Source of the DNA: Macrostomum lignano
Taxonomy: Eukaryota
DNA length: 39,760 nucleotides
Direction of reading: 5' to 3'
NCBI GenBank assembly: GCA_002269645.1
Contig: NIVC01004642.1
Coordinates: forward strand, 1-39,760
The position numbers and the translations under genes were made by a program. Under the pieces are notes generated by a model. It was not told the origin of the DNA. It worked only from the letters and a program-made list of their open reading frames with translations, and ran no database searches. This document shows, piece after piece, positions 1 to 39,760 of this stretch (positions are counted from its first letter, which is position 1; every line of letters begins with the position of its first letter).

Positions 1-1278
1 AGCATTAGCTCAATAGCTCAATATTATCGGATATCTGAAGCAAAGCCTTATAAGGTGCTTTTGTAATTGATTTCTATTATTTCCATTGTTGATCATTATC
101 ATTATAAAGTTTTGTTTTTTATAAGTAAATTTTGTAATAAAATGTTCGTATTTCGCTACTTAAAGTGGTATGTTGTGGGTTTCTAGTAATTAAATTTAGA
201 TTTTGTCCCAGTAAAAAGCTGGTTGAAAATTAAGTTGACAATAAATTTAAGTGTGACTCTTAAATTACAAATGCTTTACGACGTGCATATGGCTTTGGCA
301 GTGTTTAGGTAGGACTTTAAGCATCACAAATTAAAATTTAATTGCATTATATCGCACGGAACAGGCCCCAGACTCGTCTCGTAGCTTTCTAGGTAGGTTT
401 CGTTAGGCGAGATATCGATTTTTAACCTTAACCCACAGGCACGTCTCACCCCTTCCGGCCACCACCCCGTTCCTTGTAGACTTTAAACAAGTTTTATTGC
501 TATTTAGCCGGCAGGGTAGGAGTAATTTGGTCAGCTTTTTTATCAGCAATCAGCACCACTGCACCAACCCACTCCGCCCCTCCTTTCTGTCTTGCCCCAC
601 CCCCTAACGGCTAACTTTATTTCTTTGGCCTAAGCGGAATTTAGCTTTTCCTTATTGGATTGGTTGGCCGTTTGGAGACTGAAGTTTATCGATTGTTTTT
701 TAAACAGCGCTCCGATGCCCTGGTTTTTTGTCCGCTATGTCTTGTTTCACCCAAGTTTAACGCTTTCAGCTTTGCTTGGTAAATGCCTGAATGCGCAAAT
801 TGCAAGTCTGTTGCGTACTTTTATAAAGTCACAATTGACTTTCATATTTTGAGTGCATCGTTGTTCCGAGTCAGTCATTTATTGCCTATATGCATGTATT
901 ATTGATGGAATGCAATGGAATTTATAATACAGAATGGTGCATAAGTAGCCGAACCCAAATCCTATATAACTGAAAATGTAAAACTTAAAAACTAACAAGT
1001 TTTGTTAACAATACATAAAAGAAATAATGATAGATTAAAAAATTAATGCATACGAGCGTATTTTTGTGTTTATAATTGTGTTCGGCTACTTATGAACCAA
1101 CCTACACAAAATTAGCGCAATCATTTTGACTGGCTGTTGTTACCAAATCGACTGCAACAACTGTGTTCTATGGAATACACTCTTTGCAAAAAATGCCTCT
1201 CGTATTCTTGTAATTTTTTATGAATTTAACATATTGTTATTAATTTCCCCTCGTGTCGTTTTGTTCATTAATTATCAG

Positions 1279-1522
1279 GTCTTTTCGAATCGATCAATGA
1301 TTGCATATGCTTATTAGTTTTGTCTCTTCGGTAAGTTGCATCCAATCTGAACAGTGGTTGTCATACAGAAAATATAAGCTACTGGTTAATTAAACTCTCA
1401 GTTCACCTCCGCTCCGTCTATTGCGGAGTATATCCTGTGGGTCAATTATGAGACTGAACAGCCAAGACGGCTGTTGTTGTAAGAATGATTGACATGATCT
1501 TGGGTTTTTTATATTTCAGAGT
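1279..1522 (+). other. Possible chain of three small spliced exons (1279-1330, 1402-1478, 1520-), product unknown
   Basis: Good splice sites: ttatcag|G at 1278, CG|gtaagt at 1331, ctctcag at 1401, TT|gtaaga at 1479, atttcag at 1519. Only one phase combination stays open: ...LFESINDCICLLVLSLRSPPLRLLRSISCGSIMRLNSQDGCC*. No recognisable homology. Confidence 0.2.
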
Positions 1523-2259
1523 TATACTAGCTGCATAGATAATGCTTGCTGTTATTTCTAAGTTGATAATTTTAATAACTGCCTTGTTTGATTTATTTTG
1601 TCATTGCTGCAGTGTTTTCCTTTTCTGTCATTCGATTTTTTTGTATTTTGTGACTTCTAAGTGGCGCAGTTTTGTACTAGTTTGGTGTTTTTACCATTGG
1701 GCGATTCTGTGCCTTTCATTGGTCATAAATCATATTTATTCGGCTATATTACACCTATATGACTATGCACTCTTTGTTTAAGCTTTTGCCTGCTTAAAAC
1801 AATCTAATTTGTTTATTCTAAATGATTTAAGATTATTTTTTAAGTTAATAATTGTTAGCTTTTAAGTGGAATCTCTAGAGCATAGGTGTAAAAATAACGT
1901 ATAGAAACTCTGGATTCGAAATCTACTGATATAATCTCGTATGGAACCCTTGCAGTGGGTTGCAATCTAGACGGCGGTTTAAAAATACGCACTAGTAATC
2001 TTCGCGCAAAGAAAGGAATCACATTTTTTATCAATAAATCAAAAAATCACATGCAGCTTTTGACCTTGTATAGTTACTAAGTTTCCTAAGAAAAATGATG
2101 TTTAAAGCATGAAAACATCAGACCTCAAAGCCAGCTGGCTAGCCTAAGATATCATCAAAACTTCCCTTTAAAGCCATGGCTTAACCCTAAACCTCACTCC
2201 CCCCCTTGATGCTTGGACTACCAACAACCTCCAATTAATCCTTTGCAACTCAGTAACCC

Positions 2260-3400
2260 ATGAGTCACAGAATTTCAGCGATTTCCCCGTGAGCCTCGAC
2301 ATCTCACCAATTCCCCCATGAGCCTCGACATCTCACCAATTCCCCCATGAGCCTTGACATCTCACCAATTCCCCCATGAGCCTTGACATCTCACCAATTC
2401 CCCATGAGCCTTGACATCTCACCAATTCCCCCATGAGCCTTGACATCTCACCAATTCCCCCATGAGCCTTGACATCTCACCAATTCCCCATGAGCCTTGA
2501 CATCTCACCAATTCCCCATGAGCCTTGACATCTCAGCAGTTCCCCATGAGCCTTGACATCTTGACATCTCACCAATTCCCCCATGAGCCTTGACATCTCA
2601 CCAATTCCCCATGAGCCTTGACATCTCACCAATTCCCCCATGAGCCTTGACATCTCACCAATTCCCCCATGAGCCTTGACATCTCACCAATTCCCCATGA
2701 GCCTTGACATCTCACCAATTCCCCCATGAGCCTTGACATCTCACCAATTCCCCATGAGCCTTGACATCTCACCAATTCCCCCATGAGCCTTGACATCTCA
2801 CCAATTCCCCCATGAGCCTTGACATCTCACCAATTCCCCCATGAGCCTTGAAATCTCACCAATTCCCCCATGAGCCTTGACATCTCACCAATTCCCCCAT
2901 GAGCCTTGAAATCTCACCAATTCCCCCATGAGCCTTGAAATCTCACCAATTCCCCCATGAGCCTTGACATCTCACCAATTCCCCATGAGCCTTGACATCT
3001 CACCAATTCCCCCATGAGCCTTGACATCTCACCAATTCCCCCATGAGCCTTGACATCTCACCAATTCCCCCATGAGCCTTGAAATCTCACCAATTCCCCC
3101 ATGAGCCTTGAAATCTCAGCAATTCCCCCATGAGCCTTGACATCTCACCAATTCCCCCATGAGCCTTGAAATCTCACCAATTCCCCCATGAGCCTTGAAA
3201 TCTCAGCAATTCCCCCATGAGCCTTGAAATCTCACCAATTCCCCATGAGCCTTGACATCTCACCAATTCCCCCATGAGCCTTGAAATCTCACCAATTCCC
3301 CATGAGCCTTGACATCTCACCTCAGCAATTTCCCCATGAGCCTTGACATCTCACCTCAGCAATTTCCCCGTGAGCCTTGACATCTCACCAATTCCTCCAT
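2260..3400. repeat. 28-29 bp minisatellite (CCCCCATGAGCCTTGACATCTCACCAATT), roughly 38 copies
   Basis: Direct tandem repetition, with C4/C5 and GAC/GAA variants and degenerate ends. Confidence 0.97.
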
Positions 3401-4439
3401 TAACCTCGCTTATAAAAGAGATTTAGGGGACAAAAATGCAACATGGCATATTCATGTATTAATTAATAGCTCACCGATGTTTATGTATGTACCGGGTACA
3501 TTTTACCCCTGCATGTATATAGAAATGAAAACTTCTCCGACAAAAAATGAATTTGATATGCAGTCACCCACCGGAACGTAATAAGACTTACTAAGCACGG
3601 AGGGGCAAAATGCAATGCAGACAAAATCTGCCGTGTCTAAAAGCTTGAACGATCTTCCAAGATCGAAGCGGTTTATTGAAGGTTGATTGAGTTCTAATTT
3701 CTTTTTCCTTTTCTCAAGTCAAGTCTGCTTTGCTTGGTTGAAAAGACTTTTATATAAGTTATTTTTCATGATAAAAATTCGAACCCAGGTCGTTGCATTA
3801 GCAGTTCAGCCTGTTTGCACCTAGTCTATAGCTTTCATGAAATTTGAAGTATTTTTAGCCATTAATGATGAAACTATACGCTCGTACAAGTAGCACTCTT
3901 ATATGTGGAGTTACAAACTTGGGTCTTTATAGCTTCGAAAATTCATACTGATTATAGAATCACGAAAAAACGCAAGGACGTGCTTTTCTCTGGTGCACTG
4001 GCATGTATAAGTAAGGATTCCTCAATTGGATTTATCAAGCTCAAGTTATTCACACTTGGTCTGGTTGAGCTCAAAACTACATTGAATGGAACTTTTTGCA
4101 GCTTCGACGCGTAGAAGCCGGTCTGTGTCGATTCTTAGCTCTTACTCGTAGCTATAGGGCTGCCTTCGATCTCTTCTCTCCCCATTGAAAACACCAGCTT
4201 AATATAGCTTTTGTTACATTTACATATCGTTTTAAATTAACAAGTAACAATGCATCTCTACCGATTGTTGCTTTCTTTACAGGAAGCAGATTCCTGTCTG
4301 AATCGACGCGGGATCAGAGCTTTCAGTCATGGCAAGTTTGTAAAAAATTGCTAAAACTATTTTCAGTATGGCTAAATATATCGTATCTATCGCATCCGAT
4401 AGGCATTGTGGGATTTTTTGTTTGGTATCAACCTTAAAT

Positions 4440-4580
4440 TCAGGAGGGTTGTAGCCGGACTCGCGACTGAAAGGTTAGAGGTTCGATTTTCGTCCCACTC
4501 GGAACACTGTTTGTGTCCTTGAGCAAGACAGCATGTATTATGTTCACCTGGCTGTAAAATGGGTACCACATTTACCTGAG
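4440..4580 (+). mobile_element. Degenerate tRNA-derived SINE fragment with a CORE-like segment
   Basis: B-box-like GGTTCGATT at about 4490, followed by TGTGTCCTTGAGCAAGACA...CTGTAAAATGGGTACC, which resembles the CORE/MIR central domain. The A box is unclear. Confidence 0.45.
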
Positions 4581-5820
4581 GTAATTGAGGGTGTTTGACA
4601 GGGCTTTTAGTGACTTCCTGTAATTTTTAGGTTAAAGTCCTGTCATGACATGCAAATATACAGTCCTATAGTGAAACTAACTGACATCATTAATTAATAT
4701 TAGGGAATCCCAGAGAGTGCTTGAGTTTTTGGTTTACCTTACAAATTCTTACTATCTTATGCAGCAAATCGCAAAATATCTGTCTCTCGAATAGTTGACA
4801 GATACACGTACGAGTACAAGTCTTGACAAGTTTTGAATGTTGCGCGAAGTGCATATAAACGTAGACTCCTGGCTATATACCTAAATGAATCATTTACTTT
4901 TAAGGTTCAGTGGATGAACGGTAATCTTAAGCGTAGTGCAGAAGCACTGTCGTAATTTAATATGTGGTGTAAATATGAGTAGCTTATATAATCAATTATT
5001 GTCTCGTGACTTGCTTACTATATATGTACCTATGTGCGTTCATGTACATAGTAGAGGATTGAAATCCGACTCTACAGCTTTTAGAAGGCTTAAAAAAGCA
5101 AGCTTTTAAAAAATCCGATGCATGGATGCATACAAAAAAAGCTGGGGATAAGGATATACTGCCTATACCATATGCCTGTGCTGTAAGTCATGGTTGGCAG
5201 GCCGCCCGTGCAGATGGAACGTTCTGGTTGAACTGCCAGAGTTATTGCGATAATGGAGTTGGGACTCTGGAGTGTAAACTGCTTTGCGCTTCAACAAATG
5301 ATTTTGCTTGAGTCTATGATTGTTTGCTTCTCAAGCTTTGGGTATAGATATGCTATACTCGTACAGATGCAGCCATGATTATGCCTGCTGCTTCGCAAAA
5401 TAATATAGACATTTAATGCAACAGGTACATGTATGATTTTTTAGACCAAGTCAGTCTCTGACATCTTAGTGACTTTCAGGACTAAATTGCAGGATTCCAG
5501 TACACGTGCCATCGCACTTTTTATGATACAATACTTTTGCCTTTTGAGGTTTCAAAACAATTCCGACATATTAAAGATTGCAGACAGCGTGAAAAAAAGC
5601 AAGCCAGCTTCTGCCTTCCCTCGCCGGGAAATTTGTCGAGCGATGTACAAGTACTGTACAAGTAGATGGTTGAAAGAAACCGTAGCGCGAATTCAACAAA
5701 CTGAGATTAAAGCTAGAGATTAAAATTTTGTTTTGTAGAGATAAAGTTAATGAAGTTTTCTGTTGGCTTTCTCTGCCTTTTCAAAATGCTAACGCTGATG
5801 ATTAACTTTTTCTTAAATAA

Positions 5821-5866
5821 AATAAACCTAAAGATGCTCCACCGAGGGCGAAACGCGTCGTTTACT
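5821..5866 (+). ncRNA. Minimal type I hammerhead ribozyme fold (Penelope-associated type) with a core substitution, CUGA to CUAA
   Basis: Stem I TAAAC(5823-27)/GTTTA(5860-64); core CTAAAGA (5828-34); stem II GCTC-CACCGA-GGGC with one G-U pair; GAAA (5850-53); short stem III with palindromic GAAACGCGTC ending in the GUC cleavage triplet (5857-59). Confidence 0.6.
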
Positions 5867-6756
5867 TATAAAAAATCTTGGTAAATTGACGAAGGAAATT
5901 TCTTTTTCTGCATATCGAGATTAGCGAGAAACTCTATTTAACAATTCGTTTTCAAATTCCTTGGCCAACTTCGTCCTCGTGCTCAACGCGCGCTGACAGG
6001 CAGATCACGGAACCTCTCGTCTTCTTCGACGACTTGCTTACCAACCGAAGTTTCCAACTACGAACTGCGACATCGTAGCGCAGTCGATCGGACGTTGTTT
6101 TGACGCGGTGGTCGAGATCTTCCTGCTGGATAAATTCAAGATCGGGCTGTTTATGCATCAGCCCTGGGCCATCCTTAAAACCACCCACAGACTATCTTGG
6201 GAATCGTAACAAAAACCAAATGCATGACGTGTCGATTTGTCAAGAAAACTCTCGAGAATCGTCTTTAAACGATTCTGAGATCGCCTGTTGTACCGTCGTT
6301 TATCAGCGCCCTGAAACCTTAACGCGGTTAGGCGACCAACCGTCGACTGCCTGCTTGCTGACCCCATTCTGCCAGCATATGCACGTGCACGGCCGTGCAC
6401 GGCCCTCTTTGAACCTTTTGCATGGCTACGCCACTGCGCTCAAGCTGTGAAACGCGCCCTGTGACGCTGATTTATGATCCGAACAGCAAATTTCGCGATA
6501 TTGTTAAACTATGAACATCATTTGAAAAAGTTCATTCAGAGTGCCTCCTTAAACCGCACGCAAACAGCCTGTATAGGTGGATCGGGACTGACTTGATGTA
6601 CTGTATATTTTCGACCAAAATTGAGTTCAAGATGAGGAGCCCTCATTCGGGGGTTGTTGCAGCGTTGTAAGGTTTTTTATCGGTCCATTTCATCTCAAAG
6701 ATCTCCACAGATAATATATTAGTGGCTATGCAGGATGCGACTGACATATCGACAAT

Positions 6757-6974
6757 TCAGCCAATCGGACAGGAGAACCGGCCGAGGCGACACCGCTTGA
6801 CAACCGTTGCTAGGTCCGAGTCGTGGCCCGCCGCAGCAGTCGCCGCCGCTTCGGTCGCCTCTCGCAGCTCCTTGGCCAGTCGTCGGGCAAGCCGGAGCAG
6901 TCGCAAATCGTGGCGCCTGGTGGCCGGCAACATTTCCAGCGTGTCGCGGCGGGACTCGCTCGGACCAAGTCGGT
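6757..6974 (-). CDS. Prepropeptide exon 2 (propeptide plus KR-CRLGRFSCPIG)
   Basis: Acceptor cctgagcag at 6975; 218 nt = 2 + 72 codons to TGA. The predicted mature peptide is encoded at 6760-6792. Confidence 0.72.
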
Positions 6975-7471
6975 CTGCTCAGGTTGAGATGGCAATTGGG
7001 GATAATGGAGATAATGATGGAACAAAGTTTGCAGCTTGCTGGCAGTGGATAATCTTCCGTTAGAAATGATTTTAAAAGCAAAAAATATTGCTTTCTTCCT
7101 TGTCTCAGTGTCCAGTGCACAATGCCCTAGTATGCATTATGTGTCCAAGTCATCCAGTGCTTTGGTGTCAGTTGTGTCCACCCCAGTTCATGTGTCTTTG
7201 TGTCTGCCTGTCTGTATGTAAAATTTCTATAATTTTCATTATTAATCTAATCCTCTTGTTTTCAACTGTCATCTAGGACGCTCTCCCTCTATTGTCATTA
7301 TTTGCAATTGTACTTTCCTAATCCCTCTAAGCCCCTGTTGTTACCCTTGCTCCTCGATCGCTCCTCCAGCCAGTCGGCCAAATCGACGCCGCCGTTGTCC
7401 AAACGCGCCAGCGCGACAGTCAGCATGGCTAAAGCGACGGTTGCCATGACAACCCCGGTGCGCGGCTGCAT
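6757..7471 (-). CDS. Two-exon secreted prepropeptide, 114 aa; candidate cyclic neuropeptide precursor (exons 7471-7345 and 6974-6757)
   Basis: Spliced translation: MQPRTGVVMATVALAMLTVALA RLDNGGVDLADWLEERSRSK-D-RLGPSESRRDTLEMLPATRRHDLRLLRLARRLAKELREATEAAATAAAGHDSDLATVV KR CRLGRFSCPIG*. Hydrophobic signal peptide ending A-L-A, phase-1 GT-AG intron of 370 nt with matching phases, GC-rich exons, dibasic site and terminal Gly. Confidence 0.75.
7345..7471 (-). CDS. Prepropeptide exon 1 (signal peptide)
   Basis: ATG at 7471; donor AAGG|gtaac at 7344; upstream acceptor ctacag at 7509 and a CCAAT box (minus strand) at 7660-7664. Confidence 0.75.
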
Positions 7472-7789
7472 GTTGCTGTTCGTTGTTTAAAAATAATATT
7501 GGGCTGAACTGTAGCTCCTGATTCTCCAGTTGTCAGTGTCAATCCTTTGCTAACTCCCTAGGTATCTCTCTCTCCTTTTGCAAAAGGCGAATTGCGAATT
7601 TGGCAGCTCAGTTTCATTCTCCTGTTTCCGGACTTGTCCCTAACTCTTCGGACATTCCGATTGGCTGCTTTGAGTATTCCGAGTTAACGACTCTTCCCTA
7701 GTTGGTTGCTGAGAGCTCAGTGTTATTCTGCTCCGCTTCTGAGCGACAGCTACTCAATACGCCAAGGTTTTTTCATATTTCAATATTCT

Positions 7790-8443
7790 TCCCACTGTGA
7801 CTTCCCTTCACTCCTCATTGTGACTTCCCTTCACTCCCACTGTGACTTTCCTTCACTCCTCATTGTGACTTCCCTTCTTCACTCCTCATTGTGACTTCCC
7901 TTCACTCCTCATTGCGACTTCCCTTCACACCTTATTGTGACTTTCCTTCACTCCTTATTGTGACTTTCCATCACTCCTCATTGTGACTTTCCTTCACTCC
8001 CACTGTGACTTTCCTTCACTCCCCACTGTGACTTCCCTTCACTCCCCACTGTGACTTCCCTTCACTCCTCATTGTGACTTCCCTTCACTCCCACTGTGAC
8101 TTTCCTTCACTCCTCATTGTGACTTCCCTTCTTCACTCCTCATTGTGACTTCCCTTCACTCCTCATTGCGACTTCCCTTCACACCTTATTGTGACTTTCC
8201 TTCACTCCTTATTGTGACTTTCCATCACTCCTCATTGTGACTTTCCTTCACTCCCACTGTGACTTTCCTTCACTCCCCACTGTGACTTCCCTTCACTCCC
8301 CAGTGTGACTTCACTTCACTCCTCATTGTGACTTCCCTTCACTCCCCACTGTGACTTCCCTTCACTCCCCACTGTGACTTCCCTTCACTCCCCACTGTGA
8401 CTTCCCTTCACTCCCCACTGTGACTTCCCTTCACTCCCCATTG
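7790..8443. repeat. 22-23 bp minisatellite (CTCATTGTGACTTCCCTTCACTC / CCCACTGTGACTTCCCTTCACTC) with a 254-bp higher-order duplication
   Basis: Tandem units. The rare variant ATTGCGACTT recurs at 7911 and 8165 with the same neighbouring variants. Confidence 0.95.
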
Positions 8444-8895
8444 TTCAGTATTGGAGTAAATTAATAAAAGTCGAAAAGATCTAAATGAGTTAATCGATAT
8501 TTAACGGCGAAGCGATGTACTTACTTTCATATTGGCGAATTCGATTTGCTAAACACAAGCCTGCTGTTGTTGTCAAAAACGAATGAGATCAAAGTCTAAG
8601 AATGCGACGAGATTCTTATATGTAATTACATGCATAACCTCGTCTAAACTGCCGATAGGGAATGCATAGATGGCTAAGCGGTATATAGCTTGAGATTAAA
8701 GCTGGTGATTAAGGGTCCGTTGATGATGGCCACCGCTGATCAAAGTGATCATTGCTCGCCTTGGGTCCTGACTGTTCTTGTGAGATAAGTGTGTCTTATA
8801 AGAAATTATAAACTAGATAATACCATAATTAAGGTGGAAGATCGCCAAAAAAGTTCCTCAATTCTGGGCAAATTTTCGAGTCCATAAAGTACAGT

Positions 8896-9294
<399 letters not shown>

Positions 9295-9961
9295 GAAGAG
9301 ACACAAATTCTGCAGGCAGATTTTTCATCTGGGGTTTCATAAACCGCAGAGCCACAGCACGCATACTCAATAACAAAAATGTAACATAATCAGGCCGGCA
9401 GGTACACAATCAGGCTGATGAATGCCCTCATTTCCGTGGCCTTCTCAATTCTCACTAGAGCACTTTATTTCCAAAGAAATCAGTGATTTGCTCAAATTGC
9501 AACGGAGTCCTTAAAGCATATTAGAATTGCTTGCAGAAAGGATACACGAGCCATTCCAACGGCTCCAACGATTATCACAAGCTATTAACATTAAGCATCA
9601 CGTGACCAACGCAAACGATTTTGGACAATGAACACACACACACACACACACAAAATTCCAAATTTCGTAGACTTAATTTCCCCATGAAAAGCCAACTGCA
9701 TGCACTGCTTCTGTGTGTCTGCGTGTCTGTGTGGCAGCACGCTGCTGCAGCAAAAAAATTAATCCCAAACACCTCCCTTCAAATGGCTCTGAAGCATCTC
9801 CTGACAACTGAATCATGTCGGGCAGAAAGGCACCGGGCCCATTAGTGAAATTAGAAAACACAGCTAGCTAGCAATAAATGCAGACTGGCTGCCACAGAGG
9901 GAGCTGCTATAAGACTCCCTTTCTTGCTGCTTCAAGCTTGACAGAATTTCAAGTGTTTTAC

Positions 9962-10081
9962 CCCTTTGTCTGTCCTTCGTCTCTTCAACCCAGCCATCGC
10001 TATGCATGAGCTGCATGAATAAATCATGGGCCGGAGAACCGGTATTGCCGTGCATGCAAAAATCCTTGCCTCCCAGATGCA
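9962..10081 (-). other. Candidate isolated coding exon, 120 nt, phase 1-1 (VHLGGKDFCMHGNTGSPAHDLFMQLMHSDGWVEETKDRQR)
   Basis: Acceptor tatttctcag at 10082, donor AGGG|gtaaaa at 9961, length a multiple of 3. No family recognised. Confidence 0.3.
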
Positions 10082-10242
10082 CTGAGAAATATAGGCGAGA
10101 GCTTAGAGCGATTTCAATGCCTTCTTGTCTGAACGCATTTTCCATTGGCGTGCAGAAAATTAAAATTAATTTGAAGCAAAATGTACGTAGATTGCTGTGC
10201 ATGTTTTCTCAACTATTCAGTTGCTAATATCATCAGGGAAGG

Positions 10243-10665
10243 AATAGAATGGATTGCTAATCTAACCAATAGGTAGATGAATAAATAGAATGGATTGCTA
10301 ATCTAACCAATAGGTAGATGAATAAATAGAATGGATTGCTAATCTAACCAATAGGTAGATGAATAAATAGAATGGATTGCTAATCTAACCAATAGGTAGA
10401 TGAATAAATAGAATGGATTGCTAATCTAACCAATAGGTAGATGAATAAATAGAATGGATTGCTAATCTAACCAATAGGTAGATGAATAAATAGAATGGAT
10501 TGCTAATCTAACCAATAGGTAGATGAATAAATAGAATGGATTGCTAATCTAACCAATAGGTAGATGAATAAATAGAATGAATTGCTAATCTAACCAATAG
10601 GTAGATGAATAAATAGAATGGATTGCTAATCTATCCAATAGGTTATTGAATAGAATGGATTGCTA
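10243..10665. repeat. 41-bp minisatellite (AATAGAATGGATTGCTAATCTAACCAATAGGTAGATGAATA), about 10 copies
   Basis: Unit starts at 10243, 10284 and onward; nearly identical copies with no spacers. Confidence 0.97.
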
Positions 10666-11820
10666 CTCTCTCTAAGGGATCAATGAATGAAATGGATGGC
10701 TAACTCAGCCTAATCCCTAAACACTGGGAATTAGAAATTAGCTATTATTATCAGTCTGATCAACAAGATCAGCTAGTCTTTGACACTTACAAAAGTACAC
10801 CATAGATAATCCAATGCCTATCTCATCTCTTTATATATGCGCATTTTTTATTATTGCAACTGCCTATCCAATTTCCTTTGTCGAGCACAAATTCGCTCCC
10901 CTGACAGACAGAGTCGTCACAGTTCCGGCCCAGGTGGTCAACTGCCGAACTAAAAAACACTGCTTGGAGAATATATTTTCCTCATTTGCGGAGAAGCGAA
11001 CTAACAGAGAGAGATAGAAATAAGCCAGAGACTAAGTCGACCTGATATAGAGACAGAGAGAGACGGCGGTCCTCTTTGGCGCAGCATGGCAAAGAGGAAG
11101 GCTGACAGTCAATAGAGATGAGGTCGTGCAAGGCGTTCTTATCCAATTATTTATGACCGAATTATATTCGTTGTATGATAGCTGCAGAGGACAGGTGAGG
11201 CGGTGAGCTGTTTTACAGCAGGTGAAGCTGATTGCTTGTACCTCGTATTATCAGTTCAAGGTCTCTGTTAAAGCACTAATAATACACGTGCTAAACGCAT
11301 GCTAAGCGCGTCTTAAACACATGCTAAAAATTAATTCGTAACAAAGACTTTCTGATTTAGGTCAATAGCTAAGACGATAAATGAGATGATATGGAAGGAG
11401 AGAGGAGATGAGAGAGAAGAGGGAGAGGAGAGAAGAGACCATAGAAGAGAGAAGAGGGAGAGGAGAGAAGAGAGAGCTGAGAGAGAGACACAAACCATGA
11501 GCGCGCCGGATGGCTATTGTGAAGTTTCCAAGGACTCTCAGGCCGGACAGAGAGTTCTTGCCGGCCAGAGTTGCCGACCCCTGTTTTGTACATGCAGATC
11601 AATCTCCAATCAGACGCATACCATGCAGTTTTATATGGATATTGGAAGCACTGTGGGTGAGATGCTGGCAGTCTAGTGCTAGTCTCGATATAACGGTGAC
11701 TTCTATTTGTAGTTCATTCATTTTTTTCATATATTATTTAGTTCATCGATTCTCCAAAGTGGAATTATTGTTTTTTACTTAATTTTTCATCAATCAACTG
11801 TATTTCCACAACATAAAACA

Positions 11821-13495
11821 TGGTGTCAGAGGAAACAGCTAACGATTAGTTCTTGAGTGTATACAACATTCAGCTATTTCAAAGGCAACAGAATCCATCA
11901 CATTCGATGAGGACACAGCCAGCCACAGCTCACAGCTCACAGCCACGAAGCGACGAGATGAAGATCGCCCTTCTGCTCACAGCACTTGGAGAAGGTCGGG
12001 ACATCTTTGATACATTCAATTAAGGAAAGCTCTGAAGCCGGTCGCAAATATGACAGCATCGTCAGTGCCTTTTGACAATTTCTGCAAACCACTCGAGACT
12101 GTGACGCACGCCCGGTACAAATTCAGGATGAGAGTTCAATACCAATTTGAGGACTTTGACCACTTTCTCAGCGACTTTGGAATCCGCATAAAGCCAGATA
12201 AGTTCGCTGCTCCGAATAACAGAGAAACGATATAATGCTATCCTACCGGATCCATTGCAATCGTAGAGCTCTTGGTGGCAGAGGCATCGGGATCGCAGGG
12301 GAAATGCAGGTACTATGGACGGTATAACAAATTTGGCAGCAAGAATTGTCCGTGCGGCATTCGGCAAGACTTGTACAAGTTGCTGAAGAAAGAACCTCTT
12401 TACTGCAGTAGGTTGAAAGAAGCAAAGGGGCACTGGAACACGACAAGTTGACCTCATGCATTGATCAGTTGAATTATGTAGGTGAGTTGCAGCTAGAAAA
12501 TTCGTGATCTGTATCAGCATCCACTATCACTAGCAACGCACTGCATTGTGTCAACGTAAAAACTTTTGTACGGATGCTCACAGAAGATTTCCAGGAGGTT
12601 CAGTACAAGATTCATACTGGAGCGGACGTGAACCACCATCACAACATACAACATCTTGTCAGGAGTTGGGACACAAACAATGGTCAAATGGTTTAGCGGA
12701 ACGAGCAGTGCAAACAGTTAAGGGCTACTTAAGCAAAAGTGAGGACATCCATCAAGCACTGTTGCACTGCCGAAACGCTCCGATTGAGAGAGGACTTCCA
12801 ACACCATCGCAACTGATGATGGGAAGGAAACTGCAATACCAGTTGCCAATCCCGGAAAAAGAATTCTGAATCCGAAGGAGCATTGGACGAAAGGTGAGAC
12901 TAAAAATTCCAATGGACAAATGGAATAAGCTAATGCGGTAGTGAAACCAGACAGTCAAAACTCTAAAGCCACTGAGCAAAGCAGATCAGGTGCGGGTGCG
13001 TCACGATCGACCCGCTGAACTGATACAGACAGATGAGACAGATCCTGAAATGTCTTACAAGTTCAAAACAGCAGCATGAAAGACCTAAAAGAGAAATAGA
13101 AGATCGCAGAACGTTATGCTGAGACCAGACTTGACTCTATTCTGGAAAGCATGCAAATTCGTTAAACCAATGAGACAGCAGACCAGGATTCAAGTGCATA
13201 ATTGCAACAGGCTTCACGGAGCGCACCAAGTGATTCAGTCACCCAATCGAAATCCAGTCGACGCGTTCTGGTCGAACTGTACAGCCGCTGGTCTACTACA
13301 GAGCGACCTGACTTTGGGATTTTGTAACTTTGCTAATTCAACGATGAGAGAGCTGACAATGACCGGGTTGTGATTTTATTCATAAAAGGGGGCGACGTTG
13401 GGATTATGTCTTATGGTCTATGCTTTCATTTATGAGCTCTTTAAGTGCTCATTTAAAGGCCAGAGATTTGAGGCTCCACAACACCACAACATACA
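11821..13495 (+). mobile_element. Internally deleted, decayed Ty3/Gypsy LTR retrotransposon (K02A2.6-like gag and integrase remnants)
   Basis: ...CA|TGGTGTCAGA primer-binding site (tRNA-Leu-like) at 11821; gag-like KIALLLTALGEGRDIFDTF (11961-12020) and FDNFCKPLETVTHARYKF; integrase C-terminal SNGLAERAVQTVKGYLSKSEDIHQALLHCRNAP...PSQLMMGRKL (12660-12869); polypurine tract AAAAGGGGGCGA at 13384-13395. Stops and frameshifts present; no RT/RNaseH seen. Confidence 0.8.
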
Positions 13496-13689
13496 GCAGA
13501 TGGACTGCCCTTAGAAGTTACTAGCTCACTAAGCCCCTCATGGGGAGCATTCAAATTCATAATATTTGACCGAGCACTTCCAAATCGAATTTTTCATCGC
13601 AGGCTTTACTGTATTATTTCTATTGTATACATTTCTATACATATCGGCTTTTTTTCTCCACCAGAGGGTTCCCAAACAAAATTAATTAC

Positions 13690-13690
<1 letters not shown>

Positions 13691-13755
<65 letters not shown>

Positions 13756-13762
13756 GGACAGA
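13691..13762. repeat. (CAGA)n microsatellite
   Basis: About 17 tetranucleotide units. Confidence 0.97.
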
Positions 13763-14003
13763 AAAAATATAAGAAACTCAGGATCGAAAATCTCGACTGA
13801 GAGAATTCTAATTCAGCATATATATTCAATTTATTTTGTATTCCAATTCAAGCTCAATATATATTGTATATCAACATAGTTCATATATATGCACGCTATA
13901 GATAAATTTTCAGTTCGAGTGTTTCTAACAGTATAGCTTAACAGTATAACAATATCGACCATAGACGATAATTAAATCTACAAACCTTCCTATCAATAAT
14001 AAT

Positions 14004-14009
14004 TTTATT
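14004..14009 (-). terminator. Candidate polyadenylation signal (AATAAA) of the arylsulfatase gene
   Basis: TTTATT on the plus strand, about 210 nt past the stop codon. Confidence 0.35.
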
Positions 14010-14216
14010 CTACATGCTTGCACTTTCAAGATCAAGAATCTCACCTTTGAGAATCTCAACCATAAGAATCTCTATTCAGAGAATCTCATTGTGGTCGTCG
14101 CAGAAATCTATCTCACGGAGAAAACTTAATAGAAACAGACATTAATTACATAAACGGAAGTACTTTAGATGTTCATGTCTTTGTCAGTATTTGGAAGGCC
14201 GAGAACAAAGACTCCC

Positions 14217-15083
14217 CTAGGCGGGCCTACTGTCGTACTTGGTGTCCCGACAGTTGCAGAGGGGGAAATTGCAGCAGTCCTGCAGCCAGGGCCGCCACAT
14301 GAGCTTGGCGAAGGTGAACTGGCTCGGCACTGAGCTCAGGCTCGCCTGATGACGCCTCTCAGCTTCGAGAATTTGCGGCACCAGACGACGGTAGCGCTCC
14401 GAGTCGGCAGGGACGATGGCGGTCTCGCGCTCGTCGGCGCTGAGGTCGTACAGCAGTGGCACCGAGTGTCGAACGCTGCCGAGGCCTTCCATGCAGCCGC
14501 AGATGTAGCGGCAGCCCTCGGTGCCTGGCAGCCAGTTGGGGGAGTAGTGCCGCAGCTTGAGCACCCCCTCGGGCGAGTTCCAACGCACCGCGTGCAGCAA
14601 GGTGCCGCAGTATTGAAATAGAAAGTCGTGAGGCGATTTTGTTGATTGAGGCTGGCGCAGGAGCTTTGTGATGCTGCGACCGTCGATGCCCGACGGTACC
14701 GGCTGGCCCATGGCCTCCAGCAGAGTCGGGAAGATGTCCATCTGGGAGGTCAGCGCGTTGCTCTGACTGCCAGCCGGGATGACGCCAGGCCAGCGCAGCA
14801 GTCCAGGCACGCGGATGCCGCCGTCAACGGCGCCCTGGCACTTGCTGCCCCGATAGATGCCGTTGTGGCCGCCGGCCCGCTCGCCCGTGTGCGTCGTCTC
14901 CTCGATGTGGCCGCCATTGTCCGAGCTGAAGTACACGATGGTGTCGTCGGACAGGCCACGCTTGTCCAGAGCGTCGAGGATCTGGCCGACGGACCAGTCC
15001 ATCTCTTCGATGTTGTCGCCGTACCAGCCGTGGGCGCTGCGGCCTCGATATCCGGGTACCGAATTGTACAACGGGGAGTGCAC
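14217..15083 (-). CDS. Arylsulfatase exon 4 (terminal)
   Basis: Acceptor gccgcag; VHSPLY...SDNGG...CCNFPLCNC...stop. Confidence 0.95.
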   Translation of the reverse strand: MHSPLYNSVPGYRGRSAHGWYGDNIEEMDWSVGQILDALDKRGLSDDTIVYFSSDNGGHIEETTHTGERAGGHNGIYRGSKCQGAVDGGIRVPGLLRWPGVIPAGSQSNALTSQMDIFPTLLEAMGQPVPSGIDGRSITKLLRQPQSTKSPHDFLFQYCGTLLHAVRWNSPEGVLKLRHYSPNWLPGTEGCRYICGCMEGLGSVRHSVPLLYDLSADERETAIVPADSERYRRLVPQILEAERRHQASLSSVPSQFTFAKLMWRPWLQDCCNFPLCNCRDTKYDSRPA

Positions 15084-17707
15084 CTGCGGCATTTTGGAAG
15101 AACGGGGCCAAGCATTAACTATTTGAAATTCAACGCTACCCCAGACTCAATCGGATAGTTCACACCTCCTGAGCACCGCTACCCCAGACTCAATCGGATA
15201 GTTCACACCTCCTGAGCACCGCTACCCCAGACTCAATCGGATAGTTCACACCTCCTGAGCACCGCTACCCCAGACTCAATCGGATAGTTCACACCTCCTG
15301 AGCACCGCTACCCCAGACTCAATCGGATAGCTCACACCTCCTGAGCACTGCTACCCCAGACTCTTTTGGATAGTCCACACCTCCTGAGCACTGCTACCCC
15401 AAAGAAAAATGAGGCAAAAGCTAGTAGAATGAGTCAGCTCCGAACCTGCAGGAAAGACATGAACAGCAGAAACGGCTTCCCCTCGTCCACCGCCTTGTCA
15501 AGGAACTCTTCGCCTTCCCAGACCAGCCGCTGGGTCAGTTTCTCAAATCGAATTGGCTGTTCAACCAGCTCGGTTTGCCGATGAAGCTGGCTGTTCACGG
15601 TGCGGACTAGGTAATCCGGCAGGCAGAATAGGAATCCGGTAACAAGGACGCCCAGCAAAGCTAAGAATATGCAGAGCTTTCTGGGCAGGATGCCAATTTT
15701 GTAGCCCACACCGAGAGAAGCCAATGTAGCCAGTAGTGTGAGGCTAATGTTTCTGTAGTAGTGAGGGAATCGCGAATGTAGGACCGACTCGCCTAGGCCG
15801 CTGAAATCTTTCAACAGAGTCAGCAGGCAGCCGTAGAAATAGTCGAAGCCGTGGTTGTTCGGATGGTGGCAGAAGTCTTTGCTGTTGCTGCAGTGGGCGC
15901 CCAAATGCCACTTTCCTGGTGGTGTAGTTGCGCAATAGTGGCGGATCGGGCATACAGTGCATACATGTCCCTCACACCCACCACCCCAAGACAAGCCCCT
16001 CACACCCACCACCCCAAGACAAGCCCCTCACACCCAACACCCCAAGACAAGCCCCTCACACCCACCACCCCAAAACAACCCATCACGCCCAGCACCCCAA
16101 AACAACCCTTCATATCCACCACCCTAAAACAACCCCTCACGTCCAGCACCCCAAGATAAGCCCCTCACACCCACCACACCAAAACAACCCATCACGCCCA
16201 GCACCCCAAAACAACCCCTCACACCCACCACCACAAAACAAACCCTCACGTCCAGCACCCCGAAACAACCCCTCACATCCAGCACCCCAAAACAACCCCT
16301 CACATCCAGCACCCCAAAACAACCCTTCACATCCACCACCCTAAACAACCCCTCACGCCCAGCACCCCAAAACAACCCCTCACACCCACCACCACAAAAC
16401 AATCCCTCACATCCAGCACCCCAAAACAACCCCCCACACCCACCACCCTAAAACAACCCCTCACGCCCAGCACCCCGAAACAACCCCTCACACCCACCAC
16501 CGCGAAAAAATCCCTCAAACTCAGCACGCAAAACAAGTCCCCACAGCACAATCTCCAAATCCAATAATTAAAATGTACAACAAAAAATGCATGAAGACCG
16601 GTCGATCGCTCACCAATCAGTCCGGTGCGGTAGCCAGACCGCTGAGCCACCTTGGCAAAAGTGGTCTCATTAGTTGGTAAACCGGCTTGGCTAGCCGTGA
16701 ACGGGAACACCTGCATCTGGATGCTGGGCACCATGCCCATCCTAATGGGATATTTTCCCGTCAGCAGTGCCGACCGACTCGGCGTACAAACTGGCGCGGC
16801 TGTCAGGTGGTGCGACAGCCGGACGCCCTCCTTGGCGATTCTGTCAACATTCGGCGTTCGAATTGTGGTATTGCCGTTGGCGCCTGTGAAGTTAGAAGGA
16901 AATTTTAGTAAATTAGGATAAAGCATTGAACTGTTTTGCAACCAAAGCTAAAATAATATTCGAATCAGGGAGGCTGTACGTTCGTAACCCGCATATATAG
17001 ATAACACGAATCGTTATCTATATATTAACAAAGCAGTGAATGTTTAGTCAGTATGTCATTTACATACATGTATATATATACTGCTAAGCGGGGCCGTAGC
17101 CCAGCGGTCTAGCGCAGGCTCTGATGTGCCAGCGGCCCAGGCTCGATTCCAAGTGCAGTCACATTAATTTGGGGCTACATTGGAATCTCGGCTTGGCTCT
17201 GCTCGTGCAATTAACGCCCAGCTTGAGGGCCAACCCCCAAGGCACAGTGAAGTGTACATGCCTTACGATCAATAAAGTTAGGGCCGCTGTACACTCCTGT
17301 GTGAGTGTGTGCCTGTGCGTGTGACTGCATACGTATCTGCGCGCTTGTGTGACTGCTCAGGGGAGTCGGCGGAATGCGGGCAGCAATGCTTCTTGCCAGC
17401 TGTGTGACAAATATGTCGCTTAAAGTGCGCCGGCCTGACATGCCACTGGCAAGACGTTAAACTATCTTAGAATAAATTTAAAGCATTCAAGAATTGAGAA
17501 ATGAAAATTAAATTAAATTAATTATTTTTTTCTTTTAGAACGGCCTACAAACCAGAAGGACTCACCGATGTCGCCGAAACCCAAGTCGTCCACCAGCAAT
17601 ATGAGGATGTTCGGCTGTTTTTTAGTTGCCTTCTCTGTTGGCGAGCTGACAACAAGACTCGGCAGCAGCAACAAGAGTGTTACTATGGCCAATTTGATCG
17701 GCGGCAT
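14217..17707 (-). CDS. Arylsulfatase of the steroid sulfatase (STS/ARSD/ARSE/ARSH) subfamily; complete, 4 coding exons, about 580 aa
   Basis: Exons 17707-17566, 16883-16614, 15915-15446 and 15083-14217 join with consistent phases 1/1/0. Signal peptide, NILILLVDDLGFGD, formylglycine motif CTPSRSALLTG, GKWHLG, hydrophobic hairpin (SLTLLATLASLGVG...IFLALLGVLVTGFLFCL) typical of STS-type enzymes, FSSDNGG, GGIRVP, C-terminal WLQDCCNFPLCNC. Confidence 0.95.
15135..15400. repeat. 43-bp minisatellite, about 6 copies, in arylsulfatase intron 3
   Basis: GCTACCCCAGACTCAATCGGATAGTTCACACCTCCTGAGCACC at 15135, 15178 and onward. Confidence 0.97.
15446..15915 (-). CDS. Arylsulfatase exon 3 (GKWHLG, membrane hairpin)
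   Basis: Acceptor caccaccag, donor CAG|gttcgg; 470 nt. Confidence 0.92.
15970..16500. repeat. About 28-bp C/A-rich minisatellite (CACACCCACCACCCCAAGACAAGCCCCT and variants) in arylsulfatase intron 2
   Basis: Tandem degenerate units; source of the ORFs at 15928-16429. Confidence 0.95.
16614..16883 (-). CDS. Arylsulfatase exon 2 (active-site CTPSR)
   Basis: Acceptor cttcacag, donor G|gtgagc; 270 nt. Confidence 0.93.
17090..17435 (+). mobile_element. tRNA-derived SINE in arylsulfatase intron 1
   Basis: A box GTAGCCCAGCGGTCTAGCG, B box GGCTCGATTCC, and a body matching the inverted copy at 28870-29280 over about 300 bp. Confidence 0.85.
17566..17707 (-). CDS. Arylsulfatase exon 1
   Basis: MPPIKLAIVTLLLLLPSLVVSS...QPNILILLVDDLGFGDI; donor G|gtgagt. 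Confidence 0.9.
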
Positions 17708-18159
17708 TCTTAAACGAGTCTTGTTGGATGTCAAGCTGAAGGCAAGATCGATAAAATCAATTAATAAACAGGTTGAAAAGTATTTCAGAGAAGAGACAAC
17801 AGCCAACCTCGGGTGAGTTGAATCCTGAGCAGAACCAGTGCAAGGCTCGGGTTAATATAGATAGTTTTCTAGTCGCTGAAAGGCTGCTCAATCATTCTGT
17901 TGAGTCAATTGGTTCAAAGGTGACAGCACTTGGATCAGGCCACAGAGCTCGGGTGTCCCTTATCTCAGACTCAGACAATCTTAAGCTCTCCACACGTTCT
18001 CTCCCTTGATTGAGGTCGTTATCAAGACTGTGTGTGGTTTATCTCTAACAGCTAAAAGAAATTTCAAATCAATTTCAAAAACAAAAATATGCAACCATAG
18101 TGTTCTGGTAGTTAAAAGGCCACAAGTGGTCGTCACTGGTGGGAAACACACTCTATAGC

Positions 18160-19412
18160 GGTCATTGTGAAACACACACATCTATGATTATTGCGAAACA
18201 CACACATTGCGGTCATTGTGAAACAAACAAATTTGCGGTCATTGTGAAACACATACATCTGTGGGCATTGTGAAACACACACATCTGCAGTCATTGTGAA
18301 ACACACAAATTTGCGGTCATTGCGAAACACATACATCTGCGGTCATTGTGAAACACACACACATCTGCAGTCATTGTGAAACACACATCTGCAGTCATTG
18401 TGAAACACACACATCTGTGGGCATTGTGAAACACACATCTGCAGTCATTGTGAAACACACACATCTGCAGTCATTGTGAAACACACATCTGCAGTCATTG
18501 TGAAACACACACATCTGTGGGCATTGTGAAACACACACATCTGTGGGCATTGTGAAACACACACATCTGTGGGCATTGTGAAACACACATCTGCAGTCAT
18601 TGTGAAACACACATCTGCAGTCATTGTGAAACACACAGAAACACACATCTGCAGTCATTGTGAGACACACAGAAACACACATCTGCAGTCATTGTGAGAC
18701 ACACAGAAACACACATCTGCAGTCATTGTGAAACACACAGAAACACACATCTGCAGTCATTGTGAGACACACAGAAACACACATCTGCAGTCATTGTGAA
18801 ACACACAGAAACACACATCTGCAGTCATTGTGAAACACACAGAAACACACATCTGCAGTCATTGTGAAACACACAGAAACACACATCTGCAGTCATTGTG
18901 AGACACACAGAAACACACATCTGCAGTCATTGTGAGACACACATTTGCGGTCATTGTGAAACACACATCTGCAGTCATTGTGAAACACATCTGCAGTCAT
19001 TGTGAGACACACACATTTGCGGTCATTGTGAAACACACATCTGCAGTCATTGTGAAGCACACACATCTGCAGTCATTGTGAGACACACACATTTGCGTCA
19101 TTGTGAAACACACATCTGCAGTCATTGTGAGACACACACATTTGCGGTCATTGTGAAACACACATCTGCAGTCATTGTGAAACACACATCTGCAGTCATT
19201 GTGAAACACACACATCTGCAGTAATTGTGAAACACACATTTGCGGTCATTGTGAAACACACACATCTGCAGTCATTGTGAAACACACATCTGCTGTCATT
19301 GTGAAACACACACATCTGCAGTAATTGTGAGACACACATCTGCAGTAATTGTGAGACACACATCTGCAGTAATTGTGAAACACACACATCTGCTGTCATT
19401 GTGAAACACACA
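18160..19412. repeat. About 1.25 kb of 20-24 bp minisatellite (GTCATTGTGAAACAC(AC)nATCTGCA) with a 32-bp sub-array at about 18630-18930
   Basis: Tandem units with variable CA number; lies between the plakin 3' end and the arylsulfatase start. Confidence 0.97.
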
Positions 19413-19871
19413 CATACACGCGGCAATCGCGTGACACTAGATTATTCCTGCATAAAATTTAACCGACAGCAAACAGTAAAATAATTTTTTTTCAATTAAA
19501 AAATGAACAAATAAACGGTTCAAACATGCTCTGCAGAGGCCTATTGAGTGGCACTAAAAATGGTTTACTGAGGCAGCTCCGAAACGGTCAAATTGCATGA
19601 ACTAGTCTAGTAGGAATCTAGAGTCTAGTGGAAAAAAGAACCCACTATCGAATCCCTTTTATCCCAAATAAAAAAGCCATTTCCCTTACGGGCCATGAAA
19701 CGCGCAGATATTTGGCAAAAAATTAAAATCATTGATTACACAGAACGCTTGGTGGATGAATGATCGATGCATGCTGCAGTCAATATACATGTATATTTTT
19801 ATTAAAGAGAAAAATAGACAAAATTTTTATTGATTTTTTTTCTTTAACAAAACAAGAAATTTCTGATATTC

Positions 19872-19877
19872 TTTATT
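19872..19877 (-). terminator. Candidate polyadenylation signal of the plakin-like gene
   Basis: AATAAA on the minus strand, about 140 nt past TGA at 20013. Confidence 0.4.
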
Positions 19878-20012
19878 AATTCCCCAACGATAAGTAATGA
19901 TAAGTAATTAGCATTCTCTAATATTTTGCTTACTTTAAAAAGAAAAACTACTAAGCATATTAAAGTGAAACATGCTGTAATTAAACATATTCGAGAATCT
20001 AGTTAGAGTTCT

Positions 20013-20830
20013 TCACTGCTTGGTCGCCTCATCGGCAGCAGCGGCCGCCGCGGCTTCCTGAAGCTGACGCTGGCGCTGTCTGGAAAGAGACTTCGCCTTC
20101 GCTCGCTGGAAGACAGAGTCCGCGTCGTCAACGACAGGGCCAGTAGATGTAGCCGTTGAAGTAGCTGACGTCATAGCAGTAGCAAACGTCGTTGAAGTAG
20201 CCGACGTCGTTGAAGTAGCCGACGTCGTTGAAGTAGCCGACGTCGTTGAAATAGCCGACGCCATAGCAGTAGCCGAAGTCGTTGAAGTAGTCCATACCGC
20301 TTCCGGCAACGTTGACACTATCGGCAAACCGGACGTCGCCGCTATCGAAATTGACGCAGTCGCTGTCGTCATGGTCTTTGTTGTCGCCGTTGTCGTTGCC
20401 TTTGTCAAAGCAGACGTCGTCGTCGTCGTCGGTGTCGCGATGTCGCGGTGTTCGACACCGGTGGGCATCGGTGGTCCGAGTCGCACGGCTGGAATGTCGC
20501 GGCCTTTCAGGTCTGGCACCAGACGCGTCACTTTGGTCAGCTCGGCAACCATGCGTGCCTCCTCAGCCGCCTGCTTCGCCGCCGCTTCTTCCCCCTCGTT
20601 GTCTCTATCGCTAGACGTCGATGTTAGCGCAGTCGGCTGATGCGAGCTGGCGCTCTGGTTGCGACTGCGCCAGCGGAACATGGCAGCGGGGCTGCGCAGC
20701 CCGCTGGACCCAGCGTCGGCGGAGCCAACAAGGAAAGGGCTGGACACTACGGTCGGCGACAGAGACAGCGACAAGGACAACGCGGCGGCGGCTGACGCCG
20801 AAGCGGTGTCAGTTGAAGCCTCCGCCAAGC
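20013..20830 (-). CDS. Plakin-like gene terminal exon (Ala/Thr/Ser-rich, TSTTSA repeats)
   Basis: Acceptor ttcccag, phase 1, matches the giant-exon donor; 818 nt = 2 + 272 codons to TGA. Confidence 0.8.
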
Positions 20831-23800
20831 CTGGGAATGCAGAATGTGTGCATTATGACCTTACTTTCCAGAAGAGGAAAGATGAGATGATATATGAAAA
20901 AAGAGAAAAGAGGCGAGAGAGGAAATTAGATGGCAGACACGAGAAAGCTGAGAAGAGACAGAAACTTTGTTCGGCACTTGGAGCCCGATACTGAACCTCG
21001 AATACGCACCATAAAAAGCCTTATTTTGCGCAGACATCAAACAGCAAATCGAATCCAGTAGCCAAGTTTTCGGCTAAAATTATTAGAACTAAAAACATCG
21101 TACTAATAGTAGCATGGTGCACAATTAAATAAAACAACAGGCTCACTCGGTAAGTCGTCCCGATGCCCGCAGCCGGTGTCCACCATCGGGCCGTCATGAA
21201 TCCGGATGCCATCTGTCTGGATGTAGTGCGCGCGCTGGCACGGCTCGTCGAATCGCATCCGTTCCGGGTGCTCCGGGTGGTAAGTGAAGTAGGAGCCGGA
21301 GTCGTCGCCGAGCGCCGTCGCGTCTAAAGGCCGGTAGAGCGACACCGTGTCGCGACAAGCGATCGAGCGGGACAGCGGCTTATCGAGCCGAACAGAAGGG
21401 ACCACCACCTCTGGGTCGGTCTGGCACTCTCGGCTGCTAATCTCAATGTCCGAATTTGAGAGCGCATCTAGACAGGCTTTCACGCTGGCTACGGCGGTCT
21501 CTGTGTGAGTCTGCGACTCCACTTCGCAGCATTCTGGACCTGTTGAGGTGCGCATCTCGCTTTGCACAGCGTCCACAGCCCAGAGCGAACCAGTGTCCGT
21601 AGTTTTCATTGGCTGCGACTTCACGTGGCCAAGGAGAGAGTCTGGTTGATGCCACGAGCTTGATACAGCTTGCTGGACAGCTTCAGACGACAAAGTGGTC
21701 CCAGCCTGACATACGGCATCGGTCGTGGGCAGAAGCTCATTATCAACTTGACTGTCGGCATGCCTTGTCTGCTTAGCAACAACTTTGATGGGCTCACTAT
21801 CAGCATCTAGCTTGACCGAGACGCACCGCTGCTCAGACGATAGTTCGTAAATACTTCCAGTATTTGCTAACTTCAAACTTGAACTCGCATTGACACTCGC
21901 CTGGCTGAAACTCCACGTACTCACACCGGCTGACGATCCCGTCTCGCAGTGTCCTAACTGAGTGTGGTCGGTCTGATTGCAACTGTCCGAATATTTCAGG
22001 CTGGGTTCGCGGCTTGCATGAAGTCTTTCGGTAATGATAAACTGCTCAGGTTCCTCAATGTCCAGTGTCTGCGTCTCGCACTCCTTTACATTAATTCCAA
22101 GGTGTTGACTGCCTGTCTGATTCAAATTAGGCAGCCTAGCAACAACGAAATCGAGTGTACCCGGTTGAATCTCTGCTCTGGTGTTGACTGTCTCTTCAGC
22201 TTTGCCTGGAGGACGCGCAACAACCACAGCGACGCTGCTGTTGGATCGCGTAAGACTCCACTCGCCGAGAATAGCGGAGTCTGAGAAGTCAGACCAGCTG
22301 CGACCAGCCTGACATTCGTTGTCCTCTCTGTCAAAGAAAAAGCTGCATCCAGACTGGCATTCGAAGTTCTCGAATTCTGAATGGCTGCAGCCAGCCTGGC
22401 ATTCGACATTTTCTCTACCCAGGAAGAAGCTGCAACCAGCTTGGCATTCGAAATCTTCTGAATTCAAGCCTCCGGTACCGGCCTGACATTCACTATTAGT
22501 TATCTCAAAGGTACCAGAGCCCATCTGATTTTCAGCCTCTTGCCTATCAAAGAAGAAGCTGCAGCCGGATTGACAAACTGCGTCGACCTGACATTCGACC
22601 CGTTTCGAATCCAACACCGGGCCCATGTTGACCGAGACGTACTGCTGCTGAGATGGGACATCGTGAATGCTTCCTGTCTCGGCTAGCTGGAGCCGACTGT
22701 TCGCTCTGACAGCATCTTCAGCGAAGCTCCAACAGCTCACACCAACCGATAACTCGATTTCGCGTGTGAAAAACCTCGAGTCAGTTTGTTCGCTGCCATC
22801 CGAATAACTGATTTTAAGGCTCTGAGTGGGTTGTCTTTTCTCAATAATAACTTCCTGATCCGTTTGCGTTCCGAATTCTTTTAAAGGTGTCACCAAGTGC
22901 ATGCTACCTGTGTGAGCCACTGCGGCAACTCTTGCCACGGCGGAACTGTCACTTGAAAGCCTCTGCGTACGAGCAATTGCTTCGGCAGTTTGTCCAAAGC
23001 ATAGAGCCAGAACTTCGTCAGTCGCTGGACGAATCAGGACGGAGTCGTCTGAATACTTGCTCCAATGTAAGGTGCTCCATTCGCTGGGAACGGCTGAGTC
23101 AGTTAGTTCCCGACTGTCTGCTTTGCCAGTCTGGCAGTTTGAGTTTATCATCTCAATATCAATGCTTCCGCAGGCTCTGACGACCTCCTCGCGGGTGTCT
23201 ATTTTGGCTGAGACAGATTGCGGCTCACTAAGAACCTTATGCAGACTACCGGTCTCAACTAACGCAATTGAATTTGAGCACACGTTTGCCTGACTGAAGT
23301 CCGTGAAAGCATTTGTACCCACCGAAACGATTGCATCGCTGAGCAGGAAGCCACTGCAACCAGCTTGAACCTCGGCATTGAGGCGGCTAAACAGACTGCC
23401 ATCAGTTTGAATTTGGCTGCTGTAAGTCTCGGCAACTTTTTTTATCTCCGTTAGTGCTTCTGGTGCGTCCGTCTGGATTGCCATGTCAGTAAGTACAACC
23501 TGCAAGTGCTGACTGCCTGTGTGGCTCAGTTCTGGCAGTTTGGCAATGGCTGAATCAGTCTGCACAGTCTGTACGGCCTCGGATGATGCGTCACTGGAAT
23601 TGGTGACCCAGTGGGCAGCAGTATCCGCTAGCACCGGGTGCACGCACATGGAGGCTAAAGCTGACACAGGCGATGGTGGGCGCTGCTGTTTTGCCAATGA
23701 CTCGCTCCACTCTCTTGAAATAAGCTGCTCCTTGAACTGAAATTGACTACAGCCAACTTGACAGTCGCTCTCCACTCTGTCAAAGTAGCTGTAACCGGTC

Positions 23801-26800
23801 TGACAGTCGCTCTCCATTCTGTCAAAGTAGCTGCAACCGGTCTGAGAGTCGCTCTCCGTTCTGTAAAAGTAGCTGCAACCGGTCTGACAATCGCTCTCCG
23901 CTCTGTCAAAGTAGCTGTAACCGGTCTGACAGTCACTCTCCGCTCTGTCAAAGTAGCTGTAACCGGTCTGACAGTCGCTCTCCGCTCTGTCAAAGTAGCT
24001 GTAACCGGTCTGACAATCGCTCTCCGTTCTGTCAAAGTAGCTGCAACCGGTCTGACAGTCGCTCTCCGTTCTGTCAAAGTAGCTGTATCCGGTCTGACAA
24101 TCGCTCTCCGTTCTGTCAAAGTAGCTGTAACCGGTCTGACAATCGCTCTCCGCTCTGTCAAAGTAGCTGTAACCGGTCTGACAATCGCTCTCCGCTCTGT
24201 CAAAGTAGCTGCAACCGGTCTGACAGTCGCTCTCCGCTCTGTCAAAGTAGCTGCAACCGGTCTGACAGTCGCTCTCCGCTCTGTCAAAGTAGCTGTAACC
24301 GGTCTGACAATCGCTCTCCGTTCTGTCAAAGTAGCTGCAACCGGTCTGACAGTCGCTCTCCGCTCTGTCAAAGTAGCTGTAACCGGTCTGACAATCGCTC
24401 TCCGTTCTGTCAAAGTAGCTGTATCCGGTCTGACAATCGCTCTCCGTTCTGTCAAAGTAGCTGCAACCGGTCTGACAGTCGCTCTCCGCTCTGTCAAAGT
24501 AGCTGTAACCGGTCTGACAATCGCTCTCCGTTCTGTCAAAGTAGCTGTAACCGGTCTGACAATCGCTCTCCGTTCTGTCAAAGTAGCTGTAACCAGCCTG
24601 GCACTCACTATCTGCTTTGTCGAAAATACTGAATCCAGCTTGGCATTCAGTATGAATTAAGTCGAAGTAGCCGGGCCCAATCTGACACCCTGTCTGATTA
24701 AATGAGAAGCTGCTGCAGCCCATCTGAGTCACAGCCTCATTAGTCCCGCAGATAGCCTCAATGGCGACATTGTGAACTCCAACATCGTAGCAGCTAGCTG
24801 TGTCTGTTAATAGAGACTGCGCGTTCGCCTGACCATCAACACCATCCCATGCACTGATCCCGGCGCATGACTCTGCATCCAGCCGGTCGAAGTAACTGTT
24901 ACCAGACTGCTCGCATTCGTCCAGCCGATCAAAGTCGCTGGCCCCTGCTTGTTGGCAGAAATTCACACCGTGGAATGCGCTTGCTCCGGACTGATGACCT
25001 TGATCCGTGGTGTGGAATGCGCTCGCTCCAGATTGATGACCTTGATCCGTGGTGTGGAATGCGCTCGCTCCAGATTGATGACCTTGATCTGTGTTGTGGA
25101 ACGAGCTTGCTCCAGATTGATGACCTTGATCTGTGGTGTGGAATGCGCTCGCTCCAGATTGATGACCTTGATCCATGTTGTGGAACGTACTTGCTCCAGA
25201 TTGATGACCTTGATCTGTGCTTTGGAACGCACTTGCTCCGGACTGATGACCTTGATCCGTGGTGTGGAACGCGCTTGCTCCGGACTGATGACCTTGATCC
25301 GTGGTGTGGAATGCGCTTGCTCCAGATTGATGACCTTGATCCGTGTTCTGGAATGCGCTTGCTCCAGATTGATGACCTTGATCCGTGTTGTGGAATGCGC
25401 TCGCTCCAGATTGATGACCTTGATCCGTGTTGTGGAATGCGCTTGCTCCGGACTGATGACCTTGATCCGTGTTCTGGAATGCGCTTGCTCCAGATTGATG
25501 ACCTTGATCCGTGTTGTGGAATGCGCTCGCTCCAGATTGATGACCTTGATCCGTGTTGTGGAATGCGCTTGCTCCAGATTGATGACCTTGATCCGTGGTG
25601 TGGAACGCACTGCACCCAACCTGCTGACCTTGATTCGTCTTGTCGAACGCGCTGCACCCAACCTGCTGACCATAATCGACCGATTCAAAAGCGCTGGCTC
25701 CTGTTTGAACACCGAATTCAAACGCAAAGTGAAGATGCGTCCGCACGCCGGCAATCGCGGTGGCTGGAGCGCAGATCACGTGACCTATAGCCGGCTCCGG
25801 ACAAGTCTGCTCCCCGCGACTGAAACTCTCTGCGCCCGCCCAGACCGCTATGTCCTTGCTAGTGATGCCTGTGTTCACGCTGTCGTGAGCAGCTTCAGGT
25901 GGCGAAGTCTGCGCACTGGCGCAGTCGAACTGCGGTCCAATCTGCACAGAAATATCACTAGCGTCTTCAAGTGCCAGGCGACATTGAACGCCGCTGTCGG
26001 AAAGCCCTTCGATACGCAAATCCGCCAGCGGACTGTCAACGAACTGATCAACTGTAAGCAGCTTTCCGGCCGCTGCGCACCTGGTCTCGACTATGTCGGG
26101 TTGGTAGCGCATCGACGAGTCGACGCGACGCTCGTCGCGATCCTGCCGTCTCCAACGAGTCAGATCGAGTGTGTCGCTAGCCTGATCAGCAACGGACTCT
26201 GAATGCTTCGTTGCGACAACCAACACGCTGGCGGTGGGGTTTTTAGCCGTTAGCATCGTTTGGCTCGCCTCGGAGAGGCTCGGCGGCCGGGCTCGAACCT
26301 CGGACTGACGGAGACCGACAGGAGCGGTTGTCTGCGCCGCCTGGTGTCTGAGGACTGGCGGCTGCCGCATTGACTGCTGCGGCTGTGGTGGTGGCGGCGG
26401 TGGTTGTGGCTGCATCACTGCACTCGTCTTAACTAAAGCATTTGCTGTCGCCACTGTCGAGGCTCCGACGACAACGCCGCTGACGACAAAGTCCACAGAC
26501 GGCTTCGACTCGGCTGGTTTCAAATCCAGGTGGCCAAGTTTAGCTGTGGTTGTCATGGAGACCTCAGCGAGGACTATCGGTTCAGTGGTATCGTAATCGT
26601 CTGACGGAGCTTTGGCTGCGGATTTGAGGCTGCGTTGCAGCAGCTCGAGACGTTCGCTGCTGCATTGTAGAAGTCTGAGTTTTAATTGGCGAGTTACGAA
26701 TCGAGATACATTATAACTATGCTGATTTGATATACTAATGATATGGTATACTACTGATATGGCATACTACTAATGAGATACTACTGATATCATTTACTAA

Positions 26801-29800
26801 TGATATGGTATACTACTGATATGATATACCAATGATACTACTAATATTATATACCGTACTTCTGATTTGATAGTGATAGTTTGATCTCACTCGGACTCCA
26901 AGTCGCCGTTCGCGCGCCAGTTTAAGGCAGTGCCGACTTTTCTAGTTTCTGTGGCTGAGCAGCAGCACAGTTCCTCTGGACTGCCGCAGCCGCAGCAGCA
27001 GCAACAGCAGGCGCAGTCTGAACCGGCACGCTGGAACTCCGCCCAGCTGGTCAGGTGCTGCCACAGCTTCGACACCAGCGTGTGCAGGCGGACTAACTCG
27101 GTGGTTGACAGCCTGTATGGATCGTTGCCTGCGGTACGATTGTTAACAATGGGCTATGGGTGTACATCATATCATTCATTTCTTATATAGATCTTGTATA
27201 CGGAATCAACAATCAGCTGTAAAAAACGGTACCAAAATAACAATAAGAACTTGCTTACGTAGGCTTGACTTCACGCGCCCCTTGCGTGCTATCTCGCTCG
27301 CCGCTTCTGAAAAATTAATTAGTTTCTTAGACTAATTGGCCCATCTGTGGCCCGCCTTACCCGACCCCCGATTTCTCTCCAGCCACCCCACTCCACATCA
27401 ACCCCTTTTCAGTTCATTATAATTGGCCAAGTCAGCCTGTCTTCCCCGACCCCCGATTTTTCTCCAGCCACTCCACTCCGCATCAACCCATTTTCAGTTC
27501 ATTCTAATTGCCCATGGCAGCCTGTCTTCCCCGACCCCCGATTTCTCTCCAGCCACTCCACTCCACATCAACCCCTTTTCAGTTCATTCTAATTGGCCAA
27601 GTCAGCCTGTCTTCCCCGACCCCCGATTTCTCTCCAGCCACTCCACTCCACATCAACCCCTTTTCAGTTCATTCTAATTGGCCAAGTCAGCCTGTCTTAC
27701 CCGACCCCCGATTTCTCTCCAGCCACTCCACTCCACATCAACCCCTTTTCAGTTCATTCTAATTGGCCAAGTCAGCCTGTCCTACCCGACCCCCGATTTC
27801 TCTCCAGCCACTCCACTCCACATCAACCCCTTTCAGTTCATTCTAATTGGACATCGCAGCCTGTCTTACCCAGCCCCCCATTTTCCTCCAGCCACCCCAC
27901 TCCACATTAACCCTCTCTTTTTCATTCTAGTCGTCCGTCAGCCCGTTTTACCCAACCCCTTATTTCTCTCAATTGTAGAACACCAGTGAAACGCACCGTC
28001 GGTGCTAACAGTTCGGGCACGCAATTCAGCCAGCATAGTGGCCAGTTTTTGCCTAGCGCTGCCCTCAGAATCAGCGGCGGCCTCTTCGGCTAGCAGAGTT
28101 TGTTCTAGTAAATCGTAAAATTCCTCGGCGCAAGTTGGTTTAGAGACGGCAATTAGCTGGTGGATAAAGAAATCAGTGTAATATTATGGCTTCAGTTGGT
28201 TCAACGTGTATCCTGATTTTTAGATACATATGTAATGTACCTCACTACTCATGCAATCGTATAATCGACAAACTAACCGACTGTTTGTCCAGCAGCCCGG
28301 TGAACAGTTGCGCAATATGTGCCACCGTGTCTCGCTTTAGCTTGGCAATTAACGCAGTCCACTGATCCGATAACTGACGCTTGAGTCTACAGATTGACGT
28401 GAGTTTAAGTAAATATATATATAAAACTATATTGGTTAACACCATGGGTTGATTCCCATGGTCGGGCTTCACAAACTAGTAAGTTAGCACTGCATTTTAG
28501 TAATAATATTAATAATTATTATATTCGCATAAGGGTGGTGGCGCAACGACTTCGACAACTGAACACATTACTGCACGCAGGCACGAAGTCACACACACGC
28601 TCACACAGGGTGCACAGCGGCCCTGACTTTCCAATCGTCAGGCATGTGCACTCTCCGTGCCTTGGGCGGGGGTTAGACCTCATGCATGGGTGAGAACCTT
28701 ACGGAAGTCCTGAACTATGCATGAAATAGTACCCGAGGATCTGACGCGCGAGAGTCAGACACGTTTACCGCTGACCTGCTGTGTCCCCCAACATCGCATC
28801 TTCCTGAGAGACAGTCCGTCCGTCTTTTTATATTTTTTAATTAGAGGCAGGGGGGGTGTGTGCACCCTGGCGCACTTTAAGCGACATAGGCACACAACTG
28901 GCGAGAGGCATTACTGCCCATTCCGCCGACTCCCCTGAGCAGGCATACAAGCGCGCGGATACGTACGCAGGCACACACTCACACAGGAGTGTACAGCGGC
29001 CCTAACTTTATTTTATCGTTAGGCATGTACACTTCACTGCGCCTTGGGGGGTTGGCTCTCAAGGCCGTTAATTGCACGAGCAGAGCCAAGCCGAGATTCC
29101 AATTCAGCCCCAAATTAATGTGACTGCACTTGGAATCGAGCCTGGGTCGCTGGCACACCAGAGCCTGCGCTAGACCGCTGGGCTACGCCCAAATTAGTCC
29201 AAATTAATGTGACTGCACTTGGAATCGAGCCTGGGTCGCTGGCACACCAAAGCCTGCGCTAGACCGCTGGGCTACGCCCCCCGTCCGTCCGTCCGTCTTA
29301 CCTAACGGCTCTATCAATAGAGCTAACATCTCGCGGCGGAATCCAGACTGTTATAGACGGCAGCGTCACCTCGTTGCCATCAAGCAGACGGACTCGCCAC
29401 TGCAGTCGATCGGAGTTGTCTAGAATGGTCAGCTCTTGGCCTTGCGCTACGACGAACTGCATAAGGTAGAGTTTATAAACTGTTAACCTTTAACCTTTAA
29501 TATATAGCAAGGTTCTCTATATTAAAGTCTCGTGTGAGCTGCTTTGTTTAGTTGAATAATCGTAGCTTGATTTACCAAAAACCGGATAGTTCTAAAGACA
29601 GAAATATACTCAAGACATACTACTCATGGAGGTGAAGCGACACGCGAGTAAGTATTGATATTAGCGAGTAGATACATACAGCATCAAAATTTTTTAACAG
29701 ATGCTTTCCATCGGTATGTAGCGTTATAGCCTAGACACCAGGGTGTTTTGTTAATTCAAAATTATTCTAGAAATATATAAAATATAGAGACAAACATGTT

Positions 29801-30436
29801 GAAAAGAACCTCCAGAAGTTACGGTTGCATCAGGACGGAACACTCGGTTTCGATGGACAATTTATTTGAAGGCCTAGATAGGGTGGAGCCCAACAGCCGA
29901 CACGGTGGAGCCTAACAAGAGACAGGGTGGAGAGCCTAACAAGAGACACGGTGGAGCCCAACAACAGACACGGTGGAGCCCAACAACAGACTCGGTGGAG
30001 CCCAATAATAAACCAGATATTGGCGACCCTTAGGGTTGCGACCTCCTGCACTTAAAACTCGCGCGTACATGTTACGTTACTGTCAGCGGTAACAGAGTAA
30101 CTCAGTAAGTCTCACCTCGGGCGTTTCGTACAGGCACGCGCAGATACCGCGAAGTGGAGCGCTTTTGTCAGACAGTTTTCCAACTGGCGTTGGACACCGA
30201 CTGCTAATTGGTACAATGGAGTGCGCGGCGGACACCAGATGGTCCACGGCTGCCCATTCGCTTAGGCAGTGCTTCAGGGAGTCCTGGAGACGCGAGTGCA
30301 AGAGTTTAGTTCAGTAAATATTTAAGAGACGGTAAGTTGAGTTAGTTGGTCGGTCACTCAGTTAGTTAGTTAGTCAGTTAGTTAGTTACGAGTAGTTAGT
30401 TAGTTAGTTACTTAGTTAGCTAGGTAGTTAGTTAGG

Positions 30437-30499
<63 letters not shown>

Positions 30500-30596
30500 G
30501 CAGTTAGTTAGTTAGTTATTCAGTCAGTTAGCTAGTTAGTTAGTTAGTTAGTTAGTTATTAGTTAGTTAGTTAGTTAGTTATTAGTTAGTTAGTTA

Positions 30597-30639
<43 letters not shown>

Positions 30640-33600
30640 TTAGTTAGTTAGTTAGTTAGTTAGGTAGTTAGTTAGTTGAACTCAAGACTCACAGTGGCCG
30701 TTGTGAGTAGTCGCTTAGTCCGTTCCGGATGATGAAGATGGAACAGGCACTCCAGCTGGCGCGAAGCGTGTGAAAAACTGCGCCCCATTCGGCCACCAGC
30801 GTCGTGGCATTCAACGTGGAAAGAGTTGTAGTCGGCCGCGTTTCTCGAGTGCAGGCGCAGCAGCACGGAGAGCTGGTCCAGCCACTGCCAGCAGCGCTGA
30901 GCGGAGCCGGCAAGCGGCTTGCGGACTGTCGAATCCAAGGAGCCTGACGACGGCTCGGATGGAGGACCGCTGGTGGACAGCCGGTGCGCCTCTGATGTCA
31001 CGGCTGCGGCAGAGGACTGCGGATGGGCGATCGATATTGATGGGGGCTGATCGGCCGCCATTGTACAGCTTCCCTCTCTCCCTGCCCCTCTCTCCCTACC
31101 CCTCTCTCCTGCCCCTCTCTCCCTGCCCCTCTCTCCCTGCCCCTCTCCCCTGCCCCTCTCCCCCTGCCCCTCTCTCCCTGCCCCTTTCTCCTGCCCCTCT
31201 CTCCCTGCCCCTCTCTCCCTGTCCCTCTCTCCCTGCCCCTCTTTCCCTGCCCCTCTTTCCCTGCCCCTCTTTCCCTGCCCCTCTTTCCCTGCCCCTCTCT
31301 CCCTGCCCCTCTTTCCCTGCCCCTCTTTCCCTGCCCCTCTTTCCCTGCCCCTCTCTCCCTACCCCTCTTTCCCTGCCCCTCTCTCCCTACCCCTCTCTCC
31401 CTGCCCCTCTCTCCCTGCCCCCCTCTCCCTACCCCTTTCTCCTTGACCCTCTCTCCCTGTCCCTCTCTCCTTGACCCTCTCTCCCTGTCCCTCTCTCCTT
31501 GACCCTCTCTCCCTGTCCCTCTCTCCTTGACCCTCTCCCCTTGCCCTTCTATCACAGCCCCTCTTCCTCTGCCTCTCTCTCCCTTCCTTTCTCTTTCAGC
31601 CCCTGCCTCGCTCCTCCTCTCTTTCCCTGCCTTTAAGCAAATTTTAATACTATAATTCTCTGTGCTGATTAATAATATTGCTTCGAGTTGCTGAACGAGT
31701 GCATGCGCACTTCAAGCTGTGAGCTCGGGTATTTACCAATAACTATGATAGCTATATAGCGGTTCTCCTTGCCTGCATGCAGACCATTCGCCCTACCGAT
31801 GCTCAAACTTGCTCACCGCCTCTCAAAATCATAGTTCTTATATTCGCGCTGTATAGTTAATTAAATACAGCACTTGGCTGCAGTGGATGGAATTCTTTAG
31901 CTTAGTCAACTAGGAGATTGTATTGGCGCCCCCAATACTAGTGCAGAGCCTATACTACGAGTACTGTAGTCCATGTTTGTGTAAATTAATAAACAGCAAG
32001 CTGAGGCAGTCGTAGGCTTAGGGATTTTGTTTTCATTAGCACACTAAGAATGTTGAATAGCTATTCTTCGACGAGACAGCAATACTTAACTGTGTTCATT
32101 TATAGCTCTCTTTTGAAAATCTGATTTCAAATCTCAGCATTGCCGCTATTTTCGAGAATATCGATCTTTTGTGCCTTTGATGATTGTATAGGCTGTACTG
32201 GTAGCCAAGTTAAAAGGCAGGGAGGGGCAGGGAGAGAGGGACAGGGAGAGAGGGACAGGGAGAGATGGGTAGGGAGAGAGGGACAGGGAGAGAGGGGTAG
32301 GGAGAGAGGGGCAGGGAAAGAGGGGTAGGGAGAGAGGGGCAGGGAAAGAGGGGCAGGGAGAGAGGGGCAGGGAAAGAGGGCAGGGAAAGAGGGGCAGGGA
32401 AAGAGGGGCAGGGAAAGAGGGGCAGGGAAAGAGGGGTAGGGAGAGAGGGACAGGGAGAGAGGGGCAGGGAGAGAGGGGCAGGGAGAAAGAGGCAGAGAGA
32501 GAGAGAAGCAGGGAGAGGGCCAAGGAGGGATGGGCAGGGATAGAGTGAGAGAACAGGAGATAAGACGGGAGACAAGAGAAGGGAGAGGGAAGTCGTGAGA
32601 ATAGAGCAAGGTATACATGTAGAAAGGAGTTATTAAGAAAAGGGTAGAGAGATCCGAATACGGAGGTGGAGACAAGGAGGCGTATAAGGAAGGAAACTGA
32701 ATGCATAAATACATGTAGGAGTATTAGGATGCTAAAGTGAGTAAATTTCCCGATAAATTTAGACAGATGCAACACAACAGAACAGATAACTCTCTTACGC
32801 CAAAGGTGTCCTCCAAGCTGGCAATCTTGGCTATGAAGTCAAGCGAAGCGATGTTGTCTCCGACTCTTCGTCCTGCGACGCTGCACTGCTCTCTAGCTGG
32901 GCGAGACAGGTCCTGTTATGTAGCAACAATTAATTTAATAAACAGCACGGGGCTTAGGCTTGGGCTTCCTGAGAGGGAAGAGCCATGTACTTTTCTTAAA
33001 TGGGGGACGCTGTTAACTTTAGCTGCCCTACTAGTGTAGCATTCTGGTCACAATTACCACCCGATTTGACTCTTGGAGCAGTTTGAGTTACCCATGACAT
33101 CAGGTTTAACTTTATCGCCTTTATTCGACCTATAGCCTTACAACAGCGCTGACGACCATTCTATCGATTCCACTGACTCTTGAGCACATGGGTGTACAGC
33201 GGCCTAGACTTTCTAATCGTCAGGACTCTTAATTCATGTCTTGTATGTTGGCTCTCATAGACAACTGCAATGGAATGAGGCTACACAAGGAGCTATAGAT
33301 GCTGCTATTGCTAGGTAGTACATTTTAAACCGATTGCAGTGTCAAAATGTGTGCATTAAATGCATAGTCTATGGCCGCTCCATATCTCGCGCAAATCAAA
33401 CAGCGTGAATTGAATGAAAAAAGCGTGCATTAAATGCTTAGTCTATGGTCGAGACTCCAGATTGAATCGTTATAACAATACTGCTCGATACTTGGTTTTT
33501 AGCGTTTAAATGTCTTGGCCACGAGTGCGCGAAGCCTATTATACATTTAGTATCTGCGGTATGCTCTAAGAGAACGCCATAGATAACGCCATAAAAGGTT

Positions 33601-34275
33601 TTCGCCATAGACAAATTCCATGTATGACGTCCGGTTTCTCGAGAGCTCGATCCCAGAGATCGAGTTAAGGGTGGGGGTTAATATGAAAACTACTGGAAAC
33701 CTCTCTGCAGCTGGACTGCCCCTATAAAAGCTTTGTCATTCAAACTCACGCCACTAGCAATACGGACAAGCTCATCGCGGATGCCGCGCTGACGAGATCT
33801 CTCGTATTCGATGGAGCAACGATTAGAGCCAAGTGGCGGATTGTGCACTATGGCGTGATTGGCTTCCAGCCAGTGCAAGAACTGTGTCTCAACCTGCTGT
33901 CGACTGTTCATCTGCCTTCGATTGGCAGGTTGTCGGTTGGTTCTTGTAGATTGCTCGATACGGTTAGCTATACACTCGTTAACGCTGAGGTATAGCTACA
34001 AGCTTTACTAATAATAATTCAAGCTTGGTAGCTCGTACTTAAATATTTAGGGCTACAAAAGAGAATGTACAGATAGAAATTAATTGAATGGAGCTCAGTG
34101 GGCGGCCTCGCGATTGCTCTCGTTTTTGCATTTCAATTCATTCTCTCTCTATATATCTCTTCTCTACTCTCCTTACGAGTAGCTGCCAGGGGGGCTCGGC
34201 AGGTCATCAGGCCCGCAAATAGAACCGCTTAATCTTTTCTTTAAATCTAGCAGCAGATCTTGACTTGAATAGCAG
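20013..34275 (-). CDS. Plakin-domain protein (dystonin/MACF/desmoplakin-type spectrin repeats plus SH3) with a giant repetitive exon; at least 11 exons, about 2600 aa or more, 5' end not defined
   Basis: Exons 34275-34177, 33984-33750, ~32896-32799, 31016-30693, 30283-30116, 29456-29302, 28386-28278, 28156-27997, 27128-26891, 26659-21147, 20830-20013. Phases agree at every junction except the 33750/32896 one. Plakin-like sequence: TQFLHWLE..., QRCWQWLDQLSVLLRLHSRNAADYNSFHVEC, HSIVPISSR...LRGICACLYETPE/FVVAQGQELTILDNSDRLQWRVRLLDGNEVTLPSITVWIPPRDVSSID (plakin SH3). Confidence 0.85.
21147..26659 (-). CDS. Giant 5513-nt exon of the plakin-like gene (the 1817-aa ORF)
   Basis: Acceptor aatgcag (phase 2, in frame with the upstream exon), donor CCGA|gtgag (phase 1); open throughout; contains two 42-bp coding arrays. 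Confidence 0.9.
23745..24600 (-). repeat. 42-bp coding tandem array, about 20 x FDR[TA]ESDCQTG[YC]SY
   Basis: Counted from the ORF translation; unit = 14 codons. Confidence 0.98.
24970..25660 (-). repeat. 42-bp coding tandem array, about 15 x F[HQ][NT]TDQGHQSGASA plus degenerate flanks
   Basis: Counted from the ORF translation. Confidence 0.98.
26891..27128 (-). CDS. Plakin-like gene exon with a poly-Cys cluster
   Basis: GNDPYRLSTTELVRLHTLVSKLWQHLTSWAEFQRAGSDCACCCCCCGCGSPEELCCC...; phase 1 to 2, both ends match neighbouring exons. Confidence 0.8.
27355..27910. repeat. 85-bp intronic minisatellite, about 6.5 copies
   Basis: Identical ORF starts at 27423, 27508, 27593 and 27678 show the 85-bp period. 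Confidence 0.97.
27997..28156 (-). CDS. Plakin-like gene exon (LIAVSKPTCAEEFYDLLEQTLL...STD)
   Basis: ccaccag / G|gtgcgt; 160 nt, phase 0 to 1. Confidence 0.8.
28278..28386 (-). CDS. Plakin-like gene exon (LKRQLSDQWTALIAKLKRDTVAHIAQLF...)
   Basis: ctgtag / TCG|gttagt; 109 nt, phase 2 to 0; helix following the SH3. Confidence 0.82.
28560..28720 (-). mobile_element. Diverged SINE body fragment
   Basis: CACACAGGGTGCACAGCGGCCCTGACTTT...AGGCATGTGCAC...GCCTTGGG matches the body of the 17090 and 28870 SINEs. A weaker fragment is at about 33185-33260. Confidence 0.6.
28870..29280 (-). mobile_element. tRNA-derived SINE with a tandemly duplicated tRNA-like head
   Basis: Reverse complement of the 17090 element; the head (A and B boxes) occurs twice, at about 29111-29190 and 29200-29280. 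Confidence 0.85.
29302..29456 (-). CDS. Plakin SH3 exon (FVVAQGQELTILDNSDRLQWRVRLLDGNEVTLPSITVWIPPRDVSSIDRAV); missing from the ORF track
   Basis: ttatgcag / AG|gtaag; pattern matches the plakin SH3 (L.DNS.R..W.V....G.E..VPS.....PP). Confidence 0.88.
29881..30005. repeat. About 22-bp minisatellite (GGTGGAGCCCAACAACAGACAC), about 6 copies
   Basis: Tandem degenerate units in an intron. Confidence 0.85.
30116..30283 (-). CDS. Plakin-like gene exon (DSLKHCLSEW...HSIVPISSR...RGICACLYETPE)
   Basis: ctccag / GAG|gtgag; 168 nt, phase 0-0. Confidence 0.85.
30361..30677. repeat. (TTAG)n microsatellite
   Basis: Imperfect tetranucleotide run in an intron. Confidence 0.97.
30693..31016 (-). CDS. Plakin-like gene exon (QRCWQWLDQLSVLLRLHSRNAADYNSFHVECHD)
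   Basis: ccgcag / ACT|gtgagt; 324 nt, phase 0-0; resembles plakin QTQWSWLLQL...ENTAYFEFF. Confidence 0.8.
31072..31545. repeat. 14-bp pyrimidine-rich minisatellite (CCCTGCCCCTCTCT)n
   Basis: Tandem units; reverse complement of the array at 32218-32500. Confidence 0.95.
32218..32500. repeat. 14-bp purine-rich minisatellite (AGAGAGGGGCAGGG)n, inverted relative to 31072-31545
   Basis: Tandem units with G3/G4 runs. Confidence 0.95.
32799..32896 (-). CDS. Plakin-like gene exon (...CSVAGRRVGDNIASLDFIAKIASLEDTFG); exact acceptor uncertain
   Basis: Donor GGC|gtaag at phase 0. There are several close AGs; the first gives phase 1, later ones give phase 0. Confidence 0.6.
33750..33984 (-). CDS. Plakin-like gene exon (...VETQFLHWLEANHAIVHNPPLGSNRCSIEYERSRQRGIRDELVRIASG)
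   Basis: cctcag / GGC|gtgagt; 235 nt, phase 2 to 0; resembles a plakin spectrin repeat (ELMWLNE...). Confidence 0.7.
34177..34275 (-). CDS. Probable upstream plakin-like gene exon (CYSSQDLLLDLKKRLSGSICGPDDLPSPPGSY)
   Basis: Long pyrimidine tract plus ctatag; TC|gtaagg; 99 nt, phase 2-2, compatible with the next exon. Confidence 0.55.
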
Positions 34276-34939
34276 CTATAGGGCCAACGCGTGCGATGGG
34301 ATGAGAGACAGAAAAACGGCCGTGCACTCAAACTCTCTTATTTTTGTTCAGCTTTTGAGCAGCGCTTGTGTGGGTGAAAGAAGGTCTGACAGTTTAAACA
34401 GTGCCAGGGTCAACAACCGAGTGTTTAGCTACGCGAATTCTTTTCTTTTTGCCCTCGCAGTGACTTGAATTTTTTAGTTGACCTAAACCTACACCTATAT
34501 CTACTGATGTGCATGCATAGTTTTTTTTATTCAGCGCAAGACAAAGAGCTAGATTCGGTCTTTTTCAAAAGAGTAAACAAGACTAACATTTTGTGCTGTA
34601 TCTACAGATGCAATTTCGTAAATGCACATGCATGCGCATATTTTATACCGTATCCACTTTTTATATAATTTAAACAAAAACTCGACTGTTTTTCAAAAAG
34701 TAAACAAGGCTTTGTTTGTGCTTGTGCTTGCTGGATTATGAAGGCTTCAGCCTCTCTTATGTAGGCTTAGTTTTTTGGCTTTTGTGTTTGCATTGTTGTT
34801 CTCTCTGAAGTATTACTGGCTACTTAAAATATACTTGAAGATAATACAAACTAGCTATTAGAGAACGCAGGAATTATATCACTCGATCAGTTACTTGTTT
34901 TGGGTAATAAAATAGGCTTTTAGTTAAATGAAAGTTGAA

Positions 34940-35465
34940 TGAGTGGCCTAGGTAATAAAATAGGATCTCTGTTAAATGATTTGGTCTGCTAAGATAATAA
35001 AATAGGGTCTCCGTTGAATGATTTTGTTAGCCTGGGTAATAAAATAGGGTCTCCGTTGAATGATTTTGTTAGCCTGGGTAATAAAATAGGGTCTCCGTTG
35101 AATGATTTGGTTAGCCTGGGTAATAAAATAGGGTCTCCGTTGAATGATTTTGTTAGCCTGGGTAATAAAATAGGGTCTCCGTTGAATGATTTGGTTAGCC
35201 TGGGTAATGAAAGAGACTCTCCTTTGAATGATTTTGTTAGCCTGGGTAATAAAATAGGATCTCTGTTAAATGATTTGGTCAGCTAAGATAATAAAATAGG
35301 GTCTCCGTTGAATGATTTTGTTAGCCTGGGTAATAAAATAGGGTCTCCGTTGAATGATTTGGTTAGCCTGGGTAATGAAAGAGACTCTCTTTTGAATGAT
35401 TTTGTTAGCCTGGGTAATAAAATAGGGTCTCCGTTAATTGAATGATTTGGGTGGCCTGGGTAATA
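34940..35465. repeat. 42-bp minisatellite (GGTAATAAAATAGGGTCTCCGTTGAATGATTTTGTTAGCCTG), about 12 copies
   Basis: Tandem units; source of the NDFVSLGNKIGSPL ORF at 35014-35286. Confidence 0.97.
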
Positions 35466-35775
35466 AAATGGGCAAGCTTATATAATAATTTTTTAAAGTT
35501 GGCTGACGTTGGTTTGATAAGACTGTCAAACTGAACTCTCATAGAACATGCTTAGAAAAGATAGATTCAATGCTTCAACAAAATCAAACAAGACGACAAA
35601 TCCTATTTCGATGTGTGATTGGTTGGATTGACAGATCAGCCAACAAGAATTCCTGCACAGCCAATAACTGAGCACTATAGATAAGCTATATGTTTTTGCT
35701 AACATGTAAAGCTGAATGGATAAAGTTAAACCGCCAACTTTCGAAACAACACATTCACTGCTTATAGGCACGCTG

Positions 35776-36578
35776 GTAAGTCATTACAGTTAATTAAGTT
35801 CTACAGCAATAATTTGCTGTAGTTTTTTAACCTTGTTACGAGTCTGCGCTAGCCTTATTATTAAATGAAATTATAAAATAAAATATTAAAGTCACACTTT
35901 GCATGGACGTCTTACGATTCAAACTCGTGTTTAAACTACGCTCGAAACTAACTTGTGACTGCGTTTAACGCACAGTTGGTTCATAATACTGCATAACTAT
36001 TAGGTTATTCCGATGCATCTCTTACTTAAAATACTTTGTTGTTGTTGGCTTACTGAAAACGGAATTGTACAGCCAAGATTGTACCATTTTAGATCGGTTT
36101 TTCGCCACTTTGAACTAGATAAACTAGTGTCGACTCTTTAAGGTTTACTAATCAATAGGACTTCTACAGCTGCAGTCCCAGTTCCCGGTTTGTTGCTAAA
36201 TCCGCTTTCCTTTTGATTAAAAGATTTCAAGACAGCTTTCAGTGCGCCTTGGTTTGGCATTGACTTTGGACAACTACATGCCAGGCGCTTGCTTCTATTT
36301 TTGGACAAACATCAGCTCAAGATTAATTAATTAACGCGTCTAAATCCGCGCGGTTTCGATTTGACAAGAGTCCTTGACAATGCGTGAAAATGAAAAAATG
36401 AGTCCGCTGTGCCTGCGTACAAGTATTTATCCATAAAGAACTAAATGCTTATATCCAGCATCTGCAATGTCACCACAACCATAATCATTAGGAATCACCA
36501 CACAATCATCTATTTGAACTTCAAAAACAAATCAATCCAGATGCTCAAGCTCCATACCAACTCACCTTTAATTCACAG
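35776..36578 (+). other. Probable 5' UTR intron of the GPCR gene
   Basis: Consensus donor CTG|GTAAGT at 35776 and acceptor ctttaattcacag ending at 36578, 19 nt before ATG 36598. Confidence 0.5.
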
Positions 36579-36597
36579 ATTTCACTCCAAAACTGCA

Positions 36598-38004
36598 ATG
36601 CTCGAGTCAGGCGGCAAGAATGACAGCAGCGATTTTGTCAAACAAGTGGCCGCCGCCATACGGAATTTCCGTGATTTCGAATCAATCTGTCTGGGCATCG
36701 GTCTCCGGTCCGTCTGCTTGCTGGGCATCGCTGGCAACTTGCTCACAGTTTTAGCCTTCGCTAAGCCCTGCAAGCGACGACAGCGCGGCGGCGTAGCTAG
36801 CGGAGATGGTTTAGGAGGCCGACCAGCAAGGCTGGAGAGCTCCATGTCGCAGTCGCTGATGGCCCTAGCCGTGTCGGATTTGTGCATCTGTTTGAGCTCG
36901 CTGCCGATCAGCAAGACCAGACCGCAATGCTCATCTTTGAGTCTACTTTATTCGCAGATTATTGGCCAGGCTTTCGCCAATATTTTCATGGCGTCTAGCG
37001 TGTGGCTCACTTTAACAATTACGATTTGCCGCTACCTGGCTGTCTGGCGGCCGCTGCAGTCGCGCAACTGGCTCAACCGGAGAAAACTGCGCGTCTCAAT
37101 TGGCATCGTTTTTGTCGCCGCTGTTGTGTTGCATTTCCCTGATTTCTTTAAATACGAAGCGACAATAGACAACTCGACTAATAGTAACTCGTGCTACACT
37201 TTCAACCGGAGGAAAGAGCTGGACCCTGGCATGAAATGGCACGCTTATATTTACTACTGGGCCACTATTTTGCTAGTAAACGCGTTGCCTCTACTCGGCA
37301 TCGTAGTCTGCAACATCCGCCTAATCCTGGCCTACAGGTCCAGTCTGCGACAGCGCAACCAGCTGAACGCCCAGAATGGCAATCAAGAAGATGCTACAAC
37401 GCGTTTGCAAGGCAACGGTGCCGGAGCTGTACAGCAGACAGACAATCTGACACCGTTATTGGTGACCGTCACCTTGCTGTTCCTTGTGCTAATCAGTCCA
37501 GGCCAGATACTCAACCTGCTGTGCAGGAGATACATTAGCAACACTTTGCTCAGCCGCCTCAAGAGCTCCGAATTCGCAGCGATTCGAACATATTATATAC
37601 TGCAGAGACTGACCAGTCTGACAACGCTAAGCCAGGTAACTGGCTGCGCTATTAACTTCATCTTCTACTGCCTGGTGTCCGCCTCGTTCCGCAAATCGCT
37701 GGCCGCCGCCCTGCGCTCGCTGGCAAGCGGACTCTGCTGCTGCTGCCGTCGTCGGGCTCGGAACGAAGCCGCAGGCAGCGGAACTTTCAGCAGAAGCGGC
37801 GTCGCCGTCGCCGTCGGACGCAGAGTTGAAACTGACAACTTCGAGTGCGTCGTCAGGCGCATTGCTGCCGACCAAGAAGTCAACGTCGATTATAATAGCG
37901 CCGTTCTCGATACCAGCGCGCGCACCGCAGTGACGGCGCTCATCGAGCCCGGCATGATCGGACAGGAGGCTGCTGAAAGCTTCGAACTCGACAAAGTGAA
38001 GTAG
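36598..38004 (+). CDS. Class A (rhodopsin-family) peptide GPCR, FMRFamide/myosuppressin/sex-peptide-receptor-like; intronless CDS, 468 aa
   Basis: Seven hydrophobic segments; GNLLTV (TM1), LAVSD (TM2), ICRYLAV (DRY variant), LHFP (TM4), LP (TM5), SP (TM6), NFIFYCLVSASFR (TM7/H8); CCCC palmitoylation cluster; N-glycan site NDS. ATG 36598 chosen because of the acceptor just upstream; the ORF itself is open from 36445. Confidence 0.93.
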   Translation: MLESGGKNDSSDFVKQVAAAIRNFRDFESICLGIGLRSVCLLGIAGNLLTVLAFAKPCKRRQRGGVASGDGLGGRPARLESSMSQSLMALAVSDLCICLSSLPISKTRPQCSSLSLLYSQIIGQAFANIFMASSVWLTLTITICRYLAVWRPLQSRNWLNRRKLRVSIGIVFVAAVVLHFPDFFKYEATIDNSTNSNSCYTFNRRKELDPGMKWHAYIYYWATILLVNALPLLGIVVCNIRLILAYRSSLRQRNQLNAQNGNQEDATTRLQGNGAGAVQQTDNLTPLLVTVTLLFLVLISPGQILNLLCRRYISNTLLSRLKSSEFAAIRTYYILQRLTSLTTLSQVTGCAINFIFYCLVSASFRKSLAAALRSLASGLCCCCRRRARNEAAGSGTFSRSGVAVAVGRRVETDNFECVVRRIAADQEVNVDYNSAVLDTSARTAVTALIEPGMIGQEAAESFELDKVK

Positions 38005-39512
38005 AAGAACCGATCAGCTCGTAGCAGCTGGTTGTCACTAGGTAGGCAAAGGTTATGCACCCTAGCCCAGGTTTGATTGAAAATGAGCAAGACGATTGAC
38101 ATAGAGATTATTCTATAAATACTTCATTTATCATGCAGAATTTGAATTTCTGCAGCCCGTCTAGCTGTAACAATCGTCACTTGAAGTCACGTACCGACTG
38201 AGGCAGCTAAAATTATAATAGGAAATTCTGTATGACTATCACGATTTCTTCGAAAGCTGCAGGTTTTTACTTGTTACAAAAAATTCACTGAGTGAACCCC
38301 TGAGCACGCAAGCGGGCATCTGTTGGTTCGTGCATACATTCTCAACGACAGGCATATACGTCACAAGACTCACAATTAAACCCCCGCGGATACAATCCTT
38401 TGCGCTCATAATCATAGAGAGGCACTCAGTGAGAAGCCAGGGAAGCACTCCAGTGAGGCCATAGAGGTACATAGCAAGAGGCCAGACAAGCACTCAGTGG
38501 GAGGCCGAAAAATCACTCAGTGACTCAGTGGCACACACCGAGTTAAAACCTTGGTACAGTGGCGCGATTCGGACGCGTTAACCACCCCTTATGCTTTAGA
38601 AAACAAGTCTGCATCGAATCAAATTTTCAACAAAAAACCCAGAGCCCTTGCTTTGCTCCGTGTTGAGTGATCTAGATAACGGAGATTTGTGTCAGCTTGA
38701 ACTCGATGTGCAAGAACGAGACAGACCACGATCTGTCACTAGCAAGGCAAAGCTTTTTTCTACACTGATCTGAATTTTTCATCAGCGGATACAGGGTGAG
38801 AAGTGTAACCCAGCTGCTTCAACTGTCAAGCTGCCATCAAGTGTGAATAGATTTGACTAGTTAATAACTTTTATAACCTAACTGCGCTATTAATTTTGAA
38901 ATAACAAAGAAATCCAAATACCACAACAATTGAATATTTAAATAAATAAATTTGCACGCAAGCACCGACTGTGTCTAATGCACCAAGCTACACATTAGAA
39001 AACTGCGGCACACACCACCATTCAGTTTAGCATCGCAGCTTTTAGTGATTTGGTGTTGTATTTGATAGAAAAATAATATATTTATATATACTTGTTCAGA
39101 ACTATTCCTAATGAGAAGTTTTACCCTCGCTGCAGCACATCATGTACTTTTTTAAATAAACATGAATCAAAATGCATTAATTAAAACGAATCAATTGAAA
39201 AATAGACCAAAATGCAAAATACAGTCCTAACTATAAGCGAATATACTTAGAATAGTAATTATTGCGTTAATAATTTCTTTTATGAATGATAAACTGAGTC
39301 AATACAAGTTAGAATTAGCATTTCAACACGGGCTTATTGGGTGTCAAGCAAAAAATCGGACAATAACCTGTCTATACTACTACAGAGCTAGTAGAAAAAA
39401 TAAACGAAGTAATTTAGTAAAATAGATGATAGAAGAAAAGTAAAATATGTCAGATACTACTTGAATATGCATCGCTAGCAGTAGTTTAGATAGTTAGGGG
39501 AAAAAGCTGCAA

Positions 39513-39760
39513 TCAGCGCGACCCGACGCCGGAATCGGATCCAAACAGACAGGCCAGTTTGTCGAATAGTTCCCGCAATTTCTGCACCTCGCGCGGATCA
39601 ATTCGTTCGAGATCTTCGGGACTGAATTTGAACGGATTGACGATCTGCAATTTGGTTGGTCGGCCGCGCGTCGACGAGGCGGCGGCGGCGGCCAACGCGG
39701 CGGCGGCTGCGGCGCCAGCTTGGCGGCCTCGAGCGGTTCGACCGCCTCGAGCTGTTGCCG
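39513..39760 (-). CDS. GC-rich coding segment, probably the last exon of an unidentified gene continuing past the window edge
   Basis: Open frame from the edge: ATARGGRTARGRQAGAAAAAALAAAAASSTRGRPTKLQIVNPFKFSPEDLERIDPREVQKLRELFDKLACLFGSDSGVGSR*. A second frame is also open; family not recognised. Confidence 0.5.
   Translation of the reverse strand, partial: ATARGGRTARGRQAGAAAAAALAAAAASSTRGRPTKLQIVNPFKFSPEDLERIDPREVQKLRELFDKLACLFGSDSGVGSR

Follow-up and report, generated by a model that had tools for sequence, protein, structure and literature searches.

A Two-Exon Gene of the Flatworm Macrostomum lignano as a Plausible Orphan Precursor of a Cyclic Amidated Peptide

Introduction

The allatostatin-C (AstC) peptides of protostomes have a cysteine loop of exactly six residues, which contains an Asn in most members and often an FxP, begins with an aliphatic or aromatic residue and shows no strictly conserved motif; the intron in the proregion that is shared by AstC and somatostatin precursors is of phase 0 (PMC9048919). 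An amidated paralogue of AstC, called AstCCC, is present in arthropods, and amidation is known only there (PMC5627052). In the AstC of Aplysia, SHYSSMCMFNVVACY, the tail is formed by a single aromatic residue and ends as a free acid.

Other families of cyclic peptides are distinguished by their C-terminal ends or by the residues that flank their cysteines. Isotocin and mesotocin end in a CPIG-amide tail. Vertebrate MCH contains the string RCMLGRVYRPC, which resembles the pattern C-x-L-G-R-[VF], and to our knowledge MCH-type signaling has been reported so far only in deuterostomes. Among the members of the vasopressin/oxytocin type, cephalotocin is CYFRNCPIG-NH2 and octopressin is CFWTSCPIG-NH2; all members of this type have a Cys1-Cys6 ring, with the peptide placed right after the signal peptide and the neurophysin coming next (PMC7181382). 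Precursors of the same type are found in Macrostomum lignano under the accessions PAA85176.1, PAA50340.1, PAA46766.1 and PAA87831.1, as reported in the paper on platytocin (PMC8896804). Peptides of the MCH type have a C-terminal pair of cysteines, with Met or Ile after Cys1 and a basic residue penultimate to Cys2, and the number of residues between the cysteines is 8 in vertebrates and 10 in ambulacrarians; the starfish precursor, ArMCHP, has 88 residues (PMC4772807). The starfish work has also produced orphan candidates (Semmens et al. 2016): Arn24, which is C-terminal and amidated with two Cys, and Arn25, an amidated C-x4-C peptide whose likeness to vasopressin/oxytocin is possibly convergent according to its authors (PMC4772807).

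Here we compare with these systems a gene found in a window of 39,760 nt, corresponding to positions 1 to 39,760, and hence to the whole, of contig NIVC01004642.1 of M. lignano (forward strand), a marine flatworm of free-living habit. An earlier note on this DNA had proposed that the gene is the hidden precursor of a neuropeptide.

Structure and Annotation of the Gene

The gene lies on the minus strand between positions 7471 and 6757 and consists of two exons that join in phase to form a coding sequence of 345 nt. Translation of the spliced DNA gives a protein of 114 residues, MQPRTGVVMATVALAMLTVALARLDNGGVDLADWLEERSRSKDRLGPSESRRDTLEMLPATRRHDLRLLRLARRLAKELREATEAAATAAAGHDSDLATVVKRCRLGRFSCPIG, followed by the stop. 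Coding exon 1 (7345..7471, minus strand) begins with the ATG at 7471 and contains the signal peptide and the beginning of the propeptide; it encodes residues 1-42 and ends one base into codon 43, and given its length of 127 nt, the single intron is of phase 1. This intron (6975..7344, minus strand, 370 nt) has GT..AG ends, the donor reading AAG/GTAACA and the acceptor ...CCTGAGCAG/ACC. Coding exon 2 (6757..6974, minus strand, 218 nt including the TGA) encodes an Arg/Ala-rich spacer, the KR pair and the terminal peptide. The stop codon TGA (6757..6759, minus strand) follows immediately after Gly114 and is kept in all four genomic copies. The encoded protein starts with the 22 residues MQPRTGVVMATVALAMLTVALA, continues with RLDNGG and ends in VVKR-CRLGRFSCPIG and stop.

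The composition of the gene is as the earlier note had described in claiming two GC-rich exons that splice in phase: the GC content is 0.65 in exon 1 and 0.68 in exon 2, versus 0.40 in the intron, and the join is indeed a GT..AG one of phase 1. Along the coding sequence, GC1/GC2/GC3 are 0.70/0.54/0.76, an order (GC3>GC1>GC2) that this gene has in common with the sulfatase and the GPCR encoded in the window. An in-frame TAA is located 18 nt 5' of the ATG, which has an A at position -3. Two AGs in tandem (GAGCAG), at 6979-6978 and 6976-6975, make up an acceptor of NAGNAG type; since the upstream AG adds one in-frame Ala, the C-terminal peptide is preserved with either acceptor. A scan of the GT sites within exon 2 against GTRAGT found all of them to be poor and none to be a plausible donor. 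Onward splicing ahead of the stop, which the earlier note had indicated as a possible weakness of the model, is therefore unlikely. Codon-usage scoring, which had only a few genes of the window as reference, produced a tie between frames 0 and 2 at -0.133 and did not discriminate the annotated frame.

The gene is missing from the ORF track because the mechanical list of open reading frames contains just its two separate halves, of 57 and 58 aa. The description of the gene as hidden holds for that track but not for public databases, since GenBank already contains it. Three M. lignano entries, PAA46943.1, PAA58986.1 and PAA67221.1, which carry the names 'hypothetical protein BOX15_Mlig019832g1/g3', match the spliced protein with 100% identity and 100% coverage; UniRef100_A0A1I8GIK8, named 'Secreted protein', is a further match. 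On NIVC01004642.1 the annotated gene span is exactly 7471..6757 on the minus strand, and this contig is one of three in the Mlig_3_7 assembly (GCA_002269645.1) that encode the 114-aa product. The GenBank annotation of the assembly was made only from a genome-guided RNA-seq transcriptome, with a pipeline combining StringTie and TACO in which boundaries were placed via trans-splicing and poly(A) reads and coding sequences were defined by TransDecoder (PMC5730564). Being purely RNA-seq-derived, the annotation gives the splice junction an indirect support from RNA. The two-exon flatworm gene is real, and it is publicly annotated while uncharacterized: a literature search found no paper naming the genes Mlig019832 or Mlig011990 or the peptide string GRFSCPI, and its reading as a prohormone is apparently new.

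Predicted Precursor and Its Processing

On balance, the gene probably encodes a prepropeptide of 114 residues for one cyclic amidated peptide. The signal peptide claimed for it is matched by a signal-like N-terminus, which has a basic n-region, a single hydrophobic core of 16 residues (7-22) and small residues at positions -3/-1 (A-x-A). The predicted signal peptide spans residues 1-22 (MQPRTGVVMATVALAMLTVALA; 7406..7471, minus strand), and its cleavage would follow A-L-A. In the hydropathy profile, values of 2.0-2.6 are reached at the peak over residues 7-21, while the remainder of the chain is hydrophilic and there is no second membrane span in the 114-aa protein. What follows the signal peptide is a spacer of about 80 residues that is Arg/Ala-rich and helical-looking; in the propeptide, 15 acidic residues are balanced by 15 basic ones, for a net charge of about 0.

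The spacer leads to the dibasic site Lys102-Arg103 (AAG CGG; 6793..6798, minus strand), a predicted site for prohormone convertases that is the same in the homeologue discussed below. Straight after it comes the C-terminal 11-mer CRLGRFSCPIG (residues 104-114; 6760..6792, minus strand). The protein has exactly two cysteines, Cys104 and Cys111, and both lie in this 11-mer, spaced as C-x6-C and followed by P-I-G-stop. The KR pair, the two cysteines and the terminal Gly114 ahead of the stop are thus all in the places where the earlier note had put them, and the architecture of a prohormone with one C-terminal peptide is borne out by the layout of the sequence. One detail of the same description needs correction, namely that KR is the single dibasic site: this is not quite accurate because the spacer has three additional RR pairs, at residues 51-52, 62-63 and 73-74, which could release additional, non-amidated fragments.

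According to standard prohormone biochemistry, residues 1-22 would target the precursor to the secretory pathway and would then be removed, while the lone two cysteines would pair as a disulfide. A convertase of PC2 type would cleave after Lys102-Arg103, leaving a peptide that ends the precursor, so that its terminal Gly could be converted directly into an amide by the peptidylglycine alpha-amidating enzyme. The mature product would be the 10-residue c[CRLGRFSC]PI-NH2, with a net charge of about +3; in this predicted form, CRLGRFSCPI-amide closed by a disulfide between Cys104 and Cys111, its calculated monoisotopic [M+H]+ is 1148.58. The Arg/Ala-rich spacer of about 80 residues may function as a carrier or sorting sequence that evolves freely. 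The cyclic peptide would most likely act on a G-protein-coupled receptor, either as a neuropeptide or as a peptide hormone.

How does such a prediction compare with known peptides? The gene is a plausible orphan, a lineage-specific precursor of the predicted peptide that falls in no known peptide family. Judging from sequence logic alone, the likeliest interpretation is that of a new family of cyclic peptides. Arn24 and Arn25 of starfish (Semmens et al. 2016) are analogues in kind: they are orphans predicted purely from sequence and have the same evidential status as the present candidate, but they belong to another phylum and are unrelated in sequence, and no homology with them is claimed here.

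The predicted peptide has to be weighed against the possibility that the gene encodes a secreted protein other than a neuropeptide, namely a product of glands, epidermis or reproductive tract such as an antimicrobial-like cationic loop or a seminal or adhesive component, for which cleavage at KR would be optional. The signal-type sequence and the database name 'Secreted protein' also fit non-neuropeptide secretion, and a lineage-restricted protein with a fast evolving middle is reminiscent of many products of secretory glands. Antimicrobial peptides include short cationic C-terminal disulfide loops, a resemblance that also favors this possibility. We nevertheless consider it rather unlikely. 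The exact placement of a single short peptide between KR and G-stop is the usual pattern in amidated signaling peptides; a product of 10 residues, only four of which are hydrophobic, is short for a membrane-active peptide; and the propeptide has a charge of about 0, unlike the anionic pro-piece that is common in antimicrobial precursors.

Layout Compared with Allatostatin-C

Among the systems described so far, the layout of the precursor is closest to the allatostatin-C/somatostatin kind, even if membership in this group is not established. AstC precursors are similarly small and have a signal peptide, a long spacer with an intron, a dibasic site and a C-terminal copy of the peptide with a six-residue loop. 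The candidate reproduces these aspects closely: its length of about 115 residues is AstC-like, a single copy of the peptide lies at the extreme C-terminus behind the dibasic KR, the loop RLGRFS has exactly six residues and an intron lies within the proregion. Amidation of the product would also have a precedent in the AstCCC of arthropods (PMC5627052).

The similarity weakens once the sequence is considered residue by residue. The loop RLGRFS is without the Asn or FxP of AstC, which constitutes a soft criterion, and its first residue is Arg, neither aliphatic nor aromatic. The tail would be P-I-amide, versus the lone aromatic residue of AstC, and the proregion intron is of phase 1, versus phase 0 in AstC. 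Moreover, protein and Pfam searches brought up no AstC and no somatostatin precursor as a similar sequence. From the AstC layout suggested in the earlier note, therefore, the single C-terminal copy and the C-x6-C spacing can be retained, but the loop residues, the intron phase and the amidated tail speak against it. It seems unlikely to us that the gene is an orthologue of AstC that has diverged strongly in flatworms and acts on a receptor of AstC/somatostatin type.

The reading that we prefer, a new cyclic peptide family, could be extended further. The gene might be the founding member of a group of cyclic amidated neuropeptides specific to macrostomids or flatworms and, at its most interesting, might constitute the long-missing flatworm representative of the AstC/somatostatin superfamily, with a Pro-Ile-amide tail convergent with that of oxytocin-type peptides; as a whole, this extended version is unlikely.

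Searches for homologues were conducted on several collections. A word-indexed search that covered 5.8 billion proteins, with E<=10 as the limit, retrieved only the M. lignano protein itself, and a full phmmer search found nothing outside the species among 1.84 billion cluster representatives, collections that are evidently without other macrostomid proteomes. Pfam, interrogated at E<=10 with the whole protein, its homeologue and the last 30 residues, returned only a sub-threshold DUF834. Among PDB sequences there was a single match of low complexity, to a designed protein. The strings KRC, RRC, CPIG, SCP and LGRF are absent from the supplements on Schmidtea prohormones as well as from the supplement of the polyclad larval atlas, a weak result in both cases as the text may miss some sequences.

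Genomic Copies and Constraint

Four genomic copies of the gene were retrieved, three of which encode an identical protein. The fourth is a homeologue, BOX15_Mlig011990g1 (PAA92798.1), which is about 94% identical and differs at seven residues: 40, 42, 54, 59, 64, 96 and 101. All seven changes thus fall within residues 40-101, while residues 1-38 and the last 13, comprising KR and CRLGRFSCPIG, are unchanged; within the 11-mer the amino acids are identical and the codon of Cys111 has a synonymous change, TGT>TGC. Exon 1 is the same in the four copies except at codons 39-42, where changes cluster in the homeologue.

This distribution, in which the ends are conserved and the spacer is free to vary, fits a neuropeptide precursor, but the comparison with the homeologue provides a weak test, too low in power for demonstrating constraint. 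With 7 changes over 114 residues, an untouched tail of 13 residues is expected 43% of the time by calculation. The combined partition, in which both the first 38 and the last 13 residues are free of changes, has P ~0.016 for a partition that was chosen post hoc.

The same data are relevant to a more skeptical explanation, that the gene is a young transcribed ORF specific to the lineage, which yields no processed bioactive product and has the features of a prohormone by coincidence. Protein searches found no homologue beyond the species, which favors this explanation. So does the divergence of the homeologue, which in the exons is 3.7-5.5% and hence not lower than in non-coding sequence (3.8-7.0%), with about 7 non-synonymous versus about 5 synonymous codon changes. 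A further point in its favor is that the GC-rich exon 2 is open in several frames. On the other side, the start, the reading frame, the splice sites and the stop are intact in all four copies, and indels are restricted to the intron and flanks: across the four copies, 27 gap columns fall in the intron and none in the exons. The location of all 7 substitutions outside the first 38 and the last 13 residues also argues against a young ORF, within the limits of a partition defined post hoc. Finally, the co-occurrence within 114 aa of a signal peptide, the KR pair, a terminal Gly and exactly two Cys also speaks against coincidence. It counts against the prohormone reading that the broad class of secreted proteins with a dibasic site, a Cys pair and a terminal Gly was defined post hoc and, by a rough estimate, could produce about one chance case in a proteome of ~70,000 models. 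Considering both sides, we regard the young ORF as quite unlikely.

Comparison with Vasopressin/Oxytocin-Type and MCH-Type Peptides

The C-terminal end of the candidate has the form Cys-Pro-x-Gly that characterizes the vasopressin/oxytocin type, with C-P-I-G-stop and an amidation that is predicted. In both cases a disulfide ring would precede Pro-Ile-Gly, and the Gly would donate the amide. The resemblance extends to single members of the family, for the C-P-I-G-stop tail is the same as that of cephalotocin and S-C-P-I-G the same as in octopressin (PMC7181382). Could the gene then be a derived form of this type, in which the neurophysin has been lost and the ring enlarged? We find this very improbable, and the proposal of an atypical oxytocin-like peptide without neurophysin, advanced in the earlier note, is not supported because three defining features of the type fail (PMC7181382). 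The ring of the candidate is C-x6-C (C-RLGRFS-C), versus the C-x4-C of vasopressin/oxytocin-type peptides; the peptide is formed by the last 11 of the 114 residues (104-114), with about 80 others lying between it and the signal peptide; and neurophysin is absent, with the stop directly after Gly114, two Cys in total and no Pfam match. In addition, precursors of the vasopressin/oxytocin type are already known in M. lignano under four other accessions (PMC8896804), and consequently the gene encoding PAA46943.1, PAA58986.1, PAA67221.1 and PAA92798.1 is not the orthologue of this species. A match of four residues can easily arise by convergence, as the starfish authors argue for Arn25 (PMC4772807). 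Identity with the vasopressin/oxytocin type is thus contradicted by ring size, peptide position and neurophysin.

Least probable of all is that the candidate is a protostome peptide of MCH type: its C-terminal position behind a dibasic site and its Cys pair are features of that type, and there is a local resemblance to vertebrate MCH along C-x-L-G-R-[VF], but it has no Pfam match to Pro-MCH and, as far as we know, MCH-type signaling has been reported only in deuterostomes. The echo of MCH that the earlier note had perceived in RC-x-LGR does not extend to the published characters of the type (PMC4772807), for the candidate has Arg after Cys1, Phe penultimate to Cys2 and 6 inter-Cys residues, and we reject MCH-type identity on the basis of loop size and key residues. 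What is shared is a layout with a single, in the candidate predicted, cyclic peptide at the C-terminus behind a dibasic site, in a precursor which in ArMCHP is similarly small; what differs is the predicted amidation of the candidate and its loop of 6 residues, versus 8 or 10.

Significance and Genomic Neighborhood

Should the orphan peptide be real and neuronal, it would provide a new ligand of 10 residues, easily synthesized, for M. lignano, a flatworm model that is amenable to transgenesis and RNAi. Such a ligand could serve for the deorphanization of receptors and for probing an AstC/somatostatin-like system in flatworms; if the version related to AstC/somatostatin were true, it would offer the first handle on that signaling system in Platyhelminthes. 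The prediction, if true, would also represent a clean case of a CPIG-amide tail outside the vasopressin/oxytocin family, and would therefore suggest caution in the annotation of neuropeptides that is based on motifs. Without a real peptide, the gene would be another lineage-specific secreted ORF.

The window also contains an ORF for a rhodopsin-type GPCR at 36445-38004, 29 kb from the precursor gene. Its best relatives of solved structure are the bradykinin B1, 5-HT2B and CCK-A receptors, at only ~1e-6. A pairing of ligand and receptor between the two genes was considered and rejected, given the distance of 29 kb and relatives that are not receptors for somatostatin, MCH or oxytocin.

On the coding strand, the region upstream of the precursor gene includes a tandem array with a 23-nt unit (7796-8444) and an (ACAG)n tract (8891-9294). 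Farther upstream than both repeat tracts lies a multi-exon sulfatase gene. The homeologous loci carry a sulfotransferase downstream, and the gene order sulfatase, precursor, sulfotransferase is accordingly conserved.

Organization and copies of the candidate precursor locus

Around the gene for the candidate cyclic peptide precursor, the order sulfatase - precursor - sulfotransferase is kept between homeologues. Upstream of the precursor in the window lies a multi-exon sulfatase gene on the minus strand (14217-16941; Pfam Sulfatase and Sulfatase_C), with an annotated product of 585 aa. In the homeologous loci, a Sulfotransfer_2 gene follows downstream of the precursor. The corresponding intervals of this sulfatase / Sulfotransfer_2 neighbourhood are 714-3821 and 16923-20353 in locus L001, and 12009-14296 in locus L004. 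Closer to the precursor, a 23-nt tandem repeat of unit TGTGACTTCCCTTCACTCCTCAT (window 7796-8444, about 28 copies) begins approximately 320 bp upstream of the ATG, and the same repeat is found upstream of the gene in all four genomic copies (L001-L004).

We compared three of these copies, L002, L003 (the window) and L004, over 8.7 kb around the precursor gene. Aligned to the window, the copy on NIVC01001500.1 is free of mismatches and has just 66 gap columns; that on NIVC01002311.1 has 38 mismatches, together with indels totalling more than 1 kb. This pattern is consistent with what has been described for the DV1 line, namely assembly redundancy and additional chromosome copies.

Within the precursor gene itself, the intron ends in a tandem acceptor of the NAGNAG type, GAGCAG (window 6975-6980, minus strand), of which the upstream AG, if used, would add one Ala (..SKADRLG..) and leave both the frame and the C-terminal peptide, CRLGRFSCPIG, unaltered.

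Other features of the window

An intronless ORF of 519 aa on the plus strand (36445-38004) encodes a GPCR of the rhodopsin family (Pfam 7tm_1 at 3.8e-20), which also gives a weaker Srw-type Pfam match; among receptors of solved structure it comes closest to bradykinin B1, 5-HT2B and CCK-A, at only about 1e-6. The assembly annotation records no gene with its exact product, nor one with either of two shorter starts. On the minus strand, a single ORF of 1,817 aa (21103-26556), without any Pfam match, holds repeats of 42 nt (14 residues) in two long arrays, at 23759-24594 and 24970-25653, with the units ..CQTGYSYFDRTESD.. and ..SGASAFHNTDQGHQ.., and is possibly a lineage-specific repetitive protein, secreted or structural.

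Additional tandem repeats are present in the window. Long spurious 'CLSV' ORFs on the minus strand arise from an (ACAG)n microsatellite at 8891-9294, which has about 102 copies. Two 14-nt arrays, CCCTCTCTCCCTGC (31072-31584) and GAGGGGCAGGGAGA (32222-32545), are approximately reverse complements of one another, separated by about 650 bp, and generate strong opposite GC skew as well as long spurious ORFs rich in Pro, Leu and Ser. Finally, between 2000 and 3500 the GC skew is strongly negative owing to a 29-nt tandem repeat (2281-3400), with about 38 copies that are 93% matching.

Follow-up and report, generated by a model that had tools for sequence, protein, structure and literature searches.

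The defining feature of plakins is their conserved set of modules, and, to our knowledge, every characterised member joins a plakin domain to a rod and to a filament- or microtubule-binding end. The canonical plakin domain extends from SR3 to SR9, for about 900–1,000 aa; in periplakin and envoplakin it opens the protein, with no N-terminal actin-binding domain. In Drosophila shot, one exon of 10,497 nt encoding plakin repeats is located where the plakin-like sequence ends, and in C. elegans vab-10A a large specific exon comes after the common 5' exons. No Macrostomum plakin was found in the literature. We describe here a locus of Macrostomum lignano whose sequence appears to encode an architecture unusual for a cytoskeletal linker, namely a plakin-type SR5-SH3 head followed by an orphan repeat tail. 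The window, i.e., the whole stretch of DNA analysed, is contig NIVC01004642.1 (39,760 nt).

Gene Structure

The gene was modelled on the minus strand as 11 exons running from 33911 to 20013 (Table 1), all introns being GT..AG and all junctions in phase, with an in-frame product of 2,607 aa and neither a frameshift nor a stop in its 2,607 codons. The most likely reading, and one that we hold to be reasonably probable, is that of a gene extending from about 33.9 to 19.8 kb and encoding a 2,607-aa cytoplasmic scaffold protein. A preliminary description of this DNA had proposed a plakin-type spectrin-repeat/SH3 module continuing in phase into a giant exon and then into a Thr/Ala-rich last exon with a stop and poly(A) signal, and this arrangement was recovered, with GT..AG introns, a TGA stop and AATAAA signals. 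The same description covered 20013–34275, but the stretch 33912–34275 has no supported coding exon, the first ATG lying at 33911. Indeed, an ATG was looked for in the open frame upstream of exon 1 and none was present. A candidate upstream coding exon (34337–34178), joining in phase to an acceptor at 33983, was rejected: it has no ATG and would therefore be UTR at most. A 5' UTR exon could end at its GTAAGG donor (34178). Further upstream lie an opposite-strand GPCR (36445–38004) and another minus-strand gene with its stop at 39513; downstream, an arylsulfatase gene (17.8–14.2 kb; Pfam Sulfatase and Sulfatase_C) comes next on the minus strand.

Over its first 460 aa the product has exactly the sequence of UniProt A0A1I8GJC3, a truncated public model of M. 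lignano, an identical 460-aa head being given by an independent public assembly. Both public models end within the exon 9 microsatellite, short of the exon 9/exon 10 junction, and one UniProt model has an N-terminus antisense to the GPCR gene. The present model corrects the public annotation, the UniProt models being fragments that end in the microsatellite.

Exons have a GC content of 0.52–0.63, while intron 9, between exons 9 and 10, has 0.30. Exon 8 preserves the frame whether included or skipped, and its splice sites are TTTTTCAG/ and /GTAAGC; the exon 6/exon 7 junction is the same in the public model P0004. Exon 10 has the acceptor CTCAG/, in phase 2 with the exon 9 donor, and the donor GTGAGC, in phase 1 with the acceptor of exon 11. 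The latter acceptor has a long pyrimidine tract. Exon 11 resembles the other exons in GC content (0.61), consists of 19% Ala, 18% Thr and 15% Ser, and contains an 18-bp × 7.6 array (TRF).

Table 1. Coordinates in the window of the exons, repeats and poly(A) signals of the M. lignano gene.
Feature	Position	Strand	Description
Exon 1	33750..33911	-	Begins at first ATG (MNSRQQ...), helical; identical to public models P0002 and P0004; donor GTGAGT
Exon 2	32799..32912	-	tblastn of P0002; sites ACAG/ and /GTAAGA, phase 0
Exon 3	30693..31016	-	Ser/Pro-rich linker, then helix A (QRCWQWLDQL) of SR5-like repeat
Exon 4	30116..30283	-	Helix B of SR5-like repeat and SH3 start; tblastn, splice sites, structure alignment
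Exon 5	29302..29456	-	Plakin-type SH3 domain (SH3_10), Pfam PF17902
Exon 6	28278..28386	-	Post-SH3 helix (SR5 helix C); desmoplakin alignment reaches residue 325
Exon 7	27997..28156	-	Helical; in P0003 and P0004; splice sites present
Exon 8	27259..27306	-	48-nt cassette-type exon encoding EAASEIARKGRVKSSL; in public models P0003 and P0004
Exon 9	26891..27128	-	Helical segment, then CTG microsatellite read as poly-Cys; donor CGA/GTGAGA
Exon 10	21147..26674	-	Giant exon, 5,528 nt; model residues 494–2335
Array A	24970..25653	-	42-bp unit × 16, no indels; encodes SGASAFHNTDQGHQ; TRF
Array B	23759..24594	-	42-bp unit × 20, 94% matches; encodes TGYSYFDR(A/T)ESDCQ; TRF
Super-repeat U1	23110..23742	-	~210 aa; z = 15 versus shuffles with U2 and with U3 (local alignment)
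Super-repeat U2	22555..23127	-	~190 aa; z = 27 with U3 (local alignment)
Array C	22300..22593	-	~7 old, diverged copies of a 14–15-aa unit (ECQAGCSFF...); read from translation
Super-repeat U3	21700..22317	-	~205 aa; local alignment
Exon 11	20013..20830	-	Ala/Thr/Ser-rich terminal exon, TGA stop
Three AATAAA poly(A) signals	19798..19877 (at 19877, 19831, 19803)	-	136–215 nt past the stop

The Plakin-Like Head

The SH3 domain of exon 5 was recognised by Pfam as SH3_10 (PF17902), with E 4.8e-10 in the spliced protein (39.8 bits versus a cut-off of 22.8) and E 4e-9, again above the gathering score, in exon 5 alone. Residues 129–325 aligned with plectin (3PE0, E 2e-9) and desmoplakin (3R6N, E 3e-8), both alignments beginning at residue 129, in exon 3, and covering the start of SR5, SH3_10 and the following helix. 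As in these two proteins, the SH3 is embedded in the spectrin repeat SR5, with helix A (motif QxxWxWxxQL), helix B, the inserted SH3_10 and helix C all aligned.

Detectable likeness to plakins is confined to this region. Unlike in plectin and desmoplakin, only ~490 aa precede the tail, about 200 of them recognisably plakin-like; the flanks of the SR5-SH3 unit have no detectable similarity, and the head carries a 33-aa Ser/Pro insert and the poly-Cys microsatellite. In PDB sequence searches, no plakin or spectrin structure was matched by head residues 1–148 and 300–515, exon 7 showing neither detectable homology nor a PDB match, and an AF2 model of the head, made without alignment, was unusable for fold search (pLDDT 37). 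A complete plakin domain (SR3–SR9) is thus absent, and what had been taken for a plakin domain stands as regards its SR5-SH3 core but not as a complete domain. Most likely, the ~490 residues are a cut-down plakin domain in which the hallmark SR5, carrying the SH3 within it, is flanked on each side by about one helical repeat, exon 1 being probably part of the spectrin repeat preceding SR5. From 33.9 kb up to the GPCR gene on the other strand (36.4 kb), no further coding exon was seen, and in particular none for a calponin-homology actin-binding domain.

The Putative Junction between Head and Tail

From the splice signals we infer that head and tail lie on one transcript. The main rival explanation, unlikely in our judgement though the one to be weighed most carefully, is that of two genes, either resolved by SL from an operon or simply adjacent: a plakin-fragment protein of ~490 aa, ending at the TGA directly after exon 9, and an orphan repeat protein, with the ATG at 26556 as its start codon and possibly trans-spliced at an acceptor near 26661–26674. 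In M. lignano, about 15% of genes are resolved from operons (SL), with spacers of about 100 bp once repeats are removed. The gap between exons 9 and 10 is 216 nt, 116 nt of which are tandem repeat, a size that suits an operon spacer equally well. An in-frame stop immediately past exon 9, the 1,817-codon ORF begun by the ATG, an ATTAAA at 26686 and the fact that no public model crosses the gap would likewise fit two genes.

However, the stop after exon 9 is a TGA within the donor itself (CGA/GTGAGA), which conforms to the cis-donor motif GT[G/A]AG of the species and contains the consensus GTGAG common to 8 of the 10 donors of the gene; a terminal exon would have no reason to end in a donor. On the other side of the gap, an in-phase CAG acceptor opens the giant exon, and the frame is open for 39 codons ahead of its first ATG. 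The candidate acceptors all depart from the SL acceptor motif, [T/C]TNCAG, and at each one the ATG that ends the SL would fall outside the reading frame. The contrast in GC between the exons and intron 9 likewise agrees with one gene. Finally, the sole poly(A)-like hexamer lies 12 nt ahead of the acceptor, thus leaving no room for cleavage.

The Repeat Tail

Exons 10 and 11 jointly encode 2,115 aa, in agreement with the tail of about 2,100 aa first proposed. There is no doubt that the 5,528-nt exon is coding. Its reading frame runs for 1,842 codons without a stop, which for the 1,252 non-array codons would happen by chance with a probability of about 1e-24, and in the 2.6-kb non-array part 31–50 stops occur in each of the five remaining frames. 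The tail is composed of a Pro/Gln-rich linker, arrays of a 14-residue unit, three super-repeats and an Ala/Thr/Ser-rich end. The 14-aa unit (xGxSxFx7Q) occurs in two young arrays, A and B, and in an old one, C. Array A is rich in His, Gln and Gly, and array B in Tyr, Phe, Cys and acidic residues. Both show 90–94% identity at DNA level, keep the frame with no indels (TRF) and have an excess of synonymous variants in the copy table (P about 0.03–0.05). The three super-repeats, of ~200 aa, share ~31% identity (z = 15–27) and are still open, so that the tail has long been kept as coding sequence. The label of low-complexity repeat originally given to the tail is accurate only in part, the three diverged super-repeats and the 14-aa unit, modelled as beta hairpins, falling outside it.

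Ser, Gly, Gln, Thr and Ala are frequent in the tail, Gly, Ser and Pro being abundant, and aliphatic residues make up 1–20% (<2% in array B). The AF2 model of array B consisted entirely of beta hairpins (pLDDT 67, pTM 0.58; two of the five models reached pLDDT 67), suggesting, at moderate confidence, that the 14-residue units probably stack as beta hairpins. To judge by the composition and the beta model, a coiled-coil rod would be unlikely. Foldseek gave no significant match for the array model (all E>1), beta-solenoid and stacked-hairpin folds heading the non-significant list. In the modelled stacking of short tandem units, the arrays would be similar to curli CsgA, bactofilin and pentapeptide-repeat proteins, but the 14-aa period and the xGxSxFx7Q motif differ and no match was significant, the resemblance being one of kind only.

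No homologue of the non-array part of the tail (~870 aa) was found among 5.8 billion or 1.84 billion proteins, a full HMMER scan of these 870 aa against 1.84 billion representatives giving zero matches. When the whole giant exon or its non-array 872 aa served as query in word-indexed searches, the sole match was a bacterial low-complexity protein, discarded as spurious. Pfam gave no spectrin-repeat rod, EF-hand, GAS2 or plakin-repeat match in exons 10–11, and no spectrin, EF-hand, GAS2 or plakin-repeat exon was visible downstream within the window, the territory of the gene being limited by the arylsulfatase; the earlier observation that these modules are missing was therefore upheld. Since it has no homologue, the tail fits the further proposal of a lineage-specific, new C-terminal module.

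The position of the giant exon raises a second alternative. As in spectraplakins, it directly follows the plakin-domain exons, 216 nt on and in phase, its content being not homologous. Like the giant-exon isoforms of VAB-10A and Shot, the gene has small plakin-domain exons and then one giant exon of long repeats, and, as in vab-10A, the transcript would end soon past it. The 5.5-kb exon, occupying the same relative position, might thus be the positional homologue of the plakin-repeat exon of shot and vab-10A, in which case the 'L-x-L-A-x-TGS-x-H' motifs and the 14-aa units would be plakin repeats diverged beyond recognition and the protein a degenerate plectin/VAB-10A-type plakin with no new module; a superficial resemblance between 'AETGSIHDV' and the plakin-repeat core 'AATGGIIDP' would go along with this. 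We regard it as improbable. While the repeats of the VAB-10A/Shot giant exon are recognisable as 38-aa plakin repeats, the periods here are 14 aa and ~200 aa, no Pfam Plectin repeat was detected at E<=1 in the exon or at E<=10 in the units, and profiles of the super-repeats and of the TGS motif matched no plakin-repeat structure in the PDB. Furthermore, a plakin-repeat HMM, built from the desmoplakin, envoplakin and plectin PDB chains, scored the seven TGS segments at best 2.4 bits, compared with up to 4.1 for shuffles and 99 for the control, and the reading of the TGS motif as a degenerate plakin repeat was rejected. The VAB-10A and Shot proteins also differ in beginning with calponin-homology actin-binding domains and a full plakin domain, and their loci in having alternative 3' exons (spectrin rod, EF-hands, GAS2), none of which occurs here.

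Least probable of all is a decaying or chimeric spectraplakin duplicate, or an assembly or annotation artefact with arrays inflated through collapse or expansion; on either reading it would not function as one protein. In favour of this, the genome is repeat-rich and partly duplicated, the head strongly diverged, exon 9 includes a CTG microsatellite read as poly-Cys and arrays A and B are 90–94% identical at DNA level. Against it, the frame and splice sites are intact throughout the 11 exons, the arrays are free of indels and enriched in synonymous variants, the super-repeats are open at 31% identity and the head is the same in an independent assembly.

Discussion

As a single protein, the product of this gene resembles periplakin and envoplakin in having no actin-binding domain, but in those proteins the plakin domain is followed by a coiled-coil rod together with a linker or plakin-repeat domain. 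By analogy with plakin domains, the SR5-SH3 head may dock the protein at a membrane or junction complex, and the multivalent repeat tail would take the place of the usual rod and filament-binding modules, serving either as a beta-rich element able to self-associate or be cross-linked or as one that binds filaments. A cytolinker or junction function is what this architecture would suggest.

A bolder and rather doubtful possibility is that the tail is a new intracellular structural module, in which stacked 14-residue hairpins with His, Cys and Tyr form a stiff cytoplasmic material tethered to the membrane by the SR5-SH3 head. Self-assembly or cross-linking would then proceed by metal, disulfide or aromatic contacts, and within Macrostomum the candidate sites would be the adhesive organs, with their reinforced anchor cells, or some other hard structure inside cells. 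Such a module, if true, would be a non-filament alternative to the system of plakins and intermediate filaments.

The importance of the finding is tempered by the frequency of lineage-specific repeat proteins in the repeat-rich M. lignano genome. In C. elegans, the SR5-SH3 region is implicated in hemidesmosome mechanotransduction. If head and tail are indeed one protein, the SR5-SH3 unit would be reusable as a stand-alone docking module, and the M. lignano protein would offer a test case for the SR5-SH3 core acting alone.

Gene model and neighbouring elements

A search with joined candidate exon peptides found a 350-aa UniRef entry, 'SH3_10 domain-containing protein' (Macrostomum lignano), which agrees with the window exon by exon and differs by 1 residue. 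The cluster of this entry also includes A0A1I8GJC3 (562 aa), with 460 residues identical to the window-encoded protein, thus indicating that the window is the M. lignano locus of A0A1I8GJC3 or an identical copy. By using the public proteins as a guide, together with three-frame reading at each boundary, an 11-exon model was built on the minus strand, with all ten introns of the GT..AG type. The splice motifs published for M. lignano (cis-donor GT[G/A]AG, acceptor CAG) were matched by 8 donors and 9 acceptors. The spliced CDS (7,824 nt) codes for 2,607 aa and is closed by a single TGA (20013-20015), followed after 136-215 nt by AATAAA signals; GC content is 0.52-0.63 in exons versus 0.30-0.43 in introns, GC-rich satellites excluded. 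A 48-nt exon, present in two public models and having excellent splice sites, preserves the frame whether included or not.

Translation most likely starts from the ATG at 33911, since the interval 33,911-36,445 is AT-rich (GC 0.38), yielded no credible coding stretch, and other genes lie beyond it. On the same grounds no calponin-homology, earlier spectrin-repeat, spectrin rod, EF-hand, GAS2 or plakin-repeat exon can be assigned to this gene within the window. The first 101 aa of A0A1I8GJC3, joined to an acceptor 6 nt before this ATG, are read from the strand opposite to the GPCR coding sequence, across a stretch that takes in the first transmembrane helix of the receptor, and are probably a gene-prediction artefact. 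As both public models terminate exactly in the exon 9 CTG microsatellite, the older version of the genome may have an assembly gap there.

The downstream neighbour was identified by Pfam Sulfatase (E 4e-18 and 7e-24) and Sulfatase_C (E 2e-27), while the upstream GPCR ORF is transcribed divergently from the plakin-like gene. The ORF at the window edge, for which no Pfam family was found, is probably the last coding exon of another gene. Repeated elements were also observed. In intron 2, the two arrays make up a pair of inverted arms that reach 227 nt, are 85-94% complementary and lie about 700-1,000 nt apart. An element of ~200-300 nt occurs twice with nearly identical translations (PSGLAQAL.CQRPRLDSKCSHINLG...) and looks like a short interspersed repeat; no tRNA was found in it by ARAGORN.

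Features of the window (forward-strand coordinates)
Feature	Position	Strand	Description
(CAGA)n-type microsatellites	8860-9390; 13690-13800		further downstream; up to ~500 nt
ORF fragment	12534-12866	+	like C-terminal part of retroelement integrase core (…WSNGLAERAVQTVK…), by eye; Pfam not significant
Arylsulfatase gene	14220-17851	-	downstream, same strand; at least 4 exons, own signal-peptide first exon
GC-rich tandem array	~16.0-16.56 kb		arylsulfatase intron; open in several frames
Interspersed element, two copies	17100-17460; 28980-29280	+; -	sulfatase first intron; intron 5
Degenerate tandem array, long	18100-19450		2-kb spacer between plakin-like gene 3' end and sulfatase gene
Plakin-like gene	20013-33911	-	11 exons
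Exon 10	21147-26674	-	giant exon, 5,528 nt
CTG/CTGC microsatellite	26960-27010	-	exon 9; translated as poly-Cys (CACCCCCCGCG...CCC)
48-nt exon	27259-27306	-	
Satellite	27356-27970		intron between exons 7 and 8; 85-bp unit x7.3
(AGTT)80	30360-30677		intron 3
14-bp unit (CCCTCTCTCCCTGC), two arrays	31072-31584; 32222-32545	opposite	intron 2
42-bp unit x12.4	34946-35469		upstream of exon 1
GPCR ORF, rhodopsin family	36445-38004	+	intronless, 519 aa; 7tm_1 E 4e-20; also Srw-like
A0A1I8GJC3 first 101 aa	36590-36894	-	
GC-rich ORF from window edge	39513-39760	-	TGA 39513-39515, no donor

The plakin-like head

Residues 247-296 of the head (first ~490 aa, exons 1-9) were assigned by Pfam to the plakin-type SH3 family SH3_10 (E 4.8e-10, over the gathering score). 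The sole phmmer matches among PDB sequences were plectin 3PE0 (E 2e-9) and desmoplakin 3R6N (E 3e-8), both aligning to residues 129-325, that is the conserved SR5 helix A, helix B, SH3 and start of helix C; residues 1-148 and 300-515, queried separately, had no match there. As matches are confined to the SR5-SH3 core, the head can be described as a plakin domain that is shortened to roughly three repeats and has strongly diverged, that core alone being demonstrably plakin-like. The AF2 model of the head, run without alignment, was unreliable (pLDDT 37), showing strands in the SH3 and helices everywhere else. The plakin domain proposed in the preliminary description is recognised in the SR5-SH3 core, the flanks giving no match, and the claimed lack of rod, plakin-repeat and GAS2 domains is borne out within the window, the neighbours being other genes.

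The repeat tail

The tail (exons 10 and 11) is coding. Exon 10 is open over 1,842 codons, 1,252 of them outside tandem arrays (P(open) about 1e-24), and its 2.6-kb non-array part has 31-50 stops in each of the other five frames. No indels occur in the two 42-bp arrays (A and B, of tandem 14-aa units), whose distinct variants are synonymous in 6/13 and 4/9 cases versus a neutral expectation of 0.21 and 0.17 (P about 0.03-0.05).

The tail comprises, in order, a unique Pro/Gln-rich stretch (~320 aa), array A (about 17-20 copies of SGASAFHNTDQGHQ, 10% His), a short spacer, array B (about 20-23 copies of TGYSYFDR(A/T)ESDCQ; 19% aromatic, 9% Cys, net charge -41), the ~200-aa super-repeats U1 and U2, array C (about seven old, diverged 14-15-aa units, ECQAGCSFF...), super-repeat U3, a unique stretch of 184 aa and the Ala/Thr/Ser-rich exon 11 (272 aa). 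The motif xGxSxFx7Q is common to all 14-aa units, and each super-repeat carries two L-x-L-(A)-x-TGS-x-H motifs. Since U1-U3 are about 31% identical (local-alignment z 15-27 versus shuffles) and the copies within the 42-bp arrays are near-identical, the duplication behind the super-repeats is old and diverged and the array expansions are very young.

Relatives of the tail were not found. Pfam gave no family for exon 10 or exon 11, nor for the super-repeats at E<=10; a word-indexed search of 5.8 billion proteins retrieved nothing real for the whole exon 10 or its non-array 872 aa; when the non-array 870 aa were run in full HMMER against 1.84 billion cluster representatives, no match reached E<=0.001; and no solved structure proved related in profile searches with the super-repeat and the TGS motif. 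The tail is thus an orphan, in agreement with the new C-terminal module previously suggested; its description as low-complexity repeat fits part of it only.

As for the fold, ten copies of array B, given to AF2 along with four aligned rows of array segments encoded in the window, yielded an all-beta model in which every unit forms two strands (pLDDT 67, pTM 0.58, a level met by only 2/5 models). No PDB structure was a significant Foldseek match, and beta-solenoids made up most of the weak ones. A stacked-hairpin fold of the units is plausible from this model.

One gene or two

The least certain element of the model is the link between head and tail, before which both public models end. Head and tail would quite probably belong to a single gene. 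Their being two genes, with the giant-exon protein separate, is rather unlikely, even if operons hold 15% of M. lignano genes, spaced by about 100 bp after adjustment for repeats, and 116 nt of the 216-nt gap between exons 9 and 10 are tandem repeat. Indeed, exon 9 ends in a consensus donor (CGA|GTGAGA), whose TGA is the in-frame stop, and CAG acceptors of matching phase lie 216 nt further on at the giant exon, where 39 open codons precede the first ATG. None of these acceptors matches the SL acceptor motif [T/C]TNCAG, the SL-terminal ATG would be out of frame at every candidate acceptor, and the sole hexamer, ATTAAA, is 12 nt upstream of the acceptor, leaving no space for a cleavage site. Within the single gene, the exon 10-exon 11 junction is supported by its GTGAGC donor, by a CAG acceptor with a long pyrimidine tract, by matching phases, and by the exon-like GC of exon 11 and the poly(A) signals downstream; were it unused, the protein would end 14 codons later, little altered.

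A degenerate plakin repeat in the TGS motif is not supported: owing to its faint echo of the ATGGIIDP core, and to the giant plakin-repeat exon that follows the plakin domain in shot and vab-10, an HMM was built from desmoplakin, envoplakin and plectin chains, and the whole tail gave no match at maximum sensitivity, while TGS segments scored <=2.4 bits, no better than shuffles (up to 4.1; control 99).

Proposed function

Through plakin domains, cytolinkers are anchored to membrane and junction proteins; the structural hallmark of these domains is the SR5-SH3 region. By this criterion the protein groups with plakins, but it failed the tests for other plakin modules: it keeps the SR5-SH3 core, whereas the actin-binding domain, spectrin rod and filament- or microtubule-binding ends of plakins are absent. 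The tail, in which many near-identical short units are rich in residues able to form aromatic, metal or disulfide contacts and three larger repeats are also present, may be designed as a multivalent, self-associating or polymer-binding element. From the retained core and the repeat tail, we infer a putative scaffold that is tethered at a membrane or junction and has a structural tail specific to the lineage. In C. elegans, the SR5-SH3 region has been linked to hemidesmosome signalling (10.1101/681072).

Although its weight is lessened by the predicted head-tail junction, by the putative function and by an M. lignano genome rich in lineage-specific repeat proteins, this architecture would be unexpected to a plakin specialist, presenting an SR5-SH3 core that is naturally isolated.

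Follow-up and report, generated by a model that had tools for sequence, protein, structure and literature searches.

The question raised by this locus is whether a giant exon of a plakin-type gene encodes a ladder of binding sites for the dynein light chain LC8 (DYNLL) in place of a coiled-coil rod, as the first-pass annotation had proposed. The window, a stretch of 39,760 nucleotides, is contig NIVC01004642.1 of Macrostomum lignano. In this gene the giant exon is a genuine coding exon under selection and, as annotated, a single one: on the minus strand its frame stays open between 26766 and 21106 (1887 codons), with a canonical acceptor at 26659 (...ctacaatgcag/CAGCG) and a canonical donor at 21147 (CCGA/gtgagc), and the phase of the preceding exon's donor fits it. 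The NCBI-annotated gene (2602-aa product; 2685 aa for the homeolog) ends at 20013 and extends upstream of 27716. Its relevant parts are:

29301-29489, minus strand: open frame with a plakin-type SH3 exon (Pfam PF17902, SH3_10)
26891-27153, minus strand: preceding exon, the end of a spectrin-like repeat and then a Cys run, CACCCCCCGCG; donor GA/gtgaga
21147-26659, minus strand: giant exon of the plakin-type gene, 5513 nt, about 1837 codons (open frame and splice signals)
20013-20830, minus strand: terminal exon with a Thr/Ser/Ala-rich tail; acceptor cccag/GC in the right phase, stop codon at 20013-20015

In comparison with the homeolog L002, dN/dS is 0.37 in the C-terminal part (P=1e-4); it is also 0.37 in the N-terminal part, and omega ranges from 0.37 to 0.7. 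The 34 codons preceding the first ATG carry 4 synonymous changes and 1 non-synonymous change, the preceding exon differs from L002 by 5 and 1, respectively, and the intron 26660-26890 by ~6% mismatches and a 14-bp indel. Two more copies of the locus are present in the genome, both with an intact frame and a repeat period that stays a multiple of 3.

In desmoplakin, envoplakin and periplakin, the rod comes from a giant 3' exon. The M. lignano gene resembles theirs in that a plakin-type SH3 (E=4e-9, 36.8 bits, cut-off 22.8; alignable to the SH3 of desmoplakin, 3r6n, and plectin, 3pe0) lies within spectrin-like exons, after which one giant exon supplies most of the protein. It differs in its short plakin head (~490 aa) and in a giant exon that has neither heptad or coiled-coil composition nor plakin-repeat domains, and whose tail has no homolog detected in Pfam, PDB or library searches. 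The L+E+K content of 0-21% excludes a coiled coil, and the earlier statement that this element is missing was therefore correct. Our analysis shows a lineage-restricted plakin-type protein, composed of ~490 aa with the plakin SH3, the giant-exon tail and a Thr-rich end.

All arrays of the tail belong to one 14-residue family, G-x-S-x-F-x7-Q-x:

24970-25653, minus strand: HQSG-type array, GASAFH[NT]TDQGHQS (TRF period 42, 16.3 copies, 90% identity)
24595-24969, minus strand: older degenerate 14-mers and spacer between the arrays, with CQQAG, CEQSG, TQMG, CQIG and two ECQAG (translation and alignment)
23759-24594, minus strand: CQTG-type array, G[YC]SYFDR[TA]ESDCQT (TRF period 42, 19.9 copies, 94% identity)
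22282-22590, minus strand: degenerate run of ~7 ECQAG/CQSG 14-15-mers between modules M2 and M3 (translation of aa 1393-1495, alignment)

The CQTG-type array holds, in tandem with a 42-bp period, all 19 SD[CS]QTG of the giant exon (which also has 20 CQT, 2 TQT, 3 IQT, 3 VQT and 6 ECQAG); the number previously reported was exact, and these copies are a single amplified motif rather than 19 independent events. Across the three genomic copies, the SDCQTG count is 19, 9 and 13 and the HQSG count 15, 24 and 25, as sized in a PacBio assembly in which mis-sizing is possible; the 14-mers total 47, 46 and 51. The two young arrays (HQSG and CQTG) change in size and evolve in concert, and the older runs are degenerate. 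Unit position 8 is only T in L002 and a T/A mix in the window, and L002 carries one additional unit inserted in the degenerate run 22282-22590.

HQSG and CQTG units are in register and have only G, S, F and Q in common. The same residues, Q(0), G(+2), S(+4) and F(+6), spaced i, i+2, i+4, i+6, are constant across every 14-mer. Conservation is lacking at the LC8 anchor positions, -1 and +1: the residue after Q is T in one array only and S, A, V, M or I in the other 14-mers. To our knowledge, LC8 makes no contact with +4 or +6. Within the arrays, G1, S3, F5 and Q13 show no amino-acid change, and G1, S3 and Q13 do have synonymous variants; the variant types comprise 11 synonymous and 17 non-synonymous ones, against 19.5% synonymous expected (P=0.012). 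Invariance combined with synonymous turnover points beyond mere composition to a defined register, either structural or for binding. The SDCQTG array is a young, size-unstable 14-residue repeat, which does not look like an LC8 site.

The remainder of the tail is older and modular:

23167-23739, minus strand: module M1, EWS ... SHTGSQHL ... MAIQTD ... SQIQTD ... VETGSLH (module alignment)
22591-23124, minus strand: module M2, EWS ... AHTGSMHL ... FGTQTD ... SEQTD ... AETGSIH (similarity of M2 and M3)
21763-22281, minus strand: module M3, EWS ... NQTGSQHL ... CETQTL ... CNQTD ... ANTGSIY (module alignment)
21147-21762, minus strand: partial, more degenerate fourth module and tail, with RHADSQVD, TDTGSLW, RECQTD, HYIQTD and VDTGCGH (alignment)

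Alignment (M1-M3, 26% identity, E=1e-11; M2-M3, 32%, E=2e-22) shows that these are 3-4 true paralogs of ~170-190 aa, each preceded by a 14-mer run and retaining EWS, TGSxH(L), [TI]QT[D] and QTD. The dispersed motifs listed earlier (EFGTQTD, MAIQTD, SQIQTD, ECETQT, RECQTD, HYIQTD, SEQTD and CNQTD) were all found. Outside the arrays, module motifs exceed expectation in 3000 shuffles of the 1193-aa non-array sequence or the C-terminal 879 aa:

[TIV]QT: 7 observed, 0.8-1.0 expected, reached in 0/3000 shuffles
.QTD: 8 observed, 0.25-0.36 expected, reached in 0/3000 shuffles
TGS.[HYW]: 7 observed, 0.02-0.03 expected, reached in 0/3000 shuffles

This enrichment was in part inherited via internal duplication.

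We scored 8-mers with an LC8Pred-style matrix, rebuilt from the published binders in Table S4 of PMC6607443 (leave-one-out AUROC 0.81), at a threshold of 12.1 at which the true-positive rate is 75% and which is also passed by ~23% of TQT-containing non-binders. The median known binder scores 16.7. The scoring check suggested in the first-pass annotation divided the exon: seven 8-mers of the C-terminal ~880 aa are at or above the threshold (0.68 expected in shuffles), and no array 8-mer exceeds it (1.0 expected). The seven are:

23467-23490, minus strand: LC8-like site TDMAIQTD (Q1098), score 21.2, above the median binder
23401-23424, minus strand: LC8-like site YSSQIQTD (Q1120), score 13.4
22858-22881, minus strand: LC8-like site KEFGTQTD (Q1301), score 16.3
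22063-22086, minus strand: LC8-like site KECETQTL (Q1566), score 13.8
21742-21765, minus strand: LC8-like site RHADSQVD (Q1673), score 17.0
21415-21438, minus strand: non-canonical site SSRECQTD (Q1782; Cys at -1), score 16.0
21211-21234, minus strand: borderline LC8-like site RAHYIQTD (Q1850), score 12.1

Judged by motif, TDMAIQTD, which has the same sequence in 3/3 genomic copies, is the best candidate LC8 site. The best-scoring sites lie at equivalent positions of modules that are only 26-32% identical: KEFGTQTD, TDMAIQTD and KECETQTL share one position, [LV][KT][ED]xx[TI]QT, with flanks typical of LC8 binders (K/T at -5, E/D at -4, D at +2). In the second module site, conservation is limited to QTD, with I, E or N at -1. 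Six to eight LC8 motifs in the older modules downstream of the array are plausible as predicted sites. Six of the LC8-like 8-mers show no change among copies that differ by only 1-5%, an outcome expected with P ~0.15 at so little divergence. As to individual sites, KECETQTL has a hydrophobic +2 residue, unfavourable under published rules; the paralogous positions of YSSQIQTD are occupied by EQTD and NQTD, both poor as anchors; the SQV anchor of RHADSQVD is built from residues individually found in known binders; the aromatic at -2 of RAHYIQTD is disfavoured; and SSRECQTD, whose -5 residue is different in L002, owes its score to the flanks alone, C at -1 occurring in no known binder.

The explanation that we tentatively favour, at a little under an even chance, is a tail of beta-type repeats combined with modules that may bring in LC8 to act as a dimerising clamp. 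The 14-mers would be beta-strand units with one conserved face, which may fold or stack on themselves (as a beta-meander, solenoid or cross-beta structure) or attach to a partner as docked strands, providing a length-tunable spacer that substitutes for a rod; the CQT of one array would be a by-product of this unit and no LC8 anchor. Candidate LC8-binding elements would be the module sites, ~4 canonical and 2-3 near-canonical, where LC8 dimers might clamp two tails in parallel register, so that dimerisation would proceed through a few clamps rather than a bead-on-string stiff rod of dozens.

AF2 modelled 11 CQTG units as 11 regular strands of 11-12 residues, one per unit, with turns at G-[YC], at low confidence (pLDDT 57, pTM 0.41), although this pLDDT is far higher than the 31 of module M2, and a Foldseek search with this model gave only insignificant beta-helix matches (E >=4e-3, TM <=0.42). 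Short-period beta-repeats include beta-solenoids with 12-15-residue coils (insect and grass ice-binding proteins) and cross-beta low-complexity domains rich in aromatic residues, Gln and Ser. The giant exon resembles these in its period of 14, its all-beta AF2 model and the alternation Q-x-G-x-S-x-F, which would place ladders of Gln, Ser and aromatics on one strand face and leave the other variable. It differs in having no sequence match and no significant fold match, and in 12-residue hairpin strands rather than a two-strand coil. Disulfide-braced coils are not expected, since this protein is probably located in the cytoplasm and its Cys residues are not fixed.

With regard to the clamps, the giant exon shares with the LC8 clients ASCIZ/ATMIN, Nup159 and KANK1 L2 several TQT/IQT-anchored 8-mers with binder-like flanks (scores up to 21.2), located in a poorly structured, acidic region of a protein that has no other dimerisation element; its array spacing would also suit LC8 stacking. 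Unlike in these clients, the good predicted sites are few (6-8) and dispersed over ~800 aa, the two members of a pair lying 22-32 residues apart and successive pairs 150-200 aa, and neither the anchor nor the flanks of the dense array pass the motif test. So few and widely spread sites make a continuous stiff rod, as previously proposed, unexpected; the LC8-like character of the dispersed TQT/IQT motifs is a part of that proposal that held.

Alternatively, the entire tail might be intrinsically disordered and of low complexity, either a spacer or a region that forms condensates, with no specific LC8 role; its 14-mers, rich in aromatics, Gln and Ser, would be the stickers, and the TQT-like motifs would serve another partner or module structure. 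We consider this unlikely. The absence of homologs in the Pfam, PDB and library searches, the relaxed constraint, the misfit of the second module site to LC8 and the pass rate of TQT-containing non-binders are consistent with it, as is FoldIndex for the arrays (-0.17 and -0.26), where the disorder-prone background described earlier was borne out; the C-terminal modules are slightly positive (+0.01 to +0.16). It would also fit that AF2 gave module M2 a pLDDT of 31 without secondary structure, a value that may stem from a 4-row alignment instead of disorder. The defined register of the 14-mers and the binder-typical flanks of the first module site argue against a wholly disordered tail.

Rather improbably, the two long arrays are in-frame minisatellite expansions that are tolerated and do little themselves, function residing in the older modules and in the plakin head. 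Their internal identity, homogenisation per locus, up to two-fold size differences between copies and six open frames would fit; the frame, however, is intact in 3/3 copies with a period always divisible by 3, synonymous variants are in excess, four positions are invariant, and unit totals stay similar despite the variation of each array.

The ladder originally proposed, in which weak xQ[TS]G sites of the SDCQTG array, dozens of them, with or without HQSG and ECQAG units, would cooperatively bind LC8 dimers and turn two chains into one long, stiffened rod in place of the plakin coiled coil, appears doubtful. A period of 14 residues corresponds to an 8-mer and a 6-residue linker, a favourable spacing, as homogeneous LC8 complexes were those obtained with 6- and 9-residue linkers (PMC10046861), Q is constant in all units, and the missing coiled coil and negative array FoldIndex would accord with such a rod. 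KANK1 L2 binds LC8 cooperatively via at least 15 non-canonical sites, each too weak singly and not recognised by LC8Pred (PMC12803091), so that low array scores are compatible with binding; with these predicted sites (7 measured), KANK1 also weakens the claim that the giant exon exceeds the well-known examples. Against the ladder, CQTG-array 8-mers score -3.9 and -1.2, HQSG units -0.8 and ECQAG units -12 to -20; just 1.4% of known binders have scores this low. The flanks are unfavourable too, reaching just 3.8 with a canonical T substituted at -1, although every flank residue of xESDCQTG, taken by itself, is present in one known binder or another (G at +2 in two). C or H at -1 was found in 0/70 cellular binders used for the matrix, and charged or deviant anchors abolish binding (PMC6607443). 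The number of CQTG units is not conserved among three copies in one genome, conservation falls at 0, +2, +4 and +6 instead of -1, 0 and +1, and AF2 assigns the array its own beta structure.

Very improbably, the units bind metal or form cross-links within a hardened intracellular structure (for example a matrix of the cell-web or stylet type) anchored via the plakin head: the CQTG array is 9.6% Cys and 19% aromatic, the preceding exon has its Cys run, and swaps between arrays (position 12 C/H, position 6 D/H, position 2 C or Y/A) fall among typical metal ligands, but the basis is composition alone, C at position 2 is a Y/C polymorphism and His is absent from older ECQAG units. The terminal exon is identical in genomic copy L001.

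In Macrostomum lignano contig NIVC01004642.1 (39,760 bp; assembly GCA_002269645.1), which in its entirety forms the window, the giant exon of the plakin-type gene lies within an open frame of 1887 codons (26766-21106, minus strand). The exon ends proposed in the first-pass annotation coincide with canonical splice signals, namely the acceptor ctacaatgcag/CAGCG at 26659 and the donor CCGA/gtgagc at 21147.

Main features of the gene
29301-29489, open frame upstream of the giant exon, plakin-type SH3 domain
27153-26891, minus strand, preceding exon, with a donor phase-compatible with the giant exon
26659-21147, minus strand, giant exon
24970-25653, minus strand, HQSG array of 14-residue units
23759-24594, minus strand, CQTG array of 14-residue units
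23167-23739, 22591-23124 and 21763-22281, minus strand, diverged modules M1, M2 and M3
21147-21762, minus strand, fourth, partial module
20830 to the stop at 20013, minus strand, terminal exon, starting in matching phase

The NCBI annotation gives this gene a product of 2602 aa that ends at 20013 and extends upstream of 27716, a length consistent with the giant exon, the terminal exon and about 490 upstream residues. Two more copies of the locus were retrieved via the neighbouring sulfatase gene: L001 (NIVC01001500.1) and the homeolog L002 (NIVC01000040.1), which has an annotated product of 2685 aa. Between the window and L002, the preceding exon carries five synonymous changes and one non-synonymous change, the 34 codons ahead of the giant exon's first ATG carry four and one, and the intron between the two exons differs by a 14-bp indel and a mismatch rate of about 6%. 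The dN/dS ratio was 0.37 in both the N-terminal and the C-terminal unique parts of the protein (in the latter, 30.5 synonymous and 39.5 non-synonymous changes; P=1e-4 against neutrality). Because of this substitution pattern we conclude that the giant exon is coding, moderately constrained and spliced to plakin exons, and the annotated coding sequence, the phase-compatible splice sites and the synonymous-biased changes before the ATG all place it in one transcript with them.

In L002 the giant frame runs uninterrupted from the ATG for 1887 aa, and in L001 it is intact over 1544 codons. In the latter, one base is missing from a GGGG run at about 385 (corresponding to about 25815 of the window), which shifts the frame upstream of the arrays; the shift is either genuine, affecting one homeolog or allele, or a homopolymer error of PacBio sequencing. 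The omega value between the window and L001 was 0.7, which was not significant. A pseudogene is ruled out by the omega of 0.37 and the frame kept in three copies. A separate gene starting at the ATG at 26556 is likewise rejected, because it conflicts with the annotation and because the changes ahead of that codon are biased towards synonymous ones. A secreted or membrane protein is unlikely, since the hydrophobic stretch that might suggest one (aa 94-112, KD 1.74, the only such stretch) is internal, rich in Val, Gly, Ala and Ser, and carries an indel in L002.

The SH3 domain encoded at 29301-29489 matches Pfam PF17902 (SH3_10) with 36.8 bits, above the cut-off of 22.8, as expected of the SH3 that plakins carry within a spectrin repeat, and aligns with those of desmoplakin (3r6n) and plectin (3pe0); Pfam did not recognise the spectrin-like exons flanking it. 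Neither a coiled-coil rod nor C-terminal plakin repeats were detected, with no Pfam hits in 1817 aa. The absence of a coiled coil, already noted in the first-pass annotation, is confirmed by the composition of the giant exon (L+E+K of 0-21%, which excludes a coiled coil) and by AF2 models showing either beta or no structure. Judged by its SH3 head the gene is a plakin, but in comparison with the other members of the family, with which it shares this domain, it lacks both the rod and the plakin repeats. From the plakin head we infer a cytoplasmic location for the protein.

The motifs listed from inspection of the sequence were all recovered (19 SD[CS]QTG, six ECQAG, and EFGTQTD, MAIQTD, SQIQTD, ECETQT, RECQTD, HYIQTD, SEQTD and CNQTD), the 19 SD[CS]QTG, as claimed, in a single array. 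This CQTG array (23759-24594) is a 42-bp tandem repeat of 19.9 copies with 94% identity, and the HQSG array (24970-25653), a 42-bp repeat of 16.3 copies with 90% identity, encodes FH[NT]TDQGHQSGASA. Every repeat unit can be placed in one alignment register with the consensus G-x-S-x-F-x7-Q-x. Among the pooled units of the window and L001, G, S, F and Q are invariant (synonymous variants occur at G, S and Q), and amino-acid variation is limited to unit positions 2, 6, 7, 8, 9, 11 and 12, counted from the G. Eleven variant types are synonymous and 17 non-synonymous, against an expectation of 19.5% synonymous (P=0.012, uncorrected for transition bias). Q is followed by T in the CQTG array alone, by S in the HQSG array and by A, V, M or I in the remaining units, and it is preceded by C, H, Q, E or N. 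The units are homogenised within each locus.

Motif counts in the three genomic copies
SD[CS]QTG: window 19, L001 9, L002 13
HQSG: window 15, L001 24, L002 25
All Q.G.S.[FW]: window 47, L001 46, L002 51

The two arrays shift in size in opposite directions between the copies, with a steady total (window 23759-25653; L001 357-2400; L002 2700-4700), which may be due to a constrained overall length, to chance (n=3) or to mis-sizing in the assemblies. They are also distinguished by swaps at unit positions 12 (C/H), 6 (D/H) and 2 (C/Y versus A); these residues are among the typical metal ligands and hint at metal binding or cross-linking.

C-terminal of the arrays, the tail comprises four modules of about 170-190 aa, three clear and one degenerate, each preceded by a run of 14-mers, and in these modules the elements EWS, R-P, [HQ]TGSxHL, [TI]QT, YSDxxxQTD, GxSxWSF and TGS[IL][HY] are conserved. 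Their similarity (M2-M3, 32% identity, E=2e-22; M1-M3, 26%, E=1e-11) identifies the modules as true paralogs. The peptides TDMAIQTD, KEFGTQTD, KECETQTL and RECQTD occupy one column of the module alignment, with the pattern [LV][KT][ED]xx[TI]QT. At a second module site conservation is limited to QTD, with I, E or N at position -1, and this site would therefore fit LC8 (dynein light chain) less well than the first.

In LC8 anchors, Q at position 0 is flanked on both sides (-1 and +1) by a mid-sized residue, T, I or V; binders favour P, D or E at +2, a residue with a large side chain at -3 and a polar one at -4, and several like charges are unfavourable (PMC6607443). An LC8Pred-style matrix was rebuilt from Table S4 of that study, using 70 cellular binders and 30 non-binders that contain an anchor (viral entries omitted), as a binder matrix plus a non-binder-normalised matrix with a pseudocount of 5. 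It reached a leave-one-out AUROC of 0.81, and at the threshold of 12.1 (75% true-positive rate) 23% of the non-binders pass.

LC8 scores of 8-mers (positions -5 to +2 relative to Q; threshold 12.1)
Arrays, TESDCQTG: -3.9
Arrays, AESDCQTG: -1.2
Arrays, TDQGHQSG: -0.8
ECQAG-type 8-mers: -12 to -20
C-terminal, TDMAIQTD: 21.2, known anchor residues
C-terminal, RHADSQVD: 17.0, known anchor residues
C-terminal, KEFGTQTD: 16.3, known anchor residues
C-terminal, SSRECQTD: 16.0, C at -1
C-terminal, SDSCNQTD: 14.8, N at -1
C-terminal, KECETQTL: 13.8, known anchor residues
C-terminal, YSSQIQTD: 13.4, known anchor residues
C-terminal, RAHYIQTD: rounds to 12.1, at the threshold, excluded from the seven

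The first-pass annotation had read the whole giant exon as a multivalent LC8-binding array. This scoring sustains the proposal for the modules, where seven 8-mers reach the threshold, whereas the array 8-mers (-3.9 to -0.8) and those of the ECQAG type fall far below it, and the scoring does not bear out the dozens of sites envisaged in the SDCQTG array and ECQAG motifs. No array 8-mer reaches 12.1, compared with 1.0 expected in shuffles; a score of -1.2 or lower occurs in just 1.4% of known binders, and even with the canonical T at -1 the flanks of the CQTG array would score only 3.8. By this measure the arrays are devoid of LC8-client motifs, and the likeness to multivalent LC8 clients is confined to the predicted motifs of the modules. 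The seven sites in the C-terminal 880 aa, five of them with known anchors, stand against 0.68 in shuffles (P<5e-4). The ELM-type LC8 pattern is stricter, with K or R at -3, and in this form it fits none of the C-terminal candidate sites. Across the three genomic copies the scored C-terminal 8-mers differ only at position -5 of SSRECQTD; at 1-5% divergence such agreement is uninformative. Linkers measure 6 residues in the arrays, an ideal length for in-register stacking of LC8; between module sites they are 14-24 residues within pairs and more than 150 aa between pairs.

The arrays appear to be of another nature. The feature common to all units is the spacing of Q, G, S and F two residues apart, a pattern which, read as secondary structure, lines one face of a beta strand as far as position +6. 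Such alternation of conserved residues would be expected in a beta-solenoid or cross-beta repeat. An AF2 model of 11 CQTG units (7-row paralog alignment; pLDDT 57, pTM 0.41) contained 11 regular strands of 11-12 residues with turns at G-[YC]; in a Foldseek search against the PDB it gave only weak, insignificant beta-helix matches (best E=4e-3, TM 0.42). Module M2, modelled from an alignment of only 4 rows, had a pLDDT of 31 and no secondary structure, and FoldIndex was negative for the arrays and +0.01 to +0.16 for the modules. These predictions would accommodate beta-forming units together with disordered modules and are not decisive.

Searches of Pfam, the PDB and the protein libraries turned up no relative of the 14-residue unit, although the library searches missed even the annotated products of this locus and L002. 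Pfam returned only a sub-threshold HrpE match for the giant exon, and neither the array profile nor the C-terminal part matched any sequence in the PDB. For the C-terminal 880 aa neither a word-seeded nor an exhaustive HMMER search (1.84 billion representatives) produced a match, nor did a protein-library search for the plakin head and N-terminal part. Because the locus's own proteins were overlooked, the library negative is weak, and "no homolog" means at best none outside the cluster formed by this locus and L002. On the sequence evidence, the giant exon is real and selected; it appears to be lineage-restricted, and the 14-residue repeat family to be new.

LC8 needs positions -1, 0 and +1 and makes no contact with +4 or +6. 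Since the conserved unit positions run to +6, beyond these contacts, we take the "CQT" of the young CQTG array to be incidental. The 14-mers would then be beta-type structural or docking units forming a spacer of variable length, and the modules would hold the credible candidate LC8 sites. In other plakins a coiled coil dimerises the tail in register; here a few LC8 clamps might assume that role.

Alternatively, the arrays themselves could act as a multivalent LC8 rod, as first suggested. KANK1 L2 binds LC8 via at least 15 weak, non-canonical sites missed by LC8Pred (PMC12803091). Homogeneous LC8 complexes were obtained with linkers of 6 and 9 residues (PMC10046861), and the array period of 14 equals an 8-mer plus a 6-residue linker. 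Because of this precedent and this linker we retain the rod reading; given the array scores, we consider it improbable. Likewise improbable is a two-part device that would stand in for the coiled-coil rod lost by a plakin, in which a 14-mer array of tunable copy number would bind LC8 cooperatively at non-canonical anchors (C/H-Q-T/S), in the manner of KANK1 L2, and canonical TQT clamps would lie in the modules. If true, 30-50 LC8 dimers would make it the longest LC8 ladder known, with a rod length set by repeat number and variable between homeologs.

Under the spacer-and-clamp arrangement, LC8 binding by the module sites would make this the first plakin-type cytolinker to use the LC8 hub, rather than a coiled coil, for dimerisation, with a spacer whose length could change quickly by gain or loss of repeats. 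The hypothesis is testable, as M. lignano is tractable (transgenesis, RNAi). For annotation, the lesson is that an "xQT" lying within a tandem repeat should not by itself be taken as a sign of LC8 binding.

Further observations concern the rest of the gene and its surroundings. The exon 27153-26891 encodes a cysteine run, SDCACCCCCCGCGSPEELCCCS (26970-27010, minus strand), with one more Cys (S to C) in L002; it could be a palmitoylation-type cluster. In the terminal exon (20154-20290, minus strand), an 18-bp in-frame repeat, whose unit number differs in L002, gives the C-terminal tail its TSATST-type Thr/Ser/Ala runs. Divergence between the window and L001 is 1.3% over 23713-21867, 0.08% over 21867-19450 and 0.06% over 4815-13762, a mosaic with a boundary at about 21860, within the giant exon, that looks like recombination or gene conversion. 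Directly downstream, in the same orientation, lies the steryl-sulfatase/arylsulfatase gene BOX15_Mlig016134g2 (585 aa, 14217-17851, minus strand), with one difference from L001 in 790 compared codons. Upstream, on the opposite strand, is an intronless rhodopsin-family GPCR frame (519 aa, 36445-38004, plus strand; PF00001, E=4e-20). The contig is also dense in minisatellites (27356-27970, 26722-26837, 18136-19441, 8806-9409, 30998-31711, 32127-32838 and 34975-35477), including an intronic 85-bp unit repeated 7.3 times and a 16/46-bp unit that closely precedes the acceptor of the giant exon, and several of them are open in many frames and vary in length between homeologs.
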